Positions 1 to 64,000 of a stretch of 64,000 nucleotides of DNA are shown here, one piece after another (positions within the stretch are counted from its first letter, which is position 1; the number at the start of each line of letters is the position of its first letter). Position numbers and translations under genes: made by a program. Below the pieces are notes generated by a model. It saw nothing but the letters and a program-made list of their open reading frames with translations, did no database searches and was not told where the DNA came from. The stretch lies in the IMG/VR virus record IMGVR_UViG_3300043436_004687, positions 186,001 to 250,000 of that record; one strand, 5' to 3'.

Positions 1-1823
1 GAGTTAGCTAAAATTTTAACTGGTAATTGTTTTTTATCAAATTTATCGGCCAATCCCAATTCAATTTGTCTTTTAGTTTCTAGATTTTTTATTTTAGTGG
101 GTGAATATATTTCTTTATTTTCAATAATTTCTTTTTCTAAAGCTTCTGCATTTTCTTCGTGAATACCTTTTAATTCTTTACTACTATCTCTAGTTTCAAC
201 AATATAGTTTAATAACCCCATCATTACACCTGAAATGTCGTGTTCTGGAAATATATCATGTGTTAGTTGTTCTTTTGGGTATAAAGCAGCGTAGTCTAAT
301 TTTCCCACATTTTTAGCATAACCCACTTCTAATAATCTTGAAAGACCACCAGGAAAAGTTTCTTGTGATTGTAGTTCTGGAATTGCAAGATTATTTTCAT
401 AAGACCAAGCCATCATGATTAATTTCCAAATACCAGCAGTTCCCATTGTAGAACTTCTCATATAAGAAGTTGGAATAAGTTTACCTAATAAAAATGTTGC
501 TTGATTAAAACGAGCGTCTACTTGTTCAGTTTCCCAAAGGTCATCAATAAGATATCTTCTTACTATTTCATCACCAGTAGTTTCAATATATCTATTAGTC
601 TCTTCTAAATTAGATATTTTATCAATATGTTCCTGATTAGTTTCATCGTATTTAAACCAATCACCATTAGAATCATTTAAATAATATTTGTTTTTCCTAT
701 CGGCCCATGTTTTATGGATTATTGAACCATCAATGTAAATTCTATTTGGTTTTGCTATTTTTGAGAATTTTGTAATGTATTTTAAACCTGCTTTTTTAAT
801 ATCTGAATTAATTGCTTGTGCTCTTCTAACGGAGTGCATCACATCAATAACATTGGTACCCCAAATACAAGTTTGTTTATAATGTTCTACATTACCACCT
901 AATTTTAATTGGGCATCTTTACGGTGTATTTTTATTTTTGGGTTTAAAGTTTTTGCAATTTCATCTATTTTTAAACTTAATATATCACCTCTACCAAAAA
1001 AGAAATCCCAGTCAAAATTCTCAGAGTTATAACCAGCTATAATATCTGGGTTTATTTCATGTACAGTGTCAAAAAATTCTTTTATTGCTTCTCTTTCACT
1101 ATCTCTTAATTCTTTACCAGCTAAACTTTTTAATCTTAATAATTGATCTTCTGTAACGCTACTGGGGTCTTTTTCAATATCGTTTAAGGCATCTTGAATG
1201 ATATCTGGTACTTTTACCTCAATAACTTTTTCAAAGCCTCTATTATCTTTCATTCCGATTTGGAATATACTATTTTGACTATGAAATAAACCAGTTGTCT
1301 CAAGGTCAAATTGAAATCTATGCAACTCATCATATTCTTCAAAACCTTTAAATAATCTTTTACCAGTTTGAATTAAAAATTGTTCTGTTGGTGAACAAGT
1401 CATAAAATATTCTTTAAAATTTTGGTCAAAAACATCTACACCACCTTCTTTAAAGAAATTTAATAAATCGGTATATGAGCCATCACATTTAGCAATGTAT
1501 TTATAACCATTCTCCATTCTTTTTGGTGTAATTCCATTATTATCAGTTTTTAAAGCTGATATCTTAACATTGAATTTTTTAGTTGCCTTTGAAATTTCAG
1601 TTCTATCACCACCATACATGATAGAAGCCATCTCATGTTTTAACCACAAAAATGGTTTATATGAAACTTTTTGTATGTATTTACCTTTAACTGGGTCATT
1701 TATTATTAATGATACAGTATTTTGAAAATATGCAGCCTCTATTGCTACAATGTATTTTTGTGGGTCTCTACCTTCTAAGAAGGCTCCGATTTCTTCCCCA
1801 CTGACTTGTTGTTTTTTACTCAT
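1..1823 (-). CDS. Family B DNA polymerase, runs off the left edge (absent from the ORF track)
   Basis: Manual translation from ATG 1823 (MSKKQQVSGEEIGAFLEGRDPQKY...). Contains ExoI FDLETTGL, ExoII GYNSENFDWDF, motif A KLDYAALYP and motif B KQLPVKILANS in frame at the window edge. Confidence 0.93.
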   Translation of the reverse strand, partial: MSKKQQVSGEEIGAFLEGRDPQKYIVAIEAAYFQNTVSLIINDPVKGKYIQKVSYKPFLWLKHEMASIMYGGDRTEISKATKKFNVKISALKTDNNGITPKRMENGYKYIAKCDGSYTDLLNFFKEGGVDVFDQNFKEYFMTCSPTEQFLIQTGKRLFKGFEEYDELHRFQFDLETTGLFHSQNSIFQIGMKDNRGFEKVIEVKVPDIIQDALNDIEKDPSSVTEDQLLRLKSLAGKELRDSEREAIKEFFDTVHEINPDIIAGYNSENFDWDFFFGRGDILSLKIDEIAKTLNPKIKIHRKDAQLKLGGNVEHYKQTCIWGTNVIDVMHSVRRAQAINSDIKKAGLKYITKFSKIAKPNRIYIDGSIIHKTWADRKNKYYLNDSNGDWFKYDETNQEHIDKISNLEETNRYIETTGDEIVRRYLIDDLWETEQVDARFNQATFLLGKLIPTSYMRSSTMGTAGIWKLIMMAWSYENNLAIPELQSQETFPGGLSRLLEVGYAKNVGKLDYAALYPKEQLTHDIFPEHDISGVMMGLLNYIVETRDSSKELKGIHEENAEALEKEIIENKEIYSPTKIKNLETKRQIELGLADKFDKKQLPVKILAN

Positions 1824-1852
1824 TTTTAGTTATTAATTTAATTATATTTTTG

Positions 1853-1884
1853 CAAATATATTCTGTTTTACAATAGTTTCCAAA
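1853..1884 (-). promoter_or_regulatory. Bacteroidota-type housekeeping promoter for the polymerase
   Basis: Minus strand TTTG (1881-1884), 20-nt spacer, TATATTTG (1853-1860); matches the TTTG/TAnnTTTG consensus. Confidence 0.75.
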
Positions 1885-1949
1885 TTAAAAGGGTTTTTTA
1901 ATTTTATTCTTATATTTATTTGTAATACAAATCATTAAAAAGTATTACA

Positions 1950-2810
1950 ATGACAATAGATGAATTTATGACAACCCATCGTTATGGGTATAATATAGTT
2001 AGTGGTAAGGTTGAACAATTTAAATATTATGATTTAGATAAATCATATATTGAGTTAATTAAAAATAATAGATTTTCACTTGTCGTTAAATCTAGGCAAA
2101 TGCACTTTACAGATGTAATGGCTGGTTATACTGCGTGGCATTTATTATTCAACACCAATTTAGATAGTGTGGATGTGGGTTACATAACGGTTAATTTGCA
2201 GTCAGGTTATCATTTTAAAGAAAGAGTAATATCATATTTAAGGAAATATGGGTTTAATTATAAAGATTATTTAATTGATAATAAAGGTAAAATTATGTTA
2301 CCTAATGGAAATAACTTGACAATATTCCCAACAAATATAGACGCTTTTCGTGGTGTTAGTTTTAACGGGTTGTTAATTATAGATGAAGCAGCATATATAA
2401 AAAATTTTAAAAAAATATATGAGGTAATAGTTTCTTCTATCAGTGAAAATTGTCAACTTATAGTTGGTTCAACCCCAAATGGAATTGAATTTTTTTATAG
2501 ATTGTATGAAAATTCAGTTACTGGGTGTAATATTTTTAAATCATTACAAGTTAATTATAAAAATCATCCAAACCGTAATCAAGAATGGTATGATGATATG
2601 TGTGAACATTTAACAGAACCCCAAATAAAAATCGAATTATTAGGTGAGTTTTTTATAGAAGAAAAAGAAAAAAAGAATAAAAAATTAAATCAAATAATTT
2701 TTAGAGTTGAAGATGATATAATGTTAAAAATAAATAAAAAATTAATTGATTTTGATATTAAAATGTCTGAATATATTAGAGGTTTAATTCTAAAGGATAT
2801 TAATCAATAA
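1950..2810 (+). CDS. Terminase-large-subunit-like ATPase domain without nuclease, with C-terminal ribbon-helix-helix-like tail
   Basis: VVKSRQMHFT, LIIDEAAYI, GSTPNG and IELLGEF parallel the motifs of the full TerL at 52152-53918. The C-terminus QIIFRVEDD...MSEYIRGLILKDI has an RHH pattern. Confidence 0.75.
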   Translation: MTIDEFMTTHRYGYNIVSGKVEQFKYYDLDKSYIELIKNNRFSLVVKSRQMHFTDVMAGYTAWHLLFNTNLDSVDVGYITVNLQSGYHFKERVISYLRKYGFNYKDYLIDNKGKIMLPNGNNLTIFPTNIDAFRGVSFNGLLIIDEAAYIKNFKKIYEVIVSSISENCQLIVGSTPNGIEFFYRLYENSVTGCNIFKSLQVNYKNHPNRNQEWYDDMCEHLTEPQIKIELLGEFFIEEKEKKNKKLNQIIFRVEDDIMLKINKKLIDFDIKMSEYIRGLILKDINQ

Positions 2811-3159
2811 TATTTATTTTTAAAGTATCTCTTATTGGTACAATAAGAGTGCCATAATTATCTAAAAATTCTAATGTAAATTCACCTTTAAAAATTCCAG
2901 GTTTACTGGTTTCTTTAGAGGTGAATTGATAACCAATATAATATTCTTCCTCAGTAGAATCTTCTATTTGTTCTTTTACTAAACATAAAGCCTTTTTATT
3001 CCCAATTCTTTTTATACCAGTTGAAATTTCTGTCATACAAAAAGTTATATTAGAATTTTGAATTAATTCGTGGAATTTTCTGTAATCATTTCTTCCATCG
3101 TGAATTAATTCTAACTTTAATATAGGTAAAGTAGCATATCTTTTTATGAAAAAATCCAT
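2800..3159 (-). CDS. Hypothetical virion protein (possibly BppU N-terminal/Ig-like)
   Basis: 119-aa beta-rich ORF (FIKR..TLP.L, TSKPGIFKGEF) at the end of the tail block. Confidence 0.5.
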   Translation of the reverse strand: MDFFIKRYATLPILKLELIHDGRNDYRKFHELIQNSNITFCMTEISTGIKRIGNKKALCLVKEQIEDSTEEEYYIGYQFTSKETSKPGIFKGEFTLEFLDNYGTLIVPIRDTLKINIID

Positions 3160-3160
3160 T

Positions 3161-3781
3161 TTATGTTGTTAATATTTTATAATATTCTTTTACTTTTTTT
3201 GTTACATCTTCCAAGCCAATTATCCCACCATTTACACGAATACGAATTCTTCTAATAGTTAAATCATCAACTCTAGATGCAATAGACCATAATTTATTAG
3301 AATTAAAGTAAAATATTGCTGATTCTAACGCATAAGTAGTTTCCACTAATTCTGGATTTTTTAATAAATCCACTTTTAAGAAATCCCCTAATAATTTAAA
3401 ATTATTTTTACCAGTAGTCTGAAGTGCACCTTTTCCCGAATACTTCCAACCATCACCAGATGCTTCATTTCCGTTACCCATTCGATTAGCATACACTCTA
3501 TTTGCTATTCTTTCTGGTTTTCTAGCGTATTGTTTAGCAATTTCAAGTGTTTTAAAATATTTTGGGAAAATTTTTAATAACCCATTAGCGGAATAATTAA
3601 GATTTTCTTTAAAAACTGTGAATTCAGCGCATTCATGTGAAACATTTCCCATAAAATGTGCTAAAGCTTCAATTGTTGGAATATTATATTTATCTTTTAT
3701 TTTTAAAAGAGTTTTTTTACCTATTTTACCATCTGGTGTTAAACCATTATTTTTTTGAAATTCGATTATAAATTTATTCAT
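3161..3781 (-). CDS. GH19 endolysin with N-terminal peptidoglycan-binding domain
   Basis: FQKNNGLTPDGKIGKKT (PG_binding_1-like), AHFMGNVSHE, ENLNYSA, GNGNEASGDGWKY.GKG..QTTG, VNGG..GL. Confidence 0.92.
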   Translation of the reverse strand: MNKFIIEFQKNNGLTPDGKIGKKTLLKIKDKYNIPTIEALAHFMGNVSHECAEFTVFKENLNYSANGLLKIFPKYFKTLEIAKQYARKPERIANRVYANRMGNGNEASGDGWKYSGKGALQTTGKNNFKLLGDFLKVDLLKNPELVETTYALESAIFYFNSNKLWSIASRVDDLTIRRIRIRVNGGIIGLEDVTKKVKEYYKILTT

Positions 3782-3791
3782 ATTTTTGTGT

Positions 3792-5177
3792 TTATGGTTT
3801 TATGTAAATTATACGACTACCAGTTAAAGTGTATAAACCACCACTAGGCATATCTGTGTCGTTATCAGCATCTAAATCATTCGAGTATGGTCCATGTGTT
3901 TTAATCGATAATCTATCAACATATGTAGTATTATTCACATCACCAATTATATTATTACCTAATACGATAGAATAATTCCCATTAACTATGGAATTATCAC
4001 CATGTACAAAAGACCCCTCACCATTTGCTGTTGTATTATTACCACCAGCATGTGAATAATTACCAGCAGCTGTTGTGCCGTTCCCCTCGGAATGGGCACC
4101 AGTACCACTAGCTACCGTACCATCTCCTTCAGCGTGTGATTGTTCACCATTAGCTGTTGTGTTAGCTCCTTCAGCATGTGAAGCATTACCACTAGCTACC
4201 GTACCAGCCCCTTCGGCATGTGAGGCATTACCAGCAGCTGTTGTATTAGCCCCTTCGGCATGTGAATATGTCCCAAAGGAATCTAAACCGCTGGGGTTAT
4301 TAGCTTTTATTGAATAACTTCCAGAAGAACCAGCAGTCCAATAATTTGTGTTAGGGTTTGGTAAAACAATACTACTATCATAAAATAATACTAAGTCACC
4401 ATTACTAAATTGCGATAAACCTAAACCATAAATAGAATAACCATTTAATGATTGGTTTGGGTCAAAAACATAAATTTTATCAACATTATTATAAGTAAAT
4501 CTAAAATAATGTATTTTATTAGTGTCAGTAAAATCATATTGATCACCATTATTATTTATATAATCCAAATAATCATTAGTAGGAATTTCTCCAAGATTAA
4601 TAATGTTAACGTTAGGTGAATTTGTTAAGGAATTAGTTGTTATTACATTCAGTTCCTTATAAGCAATTTCTAACATATTATATGTTATTGTGTTACCTAA
4701 CGGGTTATAAATTCCTTTACCAAGATTATTGGGGAAATAGAATTTATAACGATATTCATTAAAAGAACCATAAATAGTGAATTTACATTTAAATATGATT
4801 AATTCATCTTCTCTAACCGTTAAATTTATATTATTTAATCTGTTTTGAATTATAGGGCTTATATATTGTTCTACATTACTTTCATCAATATTAACACCTC
4901 TACCACCAAGCATAAAATAACCTAAATCAATAAATATAAACTTATTATTTTGATTTATTGTTGTACCACTACCAGTATTTCCAGAATAAGGTATTACTAT
5001 TTCCTCTCCGTTAATTCTTTTTAATGTTATTGTTGAGGGTGAAGAAACTGCACTATTTATGGCTAATCCCTTTAAAAAGATTAAATTACCATCTAATTGT
5101 CCCGTAGATAAAACACTACCTTGTGTTATATCATTATATGGACTATGTTCGTTTCTTAATATTAATTTATTTTGCAT
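3792..5177 (-). CDS. Tail fibre/adhesin with YadA-head-like beta-roll repeats
   Basis: About seven 14-aa repeats (SHAEG..T.A.G..) in the C-terminal third; lies in the tail block. Confidence 0.8.
   Translation of the reverse strand: MQNKLILRNEHSPYNDITQGSVLSTGQLDGNLIFLKGLAINSAVSSPSTITLKRINGEEIVIPYSGNTGSGTTINQNNKFIFIDLGYFMLGGRGVNIDESNVEQYISPIIQNRLNNINLTVREDELIIFKCKFTIYGSFNEYRYKFYFPNNLGKGIYNPLGNTITYNMLEIAYKELNVITTNSLTNSPNVNIINLGEIPTNDYLDYINNNGDQYDFTDTNKIHYFRFTYNNVDKIYVFDPNQSLNGYSIYGLGLSQFSNGDLVLFYDSSIVLPNPNTNYWTAGSSGSYSIKANNPSGLDSFGTYSHAEGANTTAAGNASHAEGAGTVASGNASHAEGANTTANGEQSHAEGDGTVASGTGAHSEGNGTTAAGNYSHAGGNNTTANGEGSFVHGDNSIVNGNYSIVLGNNIIGDVNNTTYVDRLSIKTHGPYSNDLDADNDTDMPSGGLYTLTGSRIIYIKP
4000..4275 (-). 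repeat. 42-nt-period coding repeat (SHAEG units)
   Basis: Recurring ccttcggcatgtga / ccttcagcatgtga units at about 42-nt spacing; boundaries approximate. Confidence 0.85.
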
Positions 5178-5198
5178 TGTTTTTGTTTATAAATAGTT

Positions 5199-6023
5199 TT
5201 ATATAATAATTTTAGATTTAATTATTTGAAAAATACCTTTACTTATATTAGTAATACCAATTTTAGAATAATGAATAAAAACACCAGATTCGTTTTGACA
5301 TGGTTCGTTTTGTGATAGAACAAAACAATTATCTATGAATCCAGTTTGACTTGTAAAAGTTTCATTAGTATTATCAAAGACCCAACTACCCAACGTATTT
5401 TGCATTGTTTTAAAATTTGCTACTTGACCAGCATTTAGAAAATTTTGTTGTGTTGATAGGCTTACAATTATAAGAGGAATATTAAACCCCAATTGAACCC
5501 TATAACTATCAATCCAATTTTTTATATTGGTTTTATAAGTAACTTCATTACCTACATTTGACTCTCCTTGAATCCAAATTAAAAAATCCTCATTTTGGTT
5601 AATCTTTAATTTAGATTTGTATTTTGTATATTGGGTGGCTACTTTTGGCATCAAATTACCAGTGGTAAATTTCCAATCGCCTCCTTGTCCTAGTGACCCT
5701 AACGAGCTACCAGGCCACGTATATTTAAAAATATTTATAGTTGAGTTGTAATATTCTTTTAATAATTTTGATAGTTCAATTTCAATCCCGTATCTAAATC
5801 CGTTGCTATATGTGGCCTGAAAAAAATCGAAATATTCCGATGGAACTCCGTAGTTATTAACTCCAACTTTTAAAGTTTCAGAATTATTACTTTCTAAGTT
5901 TAAAATATTGCAATTTTCTATGAATGGTTTTAACCCTGAATCAATTTCAGTTGGCATAACATTACCAGCGGCATTACTTTGACCGTGAATTATATAATTT
6001 ATATTTTTGTTTTTATTAACCAT
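5199..6023 (-). CDS. SGNH sialate O-acetylesterase (SASA/CE6-like)
   Basis: HGQSNA.G, WIQGESN and C-terminal IHYS. Likely start is ATG 6023, overlapping the stop of the upstream fibre gene. Confidence 0.85.
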   Translation of the reverse strand: MVNKNKNINYIIHGQSNAAGNVMPTEIDSGLKPFIENCNILNLESNNSETLKVGVNNYGVPSEYFDFFQATYSNGFRYGIEIELSKLLKEYYNSTINIFKYTWPGSSLGSLGQGGDWKFTTGNLMPKVATQYTKYKSKLKINQNEDFLIWIQGESNVGNEVTYKTNIKNWIDSYRVQLGFNIPLIIVSLSTQQNFLNAGQVANFKTMQNTLGSWVFDNTNETFTSQTGFIDNCFVLSQNEPCQNESGVFIHYSKIGITNISKGIFQIIKSKIII

Positions 6024-9000
6024 AAAATACCCCAAAATCATCAAATCTGTCAGTGTTTCCTGTAGTTCCGCTTCCAGCAAAAATTCTCAACCCATGTTTA
6101 GTTCCTGATAAACTACTATCAGTTACTTGAACTAGAGCAGTTGTACCATTATATAGTGTAATTGAATTTCCACTACATTTGGCCATGAAGGTATATTCAG
6201 TCCCACTTACCCAAGTTCCAAAATTTGTATTTGCAACTACGGTTATTGCAGAACCACCAACAAACTTAGAAATTGAATAATAAAGTTGTCCTGTATTTAA
6301 TTTCCCAAAAACAAGTAAATAGTGGTTATTAGCGTCTACATATCGTGCTAAAAAACAAGCAGAGCTGATTCCAGTTGTCCCAAAAGTAAATTTACCTCTT
6401 AATGTAACATTGCTTTCATTAGATTCAAGATAAACAGCATGGGCTATTGCAGAAGAAGTATTTGCAGCAAAAGCATAAGCTTTATTTGAAGAAATACCCC
6501 AAACACCACCAAAAGGGGTTACCCAGTTAGAACCACCATCAGATGGATTATTTATGGATGTTGTACTATCAGTTCTATTAAAATTATCAATTCTATAAGT
6601 TGTTAATCCTATATTTTGTGAAAAGTTAGCGGCTTTATTTCCAGCTGCATCTTGAATACCACTACCACTAACTTGATTAGTAAAAGTAACTAATGGATTA
6701 TCATTTTCAGTAAATGGTACGCTAACAACAACTCTTACTTTATTAGTTAATATGGTAACTGATGAAACTGTTTTACCAGCTACTGTATACCAACTTGTTT
6801 GAGTAGTCACTGAACTATCAATCGCTTCACTATATAATAATTCAATGGTGTTCAACGAATCTAATAAGATAGAAGACTTTAATAGTGTTGGGGTTATAAC
6901 ATCTGGAATATCATATTTATTTATTGAATAAACAATTTTACCATTAATTAAAATTATTTCAATAAAATTCATTTTAGTTGAATCAGCAGATATTCCCGAT
7001 AAATTTTTCCAAGAAACTGGGAAAGTGATATTATGATTTGCATTTGTTGAACCTTGAATTAAAAATGTTTTAGCAATTTTTTTATTACCATTTGTATTTG
7101 TTTCGTTGATTATAATATCCCCAGTTTGTGTTATTGACCCATAACTATTAAAAGAAAAATTTAAATTTGTTGTACCAGAACTAGAAATTATTTCTTCTAT
7201 TTCTAAAGGCTTTTTTAAGTCTAAAGCTGCTTGTTGTGCTGTTGAAATTGGTTTATTTAAATCGCTTGTATTATCAACATTTGCCAATCCAATATCGTTT
7301 TTAGTTGTTCCGTGAGGATTTCCAGTTGCTTGACTATGATCATATGCTATTTTTCCTCTATCGCCACGATAAGCGGTTGATGAAGTTTCTCCTAAAGCTA
7401 TACCCTCATTAATTGGTGTATAAACCGAACCACTCCAACGATAAGTTTTATTTGTGTCTAACGCTAAATAATATTTATTACTTTGTCCAGTAGGAGGAAA
7501 TGATATTAAATCATTATATTCTAAAATTTCATCAACTGTTGGAGGTAATTGTGAACTTGGAACTAAACCCCCTACTAAATCGGCTTTGTTTGCTAATCCA
7601 GTATCAACATATTCCTCTGTTGCCATAGTTCCATCTTGGTCAGGCCAAAATAATTTTCTTGTAGCGGTTAATAATAAAGTGCTTAATCTTGCAAAAATGC
7701 TACCATCTTTTGAAAATACGGTTTGCCCATTTTCATCTGCTTGTGCTGCAACACCAAATAAATTAATATTATTAAAAGTGTTATCAATTCCAGCATAAGT
7801 ACCAAACACATTTACATATTGACCTGTATTATTAATACCTGAATTTTCTCCCATAGCATTAACATCGCTCCCTGAATTCCCATCTAATGAGTTTTCTCCA
7901 AATGCATTATTTCTTGAACCTGTATTGTTTGCACCTGTGCTTAATCCAAAGAAATTATTTCTTGTTCCAGTATTTAAAAAACCTGCATCAGTACCTTGAA
8001 AATTATTATGGTCAACTAAAGAATGATTATTGTCTAATATTTGCTGTAATGTTGGGATACTTGCTTCATTAACAACTACCCAGATAGCATTATCTAAAGT
8101 ATTATCGTTACATTGATATTCAACATTAGTATTAGCTAAGTGGTAAATAGAACCAACCGCCCAACCTTTTGAGATATCAAAGGAAGCATCAGGAACTACT
8201 CCATTTATAGATGTAGCTTTTACAATGTTTCCACCTAAAGGAGATAAATATAAAACTCCATTTTCCCATTGGTATTCATAACCAGCAACACATTCTAAAG
8301 ATATGCCACCTCCAAATCCATTATCTCGACTTCCTGTTCTCATTTTAGAACCGTTACTCATTACAACAGCATCACCATCCGAAATAATTATATTATTCCC
8401 TAATGTTTCATTTCCTTGTTCTAAAATTTTTGATAATTTTGAAATGCCAGAACTTTCATAAGTCATTACCCAATCATTTCCACCTTTATTGATTAAAATA
8501 ACCTTATATCCTTGAGGAATAAAGCGATAATCATCTGTAATTATAATTCCATCTAAAACTACGTTTACGCCTGATGGAATTACTAAAACAGTTGTAAAAG
8601 AAGTTGAAAATTGTGCTAATATTTCAATTCTATTTCCTAATGAAAATATATCTAAAGGGATTGCATAAACCCCATAAGAATTTCCATCTTGAATTGGTAA
8701 TAACAATCTTGATAAATCATCAATTATTAAATCACGTTCTGGATCAAGTTCTAAGTAAGGAGTTAAAATAACACCATTATTTGAAAACCCACTAATACTA
8801 AATGAATTTCCATTATTATTATTTAATATAAGAGTACCTTCCGAATATGTCCCACCAGTTGTAAAAGTATCGGTGTATGCAGATAATGGTGCATACCCTA
8901 AAGTTGATGTAATTGCTGAGCTAGTTAAAGTATACCCAGTTGAAAAACCACTTATTGTTAATGAATAATTATCATTGTTAATAAGTGTTGTAACACCATT

Positions 9001-9156
9001 ATTATACGTACCTCCAGTAATATAAGTATCTGTTGAATTGAATATAAAATTAGTTTTTTTAATTTTATAATTTATACCATTTTCAATTATTGGTATTAGA
9101 CTTTCACTTGATGCGGAGTATAATTCATCAAATTGGCTTATTCTTTTATTTCCCAT
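6016..9156 (-). CDS. Large mosaic tail fibre protein (1046 aa)
   Basis: Duplicated D.(Y/F).TGGTY modules; fibre motifs ALGETSSTAYRGDRGK and NPHGTTK.DIGLANVDNTSD.NKP.S; Gly/Asn beta-helix stretch; SwmB-like and lectin-like C-terminal regions. Confidence 0.8.
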   Translation of the reverse strand: MGNKRISQFDELYSASSESLIPIIENGINYKIKKTNFIFNSTDTYITGGTYNNGVTTLINNDNYSLTISGFSTGYTLTSSAITSTLGYAPLSAYTDTFTTGGTYSEGTLILNNNNGNSFSISGFSNNGVILTPYLELDPERDLIIDDLSRLLLPIQDGNSYGVYAIPLDIFSLGNRIEILAQFSTSFTTVLVIPSGVNVVLDGIIITDDYRFIPQGYKVILINKGGNDWVMTYESSGISKLSKILEQGNETLGNNIIISDGDAVVMSNGSKMRTGSRDNGFGGGISLECVAGYEYQWENGVLYLSPLGGNIVKATSINGVVPDASFDISKGWAVGSIYHLANTNVEYQCNDNTLDNAIWVVVNEASIPTLQQILDNNHSLVDHNNFQGTDAGFLNTGTRNNFFGLSTGANNTGSRNNAFGENSLDGNSGSDVNAMGENSGINNTGQYVNVFGTYAGIDNTFNNINLFGVAAQADENGQTVFSKDGSIFARLSTLLLTATRKLFWPDQDGTMATEEYVDTGLANKADLVGGLVPSSQLPPTVDEILEYNDLISFPPTGQSNKYYLALDTNKTYRWSGSVYTPINEGIALGETSSTAYRGDRGKIAYDHSQATGNPHGTTKNDIGLANVDNTSDLNKPISTAQQAALDLKKPLEIEEIISSSGTTNLNFSFNSYGSITQTGDIIINETNTNGNKKIAKTFLIQGSTNANHNITFPVSWKNLSGISADSTKMNFIEIILINGKIVYSINKYDIPDVITPTLLKSSILLDSLNTIELLYSEAIDSSVTTQTSWYTVAGKTVSSVTILTNKVRVVVSVPFTENDNPLVTFTNQVSGSGIQDAAGNKAANFSQNIGLTTYRIDNFNRTDSTTSINNPSDGGSNWVTPFGGVWGISSNKAYAFAANTSSAIAHAVYLESNESNVTLRGKFTFGTTGISSACFLARYVDANNHYLLVFGKLNTGQLYYSISKFVGGSAITVVANTNFGTWVSGTEYTFMAKCSGNSITLYNGTTALVQVTDSSLSGTKHGLRIFAGSGTTGNTDRFDDFGVFYG

Positions 9157-9177
9157 ATGTTATAAATATTTGGATTA

Positions 9178-10896
9178 TTAACAATCTACTATTATTTTAT
9201 CAATATTATTCTCTTGCAACACATAATCACCAAATTCATCAAGTAAATAACATTCGGAATTAGTTGGGTCACATAAATTAGAAATTTGACAATAATTTAA
9301 ATCTGTGTTATATATTTTAAAACTTTGGATTGAACCGATAAATGATCCCGCAAAATTTTTCTCAATTTCTAAATTTAAATCATTAGGATCTTGACCATCA
9401 AATGTCATCGTTTCTATCAAACCTTGTGAACCACCACCTAAACTTATATTGTAGGGTACCCCAATTTGCTTTTCTTTATATTCATCTAATCTCTTACCAA
9501 TAAATTCTGGGAAATCATTCACAATAAACTTTAATTTACAACCAACGTAAAACATTAATTTGCCAAATCTTTGTTTCCCTTTATTTAATTCACATTCATT
9601 GTAATTATTAGTTGAAAATTTAATACTAATATGTTCCCATTTATTATCTTGAATAATACCACTTAAAGAAAATTCTTCTTTAACTATAATTTGTTTTTGG
9701 TTAACGTTATTGACGCAAGAAGCACTCATAGTCAATAATCTATAACCAATACTACCATCGTCTTTTATCATAAAAGCTAATGCATTGTCAATTATATCTA
9801 AATTTTTATCTATTTGTGTTTCATCTTTAGTACTTCCACTATAAGAACAAACAGTTTCCCTACCAAAACCATCACTAGGTCTAGATGAGCAATTATTACC
9901 ATTAGACCTACCGTAAATTAAAAATGGGTTGGTCTTATTTACAATTGTTTGGGTTGTTGATGTTATTGTAAAAGTAGGTGTTAATCCAGTTACCTCATGC
10001 GCTAATAAAGTCCCTAATTTATTATGGTCATTTACTTCAAAACAATTTTTCTGTCTTCTACCATATAATAAAAACTCATTATCAATTTCAGTAAATATTA
10101 TTCTTGGTGGGTTTAATGGTAATAATTTATCCTCATCATTTCTAATAAAAATTTCATTTTCTTTTAAAGTTGTACAAAATTCAGTACTACCACTATCACA
10201 TGGTAAAATATTATTCCCTGAATATTGGTTCCAAAATTTGTTTTCGGCTCTAGTGCCTAAATAAAAGAAAATTCCTTTATTGTTAGGATAAGTATTATTT
10301 AAGGTTGTTTGTGTTATACCAGTTGTTAAATTATCATTTTTGTTTAAATAAAAATCAAATACAAAACCTTTATTAAATCTATTTGGTAAAACTTCATAAT
10401 TGTGACCATCTAATTTATAAAATCCTTGATAGAAACCACCTTTAAAATTAATACATCCATTGTCATTGTCATACTCTATTGGATAAACATAATTTTTAGT
10501 TGAACCAGATACTTTATTTAAAAATAATCTAGTATCGCCAGATGAGATATTTAATGTTGTTCCAGTTAAAATATTAACCAGGGTTTCATTCCTATAGTCA
10601 ATATTTTCTTTATCATATACTAAAACACCGTTATCAAGTCCAGTTAACCCAAAATAGCCTATATTTATTCCATCATTAACACCACCAACCCAAGTTCTAT
10701 TACTATATATCTTATCAATATTTAAACCATCAAAATCACTATTGAAATTAAATTCACTTATTAAAGTTTCCCCAGTCAAAATACAAGGTGAACATTCTTG
10801 AATATCCTTATCATTATTAAGATAAAAATCCCAATAATCACTATTAGATAAAAATAAATCTAATTTATTAAAGTTAAAATTTTTTATATTCTGCAT
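9178..10896 (-). CDS. Virion structural protein with split LamG/ConA-like domain
   Basis: KWEHISI, ISLGGG, F.GSIQSFKIYN..L pattern; tail-block context. Confidence 0.55.
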   Translation of the reverse strand: MQNIKNFNFNKLDLFLSNSDYWDFYLNNDKDIQECSPCILTGETLISEFNFNSDFDGLNIDKIYSNRTWVGGVNDGINIGYFGLTGLDNGVLVYDKENIDYRNETLVNILTGTTLNISSGDTRLFLNKVSGSTKNYVYPIEYDNDNGCINFKGGFYQGFYKLDGHNYEVLPNRFNKGFVFDFYLNKNDNLTTGITQTTLNNTYPNNKGIFFYLGTRAENKFWNQYSGNNILPCDSGSTEFCTTLKENEIFIRNDEDKLLPLNPPRIIFTEIDNEFLLYGRRQKNCFEVNDHNKLGTLLAHEVTGLTPTFTITSTTQTIVNKTNPFLIYGRSNGNNCSSRPSDGFGRETVCSYSGSTKDETQIDKNLDIIDNALAFMIKDDGSIGYRLLTMSASCVNNVNQKQIIVKEEFSLSGIIQDNKWEHISIKFSTNNYNECELNKGKQRFGKLMFYVGCKLKFIVNDFPEFIGKRLDEYKEKQIGVPYNISLGGGSQGLIETMTFDGQDPNDLNLEIEKNFAGSFIGSIQSFKIYNTDLNYCQISNLCDPTNSECYLLDEFGDYVLQENNIDKIIVDC

Positions 10897-11909
10897 TAAA
10901 ATGTTTCTAATTTAATTCGTTTCCAATCTACTTCAGTTTTTACATACAAAAAATTGTTATCAGATATGACATCACCAATTAAACCTATTGTATCTTTACT
11001 TGTTTTTGGTATTTGAGTTTGTGTATTTTTATTACTAAGTTCTTTTATAGCTTCAACTAATAATGCGGTTACATTATCATATTTAACCCCTAAGTATTTA
11101 CCATCTTGACTTGGGAAGACTAATTCTGGAACAATTTCTTTAACTTCTTGGGCAATAAAACCTATTCTAGTCGCATCACCACCATTTTGCCTATCTATCC
11201 AATTATAATAAACACCCCTTAATGCTAATACTTTATCTAAAGCTGAATCAATTGTTATTATATTTTCTTTTAATTTTTCATCACTTAATACGTCTACTAT
11301 ATAACCTTGAGCATTTATTGCTATATCAGTAGTTGAAGCCCCAGTGAATAATTGCCCTATCTTAGTGTATTTATTTATAATTAAATCTTCAGTTTCTAAT
11401 TTACCATTAACCTTTAACCAAACGCCATCACCACTATAATCATTTGTGTTTGCTGAATAAGTATAAACTATTTCACTTATTGCGGTACCAGTAAATAAGT
11501 TAGGTGAATATTCATTAAAATTTGTTATTTTAAATTCAAATGATGTTCCAGAATAATTTTGGTAAACTGTATTACCTATAATTGGATTTATTTGAGGGTC
11601 ATTCCCAACTAAATATGGTTCTACTATTTGTAATGTATTACTATTAGTCGTTGTAATCGTATTTAAATAAGTTTCAGATCCATTCATTTGAGGTAACCCA
11701 AAAGAAAAATTAGTTGTTGTTAAATTACCACTAAAACTTGAAATAACATTTTCATACACCGCTGTTGTTGCGGAAGTAAAATAATCAGGACCGCCAGTTA
11801 ACCCACTATATTGTACCCCAAGATTTATCCCACCATTTAAATTTATAATAGTTTTTTCCTTTTGATTAATTTGTCTATTAGAAAAATCCAATTTAGTTGT
11901 TAAACTCAT
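10896..11909 (-). CDS. Tail fibre protein with peptidase S74 intramolecular chaperone domain
   Basis: SDEKLKENI..I..ALDKV..LRGV.Y.W, IGFIAQEV..I.PELV, LLVEAIKEL. Confidence 0.9.
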   Translation of the reverse strand: MSLTTKLDFSNRQINQKEKTIINLNGGINLGVQYSGLTGGPDYFTSATTAVYENVISSFSGNLTTTNFSFGLPQMNGSETYLNTITTTNSNTLQIVEPYLVGNDPQINPIIGNTVYQNYSGTSFEFKITNFNEYSPNLFTGTAISEIVYTYSANTNDYSGDGVWLKVNGKLETEDLIINKYTKIGQLFTGASTTDIAINAQGYIVDVLSDEKLKENIITIDSALDKVLALRGVYYNWIDRQNGGDATRIGFIAQEVKEIVPELVFPSQDGKYLGVKYDNVTALLVEAIKELSNKNTQTQIPKTSKDTIGLIGDVISDNNFLYVKTEVDWKRIKLETF

Positions 11910-11967
11910 ATAATGTTTTATTATAAATATTAATTAAAAAGTTATATTTATATATAAACTGATATTC

Positions 11968-12450
11968 ATGACAATAATAACAAAAAAAGAGCTTTTTAAA
12001 TATAATAAATCAAATAAGAAAAAATCTGTTGAGGAATTTGTTGATGTAGATGGTTCTTTTATAGAAGGTGATGAAATAGAAAATAGTGATAGTGAAATAA
12101 AAGTACCTAATCAGCAGACTAGTGATGATTATGCTACCCAAGCAATACAACCTGATAGACCAATTGGTGGAATTTCTAATTACTCAACTAGAAGAATTGG
12201 GGAAAATAAAATTAAAAATTTAGTTTCAAAAATACTTGAAGCTGATTCTTCATTAGAAAATTTAACTATTGAAGAATTGTCAAAAACTAAATCTATTTCT
12301 GTTAATAAAGCTAAAGATTTAATTAACACCATTAGTAAGAATAATTTAAATGGTGCTGAAATAGGTGTTTTATTGTCTTATATATTAGAAAATATAAATA
12401 TTAAGTCAATACCAAGAAATTATATTAAGTTGATGAAAAATAAATTATAA
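11968..12450 (+). CDS. Hypothetical protein
   Basis: 160-aa ORF with upstream TATTTAT motif at 11945-11951; first gene of a tightly packed run. Confidence 0.7.
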   Translation: MTIITKKELFKYNKSNKKKSVEEFVDVDGSFIEGDEIENSDSEIKVPNQQTSDDYATQAIQPDRPIGGISNYSTRRIGENKIKNLVSKILEADSSLENLTIEELSKTKSISVNKAKDLINTISKNNLNGAEIGVLLSYILENINIKSIPRNYIKLMKNKL

Positions 12451-12451
12451 G

Positions 12452-12943
12452 ATGGCAAATTCTAAACTAGAAGGTAGGTATTTTACACCACCAGATGAAG
12501 TTATTGAGAAATTAACTTCTGCTATTTCAAAATATGATTTAGATTCTAGAATCAAAGGGTTTTCTAGAGCTAGAGGTATAGTTGATAAGAGTAGAGTTAG
12601 TTATGAACAAATGAAAGCCATAAAATCATATTTCGATAATTATAAAGGTGATAAAACTGATTCTGAATATAAACTAAATGGTGGTCATTCTATGAGTAAG
12701 TGGGTTAATGATGCTCTAAAAACTGGTCGTGATGTAATTGATAAAGTGAAAAGAGTTAGAATGGAGGCTGGTGAGGAAAATCAATTTAAAAAAACCCATG
12801 ATAAAGACAAATCGAAAAATCCAAGTAAGGTTGGAATGGTTAAAATTCATAAGGGTTCTAAAGCTAGGAATATAATGGCTAATGATACTATTTATGAATC
12901 TGAAATTAAGACAATAAAATATTTAATAAATTATTTAAAATAA
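12452..12943 (+). CDS. Hypothetical protein
   Basis: 163-aa ORF, 1-nt gap to the previous gene. Confidence 0.7.
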   Translation: MANSKLEGRYFTPPDEVIEKLTSAISKYDLDSRIKGFSRARGIVDKSRVSYEQMKAIKSYFDNYKGDKTDSEYKLNGGHSMSKWVNDALKTGRDVIDKVKRVRMEAGEENQFKKTHDKDKSKNPSKVGMVKIHKGSKARNIMANDTIYESEIKTIKYLINYLK

Positions 12944-12950
12944 AAGTATT

Positions 12951-13274
12951 ATGAGTGTACAAAGTAAATTAGAATTGATTGCAATTCAACAAAGAAATAT
13001 ATTACTACCTGTAAACAACTATAATGTAGGCGTAAGTAATAATTATAGTGAGACACATACCAGAGCATTAAGCGACCAAACAACCCCAATTAATGGTAAA
13101 GGTACTGGAGTGTTTTTAGATACAAATAATGGTGGTGGTTCTTTAGATGTAAATGGTGTACCACAAGCCGCTGGTTCTGGTAGATTAGCTAATTTAGCGG
13201 TCAATCAATATAATCAAAATAATGGTTATACTCACCCTAATACTTCTGGTAACATAGGTCAAGTTATAATTTAA
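12951..13274 (+). CDS. Hypothetical protein (Gly/Asn-rich, probable virion protein)
   Basis: 107-aa ORF in operon context. Confidence 0.7.
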   Translation: MSVQSKLELIAIQQRNILLPVNNYNVGVSNNYSETHTRALSDQTTPINGKGTGVFLDTNNGGGSLDVNGVPQAAGSGRLANLAVNQYNQNNGYTHPNTSGNIGQVII

Positions 13275-13285
13275 TTTATTTTTTT

Positions 13286-13708
13286 ATGTTAAAACTTCAT
13301 AATTTTTATAAAACCATTATATTAGAAAGTGTAGATAGACAGAAAGTTATTGATGCTATAGATAAAAGATATAGGGTTAATATTGATTATATAGGTGATT
13401 CGGAAACAACGCCTGGTAAAAGAACTATCGAAGTTTATGCGTTTGGTATATCTAAGGCTGGTAATTTAATTATAAGGGCTTATCAAGGTTTTGGTAAAAC
13501 CACTAGTGTAATCCCATCTTGGAAAACATTTAGATTGGATAGAATAGTAAATTGGACTCCTATTAACACTGTTAAGGGTATCTTTAACTCACCAATTTCA
13601 GATAGAGGCGAGGGAATTCCAAAATTTAACCCAAATGGTGATAGATCTATGGCAACTGTTTATAAAATAGTAAATTTTAATAATGATAAAATAAATAATA
13701 ATGGATAA
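13286..13708 (+). CDS. Stand-alone WYL-domain protein
   Basis: AI..RY.V.I.Y, R.IEVYAFG, IIRAYQ, WKTFRLDRI; no HTH domain. Confidence 0.85.
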   Translation: MLKLHNFYKTIILESVDRQKVIDAIDKRYRVNIDYIGDSETTPGKRTIEVYAFGISKAGNLIIRAYQGFGKTTSVIPSWKTFRLDRIVNWTPINTVKGIFNSPISDRGEGIPKFNPNGDRSMATVYKIVNFNNDKINNNG

Positions 13709-14237
13709 TGATAGACTAAATGCTATGTTAAGAGGCGCTAAAAATCTTATGAGTCATATTGATGAAAAAGGTGTCCCTGAGATTACAAATAAATTAAATG
13801 AAGGTTATGGACACATCGATACTAGTGATGTTGTAGATTTACCCAATATAGATTTACCAACAAAAAATAAAGTAGTACCTTTGAAGAATTTAAACACATC
13901 TAAAATGGATCCTAGAATTCTTGAATCTTTAAAAAAACAACCATCATTAACAGTAGATCCTAATGCAAGTTTAGGTGGTAGAATGATAGACCCTACTTTA
14001 TTTAAAAAAAATCAAGTAAAACAACCAAACCAACAAAAACCTCTTGTTAATGAAAATGTTAAAATGTCAAATAATGGCTCAATTATGGTTAATCCAGAAC
14101 AATTGAAACAAATGGTTAAGGATTGTTTATTGGAATTTATGACCACGACATTTACAAAGAATTTAAGTGAAACGGTAATTAAAACCACAATAAAATCATT
14201 GATATCCGAGGGTAAGATTACGGCAAAAACTAAATAA
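13701..14237 (+). CDS. Hypothetical protein
   Basis: 178-aa ORF overlapping the WYL gene by 8 nt, followed by a terminator. Confidence 0.7.
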   Translation: MDNDRLNAMLRGAKNLMSHIDEKGVPEITNKLNEGYGHIDTSDVVDLPNIDLPTKNKVVPLKNLNTSKMDPRILESLKKQPSLTVDPNASLGGRMIDPTLFKKNQVKQPNQQKPLVNENVKMSNNGSIMVNPEQLKQMVKDCLLEFMTTTFTKNLSETVIKTTIKSLISEGKITAKTK

Positions 14238-14274
14238 AATAAAAACCACTTAAATATTTAAGTGGTTTTTATTT
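14237..14274. terminator. Palindromic intrinsic terminator
   Basis: Perfect 38-bp palindrome aaataaaaaccacttaaat|atttaagtggtttttattt directly after the stop codon. Confidence 0.8.
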
Positions 14275-14318
14275 ATTAATTTATTTTTTTGATTAAATTT
14301 AATTAAATTATTTAATTG

Positions 14319-16811
14319 ATGGATAAAAAAAGAATAAAAATATTGGTTTTACCTAGCGATAGGTCTGGTGTTGGAAAATATAGATCTACTGCACCACATT
14401 TACATTTAGAGAAAATGTTTCCTGATGAATTTTCGGTTGATATTGAGTATGAACCTCAATTAGATAACGATGAGTGGTTATCACAATATGATATTATACA
14501 TTATCATAGACAAATAGGTTCGTTTGAAACTACTAAAGATGTTTTAGATAGGTTAGATAGATTAAATATTATCTCAATAATGGATTTAGACGATTATTGG
14601 GCGCCTGGACCACATCACCCAGCTTATTTAACTATAAAATCACATGAAATTGATAAAAAAATTGTAAATAATCTTAGATTAGCTAAAAATATTACCACTA
14701 CAACCGATATATTTGCTAAAGAAATTAGTAAATTAAATAAAAATGTTTTCGTGTTACCTAATGCTATTGACCCTAATGAAAAACAATTTCAAATAACCCC
14801 AATTAAATCAAATAGAATTAGAGTGGGATATTTAGGTGGGAGTTGTTATGATGATAAGACTGAAATATTAACTGATAATGGTTTTAAATTATTTAAAGAT
14901 TTAGATAAAACTGAAAAAGTAGCAACTTTAAATCCAATTACAAATGAAATTGAATATCAACAACCACTTAATTATATAGCAGAACCTTACTCTGGTTTAT
15001 TAAATTGTGCTAAAACTAAATTTATTGATTATGCTGTCACACCTAACCATAATATGTATTGTTCGGAAGCTAAGGTATTAGGTCATAAAAAACTAAATTT
15101 AAGTTTAATTAAATCTGAGGATATTCATGGTAAAAATTTCCACGTTAAAAGAGATGGGGTTTGGGTTGGTAAAGAAGAAAAGTTTTTTAAATTACCTAAA
15201 TTAACTTTAAATAAAAACTTACCGAATTTACAAGAATTAATTGATTTAATCAATAAAGATGATTTAAATTTAATCAATAAAAACGAAGAATTATTTTTAA
15301 AATATAAAAATGTTGTTGGGCGTGGAATTTTTGGTAATAATAATGAAGAAAAGAGTTTAGAAATTAGATGCTCTGTTAAAGGTAAATACTATATATACCC
15401 AAGACCGTATAATTTAAATAAATATGGTGAGGATAGATATTTGGACATGGATAAATGGTTAGAATTTTTTGGTTTTTGGATTGCAGAAGGTTGGACAACC
15501 AAAAGTAAAAATTTAGAACAAGTTGGTGTTTGTCAATCAAAAGGTAATGAGTATTTATCTAGAATGTTTGATTTATTAACTGAAATGGGTTTCAATCCTA
15601 AATATACCAAAGATAAAAAACAAATACGAATTTTTGATAAACAAGTTTGGACTTATTTATCACAATTTGGTGGTGCACATGATAAACATATCCCTAAATA
15701 TATTTTTGATTTATCACCAAGACAAATAAAAATATTTTTTGATTGGTTTGTAAATGGGGATGGATCTCGTGACACTAGTTCTGGTAAATATTTAAAAACA
15801 ACTTGTTACTCTAGTTCTAAAAATTTAATAGATGGTTTACAAGAATTAGCTTTAAAAATGGGATTAGTCACAGGCTTTAAAAATAGGGGTAAAAGACATT
15901 CTATTATTAGAGATAGATATATTACTAATGTAAAAGATTCGTTAGAATTAACAGTATCATCTAAAGGTAAGTATGTTCATACGACACCTTTAGTTCGTTC
16001 GGAAGAACAATTCACCAAACAATATGATGGTTTAGTTTATTGTGTGGAAGTCCCAAATCATATTTTATTGGTTAGAAGAAATGGTAAAATATTTTGGTGT
16101 GGAAATAGTCACAGAAAAGATCTTGAACTTTTAGGTCAAATGGTGTCTAAATTAAATAGTGAAAAATTATTAGATAAAATTCAATTTGTTGCTTGTGGTT
16201 TTGATACTAGAGGCGTTGTAACAACAATCGACCCTATTACCAAAAAAGAAATAGGTAGAAGAGATTCAACACCAATGGAAAGTGTTTGGATTGAATATGA
16301 AAAAATATTTACAAATAATTATACTACAATTAGCCCAGAATATAAAGCTCATTTAATGAGTTTTAATAAAAATGAATTTGTTGGTATTGAAAATGAACCA
16401 TATAGAAGGGTTTGGACTAAAGATGTCAATGCTTATGCGAGTAATTATAATTTATTTGATATTTCATTAGCACCAATTGAATCTAATATTTTTAATGCAA
16501 TGAAATCTAATTTAAAGGTAATTGAATCTGGTTTTTTTAAAAAACCTATTATAGCTTCTAATTATGGTCCATATAAAATTGATTTAATTGATGCTTTTGT
16601 TAAGGGTGGTACTTTTAATGAAAATGGTAATGGTTTTTTAGTTAATAATAACGATAAAGATTGGGTCAGATATATTAAGATGTTAGTTAATAACCCAGAA
16701 AAAATTGAATTATTAGGTAATAATTTATATAATACAGTCAAAGATTTATATTGTATGGATAATGTTACTAAAGATAGAAGAGAATTGTATAATAAATTAT
16801 TAAATAAATAA
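14319..16811 (+). CDS. GT-B (GT4-like) glycosyltransferase interrupted by an intein
   Basis: N-extein has SGVGKYRS, MDLDDYW, VLPNAID, RVGYLGGS. C-extein has SHRKDL, DISLAP...FNAMKSNLKVIESG...IIASNYGPY. Confidence 0.88.
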   Translation: MDKKRIKILVLPSDRSGVGKYRSTAPHLHLEKMFPDEFSVDIEYEPQLDNDEWLSQYDIIHYHRQIGSFETTKDVLDRLDRLNIISIMDLDDYWAPGPHHPAYLTIKSHEIDKKIVNNLRLAKNITTTTDIFAKEISKLNKNVFVLPNAIDPNEKQFQITPIKSNRIRVGYLGGSCYDDKTEILTDNGFKLFKDLDKTEKVATLNPITNEIEYQQPLNYIAEPYSGLLNCAKTKFIDYAVTPNHNMYCSEAKVLGHKKLNLSLIKSEDIHGKNFHVKRDGVWVGKEEKFFKLPKLTLNKNLPNLQELIDLINKDDLNLINKNEELFLKYKNVVGRGIFGNNNEEKSLEIRCSVKGKYYIYPRPYNLNKYGEDRYLDMDKWLEFFGFWIAEGWTTKSKNLEQVGVCQSKGNEYLSRMFDLLTEMGFNPKYTKDKKQIRIFDKQVWTYLSQFGGAHDKHIPKYIFDLSPRQIKIFFDWFVNGDGSRDTSSGKYLKTTCYSSSKNLIDGLQELALKMGLVTGFKNRGKRHSIIRDRYITNVKDSLELTVSSKGKYVHTTPLVRSEEQFTKQYDGLVYCVEVPNHILLVRRNGKIFWCGNSHRKDLELLGQMVSKLNSEKLLDKIQFVACGFDTRGVVTTIDPITKKEIGRRDSTPMESVWIEYEKIFTNNYTTISPEYKAHLMSFNKNEFVGIENEPYRRVWTKDVNAYASNYNLFDISLAPIESNIFNAMKSNLKVIESGFFKKPIIASNYGPYKIDLIDAFVKGGTFNENGNGFLVNNNDKDWVRYIKMLVNNPEKIELLGNNLYNTVKDLYCMDNVTKDRRELYNKLLNK
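14844..16106 (+). mobile_element. Intein (421 aa) with LAGLIDADG homing endonuclease
   Basis: Begins CYDDKTEILT; block B VTPNHNMY; LAGLIDADG-like FFGFWIAEGW and WFVNGDGS; ends VYCVEVPNH...WCGN followed by Ser(+1). Confidence 0.93.
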
Positions 16812-16813
16812 AA

Positions 16814-17359
16814 ATGCAAACAATAGCACAAAGATTAGCTAGTAAATTAAGGGTAATGTCAAAATCTGATTCTGACAAACTACTTGAAATTAGTGTATTA
16901 GAATTACAAGCAAATACTAAGGAAGATTTTATTAATTTAGAGAATAAAATTAAAATCTTTAAATCTGGATTTTCTTTATCCGAAGAAGAATGGTTGTCTA
17001 ATGATAAATTTGATGAAAGAATTTTAGAAAAAGAAACTAGTGATTCTTCAATGGTGGATTCTACAACAATTTATCGTAAAGGTGAAGTGTTAGATAATGA
17101 TTTTGATGTTTTGGAAGCTAATTTAGAGGATAGTTTAAATAAACTTAATAATTTAAAAGAATTGATTTATAAATCTGTGAATAAATTAAAAGAATTCCCA
17201 ATATCACCAAATTCTAATGTTAGCAATACATGTGGTGAACCAGAATATGGACCAACAGATACTATTGGTAAATTAGGAACTAAATTTCAATGGTTAGATA
17301 GTATTATTTGTGATTATCAACTTATTTCTAATCATTTAGTTAAAATAATTGGTGAATAA
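16814..17359 (+). CDS. Hypothetical protein
   Basis: 181-aa ORF directly after the GT gene. Confidence 0.65.
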   Translation: MQTIAQRLASKLRVMSKSDSDKLLEISVLELQANTKEDFINLENKIKIFKSGFSLSEEEWLSNDKFDERILEKETSDSSMVDSTTIYRKGEVLDNDFDVLEANLEDSLNKLNNLKELIYKSVNKLKEFPISPNSNVSNTCGEPEYGPTDTIGKLGTKFQWLDSIICDYQLISNHLVKIIGE

Positions 17360-18158
17360 TATGAGAATCAATAAATTAAATGCAATTAAGAACAACCTAA
17401 TTTTTAATTTCAAAGATACATTCATAAAAAATTATTATTCAAATAATAAACGCTTATTGACCAATAAACAGCAAATAGGTTTATGGTTTTTAAGTAGGTT
17501 TGATTGTTTATTAGCTTTATTTGGTTATAAACGTAAATATACAACCAAATCTTTAACTTCATTATATGAAATGAGTAATGATAATTTCTTTTTAAATGGT
17601 CAAAAGACTAGTAATTTGAAAAGTAATAGTTTTCATTATTTCTTAACTAAATTAATGAATAAATTATTTAGAAACAACTTTACCAACAACTTTATTTTAG
17701 AAAATAACTTAAGTGTAAATACAGCTCAAAACGGTGTTTTAAATGACAAAGAAATTGAATATTTTAATAAATCACAAGAAAGGATTTATAAAATATTTAA
17801 CGATCCTTCATTAGAGACTAATGATAATTCAGCATTTCTAAATTTTTTTAATGACTATCGGGAATCGAAAAAAATAAAAGATGTTTTCAAAACACAATCA
17901 TTACCCAAATCTTTTGATAAATTTATTAAAATTAGTGTTGATAAAAGAAATGCTGAATTATCTAAATTACCATACTTTAGTGCTATGTTACCTTATTGGT
18001 TAGATAATAATGAATTAAGATTTTTCAGAATGGATTTAAAAATAGGATATAAAGATGAGTTTGAAAAAAAATATTTCGGCTTTACCAAAATTCCAACAAA
18101 AGAAGAATTAGATTTATTCCTAAAAGAAAATAAAACAATAGAATATGGACATAATTAA
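17349..18158 (+). CDS. Hypothetical protein
   Basis: 269-aa ORF; start may be ATG 17361. Confidence 0.6.
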   Translation: MVNNMRINKLNAIKNNLIFNFKDTFIKNYYSNNKRLLTNKQQIGLWFLSRFDCLLALFGYKRKYTTKSLTSLYEMSNDNFFLNGQKTSNLKSNSFHYFLTKLMNKLFRNNFTNNFILENNLSVNTAQNGVLNDKEIEYFNKSQERIYKIFNDPSLETNDNSAFLNFFNDYRESKKIKDVFKTQSLPKSFDKFIKISVDKRNAELSKLPYFSAMLPYWLDNNELRFFRMDLKIGYKDEFEKKYFGFTKIPTKEELDLFLKENKTIEYGHN

Positions 18159-18561
18159 AGAATCAATGAAAACAAATAGATGGCTATTGACTTTCCCTCC
18201 AGAATTAGGGTTTGGGAGAAGTTGGGTAACTAGAGTGGACACACCAAAATTAGTTATCAGTAAAAATCATAAAATAAAATGTAAAAAAATGAAAATTATT
18301 TTGTATGATTCGATACACCCTTATAAACCAAGAAACATTTTAGATTGGATCCTTTTAAATGATGGAATTAAAGAAACTACTACTGACATTAAATTACAAC
18401 TTTTAGATCCTACTGGGGTTGTTGTTGTAAAATGGGATTTATTAGATTGTAAGTTAAAATCAGTTGATTTTGGTAGTTTTAACATTGGTGATAATTCTCC
18501 TGTTGAAATATCATTAACCATAAAACCAAAAGAAATTAAAATAAATAAGATTCAATTGTAA
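18145..18561 (+). CDS. Tail-tube (T4 gp19-like) protein paralog
   Basis: K.NRW.L.FP.ELG, DIKLQLLDPTGVVV.KW.L, VDFGSFN....PVEISLTI. Confidence 0.65.
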   Translation: MDIIKESMKTNRWLLTFPPELGFGRSWVTRVDTPKLVISKNHKIKCKKMKIILYDSIHPYKPRNILDWILLNDGIKETTTDIKLQLLDPTGVVVVKWDLLDCKLKSVDFGSFNIGDNSPVEISLTIKPKEIKINKIQL

Positions 18562-18588
18562 AATATATTACAATATAAAAAATATGAT

Positions 18589-18810
18589 ATGAAAATAAAT
18601 TCTTATGAAGATATAACAAGTTTTGAAATAGCTTATGAATATTTAAATTTAAATCCTAGTGATTATAATTCTGTTGAGGGGAAATTAGAAATTATCAATC
18701 AAGCTATGATTAGAGCAGGTGGTTTAGAAGAAACATTTGAAACAAATTTAAATGATAAGAAATTAAATGTCTTATTAAATAAAGCTAAAAAATCATTTTT
18801 AATTAAATAA
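18589..18810 (+). CDS. Hypothetical protein
   Basis: 73-aa ORF (I.SYEDITSFE.A). Confidence 0.55.
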   Translation: MKINSYEDITSFEIAYEYLNLNPSDYNSVEGKLEIINQAMIRAGGLEETFETNLNDKKLNVLLNKAKKSFLIK

Positions 18811-18818
18811 ATTATAAG

Positions 18819-19259
18819 ATGAAAGGAAAATATTTAATAACAACTGATTCTTGGTTTTATGCACCTAATGGAAAACAATATAGATGAGTATGGGGTGAGG
18901 TTGAAATATTAGGTGATAATATTTTAGGTATTAAAACAAATGCTAGAAGTGTAAATTGGTTTGCTAAGGTAGGTAGTGAAAGTAATCATATTATTATTGC
19001 TGGTTGTCAAATTCATTATGCTGTTAAAAGTAATAATAAACCAAATATGAATGAGGTTGAAGATTATTCATTAGAAAATGGTGAATTTAAACCATACACT
19101 AGACCTTCTGTTATTTATATAGCAGAACCCACAAAAGATTATGAGACAATAGAACAACAAAATAAACTAATTTCTTTAATTCAAGAACAAGGTTTTAAAA
19201 AAGTTGGTGATATTGAAAATCGTGGTAAATTTATTTACTTAACTGGGATTAAAATTTAA
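18819..19259 (+). pseudogene. 146-codon ORF broken by one in-frame TGA
   Basis: ATG 18819 MKGKYLITTDSWFYAPNGKQYR, TGA at 18885-18887, then VWGEVEILG... open and in frame with the 19047-19259 ORF. Confidence 0.75.
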
Positions 19260-19263
19260 AAAT

Positions 19264-20226
19264 ATGTTAAAAGATTTAAAAGTAATTAAAAGAGAAGAAA
19301 TTAAAAATATTTTATTTGAAAAAGATAATGTAATTTATTGTGGAAAATCTAAAGATTTTATTACTAAAGAATATGTTATTATAAAAGGTGAAATTTTTTT
19401 ATATTTAGAAAGAATTTTTAAAAATAATCTTATCGGTAAAGAAATTATTTATTTTAGTTTCGCTTCTAAAACAAATTTTAATTTATATTCAACTATTGTA
19501 TATTTTAGAAATGGTGAATTTAATAAAATAAAACAACAATTTAAATTTGGTAATGAGATAATAATACTTAAAGACCGTGTTAAAGGTAATGTTGATCAAT
19601 TTGTCTATCGTTCCCAAATTAAAAAATCTTTGAAATGTAAAAAATGTGTGCAATATAATATGTTGAAATTTACTTTATGGGAAAAGATGGTGTATAGTTA
19701 TTTTAAAAATACATTATCCGAATTTACTTTTTCTTATTTTTATAAGAATTATGAAGAAGAACTTAAGAATTATGAAGAAAAAAATAAAAAATGTGATTGT
19801 GTTAATAAAAAATATGAAATTAATAACATTTTAAATAGATTTATTGAAAGGGGTTATAAAAATAATAAATTAATTTATAAATGTAGTAGGTTTTATGGAT
19901 ATCTGGATAATGGTTGGTGTAAAATTTTTGATAGGGGTAAAGTTATTGCGTTTTTATCAGACCATAAAATAAATTATTTTGATTTAAAAAGCGGTCTGTT
20001 TGTTAAAAGAAATAAAGAGGGTAAATTAATTTCAATAACTAAAAATGGTGAATGTCTTCTTAAAATTAAAAGATATGGTGGTAAAATAATAGAATATTGG
20101 GATTATATGGGAAATATTTATTATAAAAAAGTGTTTAAAAATCCATGTCAATTAGATGGTGAGGAAATATTTAAACTAAACTGCTTAGATTTAAACTTAA
20201 AATCTTTAATTGATAATGATATTTAA
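19264..20226 (+). CDS. Hypothetical protein (Lys/Tyr-rich)
   Basis: 320-aa ORF; C-terminus weakly resembles MORN-variant repeats. Confidence 0.6.
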   Translation: MLKDLKVIKREEIKNILFEKDNVIYCGKSKDFITKEYVIIKGEIFLYLERIFKNNLIGKEIIYFSFASKTNFNLYSTIVYFRNGEFNKIKQQFKFGNEIIILKDRVKGNVDQFVYRSQIKKSLKCKKCVQYNMLKFTLWEKMVYSYFKNTLSEFTFSYFYKNYEEELKNYEEKNKKCDCVNKKYEINNILNRFIERGYKNNKLIYKCSRFYGYLDNGWCKIFDRGKVIAFLSDHKINYFDLKSGLFVKRNKEGKLISITKNGECLLKIKRYGGKIIEYWDYMGNIYYKKVFKNPCQLDGEEIFKLNCLDLNLKSLIDNDI

Positions 20227-20261
20227 TAGTATTTTTTATTGCAACATTATACATTAAAATT

Positions 20262-20269
20262 TATATTTG
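20262..20269 (+). promoter_or_regulatory. Bacteroidota-type -7 promoter element
   Basis: TATATTTG about 20 nt upstream of ATG 20289. Confidence 0.6.
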
Positions 20270-20288
20270 CAACATAAAAATAAATACT

Positions 20289-20879
20289 ATGTTACTTTCA
20301 AAAGAAAAGATATTAAAAAACGCAAAGAAATACTTTGAAACCGCTGAAACATATAAGTTTAGTTCAGAAGAATTAACAAATTTTCTTGGACAATCTTTTA
20401 TGATGGCCCCAGCATCAACATCAACAAACTTACACAATTGTTTTGAGGGTGGTTTAATAGACCATACTCTAAGAGTGGCTGCTTATGCTATTAAATTAAA
20501 TGAAAACCTACCAGAAGCTTTAAAACAATCAAAAGAATCGTTGATAAAGGTTTCTTGTTTACATTCAATAGGTAAAGCACATTTATACAAACCTAATCCT
20601 TCTGATTGGCATAAACAAAACTTAGGTGAGTTATATATATTCAATAAAGATGTTATTAGTATGTCAGTAGGTGAAAGATCTGCTTATTACGCATTATCAT
20701 ATGGAATACATTTAACTGAAATAGAATATCAAGCAATCATAGGTCATTCTAAAGATGTTTCAGATGCACAAAATAAATGGTATTCGCATACTTTAAGTGT
20801 CTTATTAAGACAAGCAATTGAATTGGCCATAATTGAAGAGAAAAATAATTTTAAAAATAAAATATTAAAAAATGAATAG
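20289..20879 (+). CDS. HD-superfamily hydrolase-like protein with degenerate HD dyad
   Basis: APAS...H.CFEGGLIDHTLRV, then CLHSIGK where LHDIGK is expected; E.QAI..H. Confidence 0.75.
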   Translation: MLLSKEKILKNAKKYFETAETYKFSSEELTNFLGQSFMMAPASTSTNLHNCFEGGLIDHTLRVAAYAIKLNENLPEALKQSKESLIKVSCLHSIGKAHLYKPNPSDWHKQNLGELYIFNKDVISMSVGERSAYYALSYGIHLTEIEYQAIIGHSKDVSDAQNKWYSHTLSVLLRQAIELAIIEEKNNFKNKILKNE

Positions 20880-21024
20880 ATACGAATATTTAGTTGCTAA
20901 TAATATGACCATAGAGCAATTAAATGGTATGGGGTCATTAGGTTGGGAATTAGTTTCTGTTGTAAATTTCCCAGGTGCAAGAATGGAAAGATATTACTTT
21001 AAAAAATTATTAAAAATAAAATAA
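20872..21024 (+). CDS. Small DUF4177-like protein (50 aa; absent from the ORF track)
   Basis: MNRYEYLVANNMTIEQLNGMGSLGWELVSVVNFPGARMERYYFKK; YEY...LN..G..GWELVSV...YYFK pattern. Confidence 0.75.
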   Translation: MNRYEYLVANNMTIEQLNGMGSLGWELVSVVNFPGARMERYYFKKLLKIK

Positions 21025-21029
21025 TAAAT

Positions 21030-21470
21030 ATGCAATTAAATTTAAAAAATGAATCCACTAACCCTAATCCAGAATATACAACCGATGGTGCTTCTGGGTT
21101 TGATATCAGATGTAGCGAAGATGGTGTCCTTAAATCTGGTGAAATAAAAGCAATTTCAACTGGTTTATTTTTCGAATTACCAACTGGGTTTGAAATCCAA
21201 GTACGTTCTAGAAGTGGGTTAGCAGTTAAATCTGGTGTAGTTGTTTTGAACTCACCAGGCACTATCGACGAAGATTTTTTAGGGGAAGTAAAACTAATAA
21301 TGATTAATCATAGTAAAGTTGATTTTGAATATAAATACGGTGATAGACTTGCTCAAGGAGTTGTAGCTTCAGTTACTGCAAAAACTAAAGTAAATTTTAA
21401 TGAAGTGAAAGAATTTACAAAAGAAACTGAACGTGGAAATAACGGATTTGGATCAACTGGTATAAATTAA
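21030..21470 (+). CDS. dut: Trimeric dUTPase
   Basis: GASGFDI, RSRSGLA, NSPGTIDEDF.GE, GDRLAQ, RG..GFGSTG. Confidence 0.96.
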   Translation: MQLNLKNESTNPNPEYTTDGASGFDIRCSEDGVLKSGEIKAISTGLFFELPTGFEIQVRSRSGLAVKSGVVVLNSPGTIDEDFLGEVKLIMINHSKVDFEYKYGDRLAQGVVASVTAKTKVNFNEVKEFTKETERGNNGFGSTGIN

Positions 21471-22493
21471 ATGATAAAGCAAAATAAAATAGGGCTTGAA
21501 AGTAGAAGTCAAGCAAATCCATTTAGAGAAGATGGGTTTTTACCATTAATTACTTCTAATATGTTCAGTGTAGTTGGGTTAGAAAACTACCAAACATTTC
21601 TAGATAATAAAATTAATGTAGCTTTGCCAAGAGGTAATGAATATGTTAAAGATAAAAATGTTTGGAACAGTCTATCGATAAATGATTTTGAGGAAAAATA
21701 TAATAACCCTAATGTTGATTGGCTTGAAGATTTTTATGCTAACATTTTAATTGATTGTGCCAATGGGAATAACCCTAGATTACATTTGATAATTAAAAAA
21801 GCTAAAGAAATTTATGGTAACAGAATTAAAATTATGTCTGGTAATATTTCTAGTGTTGAAGCATTTATTGAATTAGCAAAATCTGGTTGTGATTATATTA
21901 GAGTTGGTGTAGGTGGTTCTAATTCTTGTAACACTAGTCGCAATACTGGTGTTGGACAAACTAATTTAGGTAAATTAATTAAACAGTGTGACCAAGCTAG
22001 AGAAGAATTATATATTATTAGGGATGTTAAAATAGTTGCTGATGGTATTTCAAGTTATGTTTCATTGTGTGAAAAAAAATATGGTTATTTGGACAATGGT
22101 TATGCTGCTATAAATAAATTATTATATAATGGTGCTGATTTAGTAATGATTGGTAAATTATTTGCACAATGTGAAGAAAGTAGTGGTGAGAAAAAACATT
22201 CTGGTAAGATAAAAATAAATCATAATTCTCAATTAGCTTACCTTGTAGACCCAAATTCATCTTTATTAGTTAAATATCAAGGTATGAGCACCAAAGAAGC
22301 TCAAGGTAATTATAATATTAATTTAAAACATTCTGAGGGAAACACATCTTGGGTTGAGGTTAAGTGGAAATTAAGTGAATGGTTAAATGGTTCAATAGTT
22401 GATAGTGATTATTTACCAGGTTTTACAAATTGTCTTAAAAGTGCTATGAGTTATGTTGGTGCTAAGCATTTAAATGATTTTTTTAAAAAATAG
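21471..22493 (+). CDS. GMP reductase / IMP dehydrogenase family protein
   Basis: ILIDCANG, IRVGVGG...C.T...TGVG (catalytic Cys), IVADGI, GADLVMIG, YQGMS, LKSAMSYVGA; no CBS domains. Confidence 0.88.
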   Translation: MIKQNKIGLESRSQANPFREDGFLPLITSNMFSVVGLENYQTFLDNKINVALPRGNEYVKDKNVWNSLSINDFEEKYNNPNVDWLEDFYANILIDCANGNNPRLHLIIKKAKEIYGNRIKIMSGNISSVEAFIELAKSGCDYIRVGVGGSNSCNTSRNTGVGQTNLGKLIKQCDQAREELYIIRDVKIVADGISSYVSLCEKKYGYLDNGYAAINKLLYNGADLVMIGKLFAQCEESSGEKKHSGKIKINHNSQLAYLVDPNSSLLVKYQGMSTKEAQGNYNINLKHSEGNTSWVEVKWKLSEWLNGSIVDSDYLPGFTNCLKSAMSYVGAKHLNDFFKK

Positions 22494-22494
22494 G

Positions 22495-22525
22495 TTTGAT
22501 TTATAAAAAATATAAACTATATTTG
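22495..22525 (+). promoter_or_regulatory. Bacteroidota-type promoter for the coiled-coil gene plus RNA unit
   Basis: TTTG 22495-22498, 19-nt spacer, TATATTTG 22518-22525, 21 nt before ATG 22547. Confidence 0.78.
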
Positions 22526-22546
22526 CAACATAAAAATATAAAAAAT

Positions 22547-23065
22547 ATGGAAATTACAATTACAGAAGCATTAAGGTTAAAAAGTGATTTATCAAAAATA
22601 GTTAACACCTTAAAAAATAAAATTAGGTACTCTTCTTTTGGTGATAATTTTGAGGATGATCAGAAAACATCTAAAGATGAGGATAAATTTGTTGATGTTG
22701 AGACATTATTAATCACTTCATTGAGTTATTCAGAAGAGTTGAATAATTCTTTATCTGACTACAATAAAGATAAACAAGTTGATAAATTGGTGAGAAAAAT
22801 GCAAAACGCTAAACTTTTACTTGAAGTTTATGAATCTTCTTTATCAAAAACAAAGGCTACTTCTCAAACAACCTTTGTAAATCTTGGCACTTCAAGACAA
22901 TCAGTTGTACATAAATTTGTACCCACTGTAACATCAAAAGAAATAAAAACTAGAATATCACTTACTAAAGATTTGGTCAGACAATACCAATCTAAAGTTG
23001 AAGAGTTAAATCAAGGTAAATTAACCTTATCCTTCAATTATGATAATATTGAAGAATTAAATTAA
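22547..23065 (+). CDS. DIP1984-like alpha-helical coiled-coil protein (172 aa)
   Basis: Starts MEITITEALRLKSDLSKIVNTLKNKI (x-EAL-x-K/R-x-L pattern); helical throughout; ends ..QYQSKVEELN..L. Confidence 0.65.
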   Translation: MEITITEALRLKSDLSKIVNTLKNKIRYSSFGDNFEDDQKTSKDEDKFVDVETLLITSLSYSEELNNSLSDYNKDKQVDKLVRKMQNAKLLLEVYESSLSKTKATSQTTFVNLGTSRQSVVHKFVPTVTSKEIKTRISLTKDLVRQYQSKVEELNQGKLTLSFNYDNIEELN

Positions 23066-23072
23066 AAGTATT

Positions 23073-23336
23073 ATATCTTAAGTTAGTATAAAAACTGTCG
23101 GTGGTTTCATCGAATAGGGTTCAAATTCACTGAATTATTTGATATTTTATTATTTGTTAGAAAACAAATTTCAAGGCAACTATATACATAAATTATGTAA
23201 ATTTAAATTTAAGGGTAGTAGAGGATTGATGTTAAAAAGCCTTAATCACCAAACACACGTAAAACTATGTAAAATTGTAATCATGTAAAATTGTTTGAAG
23301 CGGAAAAGCTTATTTAATTTAGAAAACTTAGGGTAT
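23073..23336 (+). ncRNA. Candidate structured ncRNA with tandem GUAA repeats
   Basis: No long ORF. 5' atatcttaagtt (23073-84) pairs with 3' aacttagggtat (23325-36). Seven internal stems; followed at once by a terminator. Confidence 0.65.
23259..23294 (+). repeat. Short tandem GTAA repeats, including a 12-nt direct repeat atgtaaaattgt x2
   Basis: GTAA at 23259, 23269, 23277, 23285; atgtaaaattgt at 23267-78 and 23283-94. Confidence 0.85.
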
Positions 23337-23341
23337 TTTAT

Positions 23342-23375
23342 AAAACCACATAAAAATTAATTTTTATGTGGTTTT
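23342..23375. terminator. Palindromic intrinsic terminator
   Basis: Perfect 34-bp palindrome aaaaccacataaaaatt|aatttttatgtggtttt plus T tail. Confidence 0.85.
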
Positions 23376-23424
23376 TTGTTGATTATTAAGTATTAAATGC
23401 TTATATTATAAAAAATATAAATTA

Positions 23425-24921
23425 ATGATTACAATAATTTGTTCGTCACAACATAATCTTGATTCTTTTAAAGAACATATAATAAACTTATCGGGGTTAC
23501 AAAAAAATGAAATACAATTTTTAGGTTATCTTAATAATGGTGAATTTTCTTTATCTGAAATTTATAATAAGGGTATTATAGAATCAACGAATGATTATTT
23601 AGTTTGTGTTCATGATGACATCAGATTAGAAAAAAATTGGGGTGTTAAATTATTAAAAGATTTTAATGATAACCCAGGTTTTTCAATAATTGGTAAAGCT
23701 GGTTCTTGTTATTTCCCAGAAAGTGGTATATTTTGGGAGCGAATGCAATATACAATGGTCGGGCAGGTTTATCACCACCCTAAAGATGGGAAAAAATTCT
23801 TATCTAAATATTCCCCTAAATTACCTTTTTTAGTTCCAGTAGTTACCATTGATGGTTTATTTATAGCCTTCAATAAAAGAAAAATAAAATATAATTTTGA
23901 TGAAACATTGAAGGGGTTTCATTTTTATGATCATGGTTTTTGTCTACCCAATTATTTAAGTGGTGTTAAAATAGGTGTAACATCTTCATTTGAAATTACT
24001 CATAACTCATTGGGTAAACCTAATGAAACTTTTTTTGAAACTAAAGAAAAATTTGTTGATAAATATAAGGGCCTTTTACCTTTAGATTTAAAACCAAATA
24101 GTGTTTATTATAATGAGGTTAAAAATAAGGTTAGAAATTCTGGTAAGGTGGCGGTGATCATCCCAACTAAAGGTAACCTTGAATTATTATTTCAATGTGT
24201 TGATTCATTCTTTTTGAATTGTGATTCTAACACTTTTGATATTATTATAGCTGATACTGGTTCAACTAAAAAAGAATTATTAGAAATTAAGGAGCGATAT
24301 AGTAATAGGGTAAATCTAGTTGAATACAATTATTATAACTTTGCTAAAATTAATAATGATGTGGTCAAAAATTTAGATTGTCAATATGAATATTTATTAT
24401 TTTGTAATAATGATATAAAATTGTTAAATGATGTAGTGTCTGGTATGCTTAAAGTTTTTAAAGAAAATAAAAAAGCTGGTACCGTTGGTTGTAGATTACA
24501 TTTCAAAGACAATACCATCCAACATGATGGAGTATTTTCTGTTATACATAAAGAAAAAAGAAGTTTTAATGTATCACATATAAATTTAAATAATTATTAT
24601 AATTATAAATTAGGTTTAAATGAGGTGATTGGTTCTACAGCTGCTTTATTAATGATTAGGAAAAATACATTTATCAATGCTGGTATGTTTAATGAAAATT
24701 ATAATGAATGTTTCGAAGATGTGGAATTGAATATGAAATTAGTTACTATGGGTTATAAAAATTATTGTCATAGTGATTTAGTTGCATATCATTATGAGTC
24801 TCAAACTAGGAACCAAGATGTAAATAAAAACGATAAGTTAATGAGGGATTATAATGAAAATCTTTTACCATTCTTCAATCAAAATATCAATAAATTAAAA
24901 GAAAAAACAATATTTATATAA
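23425..24921 (+). CDS. Two-domain GT-A (GT2) glycosyltransferase
   Basis: N-domain YNKGI...VCVHDDI...IDGLF...FHFYD; C-domain VAVIIPT, IIIADTGS, LFCNNDI, FEDVELN. Confidence 0.92.
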   Translation: MITIICSSQHNLDSFKEHIINLSGLQKNEIQFLGYLNNGEFSLSEIYNKGIIESTNDYLVCVHDDIRLEKNWGVKLLKDFNDNPGFSIIGKAGSCYFPESGIFWERMQYTMVGQVYHHPKDGKKFLSKYSPKLPFLVPVVTIDGLFIAFNKRKIKYNFDETLKGFHFYDHGFCLPNYLSGVKIGVTSSFEITHNSLGKPNETFFETKEKFVDKYKGLLPLDLKPNSVYYNEVKNKVRNSGKVAVIIPTKGNLELLFQCVDSFFLNCDSNTFDIIIADTGSTKKELLEIKERYSNRVNLVEYNYYNFAKINNDVVKNLDCQYEYLLFCNNDIKLLNDVVSGMLKVFKENKKAGTVGCRLHFKDNTIQHDGVFSVIHKEKRSFNVSHINLNNYYNYKLGLNEVIGSTAALLMIRKNTFINAGMFNENYNECFEDVELNMKLVTMGYKNYCHSDLVAYHYESQTRNQDVNKNDKLMRDYNENLLPFFNQNINKLKEKTIFI

Positions 24922-25703
24922 TGGTTTTAGGTGTAAGTTACAATGTGTTTGATGGTATTGAATTATTAACTAAATCAATTAAAAGTATTCGAAGTTCAGT
25001 TGATTATATATCAGTTATATATCAAAATACTTCTAATTTTGGTAATGAGATAAGTGAGAATAATTTAGATTTATTTTTAAAATTAAAAAAAGATAAGTTA
25101 ATAGATGATTATTTAGAATATAAGCCTAATATTAAATTACAGCCTCATCAAAATGAAGTTAATAAACGGAATTATGGTTTAGCAATGTCTGAAGCTAATG
25201 GTTGTACTCATCATATGTCAATGGATACTGATGAATTTTATGATGAAGTTGAATTTAACAATGTGAAAAAAATAATAATTGAGGGTGATTATGATTCATC
25301 TGCTTGTCAAATGATGACTTATTATAAATCAGGTGATTTTGCATTGTCACCAAGTGAAGAGTATTTTGTCCCGTTTATAGTTAAGTTAGGTATTGATGTA
25401 AGATATGATATGAATAATCAATTTCCAGTTTTAGTAGATTCAACTAGAAAAGTTAACGGTAAAAAATGTTTATTGTTAGATAGACAAACCATTCAAATGC
25501 ATCACATGTCTTATGTTAGAAACAATCTATATTTAAAATTAAATAATTCTTCGGCTAGATGTAATTTTAAAGATATTGACTACATAGTTGATTATTTCGA
25601 TAAATGGTCATTCCCTAATAAAGCGTTAATGGGTGGTTTACCAAATTGGTTTAGTGATATTGTAAAAGTTGAAAATAAATTTAATATTAATGAGCGAAAT
25701 TAA
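24921..25703 (+). CDS. GT-A-fold glycosyltransferase-like protein
   Basis: VSYNVFDG, KRNYGL, MSMDTDEFY (DxD), MHHMSYVR. Confidence 0.75.
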   Translation: MVLGVSYNVFDGIELLTKSIKSIRSSVDYISVIYQNTSNFGNEISENNLDLFLKLKKDKLIDDYLEYKPNIKLQPHQNEVNKRNYGLAMSEANGCTHHMSMDTDEFYDEVEFNNVKKIIIEGDYDSSACQMMTYYKSGDFALSPSEEYFVPFIVKLGIDVRYDMNNQFPVLVDSTRKVNGKKCLLLDRQTIQMHHMSYVRNNLYLKLNNSSARCNFKDIDYIVDYFDKWSFPNKALMGGLPNWFSDIVKVENKFNINERN

Positions 25704-26334
25704 TGTAGATGTTATAATATTATCTGATATTAAAACGAGTGATTTGACTTTACAATCAATAAAAACTTTAAAAGAGTCTGAAACTAATATTAATTTTAAT
25801 ATAGTTGTCATAGAAAATTCAACACATTATTATTCTGGTGTAACAAATTTAAAATTAAATTTGGAATTCAATTATAATATGTTTATGAATCTTGGGGCTA
25901 AAGCAACTAATAGTGATTATATTGTATTTGCAAATAACGATTTAATCTTCAATAAGAAGTGGTTTTCTGAGTTATTAAAGTATGATTTTGATTGTATGTC
26001 ACCAAGATGTCCAGTTGATGTGAGACAACAGAATATAAATATGGATTTTATTAGTGGTTATCAAGTTGGAAATGTTTTTAGCGGTTGGTGTTTTGTTTTA
26101 AAAAGAAAAATATGGGAACAAATAAATGGTTTAGATGAAGATTTTAAATTCTGGTATGCTGATAATGCTACAATAGAACAATTAAAAACTATAAATGTCG
26201 TCCCTTATTTAATTACCAACTCAATAGTAGAACATTTAGGGAGCAGAACGTTAACAAAAGAAACTAAAGAATTACAACATCATCTTACGGGTGAACAAAG
26301 CAGAATTTTTTATGAAAAATATGGAAGAAAATAA
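25690..26334 (+). CDS. GT2 glycosyltransferase
   Basis: VDVIILS, FNYN..MN.GA, VFANNDL, GLDEDFKFWYAD, VEHLGS; likely start ATG 25690. Confidence 0.88.
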   Translation: MSEINVDVIILSDIKTSDLTLQSIKTLKESETNINFNIVVIENSTHYYSGVTNLKLNLEFNYNMFMNLGAKATNSDYIVFANNDLIFNKKWFSELLKYDFDCMSPRCPVDVRQQNINMDFISGYQVGNVFSGWCFVLKRKIWEQINGLDEDFKFWYADNATIEQLKTINVVPYLITNSIVEHLGSRTLTKETKELQHHLTGEQSRIFYEKYGRK

Positions 26335-26941
26335 CTTTATTCACCCAACTTCAATAGTTGAAGATAATGTAATATTAGGTAAAAATAATTATATAGGGCC
26401 ATTTTGTCTTATTAAAAGTGGTACTATAATTGGGGATAACAATAGATTTGAGGCTTATGTTTCTATTGGAACTAATCCAGAACACAAAGAATTTTTTACT
26501 GGAAGTGACTATTCGGTGACTATAAATAATAATAATACTTTTAGAGAATTTGTTACAGTTAATTCAGGATCTGTTAAAGACACTCTAATAGGTAATAATT
26601 GTATTTTATTAAGAAATTCACATGTTGGTCATGATTGTATTTTAGAAGATGGTGTTACTTTATCTTGTAACGTATTAGTTGGTGGACATTCTTTAATTAA
26701 ACAAGGGGTTAATATGGGTTTAGGTTCTATTTGTCACCAATATTCTATTTTAGGTGATTATTCTATGATAGGTATGGGTGGTATTGTTACCAAATCAAGT
26801 AATATTAAACCTGGTTTTATTTATGTTGGTAATCCTTGTAAAGTTTTAAAGGTAAATGAAATTGGTCTTAAACGAAATAACATTGATGTTAATAAATGGG
26901 AAATGTTATCTAAAAAATACGAAGAATTATGTTTGAAATAG
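26321..26941 (+). CDS. LpxA-like left-handed beta-helix acyl/acetyltransferase
   Basis: IHPTSIV, IGPFC.I, FREFVTVNSG, SHVGHDC.L; hexapeptide repeats; lacks the LpxA C-terminal helical domain. Confidence 0.85.
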   Translation: MEENNFIHPTSIVEDNVILGKNNYIGPFCLIKSGTIIGDNNRFEAYVSIGTNPEHKEFFTGSDYSVTINNNNTFREFVTVNSGSVKDTLIGNNCILLRNSHVGHDCILEDGVTLSCNVLVGGHSLIKQGVNMGLGSICHQYSILGDYSMIGMGGIVTKSSNIKPGFIYVGNPCKVLKVNEIGLKRNNIDVNKWEMLSKKYEELCLK

Positions 26942-27552
26942 GTATAGTAGTGCCTTGTTGGGGAAGGCCTCTCAGAACCAGACGAATTATAGAAGCTATT
27001 TTAAATCAAAATATAAATAATTGGGAAGCTTTTGTTATAGGGGACGGTTGCCCATTATTCCAAAAAATGATAGATTCTGGGGAAGCTAATATTTATATTG
27101 AGAAAGCTGAAATAAATGGAAATAAATTGCATTTATTTAACTTAGATAGAAATTATGGTGGTTTTGGTTATAAAATAGTGGACTATGCTATTGAAAATTC
27201 AAAATCCAAATATTTTATTTTTGCTGGTAATGATGACATTTTACTTGAAAATCATTTTGAGCATTATCTAAGTGAAGTTGATGATTTTGATATGATAGCT
27301 TACCCCACATTTGTAGGTCCTACTAAATCAATTAGATACCCTAAATTAGAATGTAGCAGTGTCGGGCATTCTGAAATAATAATTAAAACTGAATTAATTA
27401 AAGATTATAAACATTCTTCAAATTATGGGCATGATTGGAATTTTATTGAGTTCATATTAAATAAAACTAACAAAATTAAAATATCAAATAACACAAATTA
27501 TACTTATATAGTTACTCATATTCCAGGAATAACTATTGACATAATAGATTAA
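26929..27552 (+). CDS. GT2 glycosyltransferase
   Basis: IVVPCWGR, FVIGDGC, FAGNDDIL, YGHDW.FI. Confidence 0.85.
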   Translation: MFEIGIVVPCWGRPLRTRRIIEAILNQNINNWEAFVIGDGCPLFQKMIDSGEANIYIEKAEINGNKLHLFNLDRNYGGFGYKIVDYAIENSKSKYFIFAGNDDILLENHFEHYLSEVDDFDMIAYPTFVGPTKSIRYPKLECSSVGHSEIIIKTELIKDYKHSSNYGHDWNFIEFILNKTNKIKISNNTNYTYIVTHIPGITIDIID

Positions 27553-27565
27553 AAATAAATAAATT

Positions 27566-28435
27566 ATGATTTCAGATTGGCTTAAAAGAAAATTAGCAAT
27601 GGTTGCATTGGCAACAGCAAATGTAGAAAAAAATGCATTTAATAATCAAGGTAATATGCTTTCAGATGGTATAGGGCACCAAAGATTAAAAACAACTGAT
27701 TCTTTATCGGAAGCTTTAAAACGTGGTGAAGTTACTGCTGAAGTTGAAGCATTAAGATGGCGCATGTACAAGATAATTGATCATCTAGACGGTAGAAAAA
27801 CCAATATAATTGGAACTGAATTAGATGAAAATGGTGATGAGAGGTATATTACTGAAACTGTTGCTAAACGTAAACCTAATATGAGACAATATATGGTAGA
27901 TCCTTACGATAGTTATCCTTTGGAAATTATCGTGGTAAATGATAAAACTGTTATGGGGATTACTGAAGCTAATCAGAAATTAGAAGATCAAACCATTATG
28001 GTAAATAGAAGTAATTTAAATAAGGTGGATATTGAATATTCTACCACTAAAATGTGTGTTAGAGATATTGGTGGAGGTCAAAAATTATTAGAATTTTATA
28101 TTTCTCAATACCCAAACGAATTTGATAGAAAAACTAGGTTGATGATTTCTGAATTAGAAAGATGTTCCAATGGTTTTAAATCAAATATTTTAGATATTGA
28201 TGGGGTTGGTTTTCAAAGTGTGAATTCAACTATTGGTGTTTCTCCTAATTTATTATATGAATATGAAATTTTAGGTTTTGATAAAATTGTTAAATTTAAT
28301 GGGCATTATATTGTTAAATTTAAAGCTAATGTTATTGTTGATGGTGAAAACATATTTGAGAAATACAGAGTTGAAAGTCTTGATCAAAAATATAATGAAA
28401 ATTTAAGTAAAAAAAATACTGATTATTATTTATAA
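27566..28435 (+). CDS. Hypothetical protein
   Basis: 289-aa ORF. Confidence 0.7.
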   Translation: MISDWLKRKLAMVALATANVEKNAFNNQGNMLSDGIGHQRLKTTDSLSEALKRGEVTAEVEALRWRMYKIIDHLDGRKTNIIGTELDENGDERYITETVAKRKPNMRQYMVDPYDSYPLEIIVVNDKTVMGITEANQKLEDQTIMVNRSNLNKVDIEYSTTKMCVRDIGGGQKLLEFYISQYPNEFDRKTRLMISELERCSNGFKSNILDIDGVGFQSVNSTIGVSPNLLYEYEILGFDKIVKFNGHYIVKFKANVIVDGENIFEKYRVESLDQKYNENLSKKNTDYYL

Positions 28436-28437
28436 AT

Positions 28438-28529
28438 TTGGTTACAGACGTGTAAATCGTAAGATTAGGAATTTATTTTAAATTATATCTTCGGATTAAA
28501 ATAAGCTAACTAAGGAAATCGTAAGTTCC
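28438..28529 (+). ncRNA. Candidate small structured RNA
   Basis: ttggtta/taactaa closing stem, aatc-GTAA-gatt (GNRA) hairpin, atc-TTCG-gat hairpin on a ttatttta/taaaataa stem, second ggaa..c-GTAA-g-ttcc hairpin. TATTTAT motif 4 nt upstream, terminator downstream. Confidence 0.6.
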
Positions 28530-28532
28530 ATT

Positions 28533-28562
28533 AAACTCACAATATTATTGTGAGTTTTTTTT
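28533..28562 (+). terminator. Intrinsic terminator
   Basis: aaactcacaata-t-tattgtgagttt plus T run. Confidence 0.85.
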
Positions 28563-28632
28563 ATTTATTAAACATTTACATTTTTATGTTAATAATTAAA
28601 TTGAAGTTATATAACAGAATTTAATTTTTAAT

Positions 28633-29796
28633 ATGATTAAAAAGAAAACTGCTGCAACATCTGCAACAAAAACAGCAAGTTCATCCAGAACAACAAAAAC
28701 TAAGGAAAGTTCTGATTTGACTAAATCAAAATCTACTCAAGTTTCTATTAACACGGTTTTAAAGTCTAAAGTAAGATTTAAATTTAGGACCATTAAACAA
28801 AGGGAGTTTTCAGATCTTATTGATGATAAAGAAATAGTCGTAGCTTATGGTCCAGCTGGAACTGGAAAAAGTCTTATCTCAATTGCCAAGGGTCTTGAAT
28901 TATTACAAGCTGACGATTCTAAATATAAACAATTAATTATTGTTAAACCAGCTGTAGAAGCTGAGGAATCATTAGGGTTTTTAAAGGGTTCTTTAGAAGA
29001 AAAAATGGAACCTCATATTGCTTCTTCTATGGATATTGTTGATAAATTAGTAAGCGAACCAACAAGAATTAATTTAGTTGATGCTAAAATTATTAGAGTT
29101 GAACCACTTTCTTTCATAAGAGGTAAAACTTTTAGCGATTCTGTGTTAGTGTTCGAAGAAAGTCAAAATGTTTCCCCAAATCAAATGAAAACAATATTAA
29201 CTAGAATAGGTGAAAATAGTAAATATATTATTTCTGGGGATTTAGACCAGTCAGATAAATATAGAAATGTTAAGGAGAGTGGTTTATATGATTTAATTCA
29301 AAGACATAAAAATATTGAAGAAATTGGTTTTTTTGAATTTGGTGAGGGGGATATAGTAAGAAACCCTTTAATTACTAAAATTCTTAAAAATTATGAAAAA
29401 GTTGATACTAAAATTAACAAAAAAGAATTGTTAATTGAAGATGAATTATTAGAAAAAAGAGTACAAAAAAGAATTGATGAATCAAAAATAATTAAAACTA
29501 AACCAATTATTATCAAGGAAAATGTTCTTGGTGGTGGGAAAAAAGATAATAAATTATTAAATAGCGAGTATACTGCTATTGATATGAATGGTAATGTTTA
29601 TAGTAAAAAAACAATGGGCAGGGCTGTAAGTGATTATAATGAAAAACTAAATGAAGAGGTTTTAACTAAAACTAATGGTGTATTAAAACACGATCCTTTA
29701 TCTAATAGGGAAAAATTAAATGAAGAAATTGTTTTAAAATCTGATACTAAAGGTTCAAATTGGCTTACAAAATTATTTACAACTAAAAATAAATAG
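28633..29796 (+). CDS. phoH: PhoH-family ATPase with C-terminal extension
   Basis: GPAGTGKS, LGFLKG, FIRGKTF, EESQN, LTRIGE, GDLDQSD, DIVRNPL. Confidence 0.93.
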   Translation: MIKKKTAATSATKTASSSRTTKTKESSDLTKSKSTQVSINTVLKSKVRFKFRTIKQREFSDLIDDKEIVVAYGPAGTGKSLISIAKGLELLQADDSKYKQLIIVKPAVEAEESLGFLKGSLEEKMEPHIASSMDIVDKLVSEPTRINLVDAKIIRVEPLSFIRGKTFSDSVLVFEESQNVSPNQMKTILTRIGENSKYIISGDLDQSDKYRNVKESGLYDLIQRHKNIEEIGFFEFGEGDIVRNPLITKILKNYEKVDTKINKKELLIEDELLEKRVQKRIDESKIIKTKPIIIKENVLGGGKKDNKLLNSEYTAIDMNGNVYSKKTMGRAVSDYNEKLNEEVLTKTNGVLKHDPLSNREKLNEEIVLKSDTKGSNWLTKLFTTKNK

Positions 29797-29808
29797 TTAT
29801 ATTAAATT

Positions 29809-30402
29809 ATGGCGGTAATAGGAATAACAATTGATGAAGTTTTAAGAGATTTTTTAGGTCAATTCGCTACTATGTATGATAGATATATTTCTGAATTTTA
29901 TCTAGAAGATTCACCAGTGACAAATTTCAATCAATTAGATGAAGTTTTTAAATTTAATTCTATTGATGAAATGAATTATTTTTTATATGTTGAACATTCT
30001 TTAGAAGTTTTTGGTACTGCCAAACCTTCTTATCCAGATGTTATTGTGGATTTTAATGAATTTTTAACAGATATTGTTGATGAGGGTGAACATGAAATAA
30101 TAATTTTATCCAAAGAAGTTGAAAATAGTATTCAAGCAACATTATTTTTCTTATCTAAATTAGGTTGTAAAGCGACTCATATAAGATTTGTTAAAAATTA
30201 TGAAAATATGTGGGATTATGCAGATATCATAGTAACAGCAAATCCAAATACTCTACTTTCAAAACCAAGTGAAAAAGTATCAATTAAAGTTGATAGTACT
30301 TATAACAATAATGTAGGGTCAGATTACAAAATTAAAAAACTTTCAGATTTTACTAAATCTGAAAAATTACAAAAAGAAATTTTAAATAGAGAATATGAGT
30401 AA
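29809..30402 (+). CDS. HAD-fold 5'(3')-deoxyribonucleotidase-like protein
   Basis: IGITIDEVLRDF N-terminal HAD-like motif (first Asp replaced by Thr); ..YN...SDY.IKKL C-terminus. Confidence 0.65.
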   Translation: MAVIGITIDEVLRDFLGQFATMYDRYISEFYLEDSPVTNFNQLDEVFKFNSIDEMNYFLYVEHSLEVFGTAKPSYPDVIVDFNEFLTDIVDEGEHEIIILSKEVENSIQATLFFLSKLGCKATHIRFVKNYENMWDYADIIVTANPNTLLSKPSEKVSIKVDSTYNNNVGSDYKIKKLSDFTKSEKLQKEILNREYE

Positions 30403-30772
30403 TTTATTAAATATTGGAGGTCAAAATTATTTTATTGATTTTCAATCAGCTGAAAAACTACTTACAAGTGGTAGTACATTTAAGGGTGGTAAGGTTGAAG
30501 ATAAAGAAACAACCGAAACATTTGATTCAGATGGCAAATTAATTGGGAAAGTAGTTATAACTAAAGAAACTCTTAGAGGTAAAGAAGTTGATATGTTTAG
30601 ATATGAAACTATTAAAGATATGATGGATATTATTTTTTCTGATGATGATGAAGAAGATCCAGCTGTCAAAGTAAATAAAAAGAAGTTAGATTCCCAACCA
30701 ATGAGTTTTAAAATAGCTTTTAACACATTACTCGAATATGGGGTATTAAATATAGCAGAAGATGAAGAATAA
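30395..30772 (+). CDS. Hypothetical protein
   Basis: 125-aa ORF overlapping both neighbours (FKIAFNTLL). Confidence 0.7.
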   Translation: MSNLLNIGGQNYFIDFQSAEKLLTSGSTFKGGKVEDKETTETFDSDGKLIGKVVITKETLRGKEVDMFRYETIKDMMDIIFSDDDEEDPAVKVNKKKLDSQPMSFKIAFNTLLEYGVLNIAEDEE

Positions 30773-31835
30773 TATGGAAAAAAATGAACAAATAAAATCA
30801 GTTATCAATCAACTTGATAATAAAGAATTCGGAATGTACTTTTTTGTGCATGACACATTAGGCAACCCAACAGCTGGTATTGCCAATATATATGAACATG
30901 TAAAGGTTTTAAATGACTTAGGTTATAAAGCAAGTATTTTACATGAAAAAAATGATTATAAGGGTGTTGCTACTTGGTTAGGTGATGAATATATGAAATT
31001 ACCTCACGTATCGATTGAAAGTCAACAATTAAAAGTAGTTTCTTCTGATTTTATATTCATACCAGAAATTTTCTCAACATTAATGGATCAGATTAAAGAG
31101 TTTCCTTGTAAAAAAGTAGTTATTTCTCAAAGTTATTCATATGCATTAGAATTATTACCAATAGGTAAAAGTTGGGTTGATTTTGGTTTCAAAGATGTCA
31201 TAACGACTAGTGACGTGCAAGCAGATTATCTTAAAACCTTATTCCCAAGTCTAAATGCTAAGGTTATACCAGTATCTATACCAGAATATTTTTCACCAAG
31301 TAAAGAGATTCCAAAACCAATTGTTGCAATTCATACTAGAGATCAAGCAGATACATTAAGAATAATTAAATCCTTCTATTTACAATTCCCACAATATAAA
31401 TGGGTTACATTTAGAGATTTAAGGGGGTTACCAAGAAAAGAATTTGCTGAAGAACTTAAAAATAGTGCAGTTGCTGTTTGGGTGGATGATGCTTCTGGTT
31501 TTGGAACTTTTCCTTTAGAAGCTATTGAATGTAATGTTCCAGTTATAGGTAAACTACCAACTTTAATTCCAGAATACATATTAAATGGTGAAAACATTAG
31601 GGAAAATGGGGTTTGGACTAACAACACTTTATTAATTCCAGAGTTAATTGCTGAATTCATGAGATTATGGTTTGAGGATTCGTTGCCAAGTGTTTTATTT
31701 GATGAAATGAAATTAAGTAAAGGTCAATATCAAGAAGGTATGCAAGTTGTTAAAATTAGTGAAGTTTATTCTTCATTAATTCAAGAAAGAAAAAATGAAT
31801 TTTTACTTATGTTAAATAACGATAAAGATGAGTAA
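30762..31835 (+). CDS. GT-B (GT4-like) glycosyltransferase
   Basis: GIANIYEHV..L...G, FIPEI, SGFGTFPLEAIECNVPVIG; start may be ATG 30774. Confidence 0.85.
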   Translation: MKNNMEKNEQIKSVINQLDNKEFGMYFFVHDTLGNPTAGIANIYEHVKVLNDLGYKASILHEKNDYKGVATWLGDEYMKLPHVSIESQQLKVVSSDFIFIPEIFSTLMDQIKEFPCKKVVISQSYSYALELLPIGKSWVDFGFKDVITTSDVQADYLKTLFPSLNAKVIPVSIPEYFSPSKEIPKPIVAIHTRDQADTLRIIKSFYLQFPQYKWVTFRDLRGLPRKEFAEELKNSAVAVWVDDASGFGTFPLEAIECNVPVIGKLPTLIPEYILNGENIRENGVWTNNTLLIPELIAEFMRLWFEDSLPSVLFDEMKLSKGQYQEGMQVVKISEVYSSLIQERKNEFLLMLNNDKDE

Positions 31836-32232
31836 AAAAGTATTTCTAGGTGGTACCACCAATAATTCTGATTGGAGGGATAAATTAATTAAAAAATTAA
31901 AAGTTGATTATTTTAATCCAGTTGTTAAAGATTGGGATGAAAAAGCTCAAAAAGAAGAGATAAAACAAAGGAAAGAATGTGATTTTGTTTTATATGTAAT
32001 CACCCCTAAAATGGAAGGTGTGTATAGCATTTTTGAGGTTGCCGATGATAGTAACAAAAGACCAGAAAAAACAATATTTTGTTATTTGTTGGAAGATGGT
32101 GATAAAACATTTTCAAAACACCAAATAAAATCTTTAGATATGGTTGGTGAAGGTGTTAAAGAAAATGGTGGTAAATGGTTTAAATCATTAAATGAAATTA
32201 GTGATTTCCTTAATTTTAATAAAAATTTATAA
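31828..32232 (+). CDS. Nucleoside 2-deoxyribosyltransferase-like protein
   Basis: VFLGGT...WR, YFNPVV.DW, CDFVLYVI, YSIFE. Confidence 0.85.
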   Translation: MSKKVFLGGTTNNSDWRDKLIKKLKVDYFNPVVKDWDEKAQKEEIKQRKECDFVLYVITPKMEGVYSIFEVADDSNKRPEKTIFCYLLEDGDKTFSKHQIKSLDMVGEGVKENGGKWFKSLNEISDFLNFNKNL

Positions 32233-32240
32233 ATAAAAAA

Positions 32241-33029
32241 ATGAGTAAACAAATAGAAAATAATTCTCAGATATCGGTTATAATTCCAGTACATTTATTA
32301 GATGAAAGTACAAAAAAATTATTTGATGTTGCCATCGAAAGTGTAAAATCGCAAACGGAATTACCAAAAGAAATTTTAGTAGTTGGACCAAAAGAAGTTT
32401 TAGATTTTGTTGGTAAAGATAATGATGGTTTTAGATTCGTTTTAAATGAAGGTAAAACTGATTTTGCATCACAAATAAATTTAGGTGTTGAAAAATGTGA
32501 GACTGAATGGTTTTGTATTTTAGAAATGGATGATGAGTTAGCACCTACTTGGTTATCTAATGTTAATAAATATAAATCAAAATATTTAGATGTTGATTCA
32601 TTTTTACCTATCATAGTAAATCGAGAATTCGAAACTAATGCTTTTGTTGGATTTGATAATGAGGCGGTATGGGCCGCTGAATTTTCAACTGAATTGGGTT
32701 TAATTGATCATAATTGTTTATTAGCTTATCAAGCTTTTAATTTAGATGGTATGGTTATGAAAAAAGATGTGTTTATCTCTAACGGTGGTTTAAAACCATC
32801 AATGAAATTAACTTTTATATATGAGTTTTTACTTAGAATTACATATTTTTCATCTACTGTTATGGTAATACCTAAATTTGGTTATAGACATATGAATTCT
32901 AGAGTTGGTTCATTGTTTAATACTTATAAAAACACTTTAAGTTTAGATGAACAAAGATGGTGGCTTTCATTAGCTAAAAAAGAATATTTTCACACTAAAG
33001 ACAGAGGGATTACATATGAAAAAAATTAA
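32241..33029 (+). CDS. GT2 glycosyltransferase
   Basis: ISVIIPVH, SV.SQT, QINLGV, WFCILEMDDE. Confidence 0.85.
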   Translation: MSKQIENNSQISVIIPVHLLDESTKKLFDVAIESVKSQTELPKEILVVGPKEVLDFVGKDNDGFRFVLNEGKTDFASQINLGVEKCETEWFCILEMDDELAPTWLSNVNKYKSKYLDVDSFLPIIVNREFETNAFVGFDNEAVWAAEFSTELGLIDHNCLLAYQAFNLDGMVMKKDVFISNGGLKPSMKLTFIYEFLLRITYFSSTVMVIPKFGYRHMNSRVGSLFNTYKNTLSLDEQRWWLSLAKKEYFHTKDRGITYEKN

Positions 33030-33035
33030 TAACCT

Positions 33036-33794
33036 ATGTCAGATGAAACTCAAAAAAGAGGTAGAAAACCAAAAACAAAACCATATTTTGGTGAAGAACA
33101 AGAAGAAGCTGTAAAACAATTTCTTTTAACTGAAGATATTAATGAAAAAAATTTAATTTATAAAACTTTTTTAGAAAAACCCATAAAAAAAATGGCCGAT
33201 TCTATAATTAGGACTTATAAATTATATAGAGAAGGATTTACATTTGAAGAGGTTAGAGACGATGCTATATCATATTTAATTTGGAAATCAGATAATTTTG
33301 ATCCATTAAAGGGTCATAAAGCTTACTCATATTATGGGACCATAATTAGACATTATGTTTTAGGTTTAATTCAAAAAGATAAAAAAGAATTGCATAAAAC
33401 AGCTTCATTTGAAGATTATTTCCCTAGTATCGAAGAACGTAGTGATTTGATTTATTATTTGGATGATAGTGAATACCATCAAGAGGATTTAATCAAAGAC
33501 GTTTCAATTAAAATCAAGGAAGAGTTAGAAGCTATTCACCCACTTAAAAGGAAATTAACCGAAAATGAAATTAAAGTTGGAAATGCTTTGATTGCTTTAT
33601 TAGATAATTGGGAAAAGGTGTTTGAAGAAATGGAAGAAATTCAAAGTGGTGTTAAATACAATAAAAATCTATTTTTAGCTACTATTAGAGATTATACTAA
33701 TTTGAATACTAAAGATATTAGGATTAGCATCCAAAGATTTAAATCACTTTACTTTATATTTAAGAAAGATAAAATAAATAGTGGGATTTTATAA
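33036..33794 (+). CDS. Phage late-transcription sigma factor (T4 gp55-like)
   Basis: Region-2-like segment DDAISYL...DNFDP.KG.KAYSYYGTII; no canonical region 4 visible. Confidence 0.7.
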   Translation: MSDETQKRGRKPKTKPYFGEEQEEAVKQFLLTEDINEKNLIYKTFLEKPIKKMADSIIRTYKLYREGFTFEEVRDDAISYLIWKSDNFDPLKGHKAYSYYGTIIRHYVLGLIQKDKKELHKTASFEDYFPSIEERSDLIYYLDDSEYHQEDLIKDVSIKIKEELEAIHPLKRKLTENEIKVGNALIALLDNWEKVFEEMEEIQSGVKYNKNLFLATIRDYTNLNTKDIRISIQRFKSLYFIFKKDKINSGIL

Positions 33795-33816
33795 TTTATA
33801 AAATCCCACTATTTAT
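33774..33816. repeat. Perfect 21-bp inverted repeat overlapping the sigma stop codon
   Basis: ATAAATAGTGGGATTTTATAA-t-TTATAAAATCCCACTATTTAT. Confidence 0.9.
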
Positions 33817-33835
33817 AGTTATAAACAATATAATT

Positions 33836-34234
33836 ATGTCAACCCCAAAACCAATAAATAGAAAAAGAAAACAAGTCATTAAATTAAATAATGTAGAAAG
33901 CCTACAAGGTTTAATGCAAGAAACTTACAATGATGCTGTTGGTCAAATATTCCAATTACAAAATTCAATTACTGAAATAGGTTTAAGTGTTAAACCAGAA
34001 GATGTTGATGATGTTACTAAGATTGCCAGGGAAAAATCTGGTATGTTAAAATTAAAAGACTCTGCCATTAGAATTAAATTAGAAGTTGGTAAGATAATGG
34101 TTGATTTAATAAAACATGATGGGAATATTGAAAACTCGGAATTAGTTAATATCAGTAACACAGCGGCACCAACCACTGATGATTTAGACTTAATTAGACA
34201 ATATATAAAAGATTCTGCAAAAACACCTGAATAA
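33836..34234 (+). CDS. Hypothetical helical protein
   Basis: 132-aa ORF preceded by TATTTAT (33810-33816). Confidence 0.7.
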   Translation: MSTPKPINRKRKQVIKLNNVESLQGLMQETYNDAVGQIFQLQNSITEIGLSVKPEDVDDVTKIAREKSGMLKLKDSAIRIKLEVGKIMVDLIKHDGNIENSELVNISNTAAPTTDDLDLIRQYIKDSAKTPE

Positions 34235-35655
34235 TGAGTATAGTTGACCAAAAAAAGAAAGTTTTTGGTGATATTGCTGCACTTAGATCTTTATCTGAGG
34301 GGTTACCTAAAATTAATCTCTCAAATTCTTTTCCATCTATCAATAATAAGACGGATAGTATGGAGTTTTTGATTGATTTATTAAAATCAATTGTTGGGTT
34401 TGATTCATTAAAGAACGTTATTATAAAAACAATAACTTATAATCTAGATGTGATTGAAACTGATGTAAAAAAAACATTGAAGAAAGAATTAAATAAATTA
34501 ATATCTTGTGGTGTAAATCCCACCATACCAAATTTATTATTATATACTTCTAATGGTATCAATTTAGAACTTAGGAAAATTGATTATCTCAGTCTAATGT
34601 TAACAGAACCAACATCTAAATCTGGTTCTTTACTATATGATGATATTTCCTCTGGTATAAATAGTAGTGATTTTAACACATTTCTTTATTATTTAATTCA
34701 AAATTCAGGTAGCGAGATAAATTGGAGTGGTAACCAAAATAATGATATATTAACATTAAAGTTTAATCAATATGGGGTAAATAACAACACTTTAAACATA
34801 AAGGCTAGTCCTTATTATTCAAATAATAAAAAATTAACTGATTTAAATAACGATTATATTGATAGTATAGATTTATTCGATTCAAATAAAATAATAAATA
34901 ATATTATAGATTCCCTATTTGGTACAATATCTTTAGATGTTAAAAAAACTAAAAGACAATTACAAAATGAAATTGAGGTTGAAAATATTATCAATAAAAT
35001 AATAAATTCGGATGAAACTAAAAGCATTAATGATGATTTTTTCTCATTTTCAAATAATGAAATAAAAAATATTGAATCTTTGGTTGATAACAAGAAAAGA
35101 GGTGTTAGTATTGTGGAGAGTACTAATAAAATCGAAACAATTATCCCAATAGAGAATTTAATTACATTAAATGAAAATGTTAGTACTGCCACAACTGTTA
35201 ATCAAAAATCAATTATTTTTGATGAGGGCTTAAATGATTTAGCTAATAAATATAGTGAAAGCGTTGAAACTAATGATGCTTACACTGTGAAATTAAATTT
35301 TATTGATTTAATGATTAAGAATTTAATTTCTTCAATAGTTAAGTTAATGCTATCACCAAAATTAATTACTATTCTTTCTATAAATCACTCCATAGTGTAT
35401 GGCGATTCTTTTGTTGATGTTTTAGATTTCATGAAAAAAAATAAAAATTTTATAAGATCAATAGTTAGTAGTGTTAGAGATTCAATAATAAGTTTATTAT
35501 TGAAAGAAAGTTTAAAGGAAATTAATAATTTAGTTAGTAAAAATATAATTGATGTTGAAATTGAAAAATTAAAATTAAAAAAAGAACAAATAAGTGGTCT
35601 TATTGGTCTTGATTTAGAAATTAATAAACTAATAAACAATATAAATACATTATAA
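34234..35655 (+). CDS. Hypothetical protein (probable virion/baseplate region)
   Basis: 473-aa ORF with TAATG coupling at both ends. Confidence 0.7.
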   Translation: MSIVDQKKKVFGDIAALRSLSEGLPKINLSNSFPSINNKTDSMEFLIDLLKSIVGFDSLKNVIIKTITYNLDVIETDVKKTLKKELNKLISCGVNPTIPNLLLYTSNGINLELRKIDYLSLMLTEPTSKSGSLLYDDISSGINSSDFNTFLYYLIQNSGSEINWSGNQNNDILTLKFNQYGVNNNTLNIKASPYYSNNKKLTDLNNDYIDSIDLFDSNKIINNIIDSLFGTISLDVKKTKRQLQNEIEVENIINKIINSDETKSINDDFFSFSNNEIKNIESLVDNKKRGVSIVESTNKIETIIPIENLITLNENVSTATTVNQKSIIFDEGLNDLANKYSESVETNDAYTVKLNFIDLMIKNLISSIVKLMLSPKLITILSINHSIVYGDSFVDVLDFMKKNKNFIRSIVSSVRDSIISLLLKESLKEINNLVSKNIIDVEIEKLKLKKEQISGLIGLDLEINKLINNINTL

Positions 35656-36080
35656 TGGAAAGACAAAATAAATTAGATAAAAATAGCGTATCTTCAATTT
35701 CCAATATATTGAAAATAATACAATCAGCTTTTAATGTTAATAAAAAACCTTTAAAACCAATTTCACCCCAATTAATTTTAACTGGTGGTAATTTAAAAAC
35801 TGGTTTGAGTCCTAAACAAATAGCGGCTAAAATAATTTCTAGGCAAGCCGAAGCTGGTGCTCCAGTAGGTGATTTATATTCTAAGAGTAATAATATAACA
35901 GAAGCTATGTATGCTATAATGGTTGAGGAAATAATAAGTGCAATAATGCTTAATGGTAAAATAGAAATTGTTATTCCCCCAGGTGTTGAAGTAATTACTT
36001 ATGGGGCTAATTCAGGTGGTCCAGTTGTTAGTCAAGGTGCAACAACAAATGTAGCTAGTGGTTGGGGGGTGATTAGATAA
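35655..36080 (+). CDS. Hypothetical virion protein
   Basis: 141-aa ORF, Gly-rich C-terminus (GANSGGPVVSQG), upstream of the gp5-like gene. Confidence 0.65.
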   Translation: MERQNKLDKNSVSSISNILKIIQSAFNVNKKPLKPISPQLILTGGNLKTGLSPKQIAAKIISRQAEAGAPVGDLYSKSNNITEAMYAIMVEEIISAIMLNGKIEIVIPPGVEVITYGANSGGPVVSQGATTNVASGWGVIR

Positions 36081-36082
36081 AT

Positions 36083-36259
36083 ATGGAAAATTTAGAAAAT
36101 AAAACAACGCATGAATTAACATCATACCTTTTACAATTGAAACAAGAACATGAGAAAGTAAAGAGGGATATGATATTATCGTATGATATTATGGAAAAGA
36201 TTGAAAAAGATTTTTTATTAGTTAGTTCTATTATAAGTAAAAGGATGCATAATGAATAA
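36083..36259 (+). CDS. Small helical protein (58 aa; absent from the ORF track)
   Basis: MENLENKTTHELTSYLLQLKQEHEKVK...; fills the gap exactly and overlaps the next start by 8 nt. Confidence 0.65.
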   Translation: MENLENKTTHELTSYLLQLKQEHEKVKRDMILSYDIMEKIEKDFLLVSSIISKRMHNE

Positions 36260-37187
36260 TAAATATAATTTTAAAGATACTAGTATTTTTAATGGTAAAA
36301 CAACAAATAAATTAAATACTAATTTTTTTGTTGGTGTTGTGGTTTCAAATGATGATAAATCAGATGCTAACAGAATAAGGGTTAGGGTTAGGGGTGTTGA
36401 TGATCATTTATCGGATAATGAATTACCATTTTGTTTCCCCATGCAAACTAAGTTTTTTTCTATTACCCCAAAAATTGATGAGGTTGTTTTTATTATAGTA
36501 CCATCATCTGAATTTATGCATGTTGATAGAGTGTATTTTGGGCCAGTAATTTCACAACCACAAATGCTGTTAAAAGATACGTTTATAAATGGATCAACAA
36601 ATAGCCTTGACCGTGGATTTTCCCAACAAAGAGTTGCACCATCGACAATACCAGAGAATAAAGGTGTGTTCCCCAATAAAGAAGATGTTTCGATACAAGG
36701 TAGGGATAATGCTGATATAATTTTAAAATCTAAAGAAGTATTACTAAGGGCTGGTAAATTTGAATTAAACACTAAACCTGGAGAAATTCCTAAATTTAAT
36801 TTTGATTCACCAAGTTATATTCAGATTAAGAATAATGTTGTTTTAAATAAAAAAGAAAAGGTAATTGAAAAGGGCGGAGTCATAAATGTTGTTTCAAATA
36901 AAATAAATCTTTTAACACATAAAAATGGTTCTCCAAAATTTGGGTTAAATGATCCAGAAAGTATGATAAGTGCAAGTGAAATGGAAAAAATATTAGCCGA
37001 GGCACACCCAATGGTGTTTGGTGATTTGTTAGTATCTTATTTGAAATTATTAAGAAATGCTTTTATTGGTCATGTTCACCCATATAATGGTCTTACGGCA
37101 GAGGATTTGTCAGGTAAAAATGATGTTGATAAATATTTAGAATTCGATTTAAATTCAATTTTATCTAGTAATATAAAAATAAATTGA
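36252..37187 (+). CDS. Baseplate hub/spike protein (gp5/VgrG OB-fold)
   Basis: GVVVSNDD....RIRVRV.G.D, LP.CFP, PKIDE.V; C-terminal HVHPY. Confidence 0.8.
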   Translation: MNNKYNFKDTSIFNGKTTNKLNTNFFVGVVVSNDDKSDANRIRVRVRGVDDHLSDNELPFCFPMQTKFFSITPKIDEVVFIIVPSSEFMHVDRVYFGPVISQPQMLLKDTFINGSTNSLDRGFSQQRVAPSTIPENKGVFPNKEDVSIQGRDNADIILKSKEVLLRAGKFELNTKPGEIPKFNFDSPSYIQIKNNVVLNKKEKVIEKGGVINVVSNKINLLTHKNGSPKFGLNDPESMISASEMEKILAEAHPMVFGDLLVSYLKLLRNAFIGHVHPYNGLTAEDLSGKNDVDKYLEFDLNSILSSNIKIN

Positions 37188-37228
37188 TGGGAGATAATAA
37201 ACGTGGATATTTATAAATAAATAATTAA

Positions 37229-38608
37229 ATGGTTTTAAAAACTTATTTTACTAGAAATAATACAATTATTTCAAATCAAATTACAAATACTGGTCAAAAC
37301 CCAGTTACCGAATTATTTTATGGTTCTCCAGATAGTCAATTATACAGTAGATTCTTATTTCAATTTGATACAACTAGGTTAGAAGAATTTATTAATAAAG
37401 GAATGTTCCCAGATTTGTCTAAGTTTAAACATACTTTAAAAATGACAAATACTGGTTCTTTTGATGCTTCTCTTATGGGTGCAACAACATTTAATAATAA
37501 AGAAAGAAGTTCTTCATTTGATTTAAACCTTTTTAAGTTAAATCAATCATGGGATGAGGGTGTTGGTTATGATTACTATAAAATGACTTATGTTAACCAA
37601 CCAGCTACTATTTCTACGTCACCATCAAATTGGTTTGAATGTAAAACAAATGATGGTTGGGATATTTTAGGTGCCATTTCTGGTTCGCCAATAGCAACAC
37701 AACATTTTGAACATGGGAATGAAAATGTAAATATGGATATCACACCAATAGTTAACTCATTTTTGACTGGGGTTACAAACAATGGTTTTTGTTTAAGTTA
37801 TCCAGAAAGTTTAGAATTAACAATTAGAGATGATTCACAATATGTTGGTTTTTTTACTAGACATTCTCAGACTTTTTATGAACCTTATGTTGAATCTGTA
37901 TATGGTGATAGAATTTTAGATAATAGAATCAATTTCTATTTAAATAAAAATAATAAATTATATCTTTACGTTAATGTTGGTGGTAAACCAACTAATTTGG
38001 ATTTTTTACCTATTGTAAACGTCTATAATGATAATAATGATATGATACTATCAACAACTGGAAATAGTTCATCACAAGGCGTTTATTATATTGATATAAA
38101 CATACCAGAAGATAGTCAAAATGATTGCACAATGTATACCGATATTTGGTCTAATTTATATGTTAATGGAAATCACTTAAATGATATTGAAATGGATTTT
38201 TCTGTAAAAACAGAAGGATATTACAACTTAGGTTCCGATGTAAATGATAATCAAGATTATAAAGTGAGTGTATTAGGAATAAAATTTGGTGAGAAAATAA
38301 AAAGAGGTGATATAAGAAAAGTTATTGTTAACGCTAAAGTTCCATATACTACAAATACAATATTACCATTAGAAGATATTGAATATAGATTATATGTAAA
38401 AGAAGGTTTCAACCAACTAACTGTAATAGATTACCAACCAATGAATCTCTCAAAAAATCAAAATTATTTTTTACTGGATACTCTTTCACTATTACCCAAT
38501 ACATATTATCTTGATATTAGATATAGCAATGATTATGAAGTAAAGGTGTTAGAAAATGTTCTTAGTTTTAATATTGCTAGTGAAGTTAATTTTAGATATT
38601 CACAATAA
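37229..38608 (+). CDS. Virion structural protein (baseplate region)
   Basis: 459-aa beta-rich ORF (SRFLFQFD, SWDEGVG); preceded by TATTTAT 37208-37214. Confidence 0.6.
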   Translation: MVLKTYFTRNNTIISNQITNTGQNPVTELFYGSPDSQLYSRFLFQFDTTRLEEFINKGMFPDLSKFKHTLKMTNTGSFDASLMGATTFNNKERSSSFDLNLFKLNQSWDEGVGYDYYKMTYVNQPATISTSPSNWFECKTNDGWDILGAISGSPIATQHFEHGNENVNMDITPIVNSFLTGVTNNGFCLSYPESLELTIRDDSQYVGFFTRHSQTFYEPYVESVYGDRILDNRINFYLNKNNKLYLYVNVGGKPTNLDFLPIVNVYNDNNDMILSTTGNSSSQGVYYIDINIPEDSQNDCTMYTDIWSNLYVNGNHLNDIEMDFSVKTEGYYNLGSDVNDNQDYKVSVLGIKFGEKIKRGDIRKVIVNAKVPYTTNTILPLEDIEYRLYVKEGFNQLTVIDYQPMNLSKNQNYFLLDTLSLLPNTYYLDIRYSNDYEVKVLENVLSFNIASEVNFRYSQ

Positions 38609-38643
38609 TTTGTTGTAACGTATCATATTACTGTTTATATTTG
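38609..38643 (+). promoter_or_regulatory. Bacteroidota-type promoter
   Basis: TATATTTG 38636-38643 with TTTG/GTTG at 38609-38615, 13 nt before ATG 38657. Confidence 0.65.
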
Positions 38644-38656
38644 CAAAAAGATATAA

Positions 38657-38872
38657 ATGGAAGATATAGTAAAAATTAAAGGTTGTTATCATACTTGTCC
38701 TTTTTTCAGTAATAATCAAGATGGTATGTATTGTGGTCATTCTTATTTTGAAAATAAAGAAGCGTATTCAAATTTTATTATTAATCATGATAATTCAAAA
38801 AATGGTAAAATACCTTTAGAATGTCCATTAAGAAATGAATCAATTACAATTAAATATGAATTAAATATTTAA
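38657..38872 (+). CDS. Small Cys-rich (metal-binding) protein
   Basis: C...CPF...C.H...IP..CPL, 71 aa. Confidence 0.7.
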   Translation: MEDIVKIKGCYHTCPFFSNNQDGMYCGHSYFENKEAYSNFIINHDNSKNGKIPLECPLRNESITIKYELNI

Positions 38873-38905
38873 TAAAAAATATAATTAGTTATATTTATAA
38901 TATAT

Positions 38906-38976
38906 TGCGGTTTAGTGTAATTGGTAACATAACGGGCTCATAACCCGAAGTCGAGGTTCGAGTCCTCAATCCGCTA
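38906..38976 (+). tRNA. tRNA-Met(CAT), initiator-type
   Basis: Anticodon arm cggg-ctCATaa-cccg (three consecutive G-C pairs), T-loop gagg-TTCGAGT-cctc, D-loop TGG, unpaired 1:72; no encoded CCA. Confidence 0.88.
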
Positions 38977-39089
38977 CAAATCAAGGTTAATACCGAATTG
39001 GCATTGAGCATTAAAAAGCTTTAGAATTATCTTTAATGGTAATAAAAATGTTAGTTCAAAATAATAACAATTATTTAAATTAATTAAAA

Positions 39090-39917
39090 ATGAATCTAAA
39101 TTATGCCGCATCTAATAAGATGCCAGAAGCTTTTGTTGCAATAAACAAAAGCAGAATTAAATCGTATGATAATATACGACCAGAAACTTTAGTGTCTTAT
39201 CTATCAGATAAAACCGAATTTCAATTAGAATTGTTCAATCCAACTCAAGAAACAATTTTAGCAAAAATAAAAATAGATAATAAAAATATTTCACAAGGTG
39301 GTCTAATATTAAAACCTGGTGAAAGAATTTTTTTAGAACGTTATCTCGATATCCCTAATAAATTTTTATTTGAAACTTATGAAGTTGAGGGTGATAATTC
39401 ACAAGTTCAGGAAGCAATAAAAAATAATGGTGGTATATTAGTAGAATTTTTTAAGGAACAATATATTAATTCTAATTTTAATCATTTACCTTGGAAAAAT
39501 AATGGGTTTAATCCAATAGCACCTTATTATCAACCCTATAACACTAATGATTATTATTACAATAACACAACTAATTTTAATGTTTCTGACAATTATAACC
39601 TTACATCAAATTTAAATGCATCTGTGGGGTTTTCCAACCAATCTAATGACCTTAATTCAAGAAGATTAGTTAAAAGCAAAAAAACTATTGAGACTGGTAA
39701 GATAGAAGTAGGTGGTAGTTCTAATCAAAATTTTAAATCTGTTGACAAAGAATTTAGTTTTTTTTCGTTCCATAAAGTAAATTTAAGAATATTACCCTTA
39801 TCACATAAAATTTCGGATACTTCTGAAGTAGTTAAGGTTGCAAAGTACTGCACGTCTTGTGGGTATAAAGTTCACTATAAGGATAAATATTGTGGGCAAT
39901 GTGGTAATAAACTATAA
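39090..39917 (+). CDS. Hypothetical protein with C-terminal double zinc ribbon
   Basis: EFQLELFNP, GGLILKPGERIFLERY; ends YCTSCG...KYCGQCG. Confidence 0.75.
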   Translation: MNLNYAASNKMPEAFVAINKSRIKSYDNIRPETLVSYLSDKTEFQLELFNPTQETILAKIKIDNKNISQGGLILKPGERIFLERYLDIPNKFLFETYEVEGDNSQVQEAIKNNGGILVEFFKEQYINSNFNHLPWKNNGFNPIAPYYQPYNTNDYYYNNTTNFNVSDNYNLTSNLNASVGFSNQSNDLNSRRLVKSKKTIETGKIEVGGSSNQNFKSVDKEFSFFSFHKVNLRILPLSHKISDTSEVVKVAKYCTSCGYKVHYKDKYCGQCGNKL

Positions 39918-39956
39918 TGTTCTAAATTACAAATAAAATATAAACCTTGATATGTA

Positions 39957-39983
39957 AAATGGGATCTAAATTAGATCCCATTT
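39957..39983. terminator. Bidirectional terminator between convergent genes
   Basis: aaatgggatctaa-a-ttagatcccattt. Confidence 0.75.
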
Positions 39984-40614
39984 ATATTTTAAATAATTTA
40001 GACAAGTCTTTTAATACCCAATTAGGAATGTCATCTTCTGGTAAATTATCATTAGTTACCGAACCCTTAACCCATTCTGCAATATCACTTATTTCATTAA
40101 AATCAAAACCTAATTCTTTATCTATTTTTTTATTTAAATCTAAAAACTCTGGTTTGGTTTTAAATTCAGACCAAGTTTTACTTTGACCATTTTTAATGAC
40201 CCCCATTAAAAAAGACTTAATGATGGGATTTTTAATATTCTCAATAACATTTAAGTTTAAATGTCTGTTTTTGCTTTCTTGATGTTTATTATAATCAAAA
40301 TTAAAATGTTTGTCTAACTTATCTCTCATTTTAACGCCATCTGGAGTTAATGAAGATCTTTCTAAATTTTCATAACCATAAATCCCAGCAAGATGTTTCA
40401 TTATCATTTGCCCATATCCAAAACCTTTAATTTTAGTTTCTATGTTATCAATGTAAACTTTATTATCATATTTTGAAAAATCAGCATATGCTAATAATTC
40501 ATCTCCCTTGGTGAGGTAAATTACCATATAATCTTGACCTTTATAATGATCTTTCGATTCAATATTAAAAGTGAGTTTATCTTCTAATGCTTCTATTAAT
40601 AGTTTTCTAATCAT
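39982..40614 (-). CDS. GNAT-fold protein
   Basis: VYIDNIE...KGFGYGQMIMK.L (acetyl-CoA-binding motif A-like), LTPDG. Confidence 0.6.
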   Translation of the reverse strand: MIRKLLIEALEDKLTFNIESKDHYKGQDYMVIYLTKGDELLAYADFSKYDNKVYIDNIETKIKGFGYGQMIMKHLAGIYGYENLERSSLTPDGVKMRDKLDKHFNFDYNKHQESKNRHLNLNVIENIKNPIIKSFLMGVIKNGQSKTWSEFKTKPEFLDLNKKIDKELGFDFNEISDIAEWVKGSVTNDNLPEDDIPNWVLKDLSKLFKI

Positions 40615-41654
40615 GAATAATAACTATCATAAACTTCTCCTGTTAATCCGAAATCTATTATCACCAAATCATCTTCACCATTCCTTTTCACTATACCGTA
40701 ACTATTCAATTTACCAAAATCTCCAGGTCCATTACCAACATTCGATATAAAATCCATTATTAAACTTGTAAAATGATTCTCATTCAAATATTCAACTAAC
40801 TCTTTAGGTTGCCTATATAAGATTTGTTTACCCTTCTGATTACTCCAAAAATTAGATAAATATTCATACATATCCTTAATTTTACATTCAGCCAATCTTT
40901 CAAAATCACTATTATTGACTTTTTTAGCTAATTCCATTTCTACCCATAAAAATTCTGGGTGAAAATCAAATATCTTAGCTAATAAGTTATTGAAGTAAGT
41001 ATGTTGCCCATAATCAGCTTCAACTTCATTTTGTGCCAATCCCTTTTTATTCTTAGCTAATTTTAAAACTTTTTCATCATCTATTTTATAAACAATTCTA
41101 GAACTACCAGAAGAAATTCTAGTTAATTCTCTTTCACAATAATCAATTCTTTGGTTAAATGTGGTTAAACTTTTAAAATGTTCCATGTTAAAAGATTTTG
41201 GATAATCTTCAATTAAAACATTTTCATTTATATTTTTTTCGTGGTAAACAAAAGCGGTTATCTCATCTAAACCATTTAATATTGCATTGCTTATCCTATG
41301 ATGCCCATCAATGATAAAATAAAATTGATTATATTTAACTAATTCAGCGTTGGTATTAACATCTACCTTATCAGTTGATTTAAGGTTGTCTACTGCAACA
41401 TTTAATTGTGTTGGTACAATTAGTTTAACATTAACAGTTTCTTTCTTAAAACCTTTGCTATTGCGTTTTTCAATATCTTCAAAAGCATTTTTAGTTATCT
41501 TTAATATGGTTTCAATATCTGGGACCTCATTAAAGAATATTTTATCTGTTGGTATTTTAGGGTAAGTAGATTTATTAGCTAATTTTAAAGCATTTAAATC
41601 TTTCTTCGTTAAAACCTCATTTATTAATGAGTTATATATTTTACTTAACTTCAT
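40611..41654 (-). CDS. ParB/Srx-like domain fused to a protein-kinase-like domain
   Basis: IVPTQ...YFIIDGHHR (ParB-N), then SSGSSRIVY...VLKLA...QNEVE...GDFGKLNSYG...VIIDFG. Confidence 0.72.
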   Translation of the reverse strand: MKLSKIYNSLINEVLTKKDLNALKLANKSTYPKIPTDKIFFNEVPDIETILKITKNAFEDIEKRNSKGFKKETVNVKLIVPTQLNVAVDNLKSTDKVDVNTNAELVKYNQFYFIIDGHHRISNAILNGLDEITAFVYHEKNINENVLIEDYPKSFNMEHFKSLTTFNQRIDYCERELTRISSGSSRIVYKIDDEKVLKLAKNKKGLAQNEVEADYGQHTYFNNLLAKIFDFHPEFLWVEMELAKKVNNSDFERLAECKIKDMYEYLSNFWSNQKGKQILYRQPKELVEYLNENHFTSLIMDFISNVGNGPGDFGKLNSYGIVKRNGEDDLVIIDFGLTGEVYDSYYS

Positions 41655-41677
41655 TTTATCTATATAATAATAAATAT

Positions 41678-43372
41678 CTAATTTTCTAAATTTAATTCAA
41701 ATTTAAATAACCCACAATCCCATATTCTATCAAAACCTAATTCTATCATTAATTCCTTTTCAGTCTTGTTAAAATCTAAATCTGGGTATCTTTTTCTCAA
41801 AGCATTTTTCCCAAAACCAAATTTATGTAGTCTTTTGGATCTAGAAATGTTACTTTTAAAATATTTATAATCTGGTAATAAAGTTTTATTCAAACTAAAC
41901 CCTAATTTTGTATACATATTATCATTTTTATCTAAGACCCATCTAACATCGCCAAAGCTAATTATTTTATTGGGTTTATAATTATTTATAAAATATTTTA
42001 ATAATTTACCAGCAATCCCAACCACTTTATAATTTGTGTTTGTTGCAAATCTAGTTAAATCATAATGATTTTTATTATTTTTTAGATTAACCATACTCCT
42101 TTTATTATCAAAACTCATTACAGCAACTAATTCATCATTATAAATGGCTCCTAAATTTATATTAGAATTACTTTTCCCTTGGATATGATACAATTCTAAA
42201 AATATGTTTTTAGTTTCGTTATCAATTTCAATAATTTCACATTTTCTAGCACCAATTATTTTTGAATTATTTTTATTTATTAAATGTGATATTTTATTTA
42301 GAACCAATCCTTTGTTTTTAATCCATTCATCCTCAAATATGTGTATTAATTTATACCCATTTTCATTCATTAGTTTCGTTTTATTCAAATGGAAATTTTT
42401 ATCTTTACCCATTCTCTCAGTATGGTAATACAATCCATTAAATTCAATTCCTAATTTATGTTCTGGTAACAAAATATCAATCTCAATTCCATTTAATAAT
42501 TTTTTATCATTGATATTTATTTCGCAACCTAAATTAATTAAATATTCTTGAATAGTTTCTTGTGCTTTGGAAGTGAATTTATGTTCATGGTTTTTAAGAT
42601 TTTTATTATAACTATCTTGTAATTTTTTTCTACAACTATTGGAAACCATTTTACTGGAAGGATATCTTAACTTATATTCCATTACTCCAATATTATGTGT
42701 TTTTAAATGTTTGGTGTTTAAAAATTTCATTTTATAGCCACATATTTCACAAATTACATTATCTTCTTTAAGTGAATTTAATTTTTTATATTTGGGGTGA
42801 AATTTAATATCTTCTGGGAAGATATTCAAATAATCTATTATACTTACATTGTGGTTATTTTTCAAATGTACTTCAAAACAACCAGTTTTATTAGTTAGAT
42901 CTAAAGTTTCCCAATTACATAACTTACATTTTCTAGTTTCTTTTTTATCTATTTCGATTATGTCAATATATTCCTCATACCATTTTTTTCCGTGGGTATA
43001 TTCATATCTTTTTTTCGCATAAGTTGTTTTTGGATAATCAATATCACCATATGTTTTTAAAATATGGTCGGTTAAAATACCTTTTTCATTATTAATATCT
43101 TTGAATGTTATATCAGTTTTTTTACATTTTGCAATTAATTGTTTATCTTTTGATGAATAAACAATCATCCTAAATTCCTCAATTTCTTTGCTATTTAAAC
43201 CTCTATTAGCACCAGGTATTTTTATTTCTACATTATTTTTAAGTAAAATATTTTTAATTCTTAATAAACCTAATTTATGTTCCTTTGATATTATACTTTG
43301 TCTTTTTTTATCTTCAGTATATTTTTTTACTATTTCTTTTTCTTCTTCTAGTGTTACTGTTCTTCCTATCAT
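41678..43372 (-). CDS. Putative free-standing homing endonuclease (Zn fingers, PD-(D/E)XK/Vsr-like nuclease, GNAT-like tail)
   Basis: CKLC...H...H, CEICG...HL..H, EIDI......GIEFNGLYYH, IHIFEDEW, LTRFA...GIAGKLL, IWDCG; sits just downstream of the MCP gene. Confidence 0.75.
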   Translation of the reverse strand: MIGRTVTLEEEKEIVKKYTEDKKRQSIISKEHKLGLLRIKNILLKNNVEIKIPGANRGLNSKEIEEFRMIVYSSKDKQLIAKCKKTDITFKDINNEKGILTDHILKTYGDIDYPKTTYAKKRYEYTHGKKWYEEYIDIIEIDKKETRKCKLCNWETLDLTNKTGCFEVHLKNNHNVSIIDYLNIFPEDIKFHPKYKKLNSLKEDNVICEICGYKMKFLNTKHLKTHNIGVMEYKLRYPSSKMVSNSCRKKLQDSYNKNLKNHEHKFTSKAQETIQEYLINLGCEININDKKLLNGIEIDILLPEHKLGIEFNGLYYHTERMGKDKNFHLNKTKLMNENGYKLIHIFEDEWIKNKGLVLNKISHLINKNNSKIIGARKCEIIEIDNETKNIFLELYHIQGKSNSNINLGAIYNDELVAVMSFDNKRSMVNLKNNKNHYDLTRFATNTNYKVVGIAGKLLKYFINNYKPNKIISFGDVRWVLDKNDNMYTKLGFSLNKTLLPDYKYFKSNISRSKRLHKFGFGKNALRKRYPDLDFNKTEKELMIELGFDRIWDCGLFKFELNLEN

Positions 43373-43387
43373 AATTATTAATTTGTA

Positions 43388-43395
43388 CAAATATA
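43388..43395 (-). promoter_or_regulatory. Bacteroidota-type -7 element for the endonuclease gene
   Basis: caaatata on + = TATATTTG on -, 15 nt upstream of ATG 43372. Confidence 0.6.
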
Positions 43396-43462
43396 TTGAT
43401 AATTACTTTATAATCCTAATTAATTATATTAATTTTTTGGAAGATAAGGGTAGCCATAAATA

Positions 43463-43491
43463 AAAATGCGATAACTTAGTTATCGCATTTT
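43463..43491 (-). terminator. Terminator of the MCP transcript
   Basis: aaaatgcgataact-t-agttatcgcatttt. Confidence 0.85.
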
Positions 43492-43514
43492 AAATCAATT
43501 ATTTATAAATATTA

Positions 43515-45269
43515 TTATCTTAATTCTTTCAAATCAAAAGTAACAATACCATCTACATTTACAACACCATAGAATCTATTATTAACCAATTTACTTGCGT
43601 AACGTGTCATAATACCTTTAACATTTGAGAAATTCATGAAATTTGTCATTGTTGGAGTTAATTGTAAAGGAACGTAAGGAGCATAGATATAACCAGTATC
43701 TAATAAAGATTTACCTTTATGACCTATAATCATTGATCCCGCAGGAGAATAAGGGTCAGAGTATACTTGGTATCTACCAGCTAATGAACCTACTTTTTCA
43801 ATACCCATGTTAAATGTATCTTGCTCAGCAGATGCATCACTTACGTGGAAGTATTCTAAGTCATTGAAGATAGCTGCGATTTCAGAAGAAACTACAAGGA
43901 AGTTTGCACCACCTCTAAGAGTTGACTTGTGAATTTGAGCAGAAATCTGATTTACTTTAGTAATTAAAGTTTGATTCCAGTCTTTTTGAGTATAAGCATT
44001 ACTAGCTTGAGCAGTCTTTCTCCAACCATTGTAATCCCATCTCAATTGCCAAGCAGCACCTTTTCTAAGGTCTTTAAGAACCTCTCTATCAATTTCAGCA
44101 GCAACTTGTTCTGACAACATAGCTGTCAATTCTGCTTCTGCATCGATATTATGGAAAGCACTAACGTCTTGAGCAAGCTCTGGAGACCATGTAGCTCTTA
44201 ATTTTCTTTCAACAACTGATACAACAATATCTTCTAATTTGAAAGACACTTCACCCATTTCAGATTCATTCTCAAGTGTTGCGTATCTTGCCCAAGATGC
44301 TACGAATGTAGTATTTGAAGCAGTGAATGCAGATGCACCGATATAACCGTCATAAGTTTGAGTACCGTTAGCAGCAGATGGTTGAGATAAATCTAAATCT
44401 AAATACATTACACCATTAGCATCACAAATATCGTCGTATTGAACAAGTCCTTTACCGTATTTTTGAGTTACTACTCTAAATGGTACTTCAGCATTAGCCG
44501 CTACAAGAACATTTCCATTTGGATCTGTGATGTTAGCACCACCATTTTTAACTATTTTCAAAGAAGCTAAGAAAGCTTCTGAATCCATTTCATTACCATC
44601 TGGACCAGTCAATCTACCTTTATTAGTAGAAGAGAAACCTTCAACGGCAATCATTACGTTTCTTACTGTACCATCAGTAGATGCTTTCAATGTAACCCCA
44701 GCAGCGCTAGTAAAAGTACCATCAGTACCTAAAGCTACTGGTTTAGCAGTACCAGCTACAATTGTGATTTCACCTTTTGATTGGTCAAATAAACCATCAT
44801 TATAATAAATATCGTAAAGATTTTTAGCGTTGAATGTAGTTGTAGTACATGCACTTGATACACAATCTGGCAATGCTCTAGACATTGAAGTATGTGATTG
44901 AGTTACATTTCCTGAACCGTCAGTTCCAGCTACTCTATTAGATATTACTGGAACGAAGAAGAACATTTTACCAATAGGCATGTTCATCGCTTGTACTGAT
45001 ACAATTTCATTAGCCAATAATTTAGAGAAAACTCTACGTACAATTGGGAATACAACAGTCTCAAAAGAACCTGAACTATCAGCAGTTGTTGATTCGTTCA
45101 TCAAGAAAGACGCTTGATTCTCAAAAATTTGTGCAATGTTTTCTTTTACGTGACCTTTAAGACCATCTAAGAATCCTAAGCTATCCCATCTGTTTTGAAC
45201 AGCTTCACGGATAGTTTTATTGTGATTATAGGCAATATTACCTACTTGACCACTAGTTAATAAACTCAT
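43515..45269 (-). CDS. Major capsid protein (T4 gp23-like)
   Basis: VRRVF..L.A.EIVSVQ.M..P.G, RKLRATWSPELAQD...H.IDAEAEL...LSEQVAAEIDRE, YAPYVPL, GIMTRY. Confidence 0.97.
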   Translation of the reverse strand: MSLLTSGQVGNIAYNHNKTIREAVQNRWDSLGFLDGLKGHVKENIAQIFENQASFLMNESTTADSSGSFETVVFPIVRRVFSKLLANEIVSVQAMNMPIGKMFFFVPVISNRVAGTDGSGNVTQSHTSMSRALPDCVSSACTTTTFNAKNLYDIYYNDGLFDQSKGEITIVAGTAKPVALGTDGTFTSAAGVTLKASTDGTVRNVMIAVEGFSSTNKGRLTGPDGNEMDSEAFLASLKIVKNGGANITDPNGNVLVAANAEVPFRVVTQKYGKGLVQYDDICDANGVMYLDLDLSQPSAANGTQTYDGYIGASAFTASNTTFVASWARYATLENESEMGEVSFKLEDIVVSVVERKLRATWSPELAQDVSAFHNIDAEAELTAMLSEQVAAEIDREVLKDLRKGAAWQLRWDYNGWRKTAQASNAYTQKDWNQTLITKVNQISAQIHKSTLRGGANFLVVSSEIAAIFNDLEYFHVSDASAEQDTFNMGIEKVGSLAGRYQVYSDPYSPAGSMIIGHKGKSLLDTGYIYAPYVPLQLTPTMTNFMNFSNVKGIMTRYASKLVNNRFYGVVNVDGIVTFDLKELR

Positions 45270-45287
45270 ATTAATTTGTTTTAGTTT

Positions 45288-46754
45288 TTAGTTGTTAGAA
45301 CGATTTTCCATCTTATTAATAAGATCTTTATATCGTGATAATTCTGGACTTACATAAGCAGTAGATTCATTTAAATGACTTGTTGAACTGGCTGATGCTT
45401 CCTTATTTATTTTATTTTCTACTGCTTCTTTAATTGGGGTCTTGCTACCTAATTCTTTACCAATAGATTTGTATAGTGCTTTTGATTCTTCAATTGTTTT
45501 AGCTTCATTATCAAAACGCTCTAATATGTTTAATTTTTCTGTTGATGTTGTAGAATTCTCTAAAAATAATTTAGTTGCATAAGTTAAATTTTGGTTGAAT
45601 ACAACAGTTTCACCTAACGCATGTCTAAATTTTGATAAAGCTTTTTTAAATTCTTCTATCAAATCATCTTTCTTTTTTGTTTCAGCTAATAAATCAATAT
45701 ATCTTTGATTAGCTTCATCAACTGATTTTGCACCAGGGCCTTTAATCGGTGTTGCTTTACCAGGAACTCTTCTTGCTTGAGCATTCCCAACTGGAATACT
45801 TTCTTCAATAGCTTCTTCCTCATCATCACTTTCACCCATTACCATTGGACCTTCTGCTTTTGCATGTGGTGTTTTATTAGGAAATGCAGTCTCAACATCT
45901 TTTTCAACATCTGTACTTTCAGGTGCTTTAGTACCCTCAATATCTCCTGTTTCCATAGAAGTGTTTTGTAATTCCTTATCATGACCTTTACCTCTAACTA
46001 TATCTTCGGCAAGTTCATCATCATCACTCATTGCAATTTCAAATACAATACTTTCACCTAATTCATCATCATCATCTTCTTCTGAATCCAAATCTAACTC
46101 AGTTGAGTCATCTTCAATTGGAGTTTCATCATCTAAATCTGCTTCAACCTCAGTTGAATCAGCATCTAATCCACCAACTTCTGCATCTAAATCAGATGCT
46201 GCAACCGTAGGTGCCGCTGGTAAAATTGGTGCAACTGTAGGTGCTCCTTCCCCAAATTTAACATTATATTCAGAACCGCTAATAGGATCTTTAATTTTTA
46301 CCTCATTTGGTGAAACAACTTCAATTTCATCGTTATTTGCTAATTTTTTGTAAACAGATATCACATTTTCATCAGACTCACCAGTTAAATCAAATTCATA
46401 GTCTTCACTACCTTCTGCATCATAGTCCTCGCTACCTTCTGCATCTAAATCTAACTCACCAGCTTCTGCATCTAAATCATCTGCTGGTAATTCATTGTTT
46501 ACTGAATCATCAGTTGCACCTAAATCGTCAACTTCTGTTTCATCACCAATTTCTGTTTCGTCATCAACTTCTGTTTCATCTTCAACATCAGTCTCGTCAT
46601 ACATGTCTTCATTAATAGACTCTTTCACTACACTTTCAATTTCTTCTCTAGCTACGCTACGAAGTATTTCTTTTGTGTTTGTTGATATAGCTTCTTGGAT
46701 TAACTCATAATCCGCCATTGCTTCTTCAACTATCGACTTTTTTGTTTCGGTCAT
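45288..46754 (-). CDS. Prohead core/scaffolding protein
   Basis: Highly acidic low-complexity protein between protease and MCP, with many (I/L)xE motifs and a C-terminal coiled coil. Confidence 0.8.
   Translation of the reverse strand: MTETKKSIVEEAMADYELIQEAISTNTKEILRSVAREEIESVVKESINEDMYDETDVEDETEVDDETEIGDETEVDDLGATDDSVNNELPADDLDAEAGELDLDAEGSEDYDAEGSEDYEFDLTGESDENVISVYKKLANNDEIEVVSPNEVKIKDPISGSEYNVKFGEGAPTVAPILPAAPTVAASDLDAEVGGLDADSTEVEADLDDETPIEDDSTELDLDSEEDDDDELGESIVFEIAMSDDDELAEDIVRGKGHDKELQNTSMETGDIEGTKAPESTDVEKDVETAFPNKTPHAKAEGPMVMGESDDEEEAIEESIPVGNAQARRVPGKATPIKGPGAKSVDEANQRYIDLLAETKKKDDLIEEFKKALSKFRHALGETVVFNQNLTYATKLFLENSTTSTEKLNILERFDNEAKTIEESKALYKSIGKELGSKTPIKEAVENKINKEASASSTSHLNESTAYVSPELSRYKDLINKMENRSNN
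46396..46443 (-). repeat. 24-nt tandem duplication in the scaffold gene (AEGSEDY x2)
   Basis: tcatagtcttcactaccttctgca / tcatagtcctcgctaccttctgca. Confidence 0.85.
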
Positions 46755-46853
46755 TTTATTATATTTGTTTTTATTTTATTTTTAAGAAAACCTCTATTTC
46801 CTAATAAATATGTTATTATTTATAAAAAAACTTTATTTTTTAAAAAAATATTT

Positions 46854-47582
46854 TTAATTGATTAAAAAATTATTTAATTTATCAATTAATAATGATTTTT
46901 GTTTAACCTCTGATTCCATAAATGGAGTTGCTTCTTGTTGATTTGAAAACATATATGAACCAGGTGTACTAGGACTAGTAACAATATCCCAACAAATTAG
47001 CTCAAAATCTTCTTGTACCATTAATTTACCGTTTCTTTCATCTAAAGAACCAACACCCCTTGAAGAAACCCCAACTCTTATCCCTTTTCTTAAATAATTG
47101 GCTATCCTATCTCCTTCACATGATATAATACCTAAATTTATAAATCCTGGGCTCATTATAATTTCTATTTCCCCAACAAGTGTCTGACCCTCCCACCAAA
47201 TTTTTTTGATTTCGTGTGAAATTCTAGTGTTTGATATGATACTAGAATCTGGGTGATCTGATTCACCTAATGCACTTCTGGCTTCAATTAATTTTTGATA
47301 ATTGTTAGCTTCACGCATTAAAATATGTTTTGGGTATATTCGACCATTTTTATTAACCACATCATATTTTTGTAGAATAACAAATAATACTAACGGTTCT
47401 ACCATTACTTTTCCAACAGATGCTGCGTTTTCACCTAACTTCTGTATTTCACTAATAAATGGTTTATTTCGCAAGTCGTGCGGATCTATAAATCCAGAAT
47501 CACTTTCAATTAAAATACCATAACCAGTTTCATTCTTTTTTAAATATTTTAAACCAGAATTATATTTTTCGTTAATCGACAT
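46854..47582 (-). CDS. Prohead protease (T4 gp21-like)
   Basis: NKNGRIYP, ALGESDHP, SHEI, GVSSRGVGS, WDIV.SPSTPG. Confidence 0.95.
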   Translation of the reverse strand: MSINEKYNSGLKYLKKNETGYGILIESDSGFIDPHDLRNKPFISEIQKLGENAASVGKVMVEPLVLFVILQKYDVVNKNGRIYPKHILMREANNYQKLIEARSALGESDHPDSSIISNTRISHEIKKIWWEGQTLVGEIEIIMSPGFINLGIISCEGDRIANYLRKGIRVGVSSRGVGSLDERNGKLMVQEDFELICWDIVTSPSTPGSYMFSNQQEATPFMESEVKQKSLLIDKLNNFLIN

Positions 47583-47620
47583 ATATTTACTTTCCTAATA
47601 AATATAATTTTAAAATAAAA

Positions 47621-47648
47621 AAACCCTAATCATGGTAGATTAGGGTTT
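47621..47648 (-). terminator. Intrinsic terminator
   Basis: aaaccctaatc-atggta-gattagggttt with an A run on its left (U tail on the minus strand). Confidence 0.8.
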
Positions 47649-47704
47649 ATTTAATTAAAGCACATATAACGCTTGCAATTAAAAATAACACAAAAATTAT
47701 TTTT

Positions 47705-48163
47705 TTAGTCTTTAGTTTTATGGAATTTGAAGTATTGGTTTTTGTTGAATATTTCATTTATTAAGTCTTTTATTATTTCAGTCAATTCTAATTTCATAAA
47801 TTCTGAATCGATTAAATTGTTATTAATTTGAAATAAGGTTATTTGACAATTCATAAAACTTCTTCTAACAGAAGAAATGCCAGATTCTCTAATATCCAAA
47901 TCTACTATAGTCAAATCATTATAAAATTCATTTTGATTAAGATTATTAAATAAATTACTTCTAATCGATTTATCTAATTTTCTAATTATCTGACCATAAT
48001 TGAAATCTGAATCATAATTTAATACTTCTAACCAAGAATTCATTTTTATGTACACAGCAACTGGGTTTTTCGCATCCACGGTGCCAATTGAAGTTGTAAA
48101 ACTTTTAGAAATTTCTAATTTAATTTCTTTACCTCTAGCAATTTTATTCATATTTATTTTCAT
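47705..48163 (-). CDS. Hypothetical protein
   Basis: 152-aa ORF (IVDLDIRESGI). Confidence 0.7.
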   Translation of the reverse strand: MKINMNKIARGKEIKLEISKSFTTSIGTVDAKNPVAVYIKMNSWLEVLNYDSDFNYGQIIRKLDKSIRSNLFNNLNQNEFYNDLTIVDLDIRESGISSVRRSFMNCQITLFQINNNLIDSEFMKLELTEIIKDLINEIFNKNQYFKFHKTKD

Positions 48164-48203
48164 TTATTACAATATAAGTAAAAATAAAATAGAAGTCAAA
48201 TAT

Positions 48204-48707
48204 TTAATGGCTAAATTGTTTAAAATTTGAAAGAATTTTTTGAGTTATTCTTGGTTTTTTTAATAATTCCTTATTTGGTGTAATGATACAATATAAATAA
48301 CTTTCTTCTTTGGCCACTAAATAATGTTTTTGGTTTTTATTTATTGTGAACGTTTGCCCAGCTTTAAATAATTCACCAGTAATTTTGTTTAAAATAGTTC
48401 CCTTTATAACCCTATTTAACTCATATTCATTTTTATGCTCATGAGGTAATATGAAACCATCTTTTTTGTAGACAGCTAATAGTGAAGAATAGTCTTTATT
48501 TAAATCTAAACCTAAGACACTAACACCACTACCTAATTTTTCTGGTAAATCAGACCATTTATTTGAAATAAATAACAATTCTGGGATTGTTACGTCTGGA
48601 AAATTATCTGAAAAATTAATTAACTTTGTTTTTATACTATCCAAAGAATTTTTAGCTAGTATGAAAGTGTCGTTTTTGTAGTTAAAAATTTTACTAAATA
48701 AACTCAT
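48204..48707 (-). CDS. Cupin-domain protein
   Basis: LPHEH...E...VIKG, F.AGQ...I.....H. Confidence 0.8.
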   Translation of the reverse strand: MSLFSKIFNYKNDTFILAKNSLDSIKTKLINFSDNFPDVTIPELLFISNKWSDLPEKLGSGVSVLGLDLNKDYSSLLAVYKKDGFILPHEHKNEYELNRVIKGTILNKITGELFKAGQTFTINKNQKHYLVAKEESYLYCIITPNKELLKKPRITQKILSNFKQFSH

Positions 48708-48715
48708 TTTAATAG

Positions 48716-49009
48716 CTATTGTTTTTTTATGTTATTATAAAAATAAGATTTAATTTCGTTTAATGATGAAATTATCTGTTGTTTAGTTGCTTTATCGTCT
48801 TCATCCATTTTGCCAGCTTTTACTTCCCAAAGAGTTGTTATTTTAATAACTTCTTTGGATAACAAATCTTTATCGGCCTCGGCTTTAACCAATCTTTTGG
48901 CTAACCACCAAACAATAATACCCATTACAACCACTACTGGCGCTTGTTCTAATAACCAAGGGCCTATATCAATATTAGGTGTTGTATTTGTAGTTAAAAA
49001 ATTAATCAT
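48716..49009 (-). CDS. Single-TM holin-like membrane protein
   Basis: TM segment APVVVVMGIIVWWL followed by a charged coiled coil (BhlA-like layout). Confidence 0.5.
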   Translation of the reverse strand: MINFLTTNTTPNIDIGPWLLEQAPVVVVMGIIVWWLAKRLVKAEADKDLLSKEVIKITTLWEVKAGKMDEDDKATKQQIISSLNEIKSYFYNNIKKQ

Positions 49010-49775
49010 GGAATGCTTTTTTTAATTCTATTAATTTTGAAATATTAGTTTTAAAAGTTTCTTCTACATATTCAATTCCTAATAAACTTTCTTTTACATT
49101 TAATAATGTTTCTTTTTCAAGTAAATTATCATTACCAATTAACTTTTTATTAACTAATTCGGTACATTCATTTTTTAAATTAACTAATATTTCTTTTTTC
49201 TTTTCTAAATTTGATTCAAATATTGTTTTTAGAATTTTTTTTTCATAATCGTTAAGATTACTATATTTTTCGTTGAATTTTTCCACCATTAAATTCCCTA
49301 TAAAACTATTTGGTGGTATTGATTCATTTAAACTAGACTTATTTATTAAATTTGTTTTGTTATACTTGACAATATTACTTAAAGATTCAACAATAGAATC
49401 AACATTTTTATTTCTAAAAATAAGGGTTGTTATATCATCGTGTAAATCACTTCTATTATAATCACTTTCAACTAAATTGATTTTGTATTTAGAAAGAATT
49501 GATTTTAATTTTTTATTCTCATTAACAATTTCTTTTTTTGAAAAATTATTTAAAAGATTTATATTCTCTTTAATAAATTCAGAAGCTTTAAATTCATCAA
49601 TTTCATTTTTATTTTCAATATTATAATAAACATTAAATTGTGTTTTTAAAATATTACTTTCTTTTAAAGTTTTTAAAAATTCTTTGTAAATGTTTTTATG
49701 TTCACTAGTTTTATTACTTATATCTTCAACCAGTAAATTATTGAATGTAGTCTTCAATCTTCCAAAATTTTGCAT
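49002..49775 (-). CDS. Hypothetical head-module protein
   Basis: 257-aa helical ORF downstream of the portal gene. Confidence 0.7.
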   Translation of the reverse strand: MQNFGRLKTTFNNLLVEDISNKTSEHKNIYKEFLKTLKESNILKTQFNVYYNIENKNEIDEFKASEFIKENINLLNNFSKKEIVNENKKLKSILSKYKINLVESDYNRSDLHDDITTLIFRNKNVDSIVESLSNIVKYNKTNLINKSSLNESIPPNSFIGNLMVEKFNEKYSNLNDYEKKILKTIFESNLEKKKEILVNLKNECTELVNKKLIGNDNLLEKETLLNVKESLLGIEYVEETFKTNISKLIELKKAFHD

Positions 49776-49809
49776 ATTTACTTTTTATAAATAAATATGC
49801 GAAATTTAT

Positions 49810-51849
49810 TTATAAATTAAGTTTTTCATCAATTTCATTTATCATTTTATTTATAGAATCATTAATTTTTAAATTTTTGTCAAATATCTTAACAGGTTTT
49901 ATGTTTTTAACTGATTTTTTATTAAATGATTCCATCAACTTATTTTCATAAATTTGTTGATATTTGTTAACTTTTTTTGTTTGTTTATTTATCAATAATT
50001 CTTTTCTTTCAGTAAGTATGTTTTCTATTTTTTTGATACTTTCAACTGGAAATTCTTTATCAATTTCTTTTGAGGTGTCCTCCATATCAGCTTCGGTATT
50101 ATCATCCTCTAAATTAGCATCGCTTTCTTCATCACCAAACCCATCCTCATTATTAGTTTCATCGCTATTTTCTAAATCAGTTTCATCTTCATCACCAAAA
50201 TCTAAATCAGTATCACCGAATCCGCCCCCACCGAATCCACCTCCACTACCTGATGGTCCACCATCTTCTCCACCATCTTCTGGTACAACACCACCTTCTT
50301 TAGCGGCATCCATATCACCATATATTTTATCTACTTTATCATAAAGACCTGTATGTTTAATTACATTTGCGGTGTTTTCTAATTCAGCGGCAGCGGCTTT
50401 TTCCATTCTTTGTTCTAATAACATTTGTCTAATATCATCATCAGAACGACCAAGTATTTCTTTTTGTGCTTGTGTCATAGACATTGCACCATAACCATTT
50501 CCAGCATCGCTAACAGCATCTTTATACAGAGAAATTTTAGTTTGCATGTGCTCAACTTTAAGCATTTCGGCTTGTGTTGATGGATTATTTAATGTTAATG
50601 TGAAATTATCTAAATCATCTTCAAATCCTAATAAATATAAATGAATTATTGCGATTTTATTTAATTCTTGAATAATAGCTTGTTGTATTTTATTTATTGT
50701 TCTAGAAAAACGAATATCTTGTAATGCTAAATTTTTACCATCACCTGTTGCATCATCAAAATTTAAAAATGATTTTGGGGTTCTTAATGCGGTAAATAAT
50801 TTTTTCTGTAAATGTTCAATATCTTCGACAACACCTAAATTTGTTGAACCAGGTAACGTATCAATTGGATTTGGTGCATTATCACCTCTGACTGGAACGA
50901 AATAATCTTCTGTGTTATTAGCGACATTATAGCGCATATCCATTTGACCAGTTTGTGGATCGATTAAGGGTTTTTTCTTAAATCTAGCGGCAATCTTATC
51001 CATAAATGGTGCAACATCAGCCTCATCTATATTACCAACATTTATTTTAAATACTTTTCTTTCTCCAGCCCTTGTTAACCTATCAATTAACATTGCATCT
51101 TCAGCCATACATAACATTCTATGTATTTTTCTAACTTTCTCTAATATGCTAACCCCATAAGGTAATTTTCTATCATCACCTAACAACCTAAAATGCGCTA
51201 TTTGCCAAGTTCTGTATTCAATATTCTTACCTTTCCAAATAAATTTAGTTTCGTTTTCTTTTAAATTTAAATTATTGAAATTATATAAATCACCCTCTTT
51301 TCTTTCTATTTCATAATTAGGTAATTGTCTACACCCTAAAACACCTCTTTTATCATCAATATTTAATAACACAAAATTATCACCATATTTAGTTAAATTT
51401 CTTCCCCACATAGGCAAACTAGTGTGTAAATCTAATCTATTAATAAATAAATCCTTTAGAATTGATTTTACCCTCTTACTACTAGAGTATATATTTATCA
51501 TTTCCCCATTACCATTTAATGTTGAAATTTCTTCGGAAAATATGTCAAGAGTTGCTGCAATTTCTGGGTAAAATTCCATAGCTTCAAAATCTGAATAGGA
51601 GCCTATTCTACTGTTTTCGTTGAATAAAGCTTTTTGGTACATCTCATTATCAACTTTTTGCCAAGTGTTGGCTAGGTATTTATTTTGAAGTGCTTGTTTT
51701 TTAGCAAGTTCAAATTCTTCTTTAGATTGTGTTCTTAATATTTCCTTATTATCTAATTTATAATTATTAGTAACGTTATTAGGTAAGTTTACACCATCTT
51801 TCGTAAAAATATCACTTAACTTATTAAATATTGTTTTTTTTTCAGACAT
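49810..51849 (-). CDS. Portal protein (T4 gp20-like)
   Basis: YPEIAATLDI, KYGDNF, AHFRL...PYG.SILE, AEDAMLI.R..RA.ER.VF..NVGN, EDYF.PVRG, IDTLPG. Confidence 0.96.
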   Translation of the reverse strand: MSEKKTIFNKLSDIFTKDGVNLPNNVTNNYKLDNKEILRTQSKEEFELAKKQALQNKYLANTWQKVDNEMYQKALFNENSRIGSYSDFEAMEFYPEIAATLDIFSEEISTLNGNGEMINIYSSSKRVKSILKDLFINRLDLHTSLPMWGRNLTKYGDNFVLLNIDDKRGVLGCRQLPNYEIERKEGDLYNFNNLNLKENETKFIWKGKNIEYRTWQIAHFRLLGDDRKLPYGVSILEKVRKIHRMLCMAEDAMLIDRLTRAGERKVFKINVGNIDEADVAPFMDKIAARFKKKPLIDPQTGQMDMRYNVANNTEDYFVPVRGDNAPNPIDTLPGSTNLGVVEDIEHLQKKLFTALRTPKSFLNFDDATGDGKNLALQDIRFSRTINKIQQAIIQELNKIAIIHLYLLGFEDDLDNFTLTLNNPSTQAEMLKVEHMQTKISLYKDAVSDAGNGYGAMSMTQAQKEILGRSDDDIRQMLLEQRMEKAAAAELENTANVIKHTGLYDKVDKIYGDMDAAKEGGVVPEDGGEDGGPSGSGGGFGGGGFGDTDLDFGDEDETDLENSDETNNEDGFGDEESDANLEDDNTEADMEDTSKEIDKEFPVESIKKIENILTERKELLINKQTKKVNKYQQIYENKLMESFNKKSVKNIKPVKIFDKNLKINDSINKMINEIDEKLNL

Positions 51850-51903
51850 TATTTTATATTATTTCTTTTATTTAATATAACCTTTTTATTGTTTTAATAA
51901 AGA

Positions 51904-52140
51904 TTATTGGACATATCCACATTCAACATAAGCAAATCTATGTTCTTCACCATTTATTATTTGAAAATCATAAACATATGTCGTTTGATAATCCTCCCCT
52001 TGTGAGAATGGTTTTGCCTTACAACCAGTTGGTAAACCAGTTGTATAATGGGTCATTTTTTTTATTATGTTAGTCTCTGGTGACCATTTATATAAAAAAC
52101 CAGTGTATGGTTTTCTTGTAAATACTTGTTTTTCTTTCAT
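51904..52140 (-). CDS. Hypothetical protein
   Basis: 78-aa ORF between TerL and portal. Confidence 0.65.
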   Translation of the reverse strand: MKEKQVFTRKPYTGFLYKWSPETNIIKKMTHYTTGLPTGCKAKPFSQGEDYQTTYVYDFQIINGEEHRFAYVECGYVQ

Positions 52141-52151
52141 TTTTATAAATA

Positions 52152-53918
52152 TTATCTCATACTAGCAAAAAGCCAACTATAATTATTATTAGGGTCTTGA
52201 GTATTTTGGGTTACATATCTTGGAACATTATTATATTCGTTCATTAATTTCCCACCAACAGAATTAGTTTGTAATTCATTTCCACTAGTTAATCCCCAAG
52301 CATTTAACATGGCTTTGGTTTGATTTGCGGCTTTTTTAAGTTTTTTGAAAGAATTTTCTAATACCCATAAAGCCATACCAAGACACATTAATAAATCGTC
52401 ATGGTAACCCTCCATGTGATCTGGTCTACCATTTTTATAAATGAATGTTTTCATTTCAGCAGTCATTGCTTTGGATTTTATTTTTATTCCTTCTGTCCTT
52501 ACCATTATTTCTAAATTAGAAATTAGTTGTAATCTAACACCAGTCATGCAAAAACCAGCCACCTTTCCGTTAGGGTCCGAAACATCCCCCTCAACTAATT
52601 GAACATTAGCATTGCTAGAAGATTTATCATAATGCATATTAGGACAACCAAGTTCAATTAATTTTAGAACAGTTGTCAAACCAACACCAATGTTATCGAC
52701 AACAACATATGCATTGTATTTAATTCCGTATTCTTTAATTATATTAGCAAATAAATCTGGTTGTATTTTACCCTGATATTCAGCAACTTCTTCCATTGTC
52801 GTAAAATCAATAATAACAAATGCTGAACTATCACTACCATCGCCCCTAGATACATCCGCAGCCAAAATATATTCATGTCCCTCAATCGGTAATTCCCAAA
52901 CTTTAACTAATCCAGAATTACCATCAAACCATGTTTTATCTATAAATTTAGGATCTTCAACATATTTCCTATTTTGGTTATCAATATCTTCATCATCAAT
53001 TACATTACCCCCAGAACCTAAAAATGAAACGTCTAACTCTTGTGCAATTCTCCTTTTATCATTATTCATACCCTTACACATACTCACGTACCAAGATGAT
53101 GTCGGTTTATAACCCAATTTAATCATCTTTTCATAAGACTCATAAGTAAATTCAATTTCTTCAATAGGTTCTTGATCCTTCATCAACCATTTCAAATCTT
53201 TATTATATCTAGGATCTTGATACCATTTCATTTCAATTATATTATATTCATTTTCACCTTTTATTGATTGTTCGTATGTCTTATAATATAAACCATCAAA
53301 ACCATTTGGTGTACTAATTAAAATGGCTTTCCCTCCAGTACTTAAACTGGTAATTGCATTACCATATAAAATGGCTCCATTGTCAACAAAAGCTGCCTCA
53401 TCAAAAATTAAATAAGTTGGTGCATATCCACGTAGTGCATCAACAGAAGTTGCCACTGCAATTATTGTTGTCCCATTAGGTAATATTATTTCTATTTGAG
53501 AATCTTTAATAAAAATAGATTTTTTTTCTTTTTCTGGTGTGCCATAGTATTCAGCCCCCCAAACCCATCTTGGTAATTGAGCAATAAAATCTTTAATACC
53601 CTTTAAAAATTTTTTAGCTAATGTTAATTTATTTGCAATAACCACAATAATTTCTGGGTTTTCTTTACTTGCAAAACTACCTTTTATTGCCATGTATGCT
53701 TGGGTTGTTGTAGAAATACCAGCTTGTCTTGGTTTGGTGATTAAATTAAATCTAAACTTTTCGAAACAATTTATAATTTCAGCTTGTTTTTTGAATAATT
53801 TAAAAGGAACAAACCCTTCCTGAGTTTTATCAAAAGTTCGTAAATAGTTAATAATCGCATATTTTGGATCCATTAAACATTTAGCATATTCTTTAAGAAT
53901 TTCAGAATGTGTTAGCAT
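52152..53918 (-). CDS. terL: Terminase large subunit (T4 gp17-like)
   Basis: KPRQAGIST, LIFDEAAF, ISTPNG, QELDVSF; nuclease motifs AADVSRGDG.D and HDDL.M. Confidence 0.96.
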   Translation of the reverse strand: MLTHSEILKEYAKCLMDPKYAIINYLRTFDKTQEGFVPFKLFKKQAEIINCFEKFRFNLITKPRQAGISTTTQAYMAIKGSFASKENPEIIVVIANKLTLAKKFLKGIKDFIAQLPRWVWGAEYYGTPEKEKKSIFIKDSQIEIILPNGTTIIAVATSVDALRGYAPTYLIFDEAAFVDNGAILYGNAITSLSTGGKAILISTPNGFDGLYYKTYEQSIKGENEYNIIEMKWYQDPRYNKDLKWLMKDQEPIEEIEFTYESYEKMIKLGYKPTSSWYVSMCKGMNNDKRRIAQELDVSFLGSGGNVIDDEDIDNQNRKYVEDPKFIDKTWFDGNSGLVKVWELPIEGHEYILAADVSRGDGSDSSAFVIIDFTTMEEVAEYQGKIQPDLFANIIKEYGIKYNAYVVVDNIGVGLTTVLKLIELGCPNMHYDKSSSNANVQLVEGDVSDPNGKVAGFCMTGVRLQLISNLEIMVRTEGIKIKSKAMTAEMKTFIYKNGRPDHMEGYHDDLLMCLGMALWVLENSFKKLKKAANQTKAMLNAWGLTSGNELQTNSVGGKLMNEYNNVPRYVTQNTQDPNNNYSWLFASMR

Positions 53919-53957
53919 GAGGTTTTTATTAATAAATAGAAGATAGTGAATAAAAAC

Positions 53958-53993
53958 AAAAAAGCCGTTACAAATATTTGTAACGGCTTTTTT
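53958..53993. terminator. Palindromic terminator
   Basis: Perfect 36-bp palindrome aaaaaagccgttacaaat|atttgtaacggctttttt. Confidence 0.88.
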
Positions 53994-54007
53994 CTAACCA
54001 ATTAGTT

Positions 54008-55204
54008 TTATTCCCAATCTAATGTATCTATATCGTCAATGTTTAATGAATCTTCATCACTATATTCATTTAAACTAAAATTTAAATCATCATTTATTAT
54101 ATCTTTCTTTATTCTATCACTAAGATTCATTATTATTTTTTTACCTTCTTTAGTCCCAGCCATAATCTCCCTCATAGATAAATTAAATTCTTTTACTGGT
54201 AGGGAAACTATTTCTTGGAAAATATGATGTTTTAAATGAAAATCAGCTGGTTCAATCATTTCAGTAAATTGTTCCCAAATTGGTGGTCCTAATCTTATAT
54301 CCCATGTTTCAGCTGCAATAAAATCGGCTTTCCCTAAAACATATTCACTTAATTTTAAATCTTTAGGTAATCCATGAGAAGCTAATAATTCCATAGCCCC
54401 TTTAACCAGTTCATGAATTAAAACTGGTAAAGTCATTGCCTGAGCATGTAACTTAGGTTTATCGTTTTCATTTTTAGGGAATTCTACTTTAATAATCCCA
54501 CCAGCATGTTTAGGTTCTGAATCATCAACAACTAAATATGCGTAATCAGCAGCGGTCATTAGTTTTGAATATAATTGAGGTAACTTGTGATTAATATTCA
54601 TTAATTCATCTTGAATTAAATGAAACATATGATTTGTTTTCATTGAAGCACCTTGAATCATTGTATTTATGAAACGTCTTTTATAAACTTCATCATTAGC
54701 GTTTTCAATACTAGCGTGATTATCAAAATCCATTTCTTCAATAGTTACTGGGGACGGGTTTTTTTTAATTCCTTCAATGTCGATATCTGTGGTTAATTCT
54801 GCAACTATCTCAACATCATCTTCAGACATATCGAATTCATGTCTAACTAAGTTTATTGCTAAATCTTCTAATTTTTTTTTATTTTTTACTTCGTTTTTTA
54901 TACAATCATAAATTAAATTTACTGTATTATCTCGAAGTTCATCCATATCTATATTATCAAGTTCATGAACTCTTTTATAGTTCTTTAAAACATCTAAAAA
55001 ACGCCTAGAAATCATCTTTTCTTCAAAATGCGTTTCATCACTAGCTGGAAATATTGGATGGTTCCCTAAAGAATGATTTCGTTTTCTTAATTGAATAGAT
55101 AAATTAGGGTGTATTCTTTCAGAATGTCCTGAATCATAATTTATTCTACCTTCATTAATTTTTAAATGAAGTGCTCTTTTAGCTAATTCTTTAAATTTAT
55201 CCAT
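54008..55204 (-). CDS. Hypothetical head-module protein
   Basis: 398-aa ORF (KRRFIN..IQGA, PVLIHELVKG). Confidence 0.7.
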   Translation of the reverse strand: MDKFKELAKRALHLKINEGRINYDSGHSERIHPNLSIQLRKRNHSLGNHPIFPASDETHFEEKMISRRFLDVLKNYKRVHELDNIDMDELRDNTVNLIYDCIKNEVKNKKKLEDLAINLVRHEFDMSEDDVEIVAELTTDIDIEGIKKNPSPVTIEEMDFDNHASIENANDEVYKRRFINTMIQGASMKTNHMFHLIQDELMNINHKLPQLYSKLMTAADYAYLVVDDSEPKHAGGIIKVEFPKNENDKPKLHAQAMTLPVLIHELVKGAMELLASHGLPKDLKLSEYVLGKADFIAAETWDIRLGPPIWEQFTEMIEPADFHLKHHIFQEIVSLPVKEFNLSMREIMAGTKEGKKIIMNLSDRIKKDIINDDLNFSLNEYSDEDSLNIDDIDTLDWE

Positions 55205-56072
55205 TTTTTATTTTAATAAATTCTTCTAACTTTTTTTTACTTATAATTGGTTTAACTGTTTCGTTCATTTTTTTTGATAATTCTTCCCAATCTTGTTCAG
55301 TTAACTCTTCCTCATTTGTTTTAACGCAATTATTTACTCTCTTCCCATTATCAATTTTAGTACCAACTTTTTTATAACCAGCCCAACATTTTTTTTCGTT
55401 TAAAGAATCGCCATTTAAATCTTCTAAATTTAAATCATATTCATTTAAAACTTCTTCAATTTTTGAGATTGGTGTGGTTTCTTTATATTTAAAATATAAA
55501 TTTAAAATACTCTCTTTCAGATCGATATTAAAATTACCAGCCTTTTGTGCTAATTTATGTAATTCATTTAAATCAAATGTTTTTTCCTCGTTTGGAGTTT
55601 CATTTATATCATTAGTTTGAAGTGAATTATTTTTATGTTTTTTTAAAGCAGCTGTATACAATCTTTTTATTAATTTTAAATAAGGTATACCATCAAACTC
55701 CATATTTCTTTTTAATATGGTCTCACTTTCAATATCATTTTTATAAACACTTTTCGATTTTACTAATAACGAACCATTTTTATATAAAATCGGATAATAA
55801 ATATAAGGTTCTTCCCAGGTACTTGATTTATCAATTACAGGTATTGGATCTCCATCGGAATCAATTGCTGAGGTGATTAATTGATTTAAATCAAGTACAA
55901 ATTTTTCTATCTTAGGATTATTTTTCGCTGGTGCTTCGTTTATTTCAGCCTCATCGACAACCTTAACTATATCGTCTTTTTTTAATTTTGGTAAAAGAGC
56001 ATCAACGTTTTTAGCGTTTGCCATGAACTTCGCTTCTAAGATAGCTTTTATAAATGTTTTTTTTGTATTCAT
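55197..56072 (-). CDS. Hypothetical protein with CW.GY...G.K...VNNCV microdomain
   Basis: 291-aa ORF with several (I/L)NE motifs. Confidence 0.7.
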   Translation of the reverse strand: MNTKKTFIKAILEAKFMANAKNVDALLPKLKKDDIVKVVDEAEINEAPAKNNPKIEKFVLDLNQLITSAIDSDGDPIPVIDKSSTWEEPYIYYPILYKNGSLLVKSKSVYKNDIESETILKRNMEFDGIPYLKLIKRLYTAALKKHKNNSLQTNDINETPNEEKTFDLNELHKLAQKAGNFNIDLKESILNLYFKYKETTPISKIEEVLNEYDLNLEDLNGDSLNEKKCWAGYKKVGTKIDNGKRVNNCVKTNEEELTEQDWEELSKKMNETVKPIISKKKLEEFIKIKNG

Positions 56073-56073
56073 T

Positions 56074-56466
56074 TTATTTTTTATATTTTAATGTTAAGTC
56101 TCTTTCATATAATAAATTATTAACTTGTTCCATAGTAACCCCAAAATGAATTATTAATCTATGTTCTGGGTAAGTAGTATGTGAACTTATATCTTCATAT
56201 ACTAAAGGTATTATCCCATCAATAGCATCCCAAAGACAAAAACAACTACTATCTTGCGCAAATAAAAAATCAATATCAGTTTCAAGTGTCCCAATTTTTT
56301 TTATGAAATTTTTATATGGCGGTTCAGGTCTACCACATGAAGGAATAGCGTCCCAATCTTCACCATCAACATCTTTTTTAACGTCTGAAAATATGAATTC
56401 CAAAATATTCTCACCATTATAATTTACACCAAGATTGTTAACATATATTAAATATAACTCATCCAT
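56074..56466 (-). CDS. Hypothetical protein
   Basis: 130-aa ORF. Confidence 0.7.
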   Translation of the reverse strand: MDELYLIYVNNLGVNYNGENILEFIFSDVKKDVDGEDWDAIPSCGRPEPPYKNFIKKIGTLETDIDFLFAQDSSCFCLWDAIDGIIPLVYEDISSHTTYPEHRLIIHFGVTMEQVNNLLYERDLTLKYKK

Positions 56467-56467
56467 A

Positions 56468-57945
56468 TTAATTTTGGGCTTTTGGTTCTGGGTTAGGCCT
56501 TGGGCTTATTTTCCAAGGTTTTTGTCTCCTAGTAGGAACAATATTTGGTGTTGTGGTTGGTTTAGTTATTGGTTGTACTGTTGTTTCTTCAGTAGCAATT
56601 TCATTAATTCTTTTCATAATAATTGATTTAAAACTATTTTCTGCAAATATAGTTTTATTTTCTTTTATATTCAAATTATTTAACTTTTTATTTTCACTAT
56701 CATCAACCCCTAATTTAGCATCAACAAACACTTGTTTATGATCTTTTGGTAAGATATTAATACCACCATTTGGCCAGCAACCAGATGGGTTAACCGACTC
56801 TTTACCCGTTTCATGTATTACATTTTCTTCTGTTGGTTGTTCATTACCATCTTCCGTTTCTTCTCCATTTATCGAATCGCCAAAATCATCATTTTTAGGT
56901 GTGTCATTCGAACCAGAAGTTTCAACTTTTTTTATAATATCGTTTTGATCTTCTTCCGACATATCAGCAGTATGTGTAGCCGAAATAACCGAATTAATTG
57001 CAAATTTTTCTAATTCTAAATCTGCATTACCTTGTTTTTCAGTATAATCTCTAATTGTTTGACCTAGTTTCCCAGAAAGTTGTTGAATGTATTTCACTGG
57101 GTCGCTATCAATATCAGCATCTACACCAGCATCAAATGGTTCTTTATCAAATGGTAAATTATCGGCTTCTTTTTCAGGTTCTTGAGTTGGGTTTTCATCA
57201 TTTAAACCTTCAAAACCATCTGATTGGTTATCAATAGGTGGTTCTTCATTTTTATTTTGATTATCTAACTTTAATTTATATTTAACTTCAGTTAAACTTT
57301 TTTTTTTAAATTATCAATTAAAATATTTTTTTCTGATTCTGATAGAGACTCGATTAACGTTTTAAATTGTTTGTTTCTCAATTCATTTTCACTAATAGCA
57401 TTTATAGCTTTAGTTATCTTTAATCTATTATTTTGAATATAATTTTCAACTACGGGTTCATCTACTAACATTTTATCAATTGCTTTATCAGTCTCTGACA
57501 TTTCAACTTCATCAATATTTTCATCTTCCTCTTCTTGATCTTCTTCAGCTCTATAGCTATGATACTCTATTAAATTATCATTTTCCAGTATATTTGTTGA
57601 ATTGGTTTTTCCTAAAGATTCCGCTAAACTAATAAACATTAAATTTAAACCTTTAGAGGCTTTTGAATAAGTAGGATATACTTTTTCTCTATAATTAGCC
57701 AAACCCCCAATATAATTAAAATCACTTTCATTTATATTGTTAACCTTATCAGTAGTTTTAATAAAATATTCGTGTTTTTCTCTTACGATACCATAAATCT
57801 TACCATCTGGACCACGTTTAGTTAACTCAACGGCTGATTTATTAAGCTTATTCTCGCTAATAGTAGTTACACCCATTAAAGATTTAGTTCTCTCTAATAA
57901 TTCATAACCTTTTAAGGTATTTGGATTTATATTATTTCTTTGCAT
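56468..57945 (-). CDS. Head-module protein, probably one ~492-aa product via -1 frameshift joining 57292-57945 to the frame of 56468-57097
   Basis: Upstream ORF ends TTA AAA AAA AAA GTT TAA (A10 tract, 57298-57307). The -1 frame is open from the tract (SLTEVKYKLKLD...PFDAGVDADIDSDPVKYIQQ) into the downstream ORF. Confidence 0.7.
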
Positions 57946-57958
57946 ATTTAAAATTTAA

Positions 57959-58219
57959 TTAATCATTTAAAAAGGGTAAACCAGTTTTTATATCTATTGG
58001 TCCACTACCAGAATAAAATATTCTGCTACCAACTAAAAATACATTGTTAGGTGAGGCAGAAGTACATGAGGTTACTAAAATATCTAATTTCATAGGTGGA
58101 ACAATAGTTATTGTTGTACCATTCAAAGTAACAGAAGTACTAGTGCTAGTAAAAATTTGATTATAAGTAAAAGCTGAAAAATTAGCTACTGATAAACTAT
58201 GGATTACATTTCCCATCAT
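57959..58219 (-). CDS. Small hypothetical (beta-rich) protein
   Basis: 86-aa ORF with upstream TATTTAT motif (58229-58235). Confidence 0.6.
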   Translation of the reverse strand: MMGNVIHSLSVANFSAFTYNQIFTSTSTSVTLNGTTITIVPPMKLDILVTSCTSASPNNVFLVGSRIFYSGSGPIDIKTGLPFLND

Positions 58220-58242
58220 ATTTTATTGATAAATATATTGAT

Positions 58243-58581
58243 TTAAGATAAAAACCAAATATAATACACTAATGCACCAACTAATCCTGACAAAGTACTA
58301 ACAATAATATCTTTATTAGATTCAAAAACTTCATTTTCAGTTTTATTAGCTCCAAAAAAAACTCCTTGACACCATTCCCATGCAAATGATAACCAAAGTA
58401 CTGTAAATGTTGATACAAAAATTTTAAACCATCCTGGAACACCATCAAAAGTAGGGTTAAAAAGCCAAAATGATATAATCCCTAATATTATTCCTATTGG
58501 GATATGTAAATGCCATTTATTACCAATTATTTTACTTAATGAAGTGAAATCAGTTAAAATTGAAATTAATATTTTTTTCAT
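58243..58581 (-). CDS. Membrane protein (about 3 TM segments)
   Basis: Hydrophobic segments; K.LH, WE..Q, KDII pattern (VanZ/YfiM-like). Confidence 0.65.
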   Translation of the reverse strand: MKKILISILTDFTSLSKIIGNKWHLHIPIGIILGIISFWLFNPTFDGVPGWFKIFVSTFTVLWLSFAWEWCQGVFFGANKTENEVFESNKDIIVSTLSGLVGALVYYIWFLS

Positions 58582-58590
58582 GTTCTTTAT

Positions 58591-59064
58591 TTATAAATAT
58601 TCAAAATTTATTATAAATGAAAAATCTTTTGGTGCTTTAGTGATTCCACCAAAATAAGGGTTTAGTTTATATCTCAAACAAGACCATTTTGAAGTTCTGG
58701 TAAAATATCTAACTATTTCATTAAAATTTACTTTATAATACCCATTTAAAATTTCTATTTTAAAATCATATTTTAAATTCTCTTCAATAAAATCAATTGG
58801 TATAATACTTCTAATCTTATTAGAGTAAATTATTACAACTATTTCTATTTTCCCCTTTTCTAAACTCCAACGCCAACCTAATCTAATGGAATCTTGGTGG
58901 TGAAAAAAATTATCCGAAAGACCAATTAATTTATTAGAGTCTTTTTGTTTTTCTATATGATAATAAAAATCACCAATAAATTCTACATTTCCACTAATTT
59001 GTTTTTTCATTGTAAAACTTGGGAAATTAAATGACTTATGGTTGTTTTTTTTAATTTTTATCAT
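58591..59064 (-). CDS. Hypothetical beta-sandwich protein
   Basis: NKLIGLS, SIRLGWRW, L.PYFGG. Confidence 0.65.
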   Translation of the reverse strand: MIKIKKNNHKSFNFPSFTMKKQISGNVEFIGDFYYHIEKQKDSNKLIGLSDNFFHHQDSIRLGWRWSLEKGKIEIVVIIYSNKIRSIIPIDFIEENLKYDFKIEILNGYYKVNFNEIVRYFTRTSKWSCLRYKLNPYFGGITKAPKDFSFIINFEYL

Positions 59065-59288
59065 TTTCTGAGATCCAAATATATCACTCCAAGACTAATT
59101 AACCCCAAACCTATTATTACCAATGGTTCACCAAAAGAAATTGTGATTAAAAGTAATAACGCCAATAACAAATATTTAGAAATAATAAATATTATTGAGG
59201 GTAAATCAATTTTTATTAATTTTGTTACAAAAAAAGATAAAATTAATATTGATAATAAAATAAATAAAGTTAATTTAATAGTTTCCAT
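59061..59288 (-). CDS. Small membrane protein
   Basis: 75 aa, almost entirely hydrophobic; ATGA overlap with the next gene. Confidence 0.6.
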   Translation of the reverse strand: METIKLTLFILLSILILSFFVTKLIKIDLPSIIFIISKYLLLALLLLITISFGEPLVIIGLGLISLGVIYLDLRK

Positions 59289-59321
59289 AAATTGGTTTAA
59301 TTATAAATATAACTATTCTAA

Positions 59322-59753
59322 CTAATTACCTTTTATTTCAAAGTATTTATTAATTATTTCTTGTAGTGTTTTTACTTGATGTTCTTCTAGGTTTGTATAT
59401 TCCTTATGAAAATAAGTCATAGTATCCATTTGTTTTATCATCAATTGAGTAATCCCTTTTAAAGCATTTTCTTTTACTTTATTTATTTCTTCTTTTATTA
59501 AATTAGTATCAGCGTTTTCTAACTTAATAAAAGAATACGGTTTAATATATTGAATAAAAGCCTTCCCAACACTTTCAGCCATTTCAAATTTAAGATAGTC
59601 AGTTTTTTTAACGTTTGGGTAGTCATAATTTCCACCATTTGTGAAAATTATATTAAGTTTATTAGTTTCTTTATCATATGTTGATGATAAAATCATTGAA
59701 GATTTATAAAGTACTTTAATTACATCTTCTTGTTCATTTCTAGTAATAATCAT
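59322..59753 (-). CDS. KTSC-domain protein
   Basis: SSMI....YD...L.I.F.NGG.Y.Y.NV...Y..F..AES.GK.F...IK; likely start ATG 59753. Confidence 0.85.
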   Translation of the reverse strand: MIITRNEQEDVIKVLYKSSMILSSTYDKETNKLNIIFTNGGNYDYPNVKKTDYLKFEMAESVGKAFIQYIKPYSFIKLENADTNLIKEEINKVKENALKGITQLMIKQMDTMTYFHKEYTNLEEHQVKTLQEIINKYFEIKGN

Positions 59754-59783
59754 TTTGTAAGTATTTGATTTTAAATTATATTT

Positions 59784-59845
59784 CAAATATAAACAAAATA
59801 ATAATAAAAACAAGTTGTTTATTAAAATTATTTTTAATATCTTTG
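59784..59845. promoter_or_regulatory. Divergent Bacteroidota-type -7 elements for the KTSC and Clp genes
   Basis: TATATTTG on - (59784-59791) and TATCTTTG on + (59838-59845). Confidence 0.6.
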
Positions 59846-59871
59846 CCTTATAATTATTAATATAAGGGTTA

Positions 59872-62349
59872 ATGTATATGAATAAAGAAACTTCGATAAA
59901 AGTAAACTCAATAATGGAGTTAGCATTTGATGAGGCACATAATTATTACGATTCTCAATTGCGTGTAGAACATTTGTTAATGGGTGTATTGATTGATAAT
60001 GATAATGAATGTATAAAATGCTTAAAAAAAATGTCAATTGATACTGAGAATTTATATAATGAAATAAGTCAATATTTAAACACAATTAATATTTCACCTA
60101 AAATAGTTAAAATAAAAAAGGTTCCCCCGACTGAGGAAACCACTAAATTGTTACGTGGTGTTGAAATTGAATCAAATAAAATGAATAGTGAAAAAGTTGA
60201 AATTGAACATTTTTTCCTTTCAATGTTGTTAGTAGATTGTGAGGCAACTAAAATATTAAATAAAATAAATGTAAATTATAATAATTTTAAAAAAACGCTT
60301 ATGGCATTATCAGAACTAGAAGAAGAGGAAGGTGTAAATAATCTTAGAAACAGCTCAGCCAAATATAAAGGGAAGGCTAATAGTTCTACAACACCAGTTT
60401 TAGATGGTTTTTGTAGGGATATAACTAAATTGGCTTCGGAGGGTAAAATTGATGAAGTTATTGGTAGAGAAAAAGAAATTAAAAGAATTACTCAAATATT
60501 AAGTAGAAAAACCAAAAAAAATGCAATATTAGTTGGTCTTGCTGGAGTTGGTAAAAGTGCCGTTGTTGAGGGTCTCGCATTAATGATTTCAAATAAAACA
60601 GCACCTAGAGTGTTATTGGATAAAAAAATATATACATTAGATATCAATTCAATTGTTGCTGGAACTAAATATCGTGGTCAATTTGAAGAAAGAATGAAAT
60701 TAATTGTGGATGAAGCTAAAGAAAACCCAGAAATAATTTTATTTATTGATGAAATTCATACAATTGTTGGTAGTGGAAATTCTTCTGGAGGGTTGGACGT
60801 TTCAAATATACTTAAACCAGCTTTAGCTAGAGGTGAGTTGCAAATTATTGGTGCAACTACTTTAGATGAGTATAGAGAAAATATAGAAAAAGATAAAGCT
60901 TTATCAAGAAGATTCCAACAAGTTATGATTGAAGAACCTAATTTTGAGGAAACAATAATAATATTAAATAATATTAAAGAAAAATTTGAACAATATCACA
61001 AGGTCCAATATTCAGAAGAGGTAATATTAGAATGTGTCAGATTGGCTGATAGGTATATCAATGATAGGGCAATGCCAGATAAAGCAATTGATATTTTAGA
61101 TGAAGTTGGTGCTGCAACTAATGTTAGTTTAGAAGTACCAAAAGAAATTGTTTTATTGGAGGAAGAAATAAAACAATTGGATTTAAAAAAATTGGAAATT
61201 GTACAAAAACAATTATATGAACAAGCAACAACTCTAAGAGACAATCAGAGAGATAAAACTGATAAATTAGAAAAATTAAAAACTAATTGGTTAAATAAAT
61301 TAAAAAATGAAAAAACACCGATAACCGTTGAAATGATTTGTGATGTTGTTTCTATGATGACTGGGATACCAGTTTCAAAAACCAATAGTGAAGAAAATAA
61401 AAAACTTTCTAATATGGAAAGTAATTTGAATAAAATAGTTATAGGTCAAGAAAATGCAATTTCTAAAATTACTAAAGCTGTTAGGAGAAGCAAAGCTAGG
61501 ATCAAACAAAATACAAAACCTTCAACCTTTATTTTTTTAGGTTCTACTGGAACTGGAAAAAGTATGTTAGCAAAAGAATTAGCTAAAATGGTTTATGGTG
61601 GTGTTGATAATATGATTAGATTTGATATGTCTGAATTTATGGAGAAACATACCATATCTAAACTAATCGGTTCTCCAGCTGGTTATGTCGGTTATGAAGA
61701 AGGTGGTAAATTAACTGAAGCTGTAAAGAATAAACCATATTCTGTGGTGTTATTTGATGAAATTGAAAAGGCCCATCCAGATATATTTAACATTCTATTA
61801 CAAGTTTTAGATGAAGGTAGATTAACTGACAGTCTTGGTAAAACAGTTGATTTTAAAAATACTATAATAATATTAACTTCTAATGTAGGTGTTGCTGAAT
61901 TATCTAGTTTTGGTAGTGGTGTTGGTTTTAAAACTGGTTCTTCTGTTTTAATGGAAGAAGAAAACAAAAAAGCTTTTTTAGAAAAAGCTTTAAAGAAAAA
62001 GTTTGCCCCAGAATTTTTAAATAGGATTGATGAAGTAATAGTGTTCAATTCCCTAAGTGAGGTTAATATTCAAAATATAATTTCAAATGAAATTAATGAA
62101 CTTTCAAATGGGTTATTAGAATCTGGTTATAATTTAAAAATAAGTAAATCAGCTTTAGAATTTATAGGTAAAGAAGGGTATCATCAAGAATATGGTGCTA
62201 GACCATTAAAAAGAGCAATTCAAAGATTAGTAGAGGATCCAATTACTGATGAATTACTAGATGAAAAAATTAGTAAAGGTGATACCATTAAAGTAAGTTT
62301 TGATAAAACCAATAATAAAATAGTAGTTTCAATTGAAAAGTGTAATTAA
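59872..62349 (+). CDS. clpC: ClpC/ClpA-type AAA+ chaperone ATPase
   Basis: Clp-N repeats; GLAGVGKS and LFIDEIH; short UVR-like middle domain; GSTGTGKS and LFDEIEKAHP; GVGF ClpP-binding loop; YGARPL.R. Confidence 0.92.
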   Translation: MYMNKETSIKVNSIMELAFDEAHNYYDSQLRVEHLLMGVLIDNDNECIKCLKKMSIDTENLYNEISQYLNTINISPKIVKIKKVPPTEETTKLLRGVEIESNKMNSEKVEIEHFFLSMLLVDCEATKILNKINVNYNNFKKTLMALSELEEEEGVNNLRNSSAKYKGKANSSTTPVLDGFCRDITKLASEGKIDEVIGREKEIKRITQILSRKTKKNAILVGLAGVGKSAVVEGLALMISNKTAPRVLLDKKIYTLDINSIVAGTKYRGQFEERMKLIVDEAKENPEIILFIDEIHTIVGSGNSSGGLDVSNILKPALARGELQIIGATTLDEYRENIEKDKALSRRFQQVMIEEPNFEETIIILNNIKEKFEQYHKVQYSEEVILECVRLADRYINDRAMPDKAIDILDEVGAATNVSLEVPKEIVLLEEEIKQLDLKKLEIVQKQLYEQATTLRDNQRDKTDKLEKLKTNWLNKLKNEKTPITVEMICDVVSMMTGIPVSKTNSEENKKLSNMESNLNKIVIGQENAISKITKAVRRSKARIKQNTKPSTFIFLGSTGTGKSMLAKELAKMVYGGVDNMIRFDMSEFMEKHTISKLIGSPAGYVGYEEGGKLTEAVKNKPYSVVLFDEIEKAHPDIFNILLQVLDEGRLTDSLGKTVDFKNTIIILTSNVGVAELSSFGSGVGFKTGSSVLMEEENKKAFLEKALKKKFAPEFLNRIDEVIVFNSLSEVNIQNIISNEINELSNGLLESGYNLKISKSALEFIGKEGYHQEYGARPLKRAIQRLVEDPITDELLDEKISKGDTIKVSFDKTNNKIVVSIEKCN

Positions 62350-62833
62350 TGAACTTTATTTAGATGAAGTTAAATTTAGGAGAGAGTATAAAAGACATTT
62401 AATAAATCAATTTAGAAGAAGGAAAAAATTTGTTAAACTAAAAAAATCAATTGAAGTATTTTCGCAAGAAGATATAAATAAAATTTTATTTGGTACAACT
62501 CTTTCAGAAGTTATAGGAAGGTACACTCATTTAACTCCAACCAAAAATGGTAATTATTATGGTAGATGTCCTTTTTGTAGAGATTTGGGGATGAATAAAA
62601 GATCATTTAGGGTTTCTAATTTAAAAAATAGGTGGAAATGTTTTGGTTGTGGGGATGGGGGTTGTTTTACAGTTGGTTTTATAAAGAAATATTATAATAT
62701 CGCTTTTGATAAAGCCTTAAGATTCATAAACAATGAGATTACAATTAAAAAAATAAAGTTAGAAAGCATTGCCGTGGTAAGGTCACGTTTGAAGGCCAAT
62801 AGAGGGAGTGAAGATAATGGATTACCATTTTAG
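62333..62833 (+). CDS. Stand-alone primase-type (CHC2-like) zinc-finger protein
   Basis: Y.G.CPFC...SF.V....WKCFGCG.GG...FI; no TOPRIM domain. Confidence 0.8.
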   Translation: MKSVINELYLDEVKFRREYKRHLINQFRRRKKFVKLKKSIEVFSQEDINKILFGTTLSEVIGRYTHLTPTKNGNYYGRCPFCRDLGMNKRSFRVSNLKNRWKCFGCGDGGCFTVGFIKKYYNIAFDKALRFINNEITIKKIKLESIAVVRSRLKANRGSEDNGLPF

Positions 62834-62937
62834 TAATTCCCATAAATAAACAATTGATTTAACCACTAGATTGTTTTGTAAACCCATTAATTTAATTATT
62901 AGTGGGTTATTTTTATCTAATATATTATAGAAACAAC

Positions 62938-62969
62938 AAAACTCCTTATTAAATTTAATAAGGAGTTTT
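62938..62969. terminator. Palindromic bidirectional terminator
   Basis: Perfect 32-bp palindrome aaaactccttattaaa|tttaataaggagtttt between convergent genes. Confidence 0.85.
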
Positions 62970-62990
62970 AATAATTTAATTAAGATTTAA

Positions 62991-63158
62991 TTATTTTGAT
63001 TTCTGAATTTTAGCTTCAAGAATTGCTTTAGCCTTTTCTCTATTTTCTTGGATCCATTTCTTTTTCTCCAATGGTAATTGCGCAGCTACTGCTTCTTTAA
63101 CTATATTATCAATTAAATCAACTAATTCACTTTCTGCTAATTTTACAACTTTTGACAT
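62991..63158 (-). CDS. Small protein (55 aa; absent from the ORF track), possible internal head peptide
   Basis: MSKVVKLAESELVDLIDNIVKEAVAAQ...; TATTTAT motif at 63176-63182. Confidence 0.75.
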   Translation of the reverse strand: MSKVVKLAESELVDLIDNIVKEAVAAQLPLEKKKWIQENREKAKAILEAKIQKSK

Positions 63159-63204
63159 ATTAAATATATTTTATTATAAATATGTTGTTATTTAGTAAAA
63201 GTTC

Positions 63205-63918
63205 TCATATATTAACTAATTCATTCAATAAATCTTCATTATGAATGTTATATTTCTCTAAAAGGTTTTTTATTTTAAGTTTTTTAGTTGCTTCAGTCAA
63301 ATCTTTTGGGCAAAGTAATTTAAATTCTGTGCTTTTACTATTAAATAATTTCCTATATTTTGTATCAATAGCTTCCCAAAGTTCATTGTATTTAAATTCT
63401 TTAGAAAGTTTTATTATGTCACTCAAAACATAATTCATTGATTCATAATTATAAATTTTACCAGTTGATGCTATCTGTATTCCATAATCTAATATTCTTA
63501 GAGAATGGAATATTGATTTTAAACCAGCGTTCAAATCATAATCACCTAAAACAATTATTTTTTTCTTTCCCTTTACCCAGGAGTTTGAAGAAATTGTTGA
63601 AATGCTAGTTCTAAGTTTTGTTTTATCTAAATTAAAGTTAAAAAGTTTTATTTTATCTTTAACAATAATTATATCCTTGGCTTTTAAAAACAAACATTCT
63701 AGTGTTTGGATTTCATGAATATCAATTAAACTTTGAAATTGTTCAATTGTGTAGCAATGTATGTTAATGTCATGGGTTTCAAAATATTCTTTAGCAATAA
63801 TTATAAAATCTTCATCAGAATCTTCGTTAGCTGTGTTGTAAACAATCGAACCAAAACGATAAATACATCTTACATTGTCATCATCAATATATTTCTCAAT
63901 TAAAAAATTTTTAGTCAT
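63205..63918 (-). CDS. Pol-beta-superfamily nucleotidyltransferase
   Basis: YRFGSIVY......SDEDF (GS...DxD). Confidence 0.85.
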   Translation of the reverse strand: MTKNFLIEKYIDDDNVRCIYRFGSIVYNTANEDSDEDFIIIAKEYFETHDINIHCYTIEQFQSLIDIHEIQTLECLFLKAKDIIIVKDKIKLFNFNLDKTKLRTSISTISSNSWVKGKKKIIVLGDYDLNAGLKSIFHSLRILDYGIQIASTGKIYNYESMNYVLSDIIKLSKEFKYNELWEAIDTKYRKLFNSKSTEFKLLCPKDLTEATKKLKIKNLLEKYNIHNEDLLNELVNI

Positions 63919-64000
63919 ATTTAAATTCAGTTATGTGGTTACTATTAACCATAATTTGTACTAAATCATTATTTTCAATGAATTGTGGGTAAAGAGTTAT
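63911..64000 (-). CDS. C-terminal fragment of a gene entering from the right edge
   Basis: Open frame ITLYPQFIENNDLVQIMVNSNHITEFKYD*, overlapping the next start by 8 nt. Confidence 0.5.
   Translation of the reverse strand: MTLYPQFIENNDLVQIMVNSNHITEFKYD

What the first reader, a model, noticed from the sequence alone, without database searches (positions are those of the whole stretch)
1950..2810. Second terminase-like ATPase with altered P-loop, no nuclease and an RHH-like DNA-binding tail
Seen: it parallels the ATPase half of the genuine TerL (52152-53918) motif by motif, but RQAGIST has become RQMHFTD (the Gly is lost). Where the nuclease domain should start there is a ~40-aa beta-alpha-alpha RHH-like segment. 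It is divergent from the polymerase and has the putative late motif (1913-1919). Inference: a repurposed terminase paralog, for example a packaging regulator, a dominant-negative inhibitor of competing phages' packaging, or a decoy for terminase-sensing defences such as Avs.
Basis: partly seen in the sequence, partly recalled or inferred. Interest (0 to 1): 0.6.

Follow-up and report, generated by a model that had tools for sequence, protein, structure and literature searches.

The report
Self-regulated terminase-like DNA-binding protein family
A 340-kb phage carries, besides its real DNA-packaging enzyme, a conserved late gene in which the enzyme's ATPase half (with eroded catalytic motifs) is fused to a small ribbon-helix-helix DNA-binding domain; matching twin palindromes sit on its own promoter, and its role is still unknown.

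Summary
ORF 1950-2810 (+), 286 aa, is a paralogue of the ATPase half of the phage's own TerL (27% identity, E 9e-19). Its AlphaFold model (pLDDT 96) best matches the T4 gp17 ATPase domain. The P-loop Gly is His, and no nuclease domain is present. The last ~42 residues are a ribbon-helix-helix (RHH) domain.

It is not a decayed fragment. It belongs to a large family of 250-334-aa proteins known only from metagenomes: 86 of the best 150 cluster representatives. This family is separated from ordinary TerLs by a branch with 99% support. The RHH tail is its best-conserved part. Catalytic residues that are near-invariant in true TerLs are eroded in different ways in different clades.

New finding: every family gene examined, whatever its neighbours, is preceded by a late-type box (TATTTAT) and two copies of the palindrome TGTAWTACA just before the ATG (window 1921-1929 and 1941-1949). 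The same box precedes TerL, tail-fibre and head-protease genes.

Best reading: a late, self-repressing, site-specific DNA-binding pseudo-terminase that probably acts with the packaging machinery. The role of the ATPase-like domain is inferred, not shown. The decoy and dominant-negative ideas remain untested.

The parts
1950..2810 (+). CDS of the 286-aa terminase-ATPase-like / RHH fusion protein (P0001); the stop codon is included
   Evidence: ORF listing and translation. Homologues of the same length at 63%, 56% and 31% identity. 86 family representatives.
1950..2663 (+). TerL-type ATPase-like domain (aa 1-238)
   Evidence: BLASTP to own TerL, E 9e-19. PHROG_2 E 7.8e-21. AF2 pLDDT 96.1. Foldseek best match T4 gp17 ATPase domain 2o0j, TMq 0.72.
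2088..2114 (+). Degenerate Walker A / P-loop, KSRQMHFTD (aa 47-55). The Gly that is near-invariant in true TerLs is His52 here; Lys47, Arg49 and Gln50 are kept.
   Evidence: Alignments. True TerLs have G in 38/39. The family has H 44, G 20, Y 12, F 4 of 86.
2370..2387 (+). Walker B, LLIIDE (aa 141-146). The catalytic Glu146 is retained in this member.
   Evidence: Alignment. Family: D 77/86, E 57/86, N 20/86. True TerLs: D and E 39/39.
2469..2483 (+). STPNG motif (aa 174-178; the TerL 'C-motif')
   Evidence: Identical in the phage's own TerL. S174 is present in 81/86 family members.
2682..2807 (+). Ribbon-helix-helix domain (aa 245-286). The strand lies around IIFRV, with Arg252 present in 85/86 members. 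Helices span 255-268 and 272-284, and the SxYIRxLIxKD motif is conserved.
   Evidence: Pfam RHH families hit by 51/45/25 of 86 tails. AF2 models. Foldseek top hits are nearly all RHH proteins. These are the most conserved columns of the family.
1912..1919 (+).
   Evidence: Oriented, position-restricted motif before about 70 genes, including TerL, tail-fibre/baseplate and head-protease genes. Conserved upstream of family genes in other phages.
1921..1929 (.). Palindrome copy 1, TGTAATACA (putative RHH operator half)
   Evidence: Conserved in 10 of 10 family loci fetched by protein only. 7/8 family genes scored vs 1/475 other ORFs carry two such sites within 70 nt upstream, p 5e-14.
1941..1949 (.). 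Palindrome copy 2, AGTATTACA. It is 20 bp from copy 1 and ends at the base before the ATG.
   Evidence: Relatives have TGTAWTACA here.
1853..1860 (-). TATATTTG box (TAnnTTTG type) of the divergent DNA polymerase gene. It is a different promoter class from that of the finding.
   Evidence: PolB upstream region, o248. TATCTTTG occurs in 50 of 210 upstream regions.
52152..53918 (-). Genuine large terminase (588 aa: ATPase plus nuclease), the parent paralogue. It is preceded by the same late-type box.
   Evidence: PHROG_2 E 1.1e-48 and Pfam Terminase_6N. Its upstream sequence CTTCTATTTATT lies 13 nt before the ATG.

Best explanation
The gene encodes a functional, conserved late protein made of two parts: a terminase-type ATPase fold whose catalytic site is no longer under the constraint seen in real terminases, and a C-terminal ribbon-helix-helix domain.

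Proposed mechanism:
1. RHH domains work as dimers, so the protein should dimerise through the tail.
2. Two dimers should then sit on the two TGTAWTACA palindromes, which lie one or two helical turns apart between the late promoter box and the start codon of its own gene.
3. This would shut off its own late promoter once enough protein is made. The protein would therefore be held at a low, set level during the period when heads are filled.
4. The ATPase-like half is not a motor. It most likely acts as a docking or nucleotide-sensing module that touches the real terminase or the DNA it handles, giving the packaging machinery a sequence-specific DNA-binding accessory or regulator.

Shown here: the homology, the fold, the family, the erosion of catalytic motifs, the late-type promoter class, and the conserved twin palindromes.

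Inferred, not shown: binding of the RHH to the palindromes, self-repression, and any link to packaging.
For: - Paralogy and fold.
- Real, selected gene: 86 full-length representatives among the best 150 hits of an exhaustive profile search. They lie on one side of a branch with SH-aLRT 99 against 61 ordinary TerLs.
- Catalysis relaxed. True TerLs of this clade keep K 35/39, G 38/39, the putative trans-arginine-finger Arg 36/39, D 39/39 and E 39/39. The family has K 54/86, G 20/86, R 44/86, D 77/86 and E 57/86.
- Two alternative erosion patterns: Lys kept with Gly lost, or Gly kept with Lys lost and Glu changed to Asn. The second pattern occurs in at least 3 clades. Only 2 of 86 members keep all four residues.
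- The tail is RHH and is the most conserved part.
- Cis element: late box plus two TGTAWTACA copies directly before the ATG in 10 of 10 loci fetched by protein alone. These proteins are 25-64% identical and sit in three or more different gene neighbourhoods.
- Association statistic: 7/8 family genes vs 1/475 other ORFs, p 5e-14.
- A scan of IMG/VR with the promoter-plus-palindrome pattern returned 4 loci, 3 of them 2-5 nt upstream of a family gene.
- In the 340-kb genome, this pair is the only clear one at a promoter.
- Late class: the same box precedes TerL, tail-fibre/baseplate and head-protease genes, while PolB uses a TAnnTTTG box.
Against: - No experiment or prediction here shows DNA binding or any contact with TerL. 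The complex prediction gave no verdict.
- This particular member keeps Lys47, Arg49, Gln50, Asp145 and Glu146, so it could still bind or even hydrolyse ATP.
- The gene is not next to the TerL and portal genes. It sits among replication genes or in variable neighbourhoods, often alone on its strand, which is also how accessory 'moron' genes behave.
- The same promoter-plus-palindrome pattern occurs without the gene in 15 of 24 metagenome loci. Eight of these belong to a dispersed intergenic repeat on bacterial contigs, which look Bacteroidota-like. Another factor may therefore recognise this sequence.
- In the 20-bp-spaced versions, the two copies can also form a 9-bp RNA hairpin ending at the AUG (-7 kcal/mol, z -2.4 to -3.0).
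Confidence: 0.5

Rival explanations
1. It is the DNA-recognition subunit of the terminase, a functional replacement for the small terminase. The RHH binds the twin palindrome as the packaging start (pac) site, which lies next to its own gene as pac sites often lie in or near terS. The TerL-derived domain recruits TerL to cut there.
For: - No TerS was detectable: Pfam PF11053, PF03592, PF05119 and PF16677 have no hit in the complete genome, and 7 ORFs upstream of TerL have no TerS PHROG hit.
- There is one good site per genome, as expected for a pac site.
- The gene has a late-type promoter box, like TerL.
- It descends from TerL.
Against: - Small terminases are very divergent, so absence by HMM is weak evidence.
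- The gene is far from TerL.
- The site lies exactly between the promoter box and the ATG, which is the classic place for an operator.
- No ring-forming oligomerisation domain is evident.
- No read data could be obtained to map packaging ends. The 127-bp terminal repeat is only an assembly overlap.
Confidence: 0.2
2. It is purely a transcription factor, for example a timer of the late period. The terminase-like domain serves only as an oligomerisation or ligand-sensing domain, and there is no link to packaging.
For: - The RHH tail is the most conserved part.
- The operator-like site is on its own promoter.
- Precedents from general knowledge: RHH domains fused to large sensor or enzyme domains, such as NikR and PutA, are among the top structural matches of the tail.
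Against: - Only one clear site exists in 340 kb, so there is no evident regulon beyond itself.
- A complete, well-folded TerL ATPase domain with several TerL-specific motifs (RQ, STPNG) is retained across the family.
Confidence: 0.15
3. It is a conflict gene: either a decoy for terminase-sensing immune proteins (Avs1-3, Upx) or a dominant-negative poison of rival phages' terminases. Tight self-repression keeps it from harming the phage's own packaging.
For: - It behaves as a self-contained single-gene cassette with its own promoter and operator, in variable neighbourhoods and often on the opposite strand to its neighbours.
Against: - Avs2 and Avs3 read ATP and active-site features of the terminase (PMC13601566). 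This family alters exactly those features.
- A decoy needs no sequence-specific DNA-binding domain, yet that domain is the best-conserved part.
- The family is deep, single-copy where a whole genome could be checked (the window's own), and in several lineages syntenic with PolB, gp13-like, glutaredoxin and SNF2 genes. This looks more like a core gene than a hotspot gene.
Confidence: 0.1
4. The palindromes are not the RHH's target. They would be bound by a host factor or act as an RNA hairpin that masks the start codon, and the RHH binds somewhere else.
For: - The same pattern occurs in bacterial intergenic repeats without the gene.
- A 9-bp hairpin can form in the 20-bp-spaced versions.
Against: - The hairpin is lost in the 10-bp-spaced loci (L010: -0.2 kcal/mol, z +1.3; L006) and in L015, while the 9-mer itself is kept.
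- No other gene of this genome has the pair at its promoter.
- The element travels with the gene through different genomes and neighbourhoods.
- One bacterial locus (L163) has the same palindrome pair 16 nt from a stand-alone RHH gene.
Confidence: 0.1
5. It is a recently decayed duplicate of TerL (a pseudogene or fragment).
For: The nuclease is missing and the P-loop Gly is lost.
Against: - The ORF is intact.
- 86 diverse full-length relatives share a conserved tail gained in place of the nuclease.
- The AF2 model is confident.
- The promoter and operator are conserved.
Confidence: 0.01

Closest known systems
Large terminase TerL of T4-like phages (T4 gp17 N-terminal ATPase domain; Pfam Terminase_6N, PHROG_2)
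   Same: Same fold and clear homology: 27% identity to the phage's own TerL, and T4 gp17 ATPase domain as best PDB match. It shares the K-S-R-Q start of the deviant Walker A, the Walker B DE in this member, and the STPNG motif. It also has the same late-type promoter box as TerL.
   Different: It has no RNase H-like nuclease domain. The P-loop Gly is replaced. Across the family, catalytic residues that are invariant in TerLs are variable. It is about 15 residues shorter at the N-terminus. It has an RHH domain at the C-terminus and forms a separate clade (99% branch support).
T4 vs.8, an uncharacterised terminase-ATPase-like protein (PMC13601566)
   Same: It is a second, small, nuclease-less terminase-ATPase-like protein encoded by a T4-type phage alongside the real TerL. 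Its function is unknown.
   Different: vs.8 is 219 aa, keeps a canonical GKS Walker A and DE Walker B, and has no RHH tail. It is only remotely similar to this family (hhalign probability 84%, E 7.7e-6 over 116 columns).
Ribbon-helix-helix repressors fused to larger domains (Arc/CopG type; NikR, PutA)
   Same: The tail has the RHH sequence pattern and a predicted strand-helix-helix. Repeated palindromic sites one or two helical turns apart lie on its own promoter, the classic arrangement for self-repression.
   Different: In NikR and PutA the RHH is N-terminal; here it is C-terminal. Its partner domain here is a terminase ATPase fold, a combination not found in the Pfam, PHROG, PDB and paper searches run here, nor in 50,697 GenBank phage records.
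Small terminase (TerS)
   Same: If the packaging link is right, it would do what TerS does: bind a specific site on phage DNA, often next to its own gene, and work with TerL.
   Different: It has no homology to any TerS family, is not adjacent to TerL, has no evident ring-forming domain, and carries an RHH instead of a helix-turn-helix.

Membership tests
Large terminase (TerL) | N-terminal ASCE ATPase domain of terminase type | tested here: met
   BLASTP E 9e-19 to own TerL. PHROG_2 E 7.8e-21. Foldseek match to T4 gp17 ATPase, TMq 0.72. Pfam Terminase_6N scores 21.9 bits, just under the 22-bit cut-off.
Large terminase (TerL) | Intact Walker A with the P-loop glycine | tested here: not met
   KSRQMHFTD has His where 38/39 true TerLs have Gly.
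Large terminase (TerL) | Walker B Asp and catalytic Glu | tested here: met
   LLIIDE is present in this member. Glu is present in only 57/86 of the family, against 39/39 true TerLs.
Large terminase (TerL) | C-terminal RNase H-like nuclease domain | tested here: not met
   The protein ends at residue 286. No Terminase_6C or nuclease match. The model shows only two short helices after the ATPase fold.
Ribbon-helix-helix superfamily | Strand-helix-helix of about 45 residues with the RHH sequence signature | tested here: met
   51/86 tails hit NikA-like, 45 hit CopG_antitoxin and 25 hit RHH_1, best E 1.9e-7. AF2 model of the tail has pLDDT 92.6. Top Foldseek matches are nearly all RHH proteins at TMq 0.7-0.8, with non-significant E-values for this short query.
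Ribbon-helix-helix superfamily | Dimerisation that pairs the two strands into a DNA-reading ribbon | not tested
In monomer models the strand is simply extended.
Ribbon-helix-helix superfamily | Binding to repeated or palindromic operator sites | tested here: inconclusive
   Twin TGTAWTACA palindromes are conserved before the gene in 10/10 independently fetched loci, but binding itself cannot be shown with these tools.
Small terminase (TerS) | Homology to a known TerS family | tested here: not met
   No TerS family appears among the Pfam or PHROG matches of the protein.
Small terminase (TerS) | Gene adjacent to TerL | tested here: not met
   The gene lies about 50 kb from TerL, next to PolB.
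Small terminase (TerS) | Physical interaction with TerL | tested here: inconclusive
   Complex prediction gave 'no answer', which is no evidence either way.
T4 vs.8-like proteins | Short terminase-ATPase-like protein with canonical GKS and DE motifs | tested here: not met
   vs.8 has GGRQSGKS and IIDE and no tail. Profile similarity to the family is only remote.

The most novel reading that the evidence does not exclude
In this clade of large T4-like phages, the small terminase has been replaced by a TerL-derived protein. A catalytically dead copy of the motor's own ATPase domain, fused to an RHH, recognises a twin-palindrome packaging site beside its own gene and brings the real TerL to it. 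This would be a new class of terminase recognition subunit, born by duplication of the large subunit.
Probability: 0.2. Interest if true: 0.85.

Novelty: new variant of a known kind. Interest (0 to 1): 0.62.

Why it matters
Terminases are among the best-studied viral machines. A second, nuclease-less, DNA-site-specific copy of the motor's ATPase domain has not been described in the sources I could search. Yet it forms a large, old family in uncultured big phages, whose hosts are probably Bacteroidota.

It gives a clean, testable system: a 45-residue DNA-binding tail, a 9-bp palindrome, and a promoter. It may reveal one of three things:
- a new way in which phages choose where packaging starts;
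- a new regulator of the motor;
- a pseudo-enzyme used in phage-host or phage-phage conflict.

It also matters for annotation. The protein scores just under Pfam's terminase cut-off. It is either left as hypothetical or called 'terminase large subunit', which can mislead terminase-based phylogeny and phage binning.

Tried and rejected
- Complex prediction of the phage's TerL with this protein (both with alignments) scored 0.00, 'no answer'. This is not evidence for or against binding.
No reads could therefore be laid, and neither expression nor packaging ends could be examined.
- A loose twin-palindrome scan of IMG/VR was mostly chance matches: 1 of 80 loci carried the gene. The stricter promoter-plus-palindrome pattern was used instead.
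- Three tblastn searches of 50,697 GenBank phage records with diverse family members found only ordinary TerLs. The one near-full-length hit checked (LR756504) is a 768-aa TerL.
- P0006 (360 aa), first taken as a relative, looks like the front part of a split or frameshifted ordinary TerL: it has an ordinary KSRQLGLST P-loop, no RHH tail, and an overlapping 192-aa ORF follows it.
- The Bacteroidetes LexA motifs (GGA-N5-TCC, CTAA-N5-TTAG; PMC8565304) do not match the palindrome. A literature search for the palindrome itself gave only noise.
- The tail HMM found no related RHH protein in the pattern-positive loci that lack the gene.
- No canonical small terminase was found in the genome. This is weak negative evidence only.
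- Paper searches for a terminase paralogue with an RHH or a pseudo-ATPase found nothing relevant.
Full report
**What is there**

Window 1950-2810 (+) is an intact 286-aa ORF (P0001). The window lies in a 339,635-bp, 26% G+C virus record. The record's 127-bp terminal repeat is an assembly overlap. The genome holds only two terminase-like genes: this one and the genuine TerL at window 52152-53918 (minus strand, 588 aa).

The two proteins align over 233 residues at 27% identity, E 9e-19, motif by motif: KPRQAGIST / KSRQMHFTD, LIFDEAAF / LIIDEAAY, STPNG / STPNG. PHROG_2 (terminase large subunit) matches at E 7.8e-21. Pfam Terminase_6N scores 21.9 bits against a cut-off of 22.

An AlphaFold2 model built on an 86-sequence family alignment has mean pLDDT 96.1 and pTM 0.86. 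Its best PDB matches are the T4 gp17 ATPase domain (2o0j, TMq 0.72, E 4.8e-16), followed by other large terminases. There is no nuclease domain.

**The tail is a ribbon-helix-helix**

After a Lys-rich linker, the model shows an extended segment and two helices (255-268 and 272-284).
- Scanned singly, 51 of 86 family tails hit Pfam NikA-like, 45 hit CopG_antitoxin and 25 hit RHH_1 (best E 1.9e-7).
- A profile of the tails weakly finds RHH chains in the PDB, including 1x93, 7e4j and NikA 2ba3.
- An AF2 model of the tail alone (pLDDT 92.6) has as its top ~50 Foldseek matches almost only RHH proteins: NikR, Arc, CopG, PutA, AmrZ, ParD, HicB, AtaR. These align at TMq 0.7-0.8 and rmsd about 1-1.5 A over 40-43 residues. 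E-values are not significant for so short a query.

**It is a large conserved family, not a decayed fragment**

The word-indexed search found full-length relatives at 63%, 56% and 31% identity. All carry KSRQMH[FM]T and the same tail.

An exhaustive profile search of 1.84 billion representatives gave 6263 hits. Among the best 150, 86 are proteins of 167-334 aa (nearly all 250-334 aa) that carry the tail motif, and nearly all of these match the whole profile.

A maximum-likelihood tree of the ATPase part (153 rows) puts 61 ordinary TerLs, including this phage's own, on one side of a branch with SH-aLRT 99. The 86 tailed proteins, plus 6 short tail-less ones, lie on the other side.

Three tblastn searches of 50,697 GenBank phage records with diverse members found only ordinary TerLs. 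The family is therefore known so far only from metagenomes. The ESM Atlas names its cluster 'terminase large subunit N-terminal domain-containing'.

**Conservation pattern**

The most conserved columns are in the tail: Arg252 85/86, Ser273 82, Tyr275 85, Arg277 81, Leu279 82, Ile280 78, Asp283 79. Arg49 (83/83 of the residues present at that column), Gln50 and Met51 of the P-loop region are also highly conserved.

| Residue (P0001 numbering) | True TerLs of this clade (of 39) | RHH-tailed family (of 86) |
|---|---|---|
| Lys47 (start of P-loop) | 35 | 54 |
| Gly at position 52 | 38 | 20 (His 44, Tyr 12, Phe 4) |
| Arg134 (putative trans finger) | 36 | 44 |
| Asp145 | 39 | 77 |
| Glu146 | 39 | 57 (Asn 20) |

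The erosion takes two alternative forms. In one, Lys is kept and Gly is lost (our protein). In the other, Gly is kept, Lys is lost and Glu becomes Asn; this form occurs in at least three separate clades. Only 2 of 86 members keep all four residues.

From established knowledge of terminase ATPases, the P-loop, the catalytic Glu and the trans-arginine finger are needed for hydrolysis (PMC5727402, PMC6379665). The family as a whole therefore looks released from selection for motor activity while the fold is kept. This particular member keeps Lys, Arg, Gln, Asp and Glu, and may still bind nucleotide.

**A conserved cis element travels with the gene**

Aligning the upstream regions of the window and two relatives showed a nearly invariant last 50 nt. 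It contains a box, ATATTTAT (window 1912-1919). This is followed at once by the palindrome TGTAATACA (1921-1929) and, 20 bp later, AGTATTACA (1941-1949), which ends at the base before the ATG.

I then fetched, by protein identity alone, loci of ever more distant members: 25-64% identity, all motif types, and at least three different neighbourhoods.
- PolB / gp13-like neck / glutaredoxin / SNF2 helicase.
- Pol-beta nucleotidyltransferase / DUF1152.
- Metallophosphatase / primase-like.

All 10 show the box plus two copies of TGTAWTACA just before the ATG. The copies are spaced 20 bp apart in most loci, about 10 bp in L006 and L010, and 23 bp with a TGTATGACA variant in L015.

Supporting numbers:
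- Two sites (one mismatch or fewer each) within 70 nt upstream occur in 7 of the 8 family genes that the script scored, against 1 of 475 other ORFs of the same sequences (p 5e-14).
- In the 340-kb genome the 9-mer is not enriched, and this is the only clear pair at a promoter.
- A scan of IMG/VR with the box-plus-palindromes pattern gave 4 loci, 3 of them 2-5 nt upstream of a family gene.
- The same scan of JGI metagenomes gave 24 loci, 9 with the gene directly downstream.

The other 15 metagenome loci matter as a caveat:
- Eight belong to a dispersed intergenic repeat on 36-43% G+C bacterial contigs, which look Bacteroidota-like, with unrelated flanking genes.
- Two are tandem arrays.
- The remaining five are single loci of unclear nature.

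None of the three genome-contig loci carries the gene. One of them (L163) has the same palindrome pair 16 nt from a stand-alone RHH gene.

An RNA hairpin between the two copies can form in the 20-bp versions (-7 kcal/mol, z -2.4 to -3.0). It cannot form in L010, L006 or L015, where the 9-mer is nevertheless kept. Integer-turn spacing, internal dyad symmetry and a position between the promoter box and the ATG are what a dimer-of-dimers RHH operator looks like (general knowledge of Arc, CopG and MetJ). Binding itself is inferred.

**Timing**

K-mer enrichment over 210 upstream regions of the genome shows two promoter classes.
- TAnnTTTG boxes: TATCTTTG occurs in 50 regions, and TATATTTGC in others. 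These precede PolB and a Lon-like protease. This is the Bacteroidota-type -7 box, and with the lack of Shine-Dalgarno sequences it points to a Bacteroidota host (inference from general knowledge).
- (A/C)TATTTAT(A/T), mostly 3-35 nt before the ATG of about 70 genes, with a strong orientation bias. These genes include TerL, tail-fibre/baseplate proteins and the head maturation protease.

The finding's gene has the second class. It is therefore most likely expressed late, together with the packaging and structural genes. The divergent polymerase gene uses the first class.

**What it probably does**

The supported core is a late, self-limiting, site-specific DNA-binding protein whose large domain is a terminase ATPase fold that no longer needs to be a motor. 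What that domain does is open.

I favour a packaging-linked accessory or regulator. The reasons are its descent from TerL, its predicted co-expression with TerL, the retention of the TerL-specific RQ and STPNG motifs and of the whole fold, and the fact that tight self-repression suits a protein that would disturb the motor if over-made.

A sharper version is that it replaces the small terminase and that the twin palindrome is the pac site. This fits three observations: no TerS is detectable; there is one site per genome; and pac sites commonly lie in or near terS (general knowledge). But the evidence is indirect and the gene is far from TerL.

The other readings are not excluded: a pure transcription factor, a conflict gene (decoy or dominant-negative), and a host-factor or RNA explanation of the palindromes. 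They are weighed in the rivals section.

The closest published analogue is T4 vs.8. [quoted passage not shown] It keeps canonical GKS and DE motifs, has no RHH, and is only remotely similar (hhalign 84%, E 7.7e-6).

**What could not be done**

- The complex prediction with TerL gave no verdict.

**Verdict**

This is a new variant of known kinds, a TerL ATPase fold plus an RHH, forming a sizeable and previously undescribed family with a clear, testable cis element.

Noticed in passing
whole genome G000; e.g. window 1853-1860 (minus strand, before PolB) and before window 59872: About a quarter of upstream regions carry a TAnnTTTG box (TATCTTTG in 50 of 210), often continued as TATCTTTGTAGTGTATTAATCA. 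No Shine-Dalgarno sequences were apparent in the upstream regions inspected (not counted). This is the Bacteroidota-type -7 promoter element, so the host is probably a Bacteroidota bacterium and these are probably early or host-polymerase promoters.
   Followed up: partly
whole genome; e.g. window 53932-53939 region before TerL, 5189 region before the tail-fibre-like gene: A second promoter class, (A/C)TATTTAT(A/T), lies mostly 3-35 nt before about 70 genes, including TerL, tail-fibre/baseplate and head-protease genes. It is the reverse-complement spelling of the T4 late box TATAAATA but is oriented the other way relative to the genes.
   Followed up: partly
L140, L142, L144, L146, L153, L154, L162, L165 (metagenome and MAG contigs, 36-43% G+C): A conserved ~70-nt intergenic repeat (ATATTGTNNCAGG..TATTTATTGTATTACA..N..TGTAWTACAATA) is dispersed between unrelated genes of bacterial contigs that look Bacteroidota-like (L165 is a Bacteroidales MAG). 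It carries the same twin palindromes as the phage element but has no terminase-like gene nearby. Its nature is unknown: a repeat element or a site for a host factor.
   Followed up: partly
L163 (bacterial MAG contig DAOVHI010000051.1), around 825-860: The same palindrome pair lies 16 nt from a divergent stand-alone RHH (antitoxin-like) gene, a possible free-living relative of the operator/RHH pairing.
   Followed up: no
L149 and L156 (metagenome contigs): Tandem arrays of a ~19-bp unit containing TTATTTATTGTAATACA.
   Followed up: no
genome position 255463-255497 (outside the window, window-equivalent 69463): This is the only other intergenic pair of palindrome-like sites in the genome (TGTATTACA and TGTATTATA, 26 bp apart). 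It has no late box and may be chance.
   Followed up: no
window 3-1823 (minus strand; runs off the window; 1269 aa in the genome): Family-B DNA polymerase, divergent from the finding. In relatives it is followed by gp13-like neck, glutaredoxin and SNF2 helicase genes in conserved order, some with LAGLIDADG insertions.
   Followed up: partly
window 3161-3781 (minus strand): Endolysin (phrog_181, E 1.7e-58), apparently with an N-terminal peptidoglycan-binding-like segment (judged from the sequence only).
   Followed up: no
window 3792-5177 (minus strand): A 461-aa protein with a run of Gly/Ala-rich SHAEGxxTxAxG repeats, preceded by a late box. It is probably a fibre or spike protein.
   Followed up: no
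window 59872-62349 (+): An 825-aa ATP-dependent protease (phrog_4871, E 7.6e-244) with an early-type TATCTTTG promoter. This is unusual cargo for a phage.
   Followed up: no
window 14319-16811 (+): An 830-aa protein combining glycosyltransferase-like and thymidylate-synthase / ribonucleotide-reductase-like matches, possibly a DNA-modification enzyme.
   Followed up: no
P0025, P0038, P0039, P0058, P0064, P0082 (family side of the tree): Six short members of the family clade lack the RHH tail. Two (P0038, P0039) share a different C-terminus ending in SLERE, so the tail has been lost or swapped in some lineages, or these are truncated records.
   Followed up: no
L137 8257-8913 (minus strand), phage T4 vs.8: T4's own small terminase-ATPase-like protein keeps canonical GGRQSGKS and IIDE motifs. 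It shows that second terminase-like genes occur more widely in T4-type phages than usually noted.
   Followed up: partly

What the first reader, a model, noticed from the sequence alone, without database searches (positions are those of the whole stretch)
22495..23375. Self-contained protein plus structured repeat-bearing RNA module (DIP1984-like coiled-coil gene and ~265-nt ncRNA)
Seen in sequence: in an otherwise gap-free gene run there is a complete transcription unit. It consists of a TTTG-N19-TATATTTG promoter (22495-22525), a 172-aa helical gene (22547-23065), about 275 nt with no long ORF, and a terminator (23342-23375). The non-coding part is closed by a 12-bp long-range stem (atatcttaagtt 23073-84 with aacttagggtat 23325-36). 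That stem has two G-U pairs, as expected for selection on RNA rather than DNA pairing. Internal hairpins lie at 23095-117, 23121-142, 23152-169, 23185-199, 23224-247 and 23298-311. A caaaca/tgtttg stem (23250-55/23292-97) encloses a 36-nt loop with four GUAA units spaced 10, 8 and 8 nt and separated by short variable linkers. Established knowledge: the N-terminal xEALxxK/RxxL helix pattern resembles the functionally uncharacterised DIP1984 family (recognised by eye only). Inference: protein and RNA form a ribonucleoprotein in which protomers bind the periodic GUAA units. It could be a guide/scaffold RNP, an RNA antitoxin pair or an anti-defence decoy, expressed early from a host-type promoter. 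I recognise no RT, Cas or nuclease partner nearby.
Basis: partly seen in the sequence, partly recalled or inferred. Interest (0 to 1): 0.9.

Follow-up and report, generated by a model that had tools for sequence, protein, structure and literature searches.

The report
New phage RNA with partner protein
A ~265-base folded non-coding RNA that matches no catalogued RNA family follows a small protein gene of unknown function in this giant phage and in every related phage checked, so the two probably work together, though what they do is unknown.

Summary
Window 23072-23336 (+) is one member of a conserved structured RNA family. Across 26 sequences, 95% of base-pair cells are paired against 72% in shuffles. 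24 of 25 modelled pairs show compensatory changes. A pseudoknot and a further hairpin (P8) also covary. No Rfam 15 family, tRNA or tmRNA model matches it.

The RNA lies downstream of the 172-aa gene's homologue in all 28 loci with readable downstream sequence. This holds down to 23% protein identity, from 26% to 55% G+C, and in unrelated gene neighbourhoods.

The protein is a remote relative of the uncharacterised DIP1984/DUF6847 fold (PDB 3KDQ). It scores far below the family's curated cut-off.

- The window copy alone folds no better than shuffled sequence (z -0.7 to -1.3).
- The caaaca/tgtttg stem is not conserved.
- Only two tandem GUAA units are family-wide. The window's four come from a local 16-nt duplication.

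Protein-RNA binding and the function remain untested. My best guess is a trans-acting RNA-protein complex, possibly connected to tRNA or translation.

The parts
22495..22525 (+). Bacteroidota-type promoter-like motif (TTTG, 19 nt, TATATTTG), 22 nt before the start codon
   Evidence: It is the only match to this pattern in the window (not significant by chance alone). A TTG-N19-TAnnTTTG motif recurs at the same place in about half of the homologous loci.
22547..23065 (+). Gene for a 172-aa alpha/beta protein, a remote relative of the DIP1984/DUF6847 family
   Evidence: ORF. There are 39 close and 95 representative homologues. NF038048 gives 17.7 bits, E = 0.003, against a cut-off of 70. A family profile matches 3kdq_A at E = 0.002. 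AF2 pLDDT is 96.5. The top Foldseek PDB hit is 3kdq.
23072..23336 (+). Structured non-coding RNA, a new family, single copy in the window
   Evidence: Covariance-model match of 103 bits, E = 1e-21, + strand only. Covariation statistics. No Rfam, tRNA or tmRNA match.
23073..23084 (+). P1, 5' strand of the closing helix (pairs with 23325-23336)
   Evidence: Nine modelled pairs, all with compensatory changes; six are 100% paired in 23 sequences.
23325..23336 (+). P1, 3' strand, preceded by the conserved GAAAAC (23322-23327)
23089..23091 (+). P2 5' strand (UAA), which pairs with 23319-23321 (UUA). The main clade has UGG/CCA. The conserved AGUA junction at 23085-88 lies between P1 and P2.
   Evidence: Three pairs, each with 4-5 pair types.
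23092..23113 (+). H-type pseudoknot. AAA(C) at 23092-95 pairs with (G)UUU at 23104-07 inside the loop of hairpin P3 (23098-101 / 23110-113).
   Evidence: P3 has 4-5 pairs, all covarying. The pseudoknot columns 25-27 x 38-40 are 88-96% paired with up to 6 pair types. Other members show AAAGG/CCUUU, AGGU/ACCU and AGGG/CCCU.
23122..23141 (+). Hairpin P4 with a loop containing CUGAAU (family consensus CCGAAU), flanked by the conserved AUAGGG/UUC and GAUAUUUU
23152..23169 (+). Hairpin P5 (7 bp, loop AGAA)
   Evidence: Read from the sequence. An A/U-rich hairpin with an AGAA/CGAA loop sits at the same place in relatives.
23186..23198 (+). Hairpin P6, variable in sequence and length between relatives but always a hairpin
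23221..23243 (+). Hairpin P8: GAGG/CCUU closing the most conserved block of the family, AUUGAUGU(U)AAAAAG, as a 15-nt loop (23225-23239)
   Evidence: The stem changes completely between clades while the loop is kept: GCAA/UUGC, ACAA/UUGU, AUAA/UUAU, AGAA/UUCU, GCAC/GUGC, GAGG/CCUU (and the alignment).
23259..23294 (+). A-rich single-stranded tract with four GUAA units, including a 12-nt block repeated at a 16-nt offset (23267-78 and 23283-94)
   Evidence: The family-wide core is GUAAAA-NN-GUAA.
23298..23311 (+). Hairpin AAGC/GCUU, specific to the window's sub-clade. It takes the place of a tRNA-like T-arm (GGGUUCGAUUCCC) present in most relatives.
   Evidence: The T-arm helix covaries in relatives (helix 6).
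23342..23375 (+). Intrinsic terminator
   Evidence: Equivalent terminators follow the RNA in relatives.

Best explanation
This is a conserved two-gene module of uncultivated, mostly very large phages. The first gene encodes a ~172-aa alpha/beta protein remotely related to the uncharacterised DIP1984/DUF6847 fold. The second gene, just downstream on the same strand, encodes a ~210-290-nt non-coding RNA of a family not present in Rfam 15.

Shown: the RNA folds into a multi-helix structure.
- It is closed by P1 and P2.
- It contains an H-type pseudoknot (P3) and hairpins P4 to P8.
- Most members also carry a tRNA-like T-arm.
- It ends at its own intrinsic terminator.

Inferred: the RNA is made as the 3' part of the gene's transcript, or from a promoter buried in the gene's end. 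It accumulates as a stable RNA and acts in trans together with the co-encoded protein as a ribonucleoprotein. The conserved unpaired blocks would be the contact surfaces for the protein and/or a host target. These blocks are the CCGAAU loop, the AUUGAUGUAAAAAG loop and the A-rich GUAA tract.

The T-arm, and the position of distant members inside phage tRNA clusters, point weakly towards the tRNA/translation machinery as that target.
For: Structure:
- 95.2% of 578 pair cells are paired against 71.7% in shuffles. Sliding the 3' partners gives 32-51%.
- 24 of 25 pairs carry compensatory changes.
- The pseudoknot and P8 covary.
- All 24 members fold below their shuffle mean; mean z = -1.8.
- G-U pairs and + strand-only model hits fix the strand.
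- There is no conserved ORF.

Linkage:
- The RNA was found downstream of the gene in 26 loci by the model, plus L108 and L109.
- These loci span protein identity from 100% down to 23% and G+C from 26% to 55%.
- L102 has the pair flanked by opposite-strand genes.
- L106, L107, L108 and L109 have unrelated neighbours.
- There is only one copy in the 64-kb window, and none in about 1.2 Mb of unrelated viral loci.

Novelty:
- Nothing in Rfam for the window or for 10 relatives.
- ARAGORN finds nothing.

tRNA link:
- The T-arm helix covaries.
- L018, L106 and L107 lie in tRNA arrays.
Against: - Physical binding of the protein to the RNA is not shown by anything here.
- The protein is not basic: pI is 6.6 for the window copy and 5.4-9.0 across the family.
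- Linkage was tested only from the protein side. RNA copies without the protein could not be looked for in the large collections.
- In close relatives an extra 170-aa ORF (L023) or 233 nt (L021/L022) lies between gene and RNA, so tight coupling is not required.
- The T-arm is missing in the window's own sub-clade and in L017, L102 and L107. It therefore cannot be essential, and the tRNA-related guess is weak.
- No expression data exist.
Confidence: 0.55

Rival explanations
1. The RNA is an autonomous structured RNA that works without the neighbouring protein, as is assumed for other large phage-associated RNAs such as ROOL or GOLLD. On this view the adjacency reflects co-inheritance or shared regulation only.
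For: Insertions between gene and RNA are tolerated. The protein is not basic. The RNA has extensive conserved tertiary-looking elements of its own.
Against: The pair stays together down to 23% protein identity, across host types and in rearranged neighbourhoods, while all other neighbours change. Such persistence is hard to explain without a functional link.
Confidence: 0.22
2. The RNA is a cis-acting 3' untranslated element of the DIP1984-like mRNA. It would act as a stabiliser or an autoregulatory site bound by its own product, rather than as a trans-acting RNA.
For: P1 starts 2-25 nt after the stop codon in most loci. The RNA is followed by the unit's only terminator.
Against: Loop and junction sequences are conserved from 26% to 55% G+C, and the fold is complex. 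This far exceeds what a stabilising 3' structure needs. In L023 a whole ORF separates the two.
Confidence: 0.12
3. It is a divergent tmRNA, Y-RNA-like or other tRNA-mimic RNA. It would act through tRNA-handling enzymes or the ribosome, with the protein as a substitute for SmpB or Ro.
For: Most members carry a canonical T-arm, a pseudoknot and a closing 5'/3' helix. Distant members lie in tRNA clusters.
Against: - About 33 nt separate the T-arm from the 3' strand of P1.
- There is no acceptor/CCA arrangement and no tag reading frame.
- ARAGORN finds nothing.
- The Rfam tmRNA model matches only the 15-nt T hairpin at 12 bits, and no Y-RNA match appears.
- The T-arm is absent from the window copy itself.
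Confidence: 0.07
4. It is a toxin-antitoxin-like pair in which the RNA neutralises the protein, as in type III systems.
For: A protein gene is tightly linked to a structured RNA, and there are short repeated units in the RNA.
Against: There is no tandem array of ~36-nt repeats. The RNA follows rather than precedes the gene. There is no PADLOC hit and no endoribonuclease fold. The RNA is a single complex fold.
Confidence: 0.03
5. It is a leader or riboswitch that controls the downstream glycosyltransferase genes through the terminator.
For: A structured RNA ends in a terminator upstream of a gene cluster.
Against: A promoter-like motif lies between the terminator and the next gene. The downstream gene is convergent in L102 and unrelated in L106-L109.
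Confidence: 0.01

Closest known systems
DIP1984 family / DUF6847 (NCBIfam NF038048, Pfam PF20935; crystal structure PDB 3KDQ from Corynebacterium diphtheriae)
   Same: Similar length and an end-to-end weak profile match. 3KDQ is the best PDB match by fold. The function is likewise unknown.
   Different: The window protein scores 17.7 bits against a cut-off of 70. Identity to 3KDQ is about 16% and TM-score 0.44-0.48. Whether bacterial DIP1984 genes have an associated RNA was not examined.
tmRNA with SmpB
   Same: An RNA with a pseudoknot and, in most members, a T-arm, plus a dedicated small protein. tmRNAs are known from large phages.
   Different: No tRNA-like acceptor/T-arm junction, no tag reading frame, and no model match. 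The partner is not an SmpB fold.
Bacterial and phage Y RNA-like RNAs (YrlA) with Ro/Rsr
   Same: A 5'/3' closing helix enclosing a module with a tRNA-like T-arm, acting as an RNA-protein complex.
   Different: No Rfam match, and no Ro/TROVE gene among the neighbours examined. The partner protein is unrelated and far smaller.
Large phage-associated RNAs of unknown function (ROOL, GOLLD) and OLE RNA with its Oap proteins
   Same: Ornate, strongly covarying RNAs of unknown function. ROOL and GOLLD often sit near phage tRNA genes, and OLE has dedicated protein partners.
   Different: This RNA is two to three times shorter, has no sequence or model similarity, and shows a strict one-to-one link with one protein family.
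phi29 packaging RNA (pRNA)
   Same: A phage-encoded structured RNA that functions bound to a phage protein oligomer.
   Different: No similarity and no link to packaging genes here. The comparison is by analogy only.
Proteins that read periodic short RNA units (TRAP with GAG/UAG repeats, HutP with UAG repeats)
   Different: The unit number and identity are not conserved in this family, and there is no fold similarity to TRAP or HutP.

Membership tests
DIP1984 family (NF038048) / DUF6847 (PF20935) | Score at or above the curated cut-off of the family model | tested here: not met
   17.7 bits against a cut-off of 70, E = 0.0031. There is no Pfam hit for the window protein, and only 3 of 51 relatives touch PF20935 at E < 0.01.
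DIP1984 family (NF038048) / DUF6847 (PF20935) | Same fold as, and end-to-end alignment with, the solved member 3KDQ | tested here: inconclusive
   The family profile matches 3kdq_A at E = 0.0022, positions 14-158 against 9-150. 3kdq is the top Foldseek PDB hit, E = 3.7e-3, TM 0.44-0.48, rmsd 8.5. 18 of 51 relatives hit NF038048, the best at 1.2e-5. This fits a remote superfamily relative, not a member.
tmRNA (RF00023) | tRNA-like domain with the acceptor stem joined directly to the T-arm, and a tag reading frame | tested here: not met
   ARAGORN finds no tmRNA in the window or in 22 loci. The Rfam tmRNA model matches only the 15-nt T hairpin of L005 at 12.1 bits against a cut-off of 47. About 33 nt separate the T-arm from the 3' strand of P1.
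Y RNA-like (YrlA) / Ro ribonucleoprotein | Match to the family model, and an adjacent Ro/Rsr (TROVE) gene | tested here: not met
   No such Rfam hit at E <= 1 in 10 loci or at E <= 10 in the window region. The Pfam-scanned neighbours are a dUTPase, an IMPDH-like protein, an HD-domain protein and glycosyltransferases. The rest of the window was not scanned for TROVE.
Type III toxin-antitoxin (ToxIN-like) | Tandem array of ~34-36-nt RNA repeats upstream of an endoribonuclease toxin gene | tested here: not met
   No such tandem repeat. The RNA is downstream of the gene. No PADLOC hit. Fold matches are DIP1984 and prefoldin-like, not ToxN/AbiQ.
Retron | Reverse transcriptase gene next to an RNA closed by inverted repeats | tested here: not met
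   A closing helix exists, but none of the seven Pfam-scanned neighbouring proteins is a reverse transcriptase, and there is no PADLOC hit. The remainder of the 340-kb genome was not examined.
Any Rfam 15 family | Score at or above a family's gathering threshold | tested here: not met
   The only window hit is the tRNA-Met at 38906-38976. Nothing is credible in 22900-23500 at E <= 10 or in 10 homologous loci at E <= 1.
Intrinsic (Rho-independent) terminator | G+C-containing hairpin followed by a T run at the end of the unit | tested here: met
   23342-23375, 15 pairs, followed by TTTTTTG. Relatives carry equivalent hairpin-plus-T-run elements after the RNA.

The most novel reading that the evidence does not exclude
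The module is a previously unrecognised class of phage-encoded ribonucleoprotein. It would comprise a dedicated DIP1984-like protein bound to a ~265-nt pseudoknotted RNA, spread across phages of several host phyla. It would act on a conserved host RNA-handling machine, such as the ribosome, tRNA enzymes or an RNA-targeting defence, through its invariant loops. This would also give the first functional handle on the DIP1984/DUF6847 protein family.
Probability: 0.35. Interest if true: 0.9.

Novelty: categorically new. Interest (0 to 1): 0.8.

Why it matters
Structured RNAs of this size with strong covariation and a dedicated protein partner are rare finds. Previous ones, such as tmRNA, Y RNA, OLE and the guide RNAs of mobile elements, each opened a field.

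This RNA is conserved in sequence and fold from 26% to 55% G+C phage genomes. It has no entry in Rfam. It is tied to a protein family that has a crystal structure but no known function. It is also small enough for direct biochemistry and cryo-EM.

Even if the function turns out to be modest, the RNA is a new family that phage annotation pipelines currently leave as an empty gap.

Tried and rejected
- **tRNA/tmRNA detection.** ARAGORN found nothing.
- **Rfam.** Nothing at the gathering thresholds or at lax E-values, on the window and on 10 relatives.
- **Single-sequence folding energy as evidence.** It is not significant for the window copy.
- **tRNA-elbow idea.** I considered the conserved AGUAUGG as a D-loop mimic touching the T-loop. 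I rejected this because its UGG pairs with CCA near the 3' end and covaries (P2).
- **Tetraloop receptor.** UAUGG...CCUAA resembles an 11-nt receptor. I rejected it for the same reason.
- **RNase P, hammerhead and start-stop (AUG-UAA) resemblances.** These were recalled from memory. No model hit supports them, and the AUG is not conserved (GUG, ACG and AAG occur).
- **AGGGG pairing with the T-arm 3' strand.** This appears in one minimum-free-energy fold. There is no covariation with T-arm changes.
- **Alternative pairing of UAGGUUUC with GAAAAC plus the P1 3' strand.** It is possible in many members but broken in L104 and L106, so I did not adopt it.
- **Four DNA-pattern scans of IMG/VR for further RNA copies**. 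All 138 loci were rejected by the covariance model. Those I inspected were coding sequence.
- **Cultured phages.** No DNA or protein match among 50,697 phage records. There was also no match in GTDB species genomes.
- **Literature.** Nothing on the function of DIP1984 or DUF6847. The 2023 catalogue of viral candidate RNAs covers motifs of 29-151 nt seen at least three times in IMG/VR (PMC10690425). It would therefore not contain this RNA.
- **Structure-aware MAFFT (Q-INS-i).** It was not installed. The P5-P7 region is therefore only partly resolved.
Full report
**Source and setting.** The window is part of IMGVR_UViG_3300043436_004687, a 339,635-bp uncultivated phage contig. It is AT-rich. Around the finding the genes are packed on the + strand:
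- an HD-domain protein,
- a dUTPase,
- an IMP dehydrogenase/GMP reductase-like protein,
- the 172-aa gene,
- a 360-nt gap,
- then glycosyltransferases.

Taken alone, the window copy is not convincing. Its folding energy is within the range of dinucleotide shuffles: z = -0.72 for 23066-23340 and -1.26 for 23072-23336. The promoter pattern is expected about once per window by chance.

**Comparative evidence reverses that impression.**
- The protein has 39 close homologues and 95 cluster representatives at E <= 1e-3. All come from metagenomes, and several lie on 364-372-kb contigs.
- I fetched 17 loci from metagenome contigs and further loci by exact protein look-up.
- Nearly all show an ORF-free gap of about 300-420 nt after the gene.
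- The gaps align, with conserved blocks and visibly compensating stems.
- RNAalifold predicted 25 pairs, 24 of them with double changes.

**Covariance model.** A model built from 22 sequences found the RNA:
- once in the window, at 23072-23336, + strand, 103 bits;
- in 25 other loci;
- in L108, whose protein is 28% identical and whose DNA is 51% G+C.

L109 has a 23%-identical protein and 55% G+C. It shows the same P1, AGUA junction, P2 and GAACAC junction by eye.

The only loci without a detected RNA are L016, whose contig ends inside the gene, and L018, where a tRNA-Ser fills the 187 nt before the contig end.

**Pair counts on the model alignment.**
- 95.2% of cells are paired, against 71.7% for shuffled partners (0 of 500 shuffles reach the observed value).
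- Sliding the partners by 1-3 columns gives 32-51%.
- 24 of 25 pairs show compensatory change.

My own column scan added a three-pair pseudoknot between the P2-P3 junction and the P3 loop. It is 88-96% paired with up to six pair types.

Inspection anchored on the most conserved block showed a 4-7 bp helix, P8. Its sequence is completely different between clades, while its 13-15-nt loop, AUUGAUGUAAAAAG, is kept (alignment).

All 24 family members fold below their shuffle mean; mean z = -1.8. No ORF is conserved in the region. Model hits are on the + strand only, and the minus strand of the window copy folds worse than its shuffles.

**Architecture in window coordinates.**

| Element | Coordinates | Notes |
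|---|---|---|
| P1 | 23073-84 / 23325-36 | closing helix |
| Junction | 23085-88 | AGUA |
| P2 | 23089-91 / 23319-21 | |
| Pseudoknot | 23092-95 with 23104-07 | 3' strand lies inside the P3 loop |
| P3 | 23098-101 / 23110-113 | |
| P4 | 23122-26 / 23137-41 | loop related to CCGAAU |
| P5 | 23152-58 / 23163-69 | |
| P6 | 23186-98 | variable between relatives |
| P8 | 23221-24 / 23240-43 | |
| A-rich GUAA tract | 23259-94 | |
| Sub-clade hairpin | 23298-311 | |
| Junction | 23322-27 | GAAAAC |
| Terminator | 23342-75 | |

Most relatives carry a canonical tRNA-like T-arm (GGGUUCGAUUCCC) where the window's sub-clade has the 23298-311 hairpin. The T-arm helix itself covaries.

- The caaaca/tgtttg stem has no partner in the nearest relative.
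- The four GUAA units contain a 12-nt block repeated at a 16-nt offset.
- Across the family only GUAAAA-NN-GUAA is constant. L102 has one GUAA, L106 has two, and L108 has none but has GCAA units.

**Are gene and RNA one unit?**

In favour:
- The pair persists while everything around it changes. In L102 it sits between opposite-strand genes, with its own promoter-like motif and terminator.
- In L106, L107 and L018 it lies among tRNA genes.
- In L108 and L109 it lies among unrelated genes in GC-rich phages that use Shine-Dalgarno sites. Those hosts are therefore not the same phylum as the window's, which shows a Bacteroidota-type promoter motif.

Against strict coupling:
- L021 and L022 have 233 nt between the gene and the RNA, and L023 has a 170-aa ORF there.
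- About half of the loci have no promoter motif before the gene.

The reverse test, whether the RNA occurs without the protein, could only be done crudely. Four pattern scans of IMG/VR yielded 138 loci, none of which holds the RNA. This agrees with the protein scan, which found the protein on only one IMG/VR contig, the window's own.

**The protein.**
- AlphaFold2 with 51 relatives gives a confident model (pLDDT 96.5). It has four long helices and small beta elements.
- The best PDB match by fold is 3KDQ, the DIP1984 structure, followed by prefoldin beta subunits.
- In the viral structure library it matches uncharacterised proteins of large phages and giant viruses.
- Sequence support for DIP1984 is weak but consistent. 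I treat it as a remote relative, not a member.
- There is no hit in PADLOC, and no meaningful hit in PHROGs for the family.
- The protein is about neutral. That argues mildly against a classical basic RNA binder.
- No paper in the library says what DIP1984 or DUF6847 does.

**Interpretation.**

Shown:
- a new, strongly covarying RNA family;
- its constant position after one protein family.

Inferred:
- the two form a ribonucleoprotein that acts in trans;
- the invariant unpaired blocks are binding surfaces.

Weakly inferred:
- a link to tRNA or translation, from the T-arm and the tRNA-cluster context.

I put about 0.95 on the RNA being a real functional structured RNA. I put about 0.75 on a functional link with the protein, about 0.5 on direct binding, and about 0.2 on any specific target class. 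Rival readings are listed with the tests that would separate them: an autonomous RNA, a cis-acting 3' element, a tmRNA/Y-RNA-type mimic, a toxin-antitoxin pair and a leader for the downstream genes.

**Novelty.** No Rfam 15 family matches, and the tRNA and tmRNA models do not fit. No cultured phage or reference bacterial genome carries the protein. The published large-scale catalogue of viral candidate RNAs would not have captured an RNA of this length and rarity (PMC10690425). Each known system I considered fails at least one defining feature that I tested. I therefore rate it as lying outside the known kinds, with the caveat that its function is unknown.

Noticed in passing
window 38906-38977 (+): A tRNA-Met (anticodon CAT) gene. 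It is the only Rfam or ARAGORN hit in the 64 kb and sits in a 480-nt gap between ORFs.
   Followed up: no
L023:571-1083: In an 85%-identical relative, a 170-aa ORF with no Pfam hit on record is inserted between the DIP1984-like gene and the RNA. L021 and L022 have a different 233-nt insert at the same spot. This junction appears to be an insertion hot spot.
   Followed up: partly
window 23379-23407 and 22496-22523: The same TTGATT...TATATT promoter-like arrangement occurs before the 172-aa gene and again just after the RNA's terminator, before the glycosyltransferase gene. Main-clade relatives have a conserved TTTACT...TATATTT element at the second position.
   Followed up: partly
window 23157-23165 and 23319-23327: The 9-nt string TTAGAAAAC occurs twice in the RNA. 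One copy is in the P5 loop and the other spans P2' and the GAAAAC junction. Its meaning is unknown.
   Followed up: no
L106:4528-5443, L107:542-2478, L018:33-1884: Distant members of the module sit inside phage tRNA gene arrays (5, 5 and 3 tRNAs in the fetched stretches). L106 also encodes a class II aminoacyl-tRNA synthetase-like protein just downstream.
   Followed up: partly
L107:1195-1250, L017:1115-1160, L108:3630-3670: In the most distant members both P3 and P4 carry a (G)CCGAAU-type loop (CUAAAU in P4 of L108), as if the two hairpins arose by duplication. In the main clade the P3 loop has instead become the pseudoknot partner.
   Followed up: no
window 23425-28435 (+): A run of glycosyltransferase-like genes follows the module: family 2 and Glyco_tranf_2_5 domains in the first, and unassigned ORFs after it. 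The same cluster follows the module in the main-clade relatives.
   Followed up: no
window 18561-19264: A 700-nt stretch with only two short + strand ORFs (73 and 70 aa) in an otherwise tightly packed gene run. I did not examine it further.
   Followed up: no

What the first reader, a model, noticed from the sequence alone, without database searches (positions are those of the whole stretch)
56468..57945. Probable programmed -1 frameshift or transcriptional slippage on an A10 tract in a head-module gene
Seen: the 217-aa ORF ends ...AAT TTA AAA AAA AAA GTT TAA. The -1 frame is stop-free from the A tract for 67 codons and continues in frame into the 209-aa ORF, whose only called start is a mid-sequence GTG. 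The 67 bridging codons are acidic and Pro-rich like the rest of the product and fill an otherwise unexplained 194-nt gap. Established: A_AAA_AAA and T_TTA_AAA are slippery heptamers, and runs of 9 or more A promote polymerase slippage. Phage frameshifts are best known in tail chaperones and capsid genes, not here. Inference: two isoforms (217 and ~492 aa) at a set ratio.
Basis: partly seen in the sequence, partly recalled or inferred. Interest (0 to 1): 0.62.

Follow-up and report, generated by a model that had tools for sequence, protein, structure and literature searches.

The report
Conserved A10 recoding site in phage gene
A run of ten A's splits one gene of an uncultured 340-kb T4-like lake phage into two reading frames, and because nearly every relative in hundreds of metagenome contigs keeps the same run at the same spot, it is a genuine programmed slippage signal that makes a short and a long version of one protein, not a sequencing error.

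Summary
On the minus strand a 217-aa ORF (57945-57292) ends AAT TTA AAA AAA AAA GTT TAA. The -1 frame opens at 57310, just before the A10 tract (57307-57298), and runs 280 codons to 56468.

The tract is real. Two independent lake-metagenome assemblies carry it unchanged.

It is also conserved. In 90 of 93 related IMG/VR loci (59 distinct junctions, about 50% protein identity) the N and C parts lie in a -1 relation, joined on an uninterrupted A9-A11 run (A10 in 52). Of 118 homologous N-ORFs, 111 end in KKK plus 1-5 residues. No AAG Lys codon occurs in 180 tract codons, against 18-41% elsewhere in the same genes.

Both other frames close within a few codons, and no conserved RNA stimulator was found. 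Some relatives keep the tract with the long form in the zero frame. A marine clade has a second such site.

Best reading: programmed recoding gives 217-aa (25 kDa) and 492-aa (56 kDa) isoforms, most likely by RNA-polymerase slippage. Ribosomal -1 slippage is not excluded, and no RNA data exist.

The protein's function is unknown. It is probably a prohead-associated protein. This is a new member of a known kind of recoding.

The parts
57292..57945 (-). Zero-frame ORF (217 aa, P0001), the short isoform. It ends ...NLKKKV, with the TAA stop at 57294-57292.
   Evidence: Of 118 homologs, 111 end in KKK plus 1-5 residues.
57568..57945 (-). Conserved N-terminal domain, residues 1-126. Its folded core is a beta-sheet plus helix at about residues 38-111.
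   Evidence: Alignments A1 and A2. AlphaFold model with pLDDT 86-93 over residues 41-110. No Pfam, PHROG or PDB match.
57298..57307 (-). The A10 tract, the recoding site. In the zero frame it reads (TT)A AAA AAA AAA. In the -1 frame it reads AAA AAA AAA A(GT).
   Evidence: Conserved as A9-A11 in 59 of 59 distinct junctions. AAG is absent from all 180 tract codons.
57311..57316 (-). TGA TAA in the -1 frame directly upstream of the tract. They confine entry into the -1 frame to the tract itself.
   Evidence: In the relatives the -1 frame opens from 2 nt inside the tract to 36 nt upstream of it.
57288..57290 (-). TGA stop of the +1 frame. A transcript with one A fewer would read ...NLKKKFN and stop, so two of the three frames give a short product.
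   Evidence: In the relatives the +1-frame stop lies 1-25 nt after the tract.
56468..57310 (-). The -1-frame ORF (280 codons plus stop, P0002). It is the C-terminal extension of the long isoform, 492 aa in all. It includes the 209-aa ORF called from the GTG at 57097.
   Evidence: Its first 71 codons hold no ATG, GTG or TTG, yet they match the relatives from residue 1.
57287..57295 (-). L-T-E in the -1 frame, right after KKKS. This is a conserved [LIV]-x-E motif followed by K-Y-K-L-K. It is a candidate cleavage site for the T4-type prohead protease (inference).
   Evidence: The motif is present in 60 of 60 junctions and in the continuous relatives.
56915..57163 (-). Conserved core of the C part, P0002 residues 50-132. 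It comprises the PFDxEPFDAG motif and a three-helix unit carrying GK[LI]GQ...EKFAINS...DIIKK.
   Evidence: Alignment A3 invariant columns. Model helices at 71-92, 98-112 and 119-132.
56074..56466 (-). Downstream 130-aa gene. It starts 2 nt after the stop of the long isoform and is syntenic in 89 related loci.
46854..47582 (-). Context: T4 gp21-type prohead protease (Peptidase_S77) in the same co-directional block.
   Evidence: Pfam E 1.5e-22; phrog_207 E 1.7e-37.
43515..53918 (-). Context: large terminase (52152-53918), portal (49810-51849) and gp23-type major capsid protein (43515-45269).

Best explanation
This is one gene of an uncultured 340-kb T4-like phage, read in two ways at a conserved run of ten A's.

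Standard decoding gives a 217-aa, 25-kDa protein that stops one codon after the run. A fixed fraction of expression events passes into the -1 frame on the run. [quoted passage not shown]

The most likely route is slippage of the host's multi-subunit RNA polymerase on the A10/T10 hybrid. It would add one A (or remove two) in part of the transcripts. Transcripts with the other lengths all end within a few codons and give the short form.

The run itself is the selected element. It persists whether the short or the long form lies in the zero frame.

Shown: the anatomy, the reality of the tract, and its conservation and nucleotide-level constraint. Inferred: that both isoforms are made, the polymerase as the slipping machine, and the function. 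The function is probably that of a prohead-associated protein processed at the [LIV]xE next to the site.
For: 1. Reality of the tract. Independent contigs span it unchanged. Twenty groups of near-identical contigs from different samples show no length variation.

2. Conservation. In 90 of 93 IMG/VR loci the C part lies at -1 relative to the N part, and the junction always falls on an A9-A11 run. Among the 59 distinct junctions, 52 are A10, 4 are A9 and 3 are A11, while the flanks have diverged to about 50% protein identity. Of 118 N-ORFs from JGI, ENA, Logan, NCBI and Tara, 111 end in KKK plus 1-5 residues.

3. The -1 sequence right after the run is conserved protein ([LIV]xE, KYKLK, PFDxEPFDAG). 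No start codon precedes it in any of 60 genes, so it cannot be made by separate initiation.

4. Constraint at the nucleotide level. AAG makes up 18% of Lys codons in these genes and 41% at two conserved Lys a few codons downstream. It is absent from all 180 tract codons. The run is never shorter than 9, whereas a ribosomal heptamer needs only 7.

5. The phase of the run in the zero frame varies: phase 3 in 50 junctions, phase 1 in 6 and phase 2 in 3.

6. Both non-productive frames stop 1-25 nt after the run.

7. No conserved structure was found upstream or downstream. Mean z-scores are -0.6 and -0.5.

8. Continuous relatives L089, L095 and L097 (the last seen on 5 contigs) keep A10 with the long form in the zero frame. 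The usual KKKV-stop lies in their +1 frame and a stop follows soon in their -1 frame. Such forms arose at least 3 times inside the split clade. The tract-less forms L012 and L013 are an outgroup.

9. A marine clade has a second A10 with the same -1 layout at another domain boundary.

10. Long runs are otherwise avoided. The window has 1 A10 against 15.5 expected, and the 340-kb genome has 2 runs of 10 or more.

11. No Rpb1-type polymerase gene was found in the phage genome. This fits T4-style use of the host enzyme. That enzyme is known to slip on runs of more than 7 A (PMC3711429, PMC5009743).
Against: No RNA or protein data exist. All runs that hold the sequence are DNA assemblies. Neither the long product nor A11 transcripts have been seen.

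The tract also contains perfect A_AAA_AAA heptamers. A ribosomal -1 slip would give the identical protein.

Every split relative needs -1 and none needs +1. That fits a strictly -1 ribosomal event as well as it fits an insertion-biased polymerase or plain common descent.

The host is unknown, and so are its polymerase and tRNA-Lys. The polymerase search would miss very divergent phage enzymes.

The function is not established. There is no Pfam, PHROG or PDB match, and the best structural Z-score is 5.6.
Confidence: 0.55

Rival explanations
1. Programmed recoding with the same two isoforms, but made by the ribosome. It would slip -1 in tandem on A_AAA_AAA, or slide on consecutive AAA codons, on an unedited A10 mRNA.
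For: In the window the zero frame reads TT-A AAA AAA AAA, which holds two overlapping A_AAA_AAA heptamers. All 90 split relatives need exactly -1. Several lineages have GAAGG or GGAG-like sequences 5-15 nt upstream, or a 6-bp hairpin starting right after the run. A_AAA_AAA and A_AAA_AAG are known frameshift heptamers (PMC3711429).
Against: A heptamer needs 7 A's, yet no junction has fewer than 9. The classical A_AAA_AAG is never used: AAG is absent from all 180 tract codons although it is common nearby. The phase of the run varies. No stimulator is conserved, the hairpins have zero spacing and occur in a minority, and mean z-scores are about -0.5. Relatives with the long form in the zero frame still keep the whole run.
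Confidence: 0.3
2. A hypermutable contingency locus. The phage or host DNA polymerase slips on the run during replication, so the population holds ON (fused) and OFF (split) alleles, and no recoding happens at expression.
For: Poly-A runs also slip in replication (PMC3711429). Fused alleles with one more A exist: L096 and L098 have A11 in the phase where their relatives have A10. Of 115 listed hits to a full-length query, 43 are continuous.
Against: Tract length does not vary in 20 groups of near-identical contigs from different samples or in the contigs laid on the window. Continuous forms L089, L095 and L097 differ by a base in the flank, not by run length, and keep A10. The split form dominates over about 50% protein divergence. 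A switch drifting between states would not produce that.
Confidence: 0.06
3. A homopolymer sequencing or assembly error, or a recent frameshift mutation, in what is really one continuous ORF.
For: A10 runs are error-prone. Distant relatives L012 and L013 are continuous ORFs.
Against: The same -1 split on the same run occurs in 90 loci and 59 distinct sequences from dozens of studies. Two further assemblies of this same phage carry A10. A zero-frame stop and a +1-frame stop lie conserved just after the run.
Confidence: 0.02
4. Two separate genes. The C part would be translated on its own by initiation or re-initiation after the stop of the 217-aa ORF.
For: Gene callers list C-only proteins that start at internal GTG or ATG codons.
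Against: In the window the first 71 codons of the -1 frame have no ATG, GTG or TTG, yet they include invariant residues. In 60 of 60 genes no start codon precedes the conserved [LIV]xE..KYKLK stretch. Continuous relatives join both parts in one ORF.
Confidence: 0.03

Closest known systems
dnaX of Thermus thermophilus (A9, transcriptional slippage) and the two-ORF dnaX genes with A10 described by Antonov et al. 2013 (PMC3711429; PMC5009743)
   Same: An uninterrupted A9-A10 run inside a gene. Stops lie close by in the non-productive frames. Two products share an N-terminus. Within one family, some members have the long form in the zero frame and others are split into two ORFs.
   Different: The protein is unrelated: a phage protein of unknown function, not the clamp-loader subunit. 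The organism is an uncultured jumbo phage. Slippage has not been measured here.
E. coli dnaX, a -1 ribosomal frameshift on A_AAA_AAG with an upstream SD-like element and a downstream hairpin
   Same: A lysine-codon slippery site that gives short and long forms.
   Different: Here no AAG-ended heptamer is used, no conserved SD-like element or hairpin was found, and the run is 9 or longer in all members.
IS-element orfA-orfB transposases, and the Shigella type III secretion genes (spa13 and others) that use RNA-polymerase slippage on A runs (PMC5009743)
   Same: A -1 relation of two overlapping ORFs joined on an A run. The fusion product is made from a fraction of the transcripts.
   Different: A different gene class. 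Here the site lies in a virion-module gene and is conserved over hundreds of phage contigs.
Phage lambda gpG/gpGT, other tail-chaperone frameshifts, and T7 gene 10A/10B
   Same: Phage morphogenesis genes that make two N-terminally identical proteins at a set ratio by moving into the -1 frame near the end of the short ORF.
   Different: Those use short heptamers such as G_GGA_AAG and act at the ribosome. They are tail chaperones or the capsid protein itself. This gene is unrelated, lies upstream of the terminase, and uses a long homopolymer.
Citrobacter rodentium tssM (PMC4256274) and the poly-A methyltransferase of Campylobacter phage CPt10 (PMC2853527)
   Same: A gene interrupted in a poly-A run, with the full-length product made or proposed to be made by transcriptional slippage.
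   Different: Those are lineage-specific interruptions read as rescue. Here the interruption is the conserved state of a large family.

Membership tests
Programmed transcriptional realignment (RNA-polymerase slippage) site | Uninterrupted A or T run of about 8-9 or more, the length of the RNA-DNA hybrid | tested here: met
   A10 in the window. All 59 distinct junctions have A9-A11.
Programmed transcriptional realignment (RNA-polymerase slippage) site | Selection on the run as nucleotides, beyond what the protein or a heptamer needs | tested here: met
   AAG is absent from all 180 tract codons, against 18% gene-wide and 41% at nearby conserved Lys. The tract is kept in both configurations.
Programmed transcriptional realignment (RNA-polymerase slippage) site | Transcripts heterogeneous in run length while the DNA is homogeneous | not testable with these tools
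   Only DNA assemblies hold the sequence; there are no RNA runs. The DNA consensus is homogeneous.
Programmed -1 ribosomal frameshift site | X_XXY_YYZ heptamer in the zero-frame phase | tested here: met
   The reading (TT)A AAA AAA AAA contains A_AAA_AAA. Any phase of a run of 9 or more satisfies it.
Programmed -1 ribosomal frameshift site | Conserved stimulator: a downstream hairpin or pseudoknot 5-9 nt away, or an upstream SD-like element | tested here: not met
   Folding 50 nt upstream and 60 nt downstream in 60 genes gives mean z-scores of -0.6 and -0.5. The hairpins found are lineage-specific and start at spacing 0. A stimulator is not strictly required, so this lowers the option but does not exclude it.
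Programmed -1 ribosomal frameshift site | Trans-frame protein with the junction peptide, made from unedited mRNA | not testable with these tools
   No proteomic or RNA data.
Phase-variable contingency locus (replication slippage) | Run-length polymorphism among otherwise near-identical genomes | tested here: not met
   None of 20 groups with identical 80-nt flanks varies. Contigs from X3 and X6 are identical to the window. Only assembly consensus was seen, not raw reads.
Substrate of a T4 gp21-type prohead protease (prohead core or internal protein) | Encoded with a Peptidase_S77 protease in the head module | tested here: met
   The protease lies at 46854-47582, in the same strand block as the terminase, portal and capsid genes.
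Substrate of a T4 gp21-type prohead protease (prohead core or internal protein) | Conserved (L/I)-x-E cleavage motif. The consensus is recalled from the T4 literature and was not checked in a paper here. | tested here: inconclusive
   [LIV]xE follows the tract in 60 of 60 genes and in continuous relatives. Such a short motif in an acidic protein is weak evidence, and cleavage itself was not tested.
Substrate of a T4 gp21-type prohead protease (prohead core or internal protein) | Presence in proheads or virions | not testable with these tools
   No cultured member. The phage-record collection gave no match.

The most novel reading that the evidence does not exclude
An abundant clade of uncultured freshwater and marine jumbo T4-like phages uses A10 runs as a reusable isoform generator driven by RNA-polymerase slippage. 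The runs sit at domain boundaries of one morphogenesis-module protein: one site in most members, two in a marine clade. Lineages have switched repeatedly between a short-form and a long-form zero frame. As far as the papers searched here show, this would be the first programmed transcriptional slippage in a tailed-phage virion-module gene. It would fix the ratio of an N-terminal domain to a C-terminal cargo that a gp21-type protease separates at the adjacent [LIV]xE.
Probability: 0.4. Interest if true: 0.72.

Novelty: new member of a known kind. Interest (0 to 1): 0.6.

Why it matters
Gene callers split this gene into a 'hypothetical protein' that ends in KKK and a second ORF with a false internal start. 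They do so in hundreds of metagenomic phage contigs. Recognising the site corrects that annotation.

The site also adds a large, deeply conserved example of homopolymer recoding to a short list (dnaX, IS elements, type III and type VI secretion genes), and this one is in phage morphogenesis.

The family contains both configurations: short or long form in the zero frame, with one or two sites. It is therefore a natural experiment on how a slippage signal is kept while the frames around it change.

It gives a simple rule, an A run of 9 or more joining two conserved frames, for finding more cases in AT-rich phages. These genomes otherwise avoid such runs.

Tried and rejected
- Family scans gave nothing for either part or for longer relatives. 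This covers Pfam and PHROGs and profile searches of PDB sequences.

- Structure searches with the N-part model gave no function. Foldseek against the PDB had no hit at E <= 0.001. VIA-align gave a best Z of 5.6 on short pieces. BFVD matched only uncharacterized phage proteins of 542 and 409 aa. The ESM Atlas returned only hypothetical viral clusters.

- The C-part model is mostly disordered, with pLDDT 57. It was not searched.

- The phage-record collection has no DNA or protein match. The large terminase is only about 30% identical to T4-like cyanophages and Microcystis phage Mel-JY01, and Mel-JY01's neighbourhood gave no annotation to borrow.

- No RNA run holds the sequence, so slippage could not be seen directly. 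Only Logan contigs could be laid, not raw reads.

- The other three A9 runs in the window (49235, 51834, 54872) were checked for hidden frames and have none.

- Searching the genome for a T7-type RNA polymerase was uninformative because the control genomes did not ring either.

- The fused 492-aa protein was not sent to the fold or profile tools, because it is not a letter-for-letter translation of the DNA. The two parts were handled separately.

- The large representative-protein search and the complex prediction were not used. Neither would have changed the verdict.

- The ideas of a sequencing error, two independent genes and phase variation were considered and are scored under the rival explanations.

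Full report
**What is in the sequence.**
The genes here lie on the minus strand. An ATG-started ORF of 217 codons (57945-57292, P0001) ends ...AAT TTA AAA AAA AAA GTT TAA. The run of ten A's is 57307-57298.

In the -1 frame the same bases read TGA TAA TTT AAA AAA AAA AGT TTA ACT GAA. That frame is closed until the base before the run, opens on it, and stays open for 280 codons to 56468 (P0002). The 209-aa ORF listed from a GTG at 57097 is only the tail of this frame. The 71 codons before the GTG hold no ATG, GTG or TTG.

The +1 frame stops at 57290-57288. Of the three frames leaving the run, two end within two or three codons and one gives a long product.

From base composition, 71 open codons have a probability of about 0.002.

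The products would be 217 aa (25.0 kDa, pI 5.15) and 492 aa (55.7 kDa, pI 4.75), joined as ...NLKKK-SLTEVKYKLKL.

**Is the run real?**
The window is part of a complete 339,635-bp virus record with terminal repeats and 26% GC.

Eleven lake-water metagenome runs hold the stretch, all as DNA assemblies. Four runs other than the likely source were laid on 56000-58500. Contigs from two of them span the run with no difference and no gap: X3 covers 56674-57658 and X6 covers 56737-57556.

Long runs are avoided in this genome:
- The window has one A10 against 15.5 +/- 6.2 in dinucleotide shuffles.
- It has five A9 matches against 38.9.
- The whole genome has two runs of 10 or more. The other is an intergenic A11.

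This run is the only one at which a long ORF in one frame meets a long ORF in another.

**Relatives.**
Neither part matches Pfam, PHROGs or the phage-record collection. IMG/VR holds many relatives:
- 13 loci were found with the two parts as queries.
- 317 were found with an alignment of the N-terminal domain, and the best 80 were fetched.

In 90 of these 93 loci the conserved core of the C part lies in the -1 frame relative to the N domain. The switch always falls on an uninterrupted A run.

After removing duplicates there are 59 distinct junctions:

| Feature | Values |
|---|---|
| Run length | A10 in 52, A9 in 4, A11 in 3 |
| Phase of the first A in the zero frame | third position in 50, first in 6, second in 3 |
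| Zero-frame stop | begins 1-24 nt after the run |
| +1-frame stop | 1-25 nt after the run |
| Opening of the -1 frame | from 2 nt inside the run to 36 nt before it |

The flanks are diverged, at about 50% protein identity.

In the larger protein collection, 118 N-ORF homologs were found, all unnamed. Of these, 111 end in KKK plus one to five residues.

Twenty groups of contigs from different samples share identical 80-nt flanks. None varies in run length. A sequencing error, a recent mutation, or frequent switching at the DNA level cannot produce this pattern.

**The -1 sequence is protein.**
Directly after the run, every member encodes [LIV]-x-E, then K-[YF]-x-[LIV]-K. After a Pro/Ala-rich or acidic linker comes PFDxEPFDAG and a helical unit with GK[LI]GQ...EKFAINS...DIIKK.

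None of 60 genes has a start codon before the first of these motifs. These residues can therefore be made only by ribosomes that began in the N-ORF.

Distant relatives L012 and L013 carry both parts in one ORF, without any run.

**The run is selected as nucleotides.**
Lys is encoded by AAG in 18% of cases across these genes. At the two conserved Lys of the KYKLK motif a few codons downstream, the share is 41%. None of the 180 Lys codons of the run is AAG.

**Configurations.**
A search with a full-length continuous relative found 43 proteins, among 115 listed, that have both parts in one ORF. Most of them still show KKK at the junction.

The DNA of six such relatives was read:
- L089, L095 and L097 have A10 one phase over, so the long form is in the zero frame. 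The +1 frame then reads KKKV-stop, which is the usual tail of the short form. The -1 frame stops after a few codons. L097's protein occurs on five contigs.
- L096 and L098 have A11 in the usual phase.
- L100, the sixth, is described with the marine clade below.

On a tree of the N domain, the tract-less forms are an outgroup (support 100/100). The continuous forms that keep the tract are scattered inside the split clade. Well-supported branches force at least three changes.

The run therefore outlives changes in which isoform is the default. This is what dnaX shows, with Thermus dnaX against the two-ORF dnaX genes that carry A10 (PMC3711429).

A marine clade (L098 from an NCBI assembly, and L100/L101 from Tara) has the first run in frame, A11 in L098 and A10 in L100. 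It has a second A10 at the end of the called ORF. From there the -1 frame runs about 180 more codons into a domain that L002 and L011 carry in frame.

**Mechanism.**
Three machines can slip on such a run: the RNA polymerase, the ribosome and the DNA polymerase (PMC3711429).

DNA-level switching is disfavoured by the stable consensus.

Between the other two, several points favour the polymerase:
- The run is never shorter than 9, although a ribosomal heptamer needs 7.
- The efficient A_AAA_AAG form is never used.
- The phase of the run varies.
- No stimulatory structure is conserved. Folding 50 nt upstream and 60 nt downstream of 60 junctions gives mean z-scores of -0.6 and -0.5. The small hairpins seen in some lineages start at the first base after the run.
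- Both other frames are closed at once. This matters if transcripts of several lengths are made.

No Rpb1-type polymerase gene was found in the phage. This fits T4-style dependence on the host enzyme, though divergent phage polymerases would escape the test.

Two points speak against a firm call. The run holds perfect A_AAA_AAA heptamers. Also, every split member needs -1 and none needs +1.

I put programmed recoding of either kind at about 0.9. Polymerase slippage as the main route is at about 0.55, and a ribosomal route at about 0.3.

**Function.**
The gene heads a co-directional block, in this order:
- this gene;
- a 130-aa gene that starts 2 nt after its stop (syntenic in 89 loci);
- a 291-aa gene;
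- a 398-aa gene (syntenic in 73 loci);
- the large terminase;
- the portal;
- three small genes;
- a T4 gp21-type prohead protease (Peptidase_S77);
- a 488-aa gene;
- the gp23-type major capsid protein.

The N part is predicted to have these elements:
- a compact sheet-plus-helix domain with pLDDT about 90 over residues 41-110;
- a disordered acidic stretch;
- two helices that end at KKK.

The C part is predicted to be mostly disordered, with a three-helix core and a Pro-rich tail.

Nothing in the PDB, BFVD or the ESM Atlas gives a function.

The conserved [LIV]xE next to the run resembles the (L/I)xE sites cut by the T4 prohead protease. That consensus is my recollection of the T4 literature, not a test made here. 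It suggests a prohead-associated protein whose two halves are separated on maturation. This is inference only.

**Comparison and novelty.**
The logic is that of dnaX, IS transposases, the Shigella secretion genes and tssM (PMC5009743, PMC3711429, PMC4256274). It also matches the set-ratio isoforms of phage tail chaperones and T7 capsid protein.

The kind is known. The gene family, its breadth, its switching configuration and the second site are new, as far as four literature searches and the papers read could show.

No other genetic code was used.

Noticed in passing
L098:3501-5650 (NCBI GCA_012263365.1, 262,683-bp contig); L100:236-2300; L101: Marine relatives carry two runs in this gene. The first is in frame (A11 in L098, A10 in L100). 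The second is an A10 at the end of the called ORF (...KKKLK-stop). From it the -1 frame continues about 180 codons into a domain that is in frame in L002 and L011. The separately called 162-aa 'gene' downstream is that extension.
   Followed up: partly
window 55197-56072 (-), residues about 220-256; also inside the C parts of L004, L007, L026, L059, L071, L072, L084: A small Cys-containing motif, CWxGYKxVGxKxxNGKxVxNCV, occurs in the window's 291-aa ORF and as an insert in the C parts of longer homologs. It matches several PHROGs of unknown function. It looks like a mobile mini-domain among these head-module proteins.
   Followed up: partly
whole genome G000; window 49235-49243, 51834-51842, 54872-54880: A/T runs of 9 or more are strongly depleted. 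The window has 5 A9 matches against 38.9 expected. The 340-kb genome has 21 runs of 9 or more and only 2 of 10 or more. The three A9 runs in the window lie in frame on the sense strand of head genes: the 257-aa ORF, codon 3 of the portal, and the 398-aa ORF. None hides a second frame.
   Followed up: yes
genome G000:C1:61052-61062 (outside the window): The only other run of 10 or more in the genome is an A11 with no long ORF on either side. It is apparently intergenic.
   Followed up: no
window 41678-43390 (-): A 570-aa HNH/homing-endonuclease-like ORF lies directly downstream of the major capsid gene. It matches phrog_3339 and phrog_559, with ROS/MucR and REase_MTES_1575 domains.
   Followed up: no
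window 59872-62349 (+) and 59322-59813 (-): A full-length ClpB/Hsp104-type double AAA+ ATPase (825 aa) and a KTSC-domain protein sit next to this block. Relatives L097 and L098 show the same ClpB plus KTSC neighbourhood.
   Followed up: no
window 48204-48707 (-): A weak cupin-like ORF (Cupin_2, E 3.8e-5, below the Pfam cut-off) lies between the portal and prohead-protease genes.
   Followed up: no
window 38906-38977 (+): A tRNA-Met (CAT) gene.
   Followed up: no
L004 and L006 C parts (about 1,090-aa fused products); L003-L009: The C part varies from 276 to more than 700 residues through inserted modules. These include a repeated GESNNYMFW...DGHxWAxxH unit and a KFxVYVKN...RRKSFRARHxC...YWSC unit. 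None is in Pfam.
   Followed up: partly
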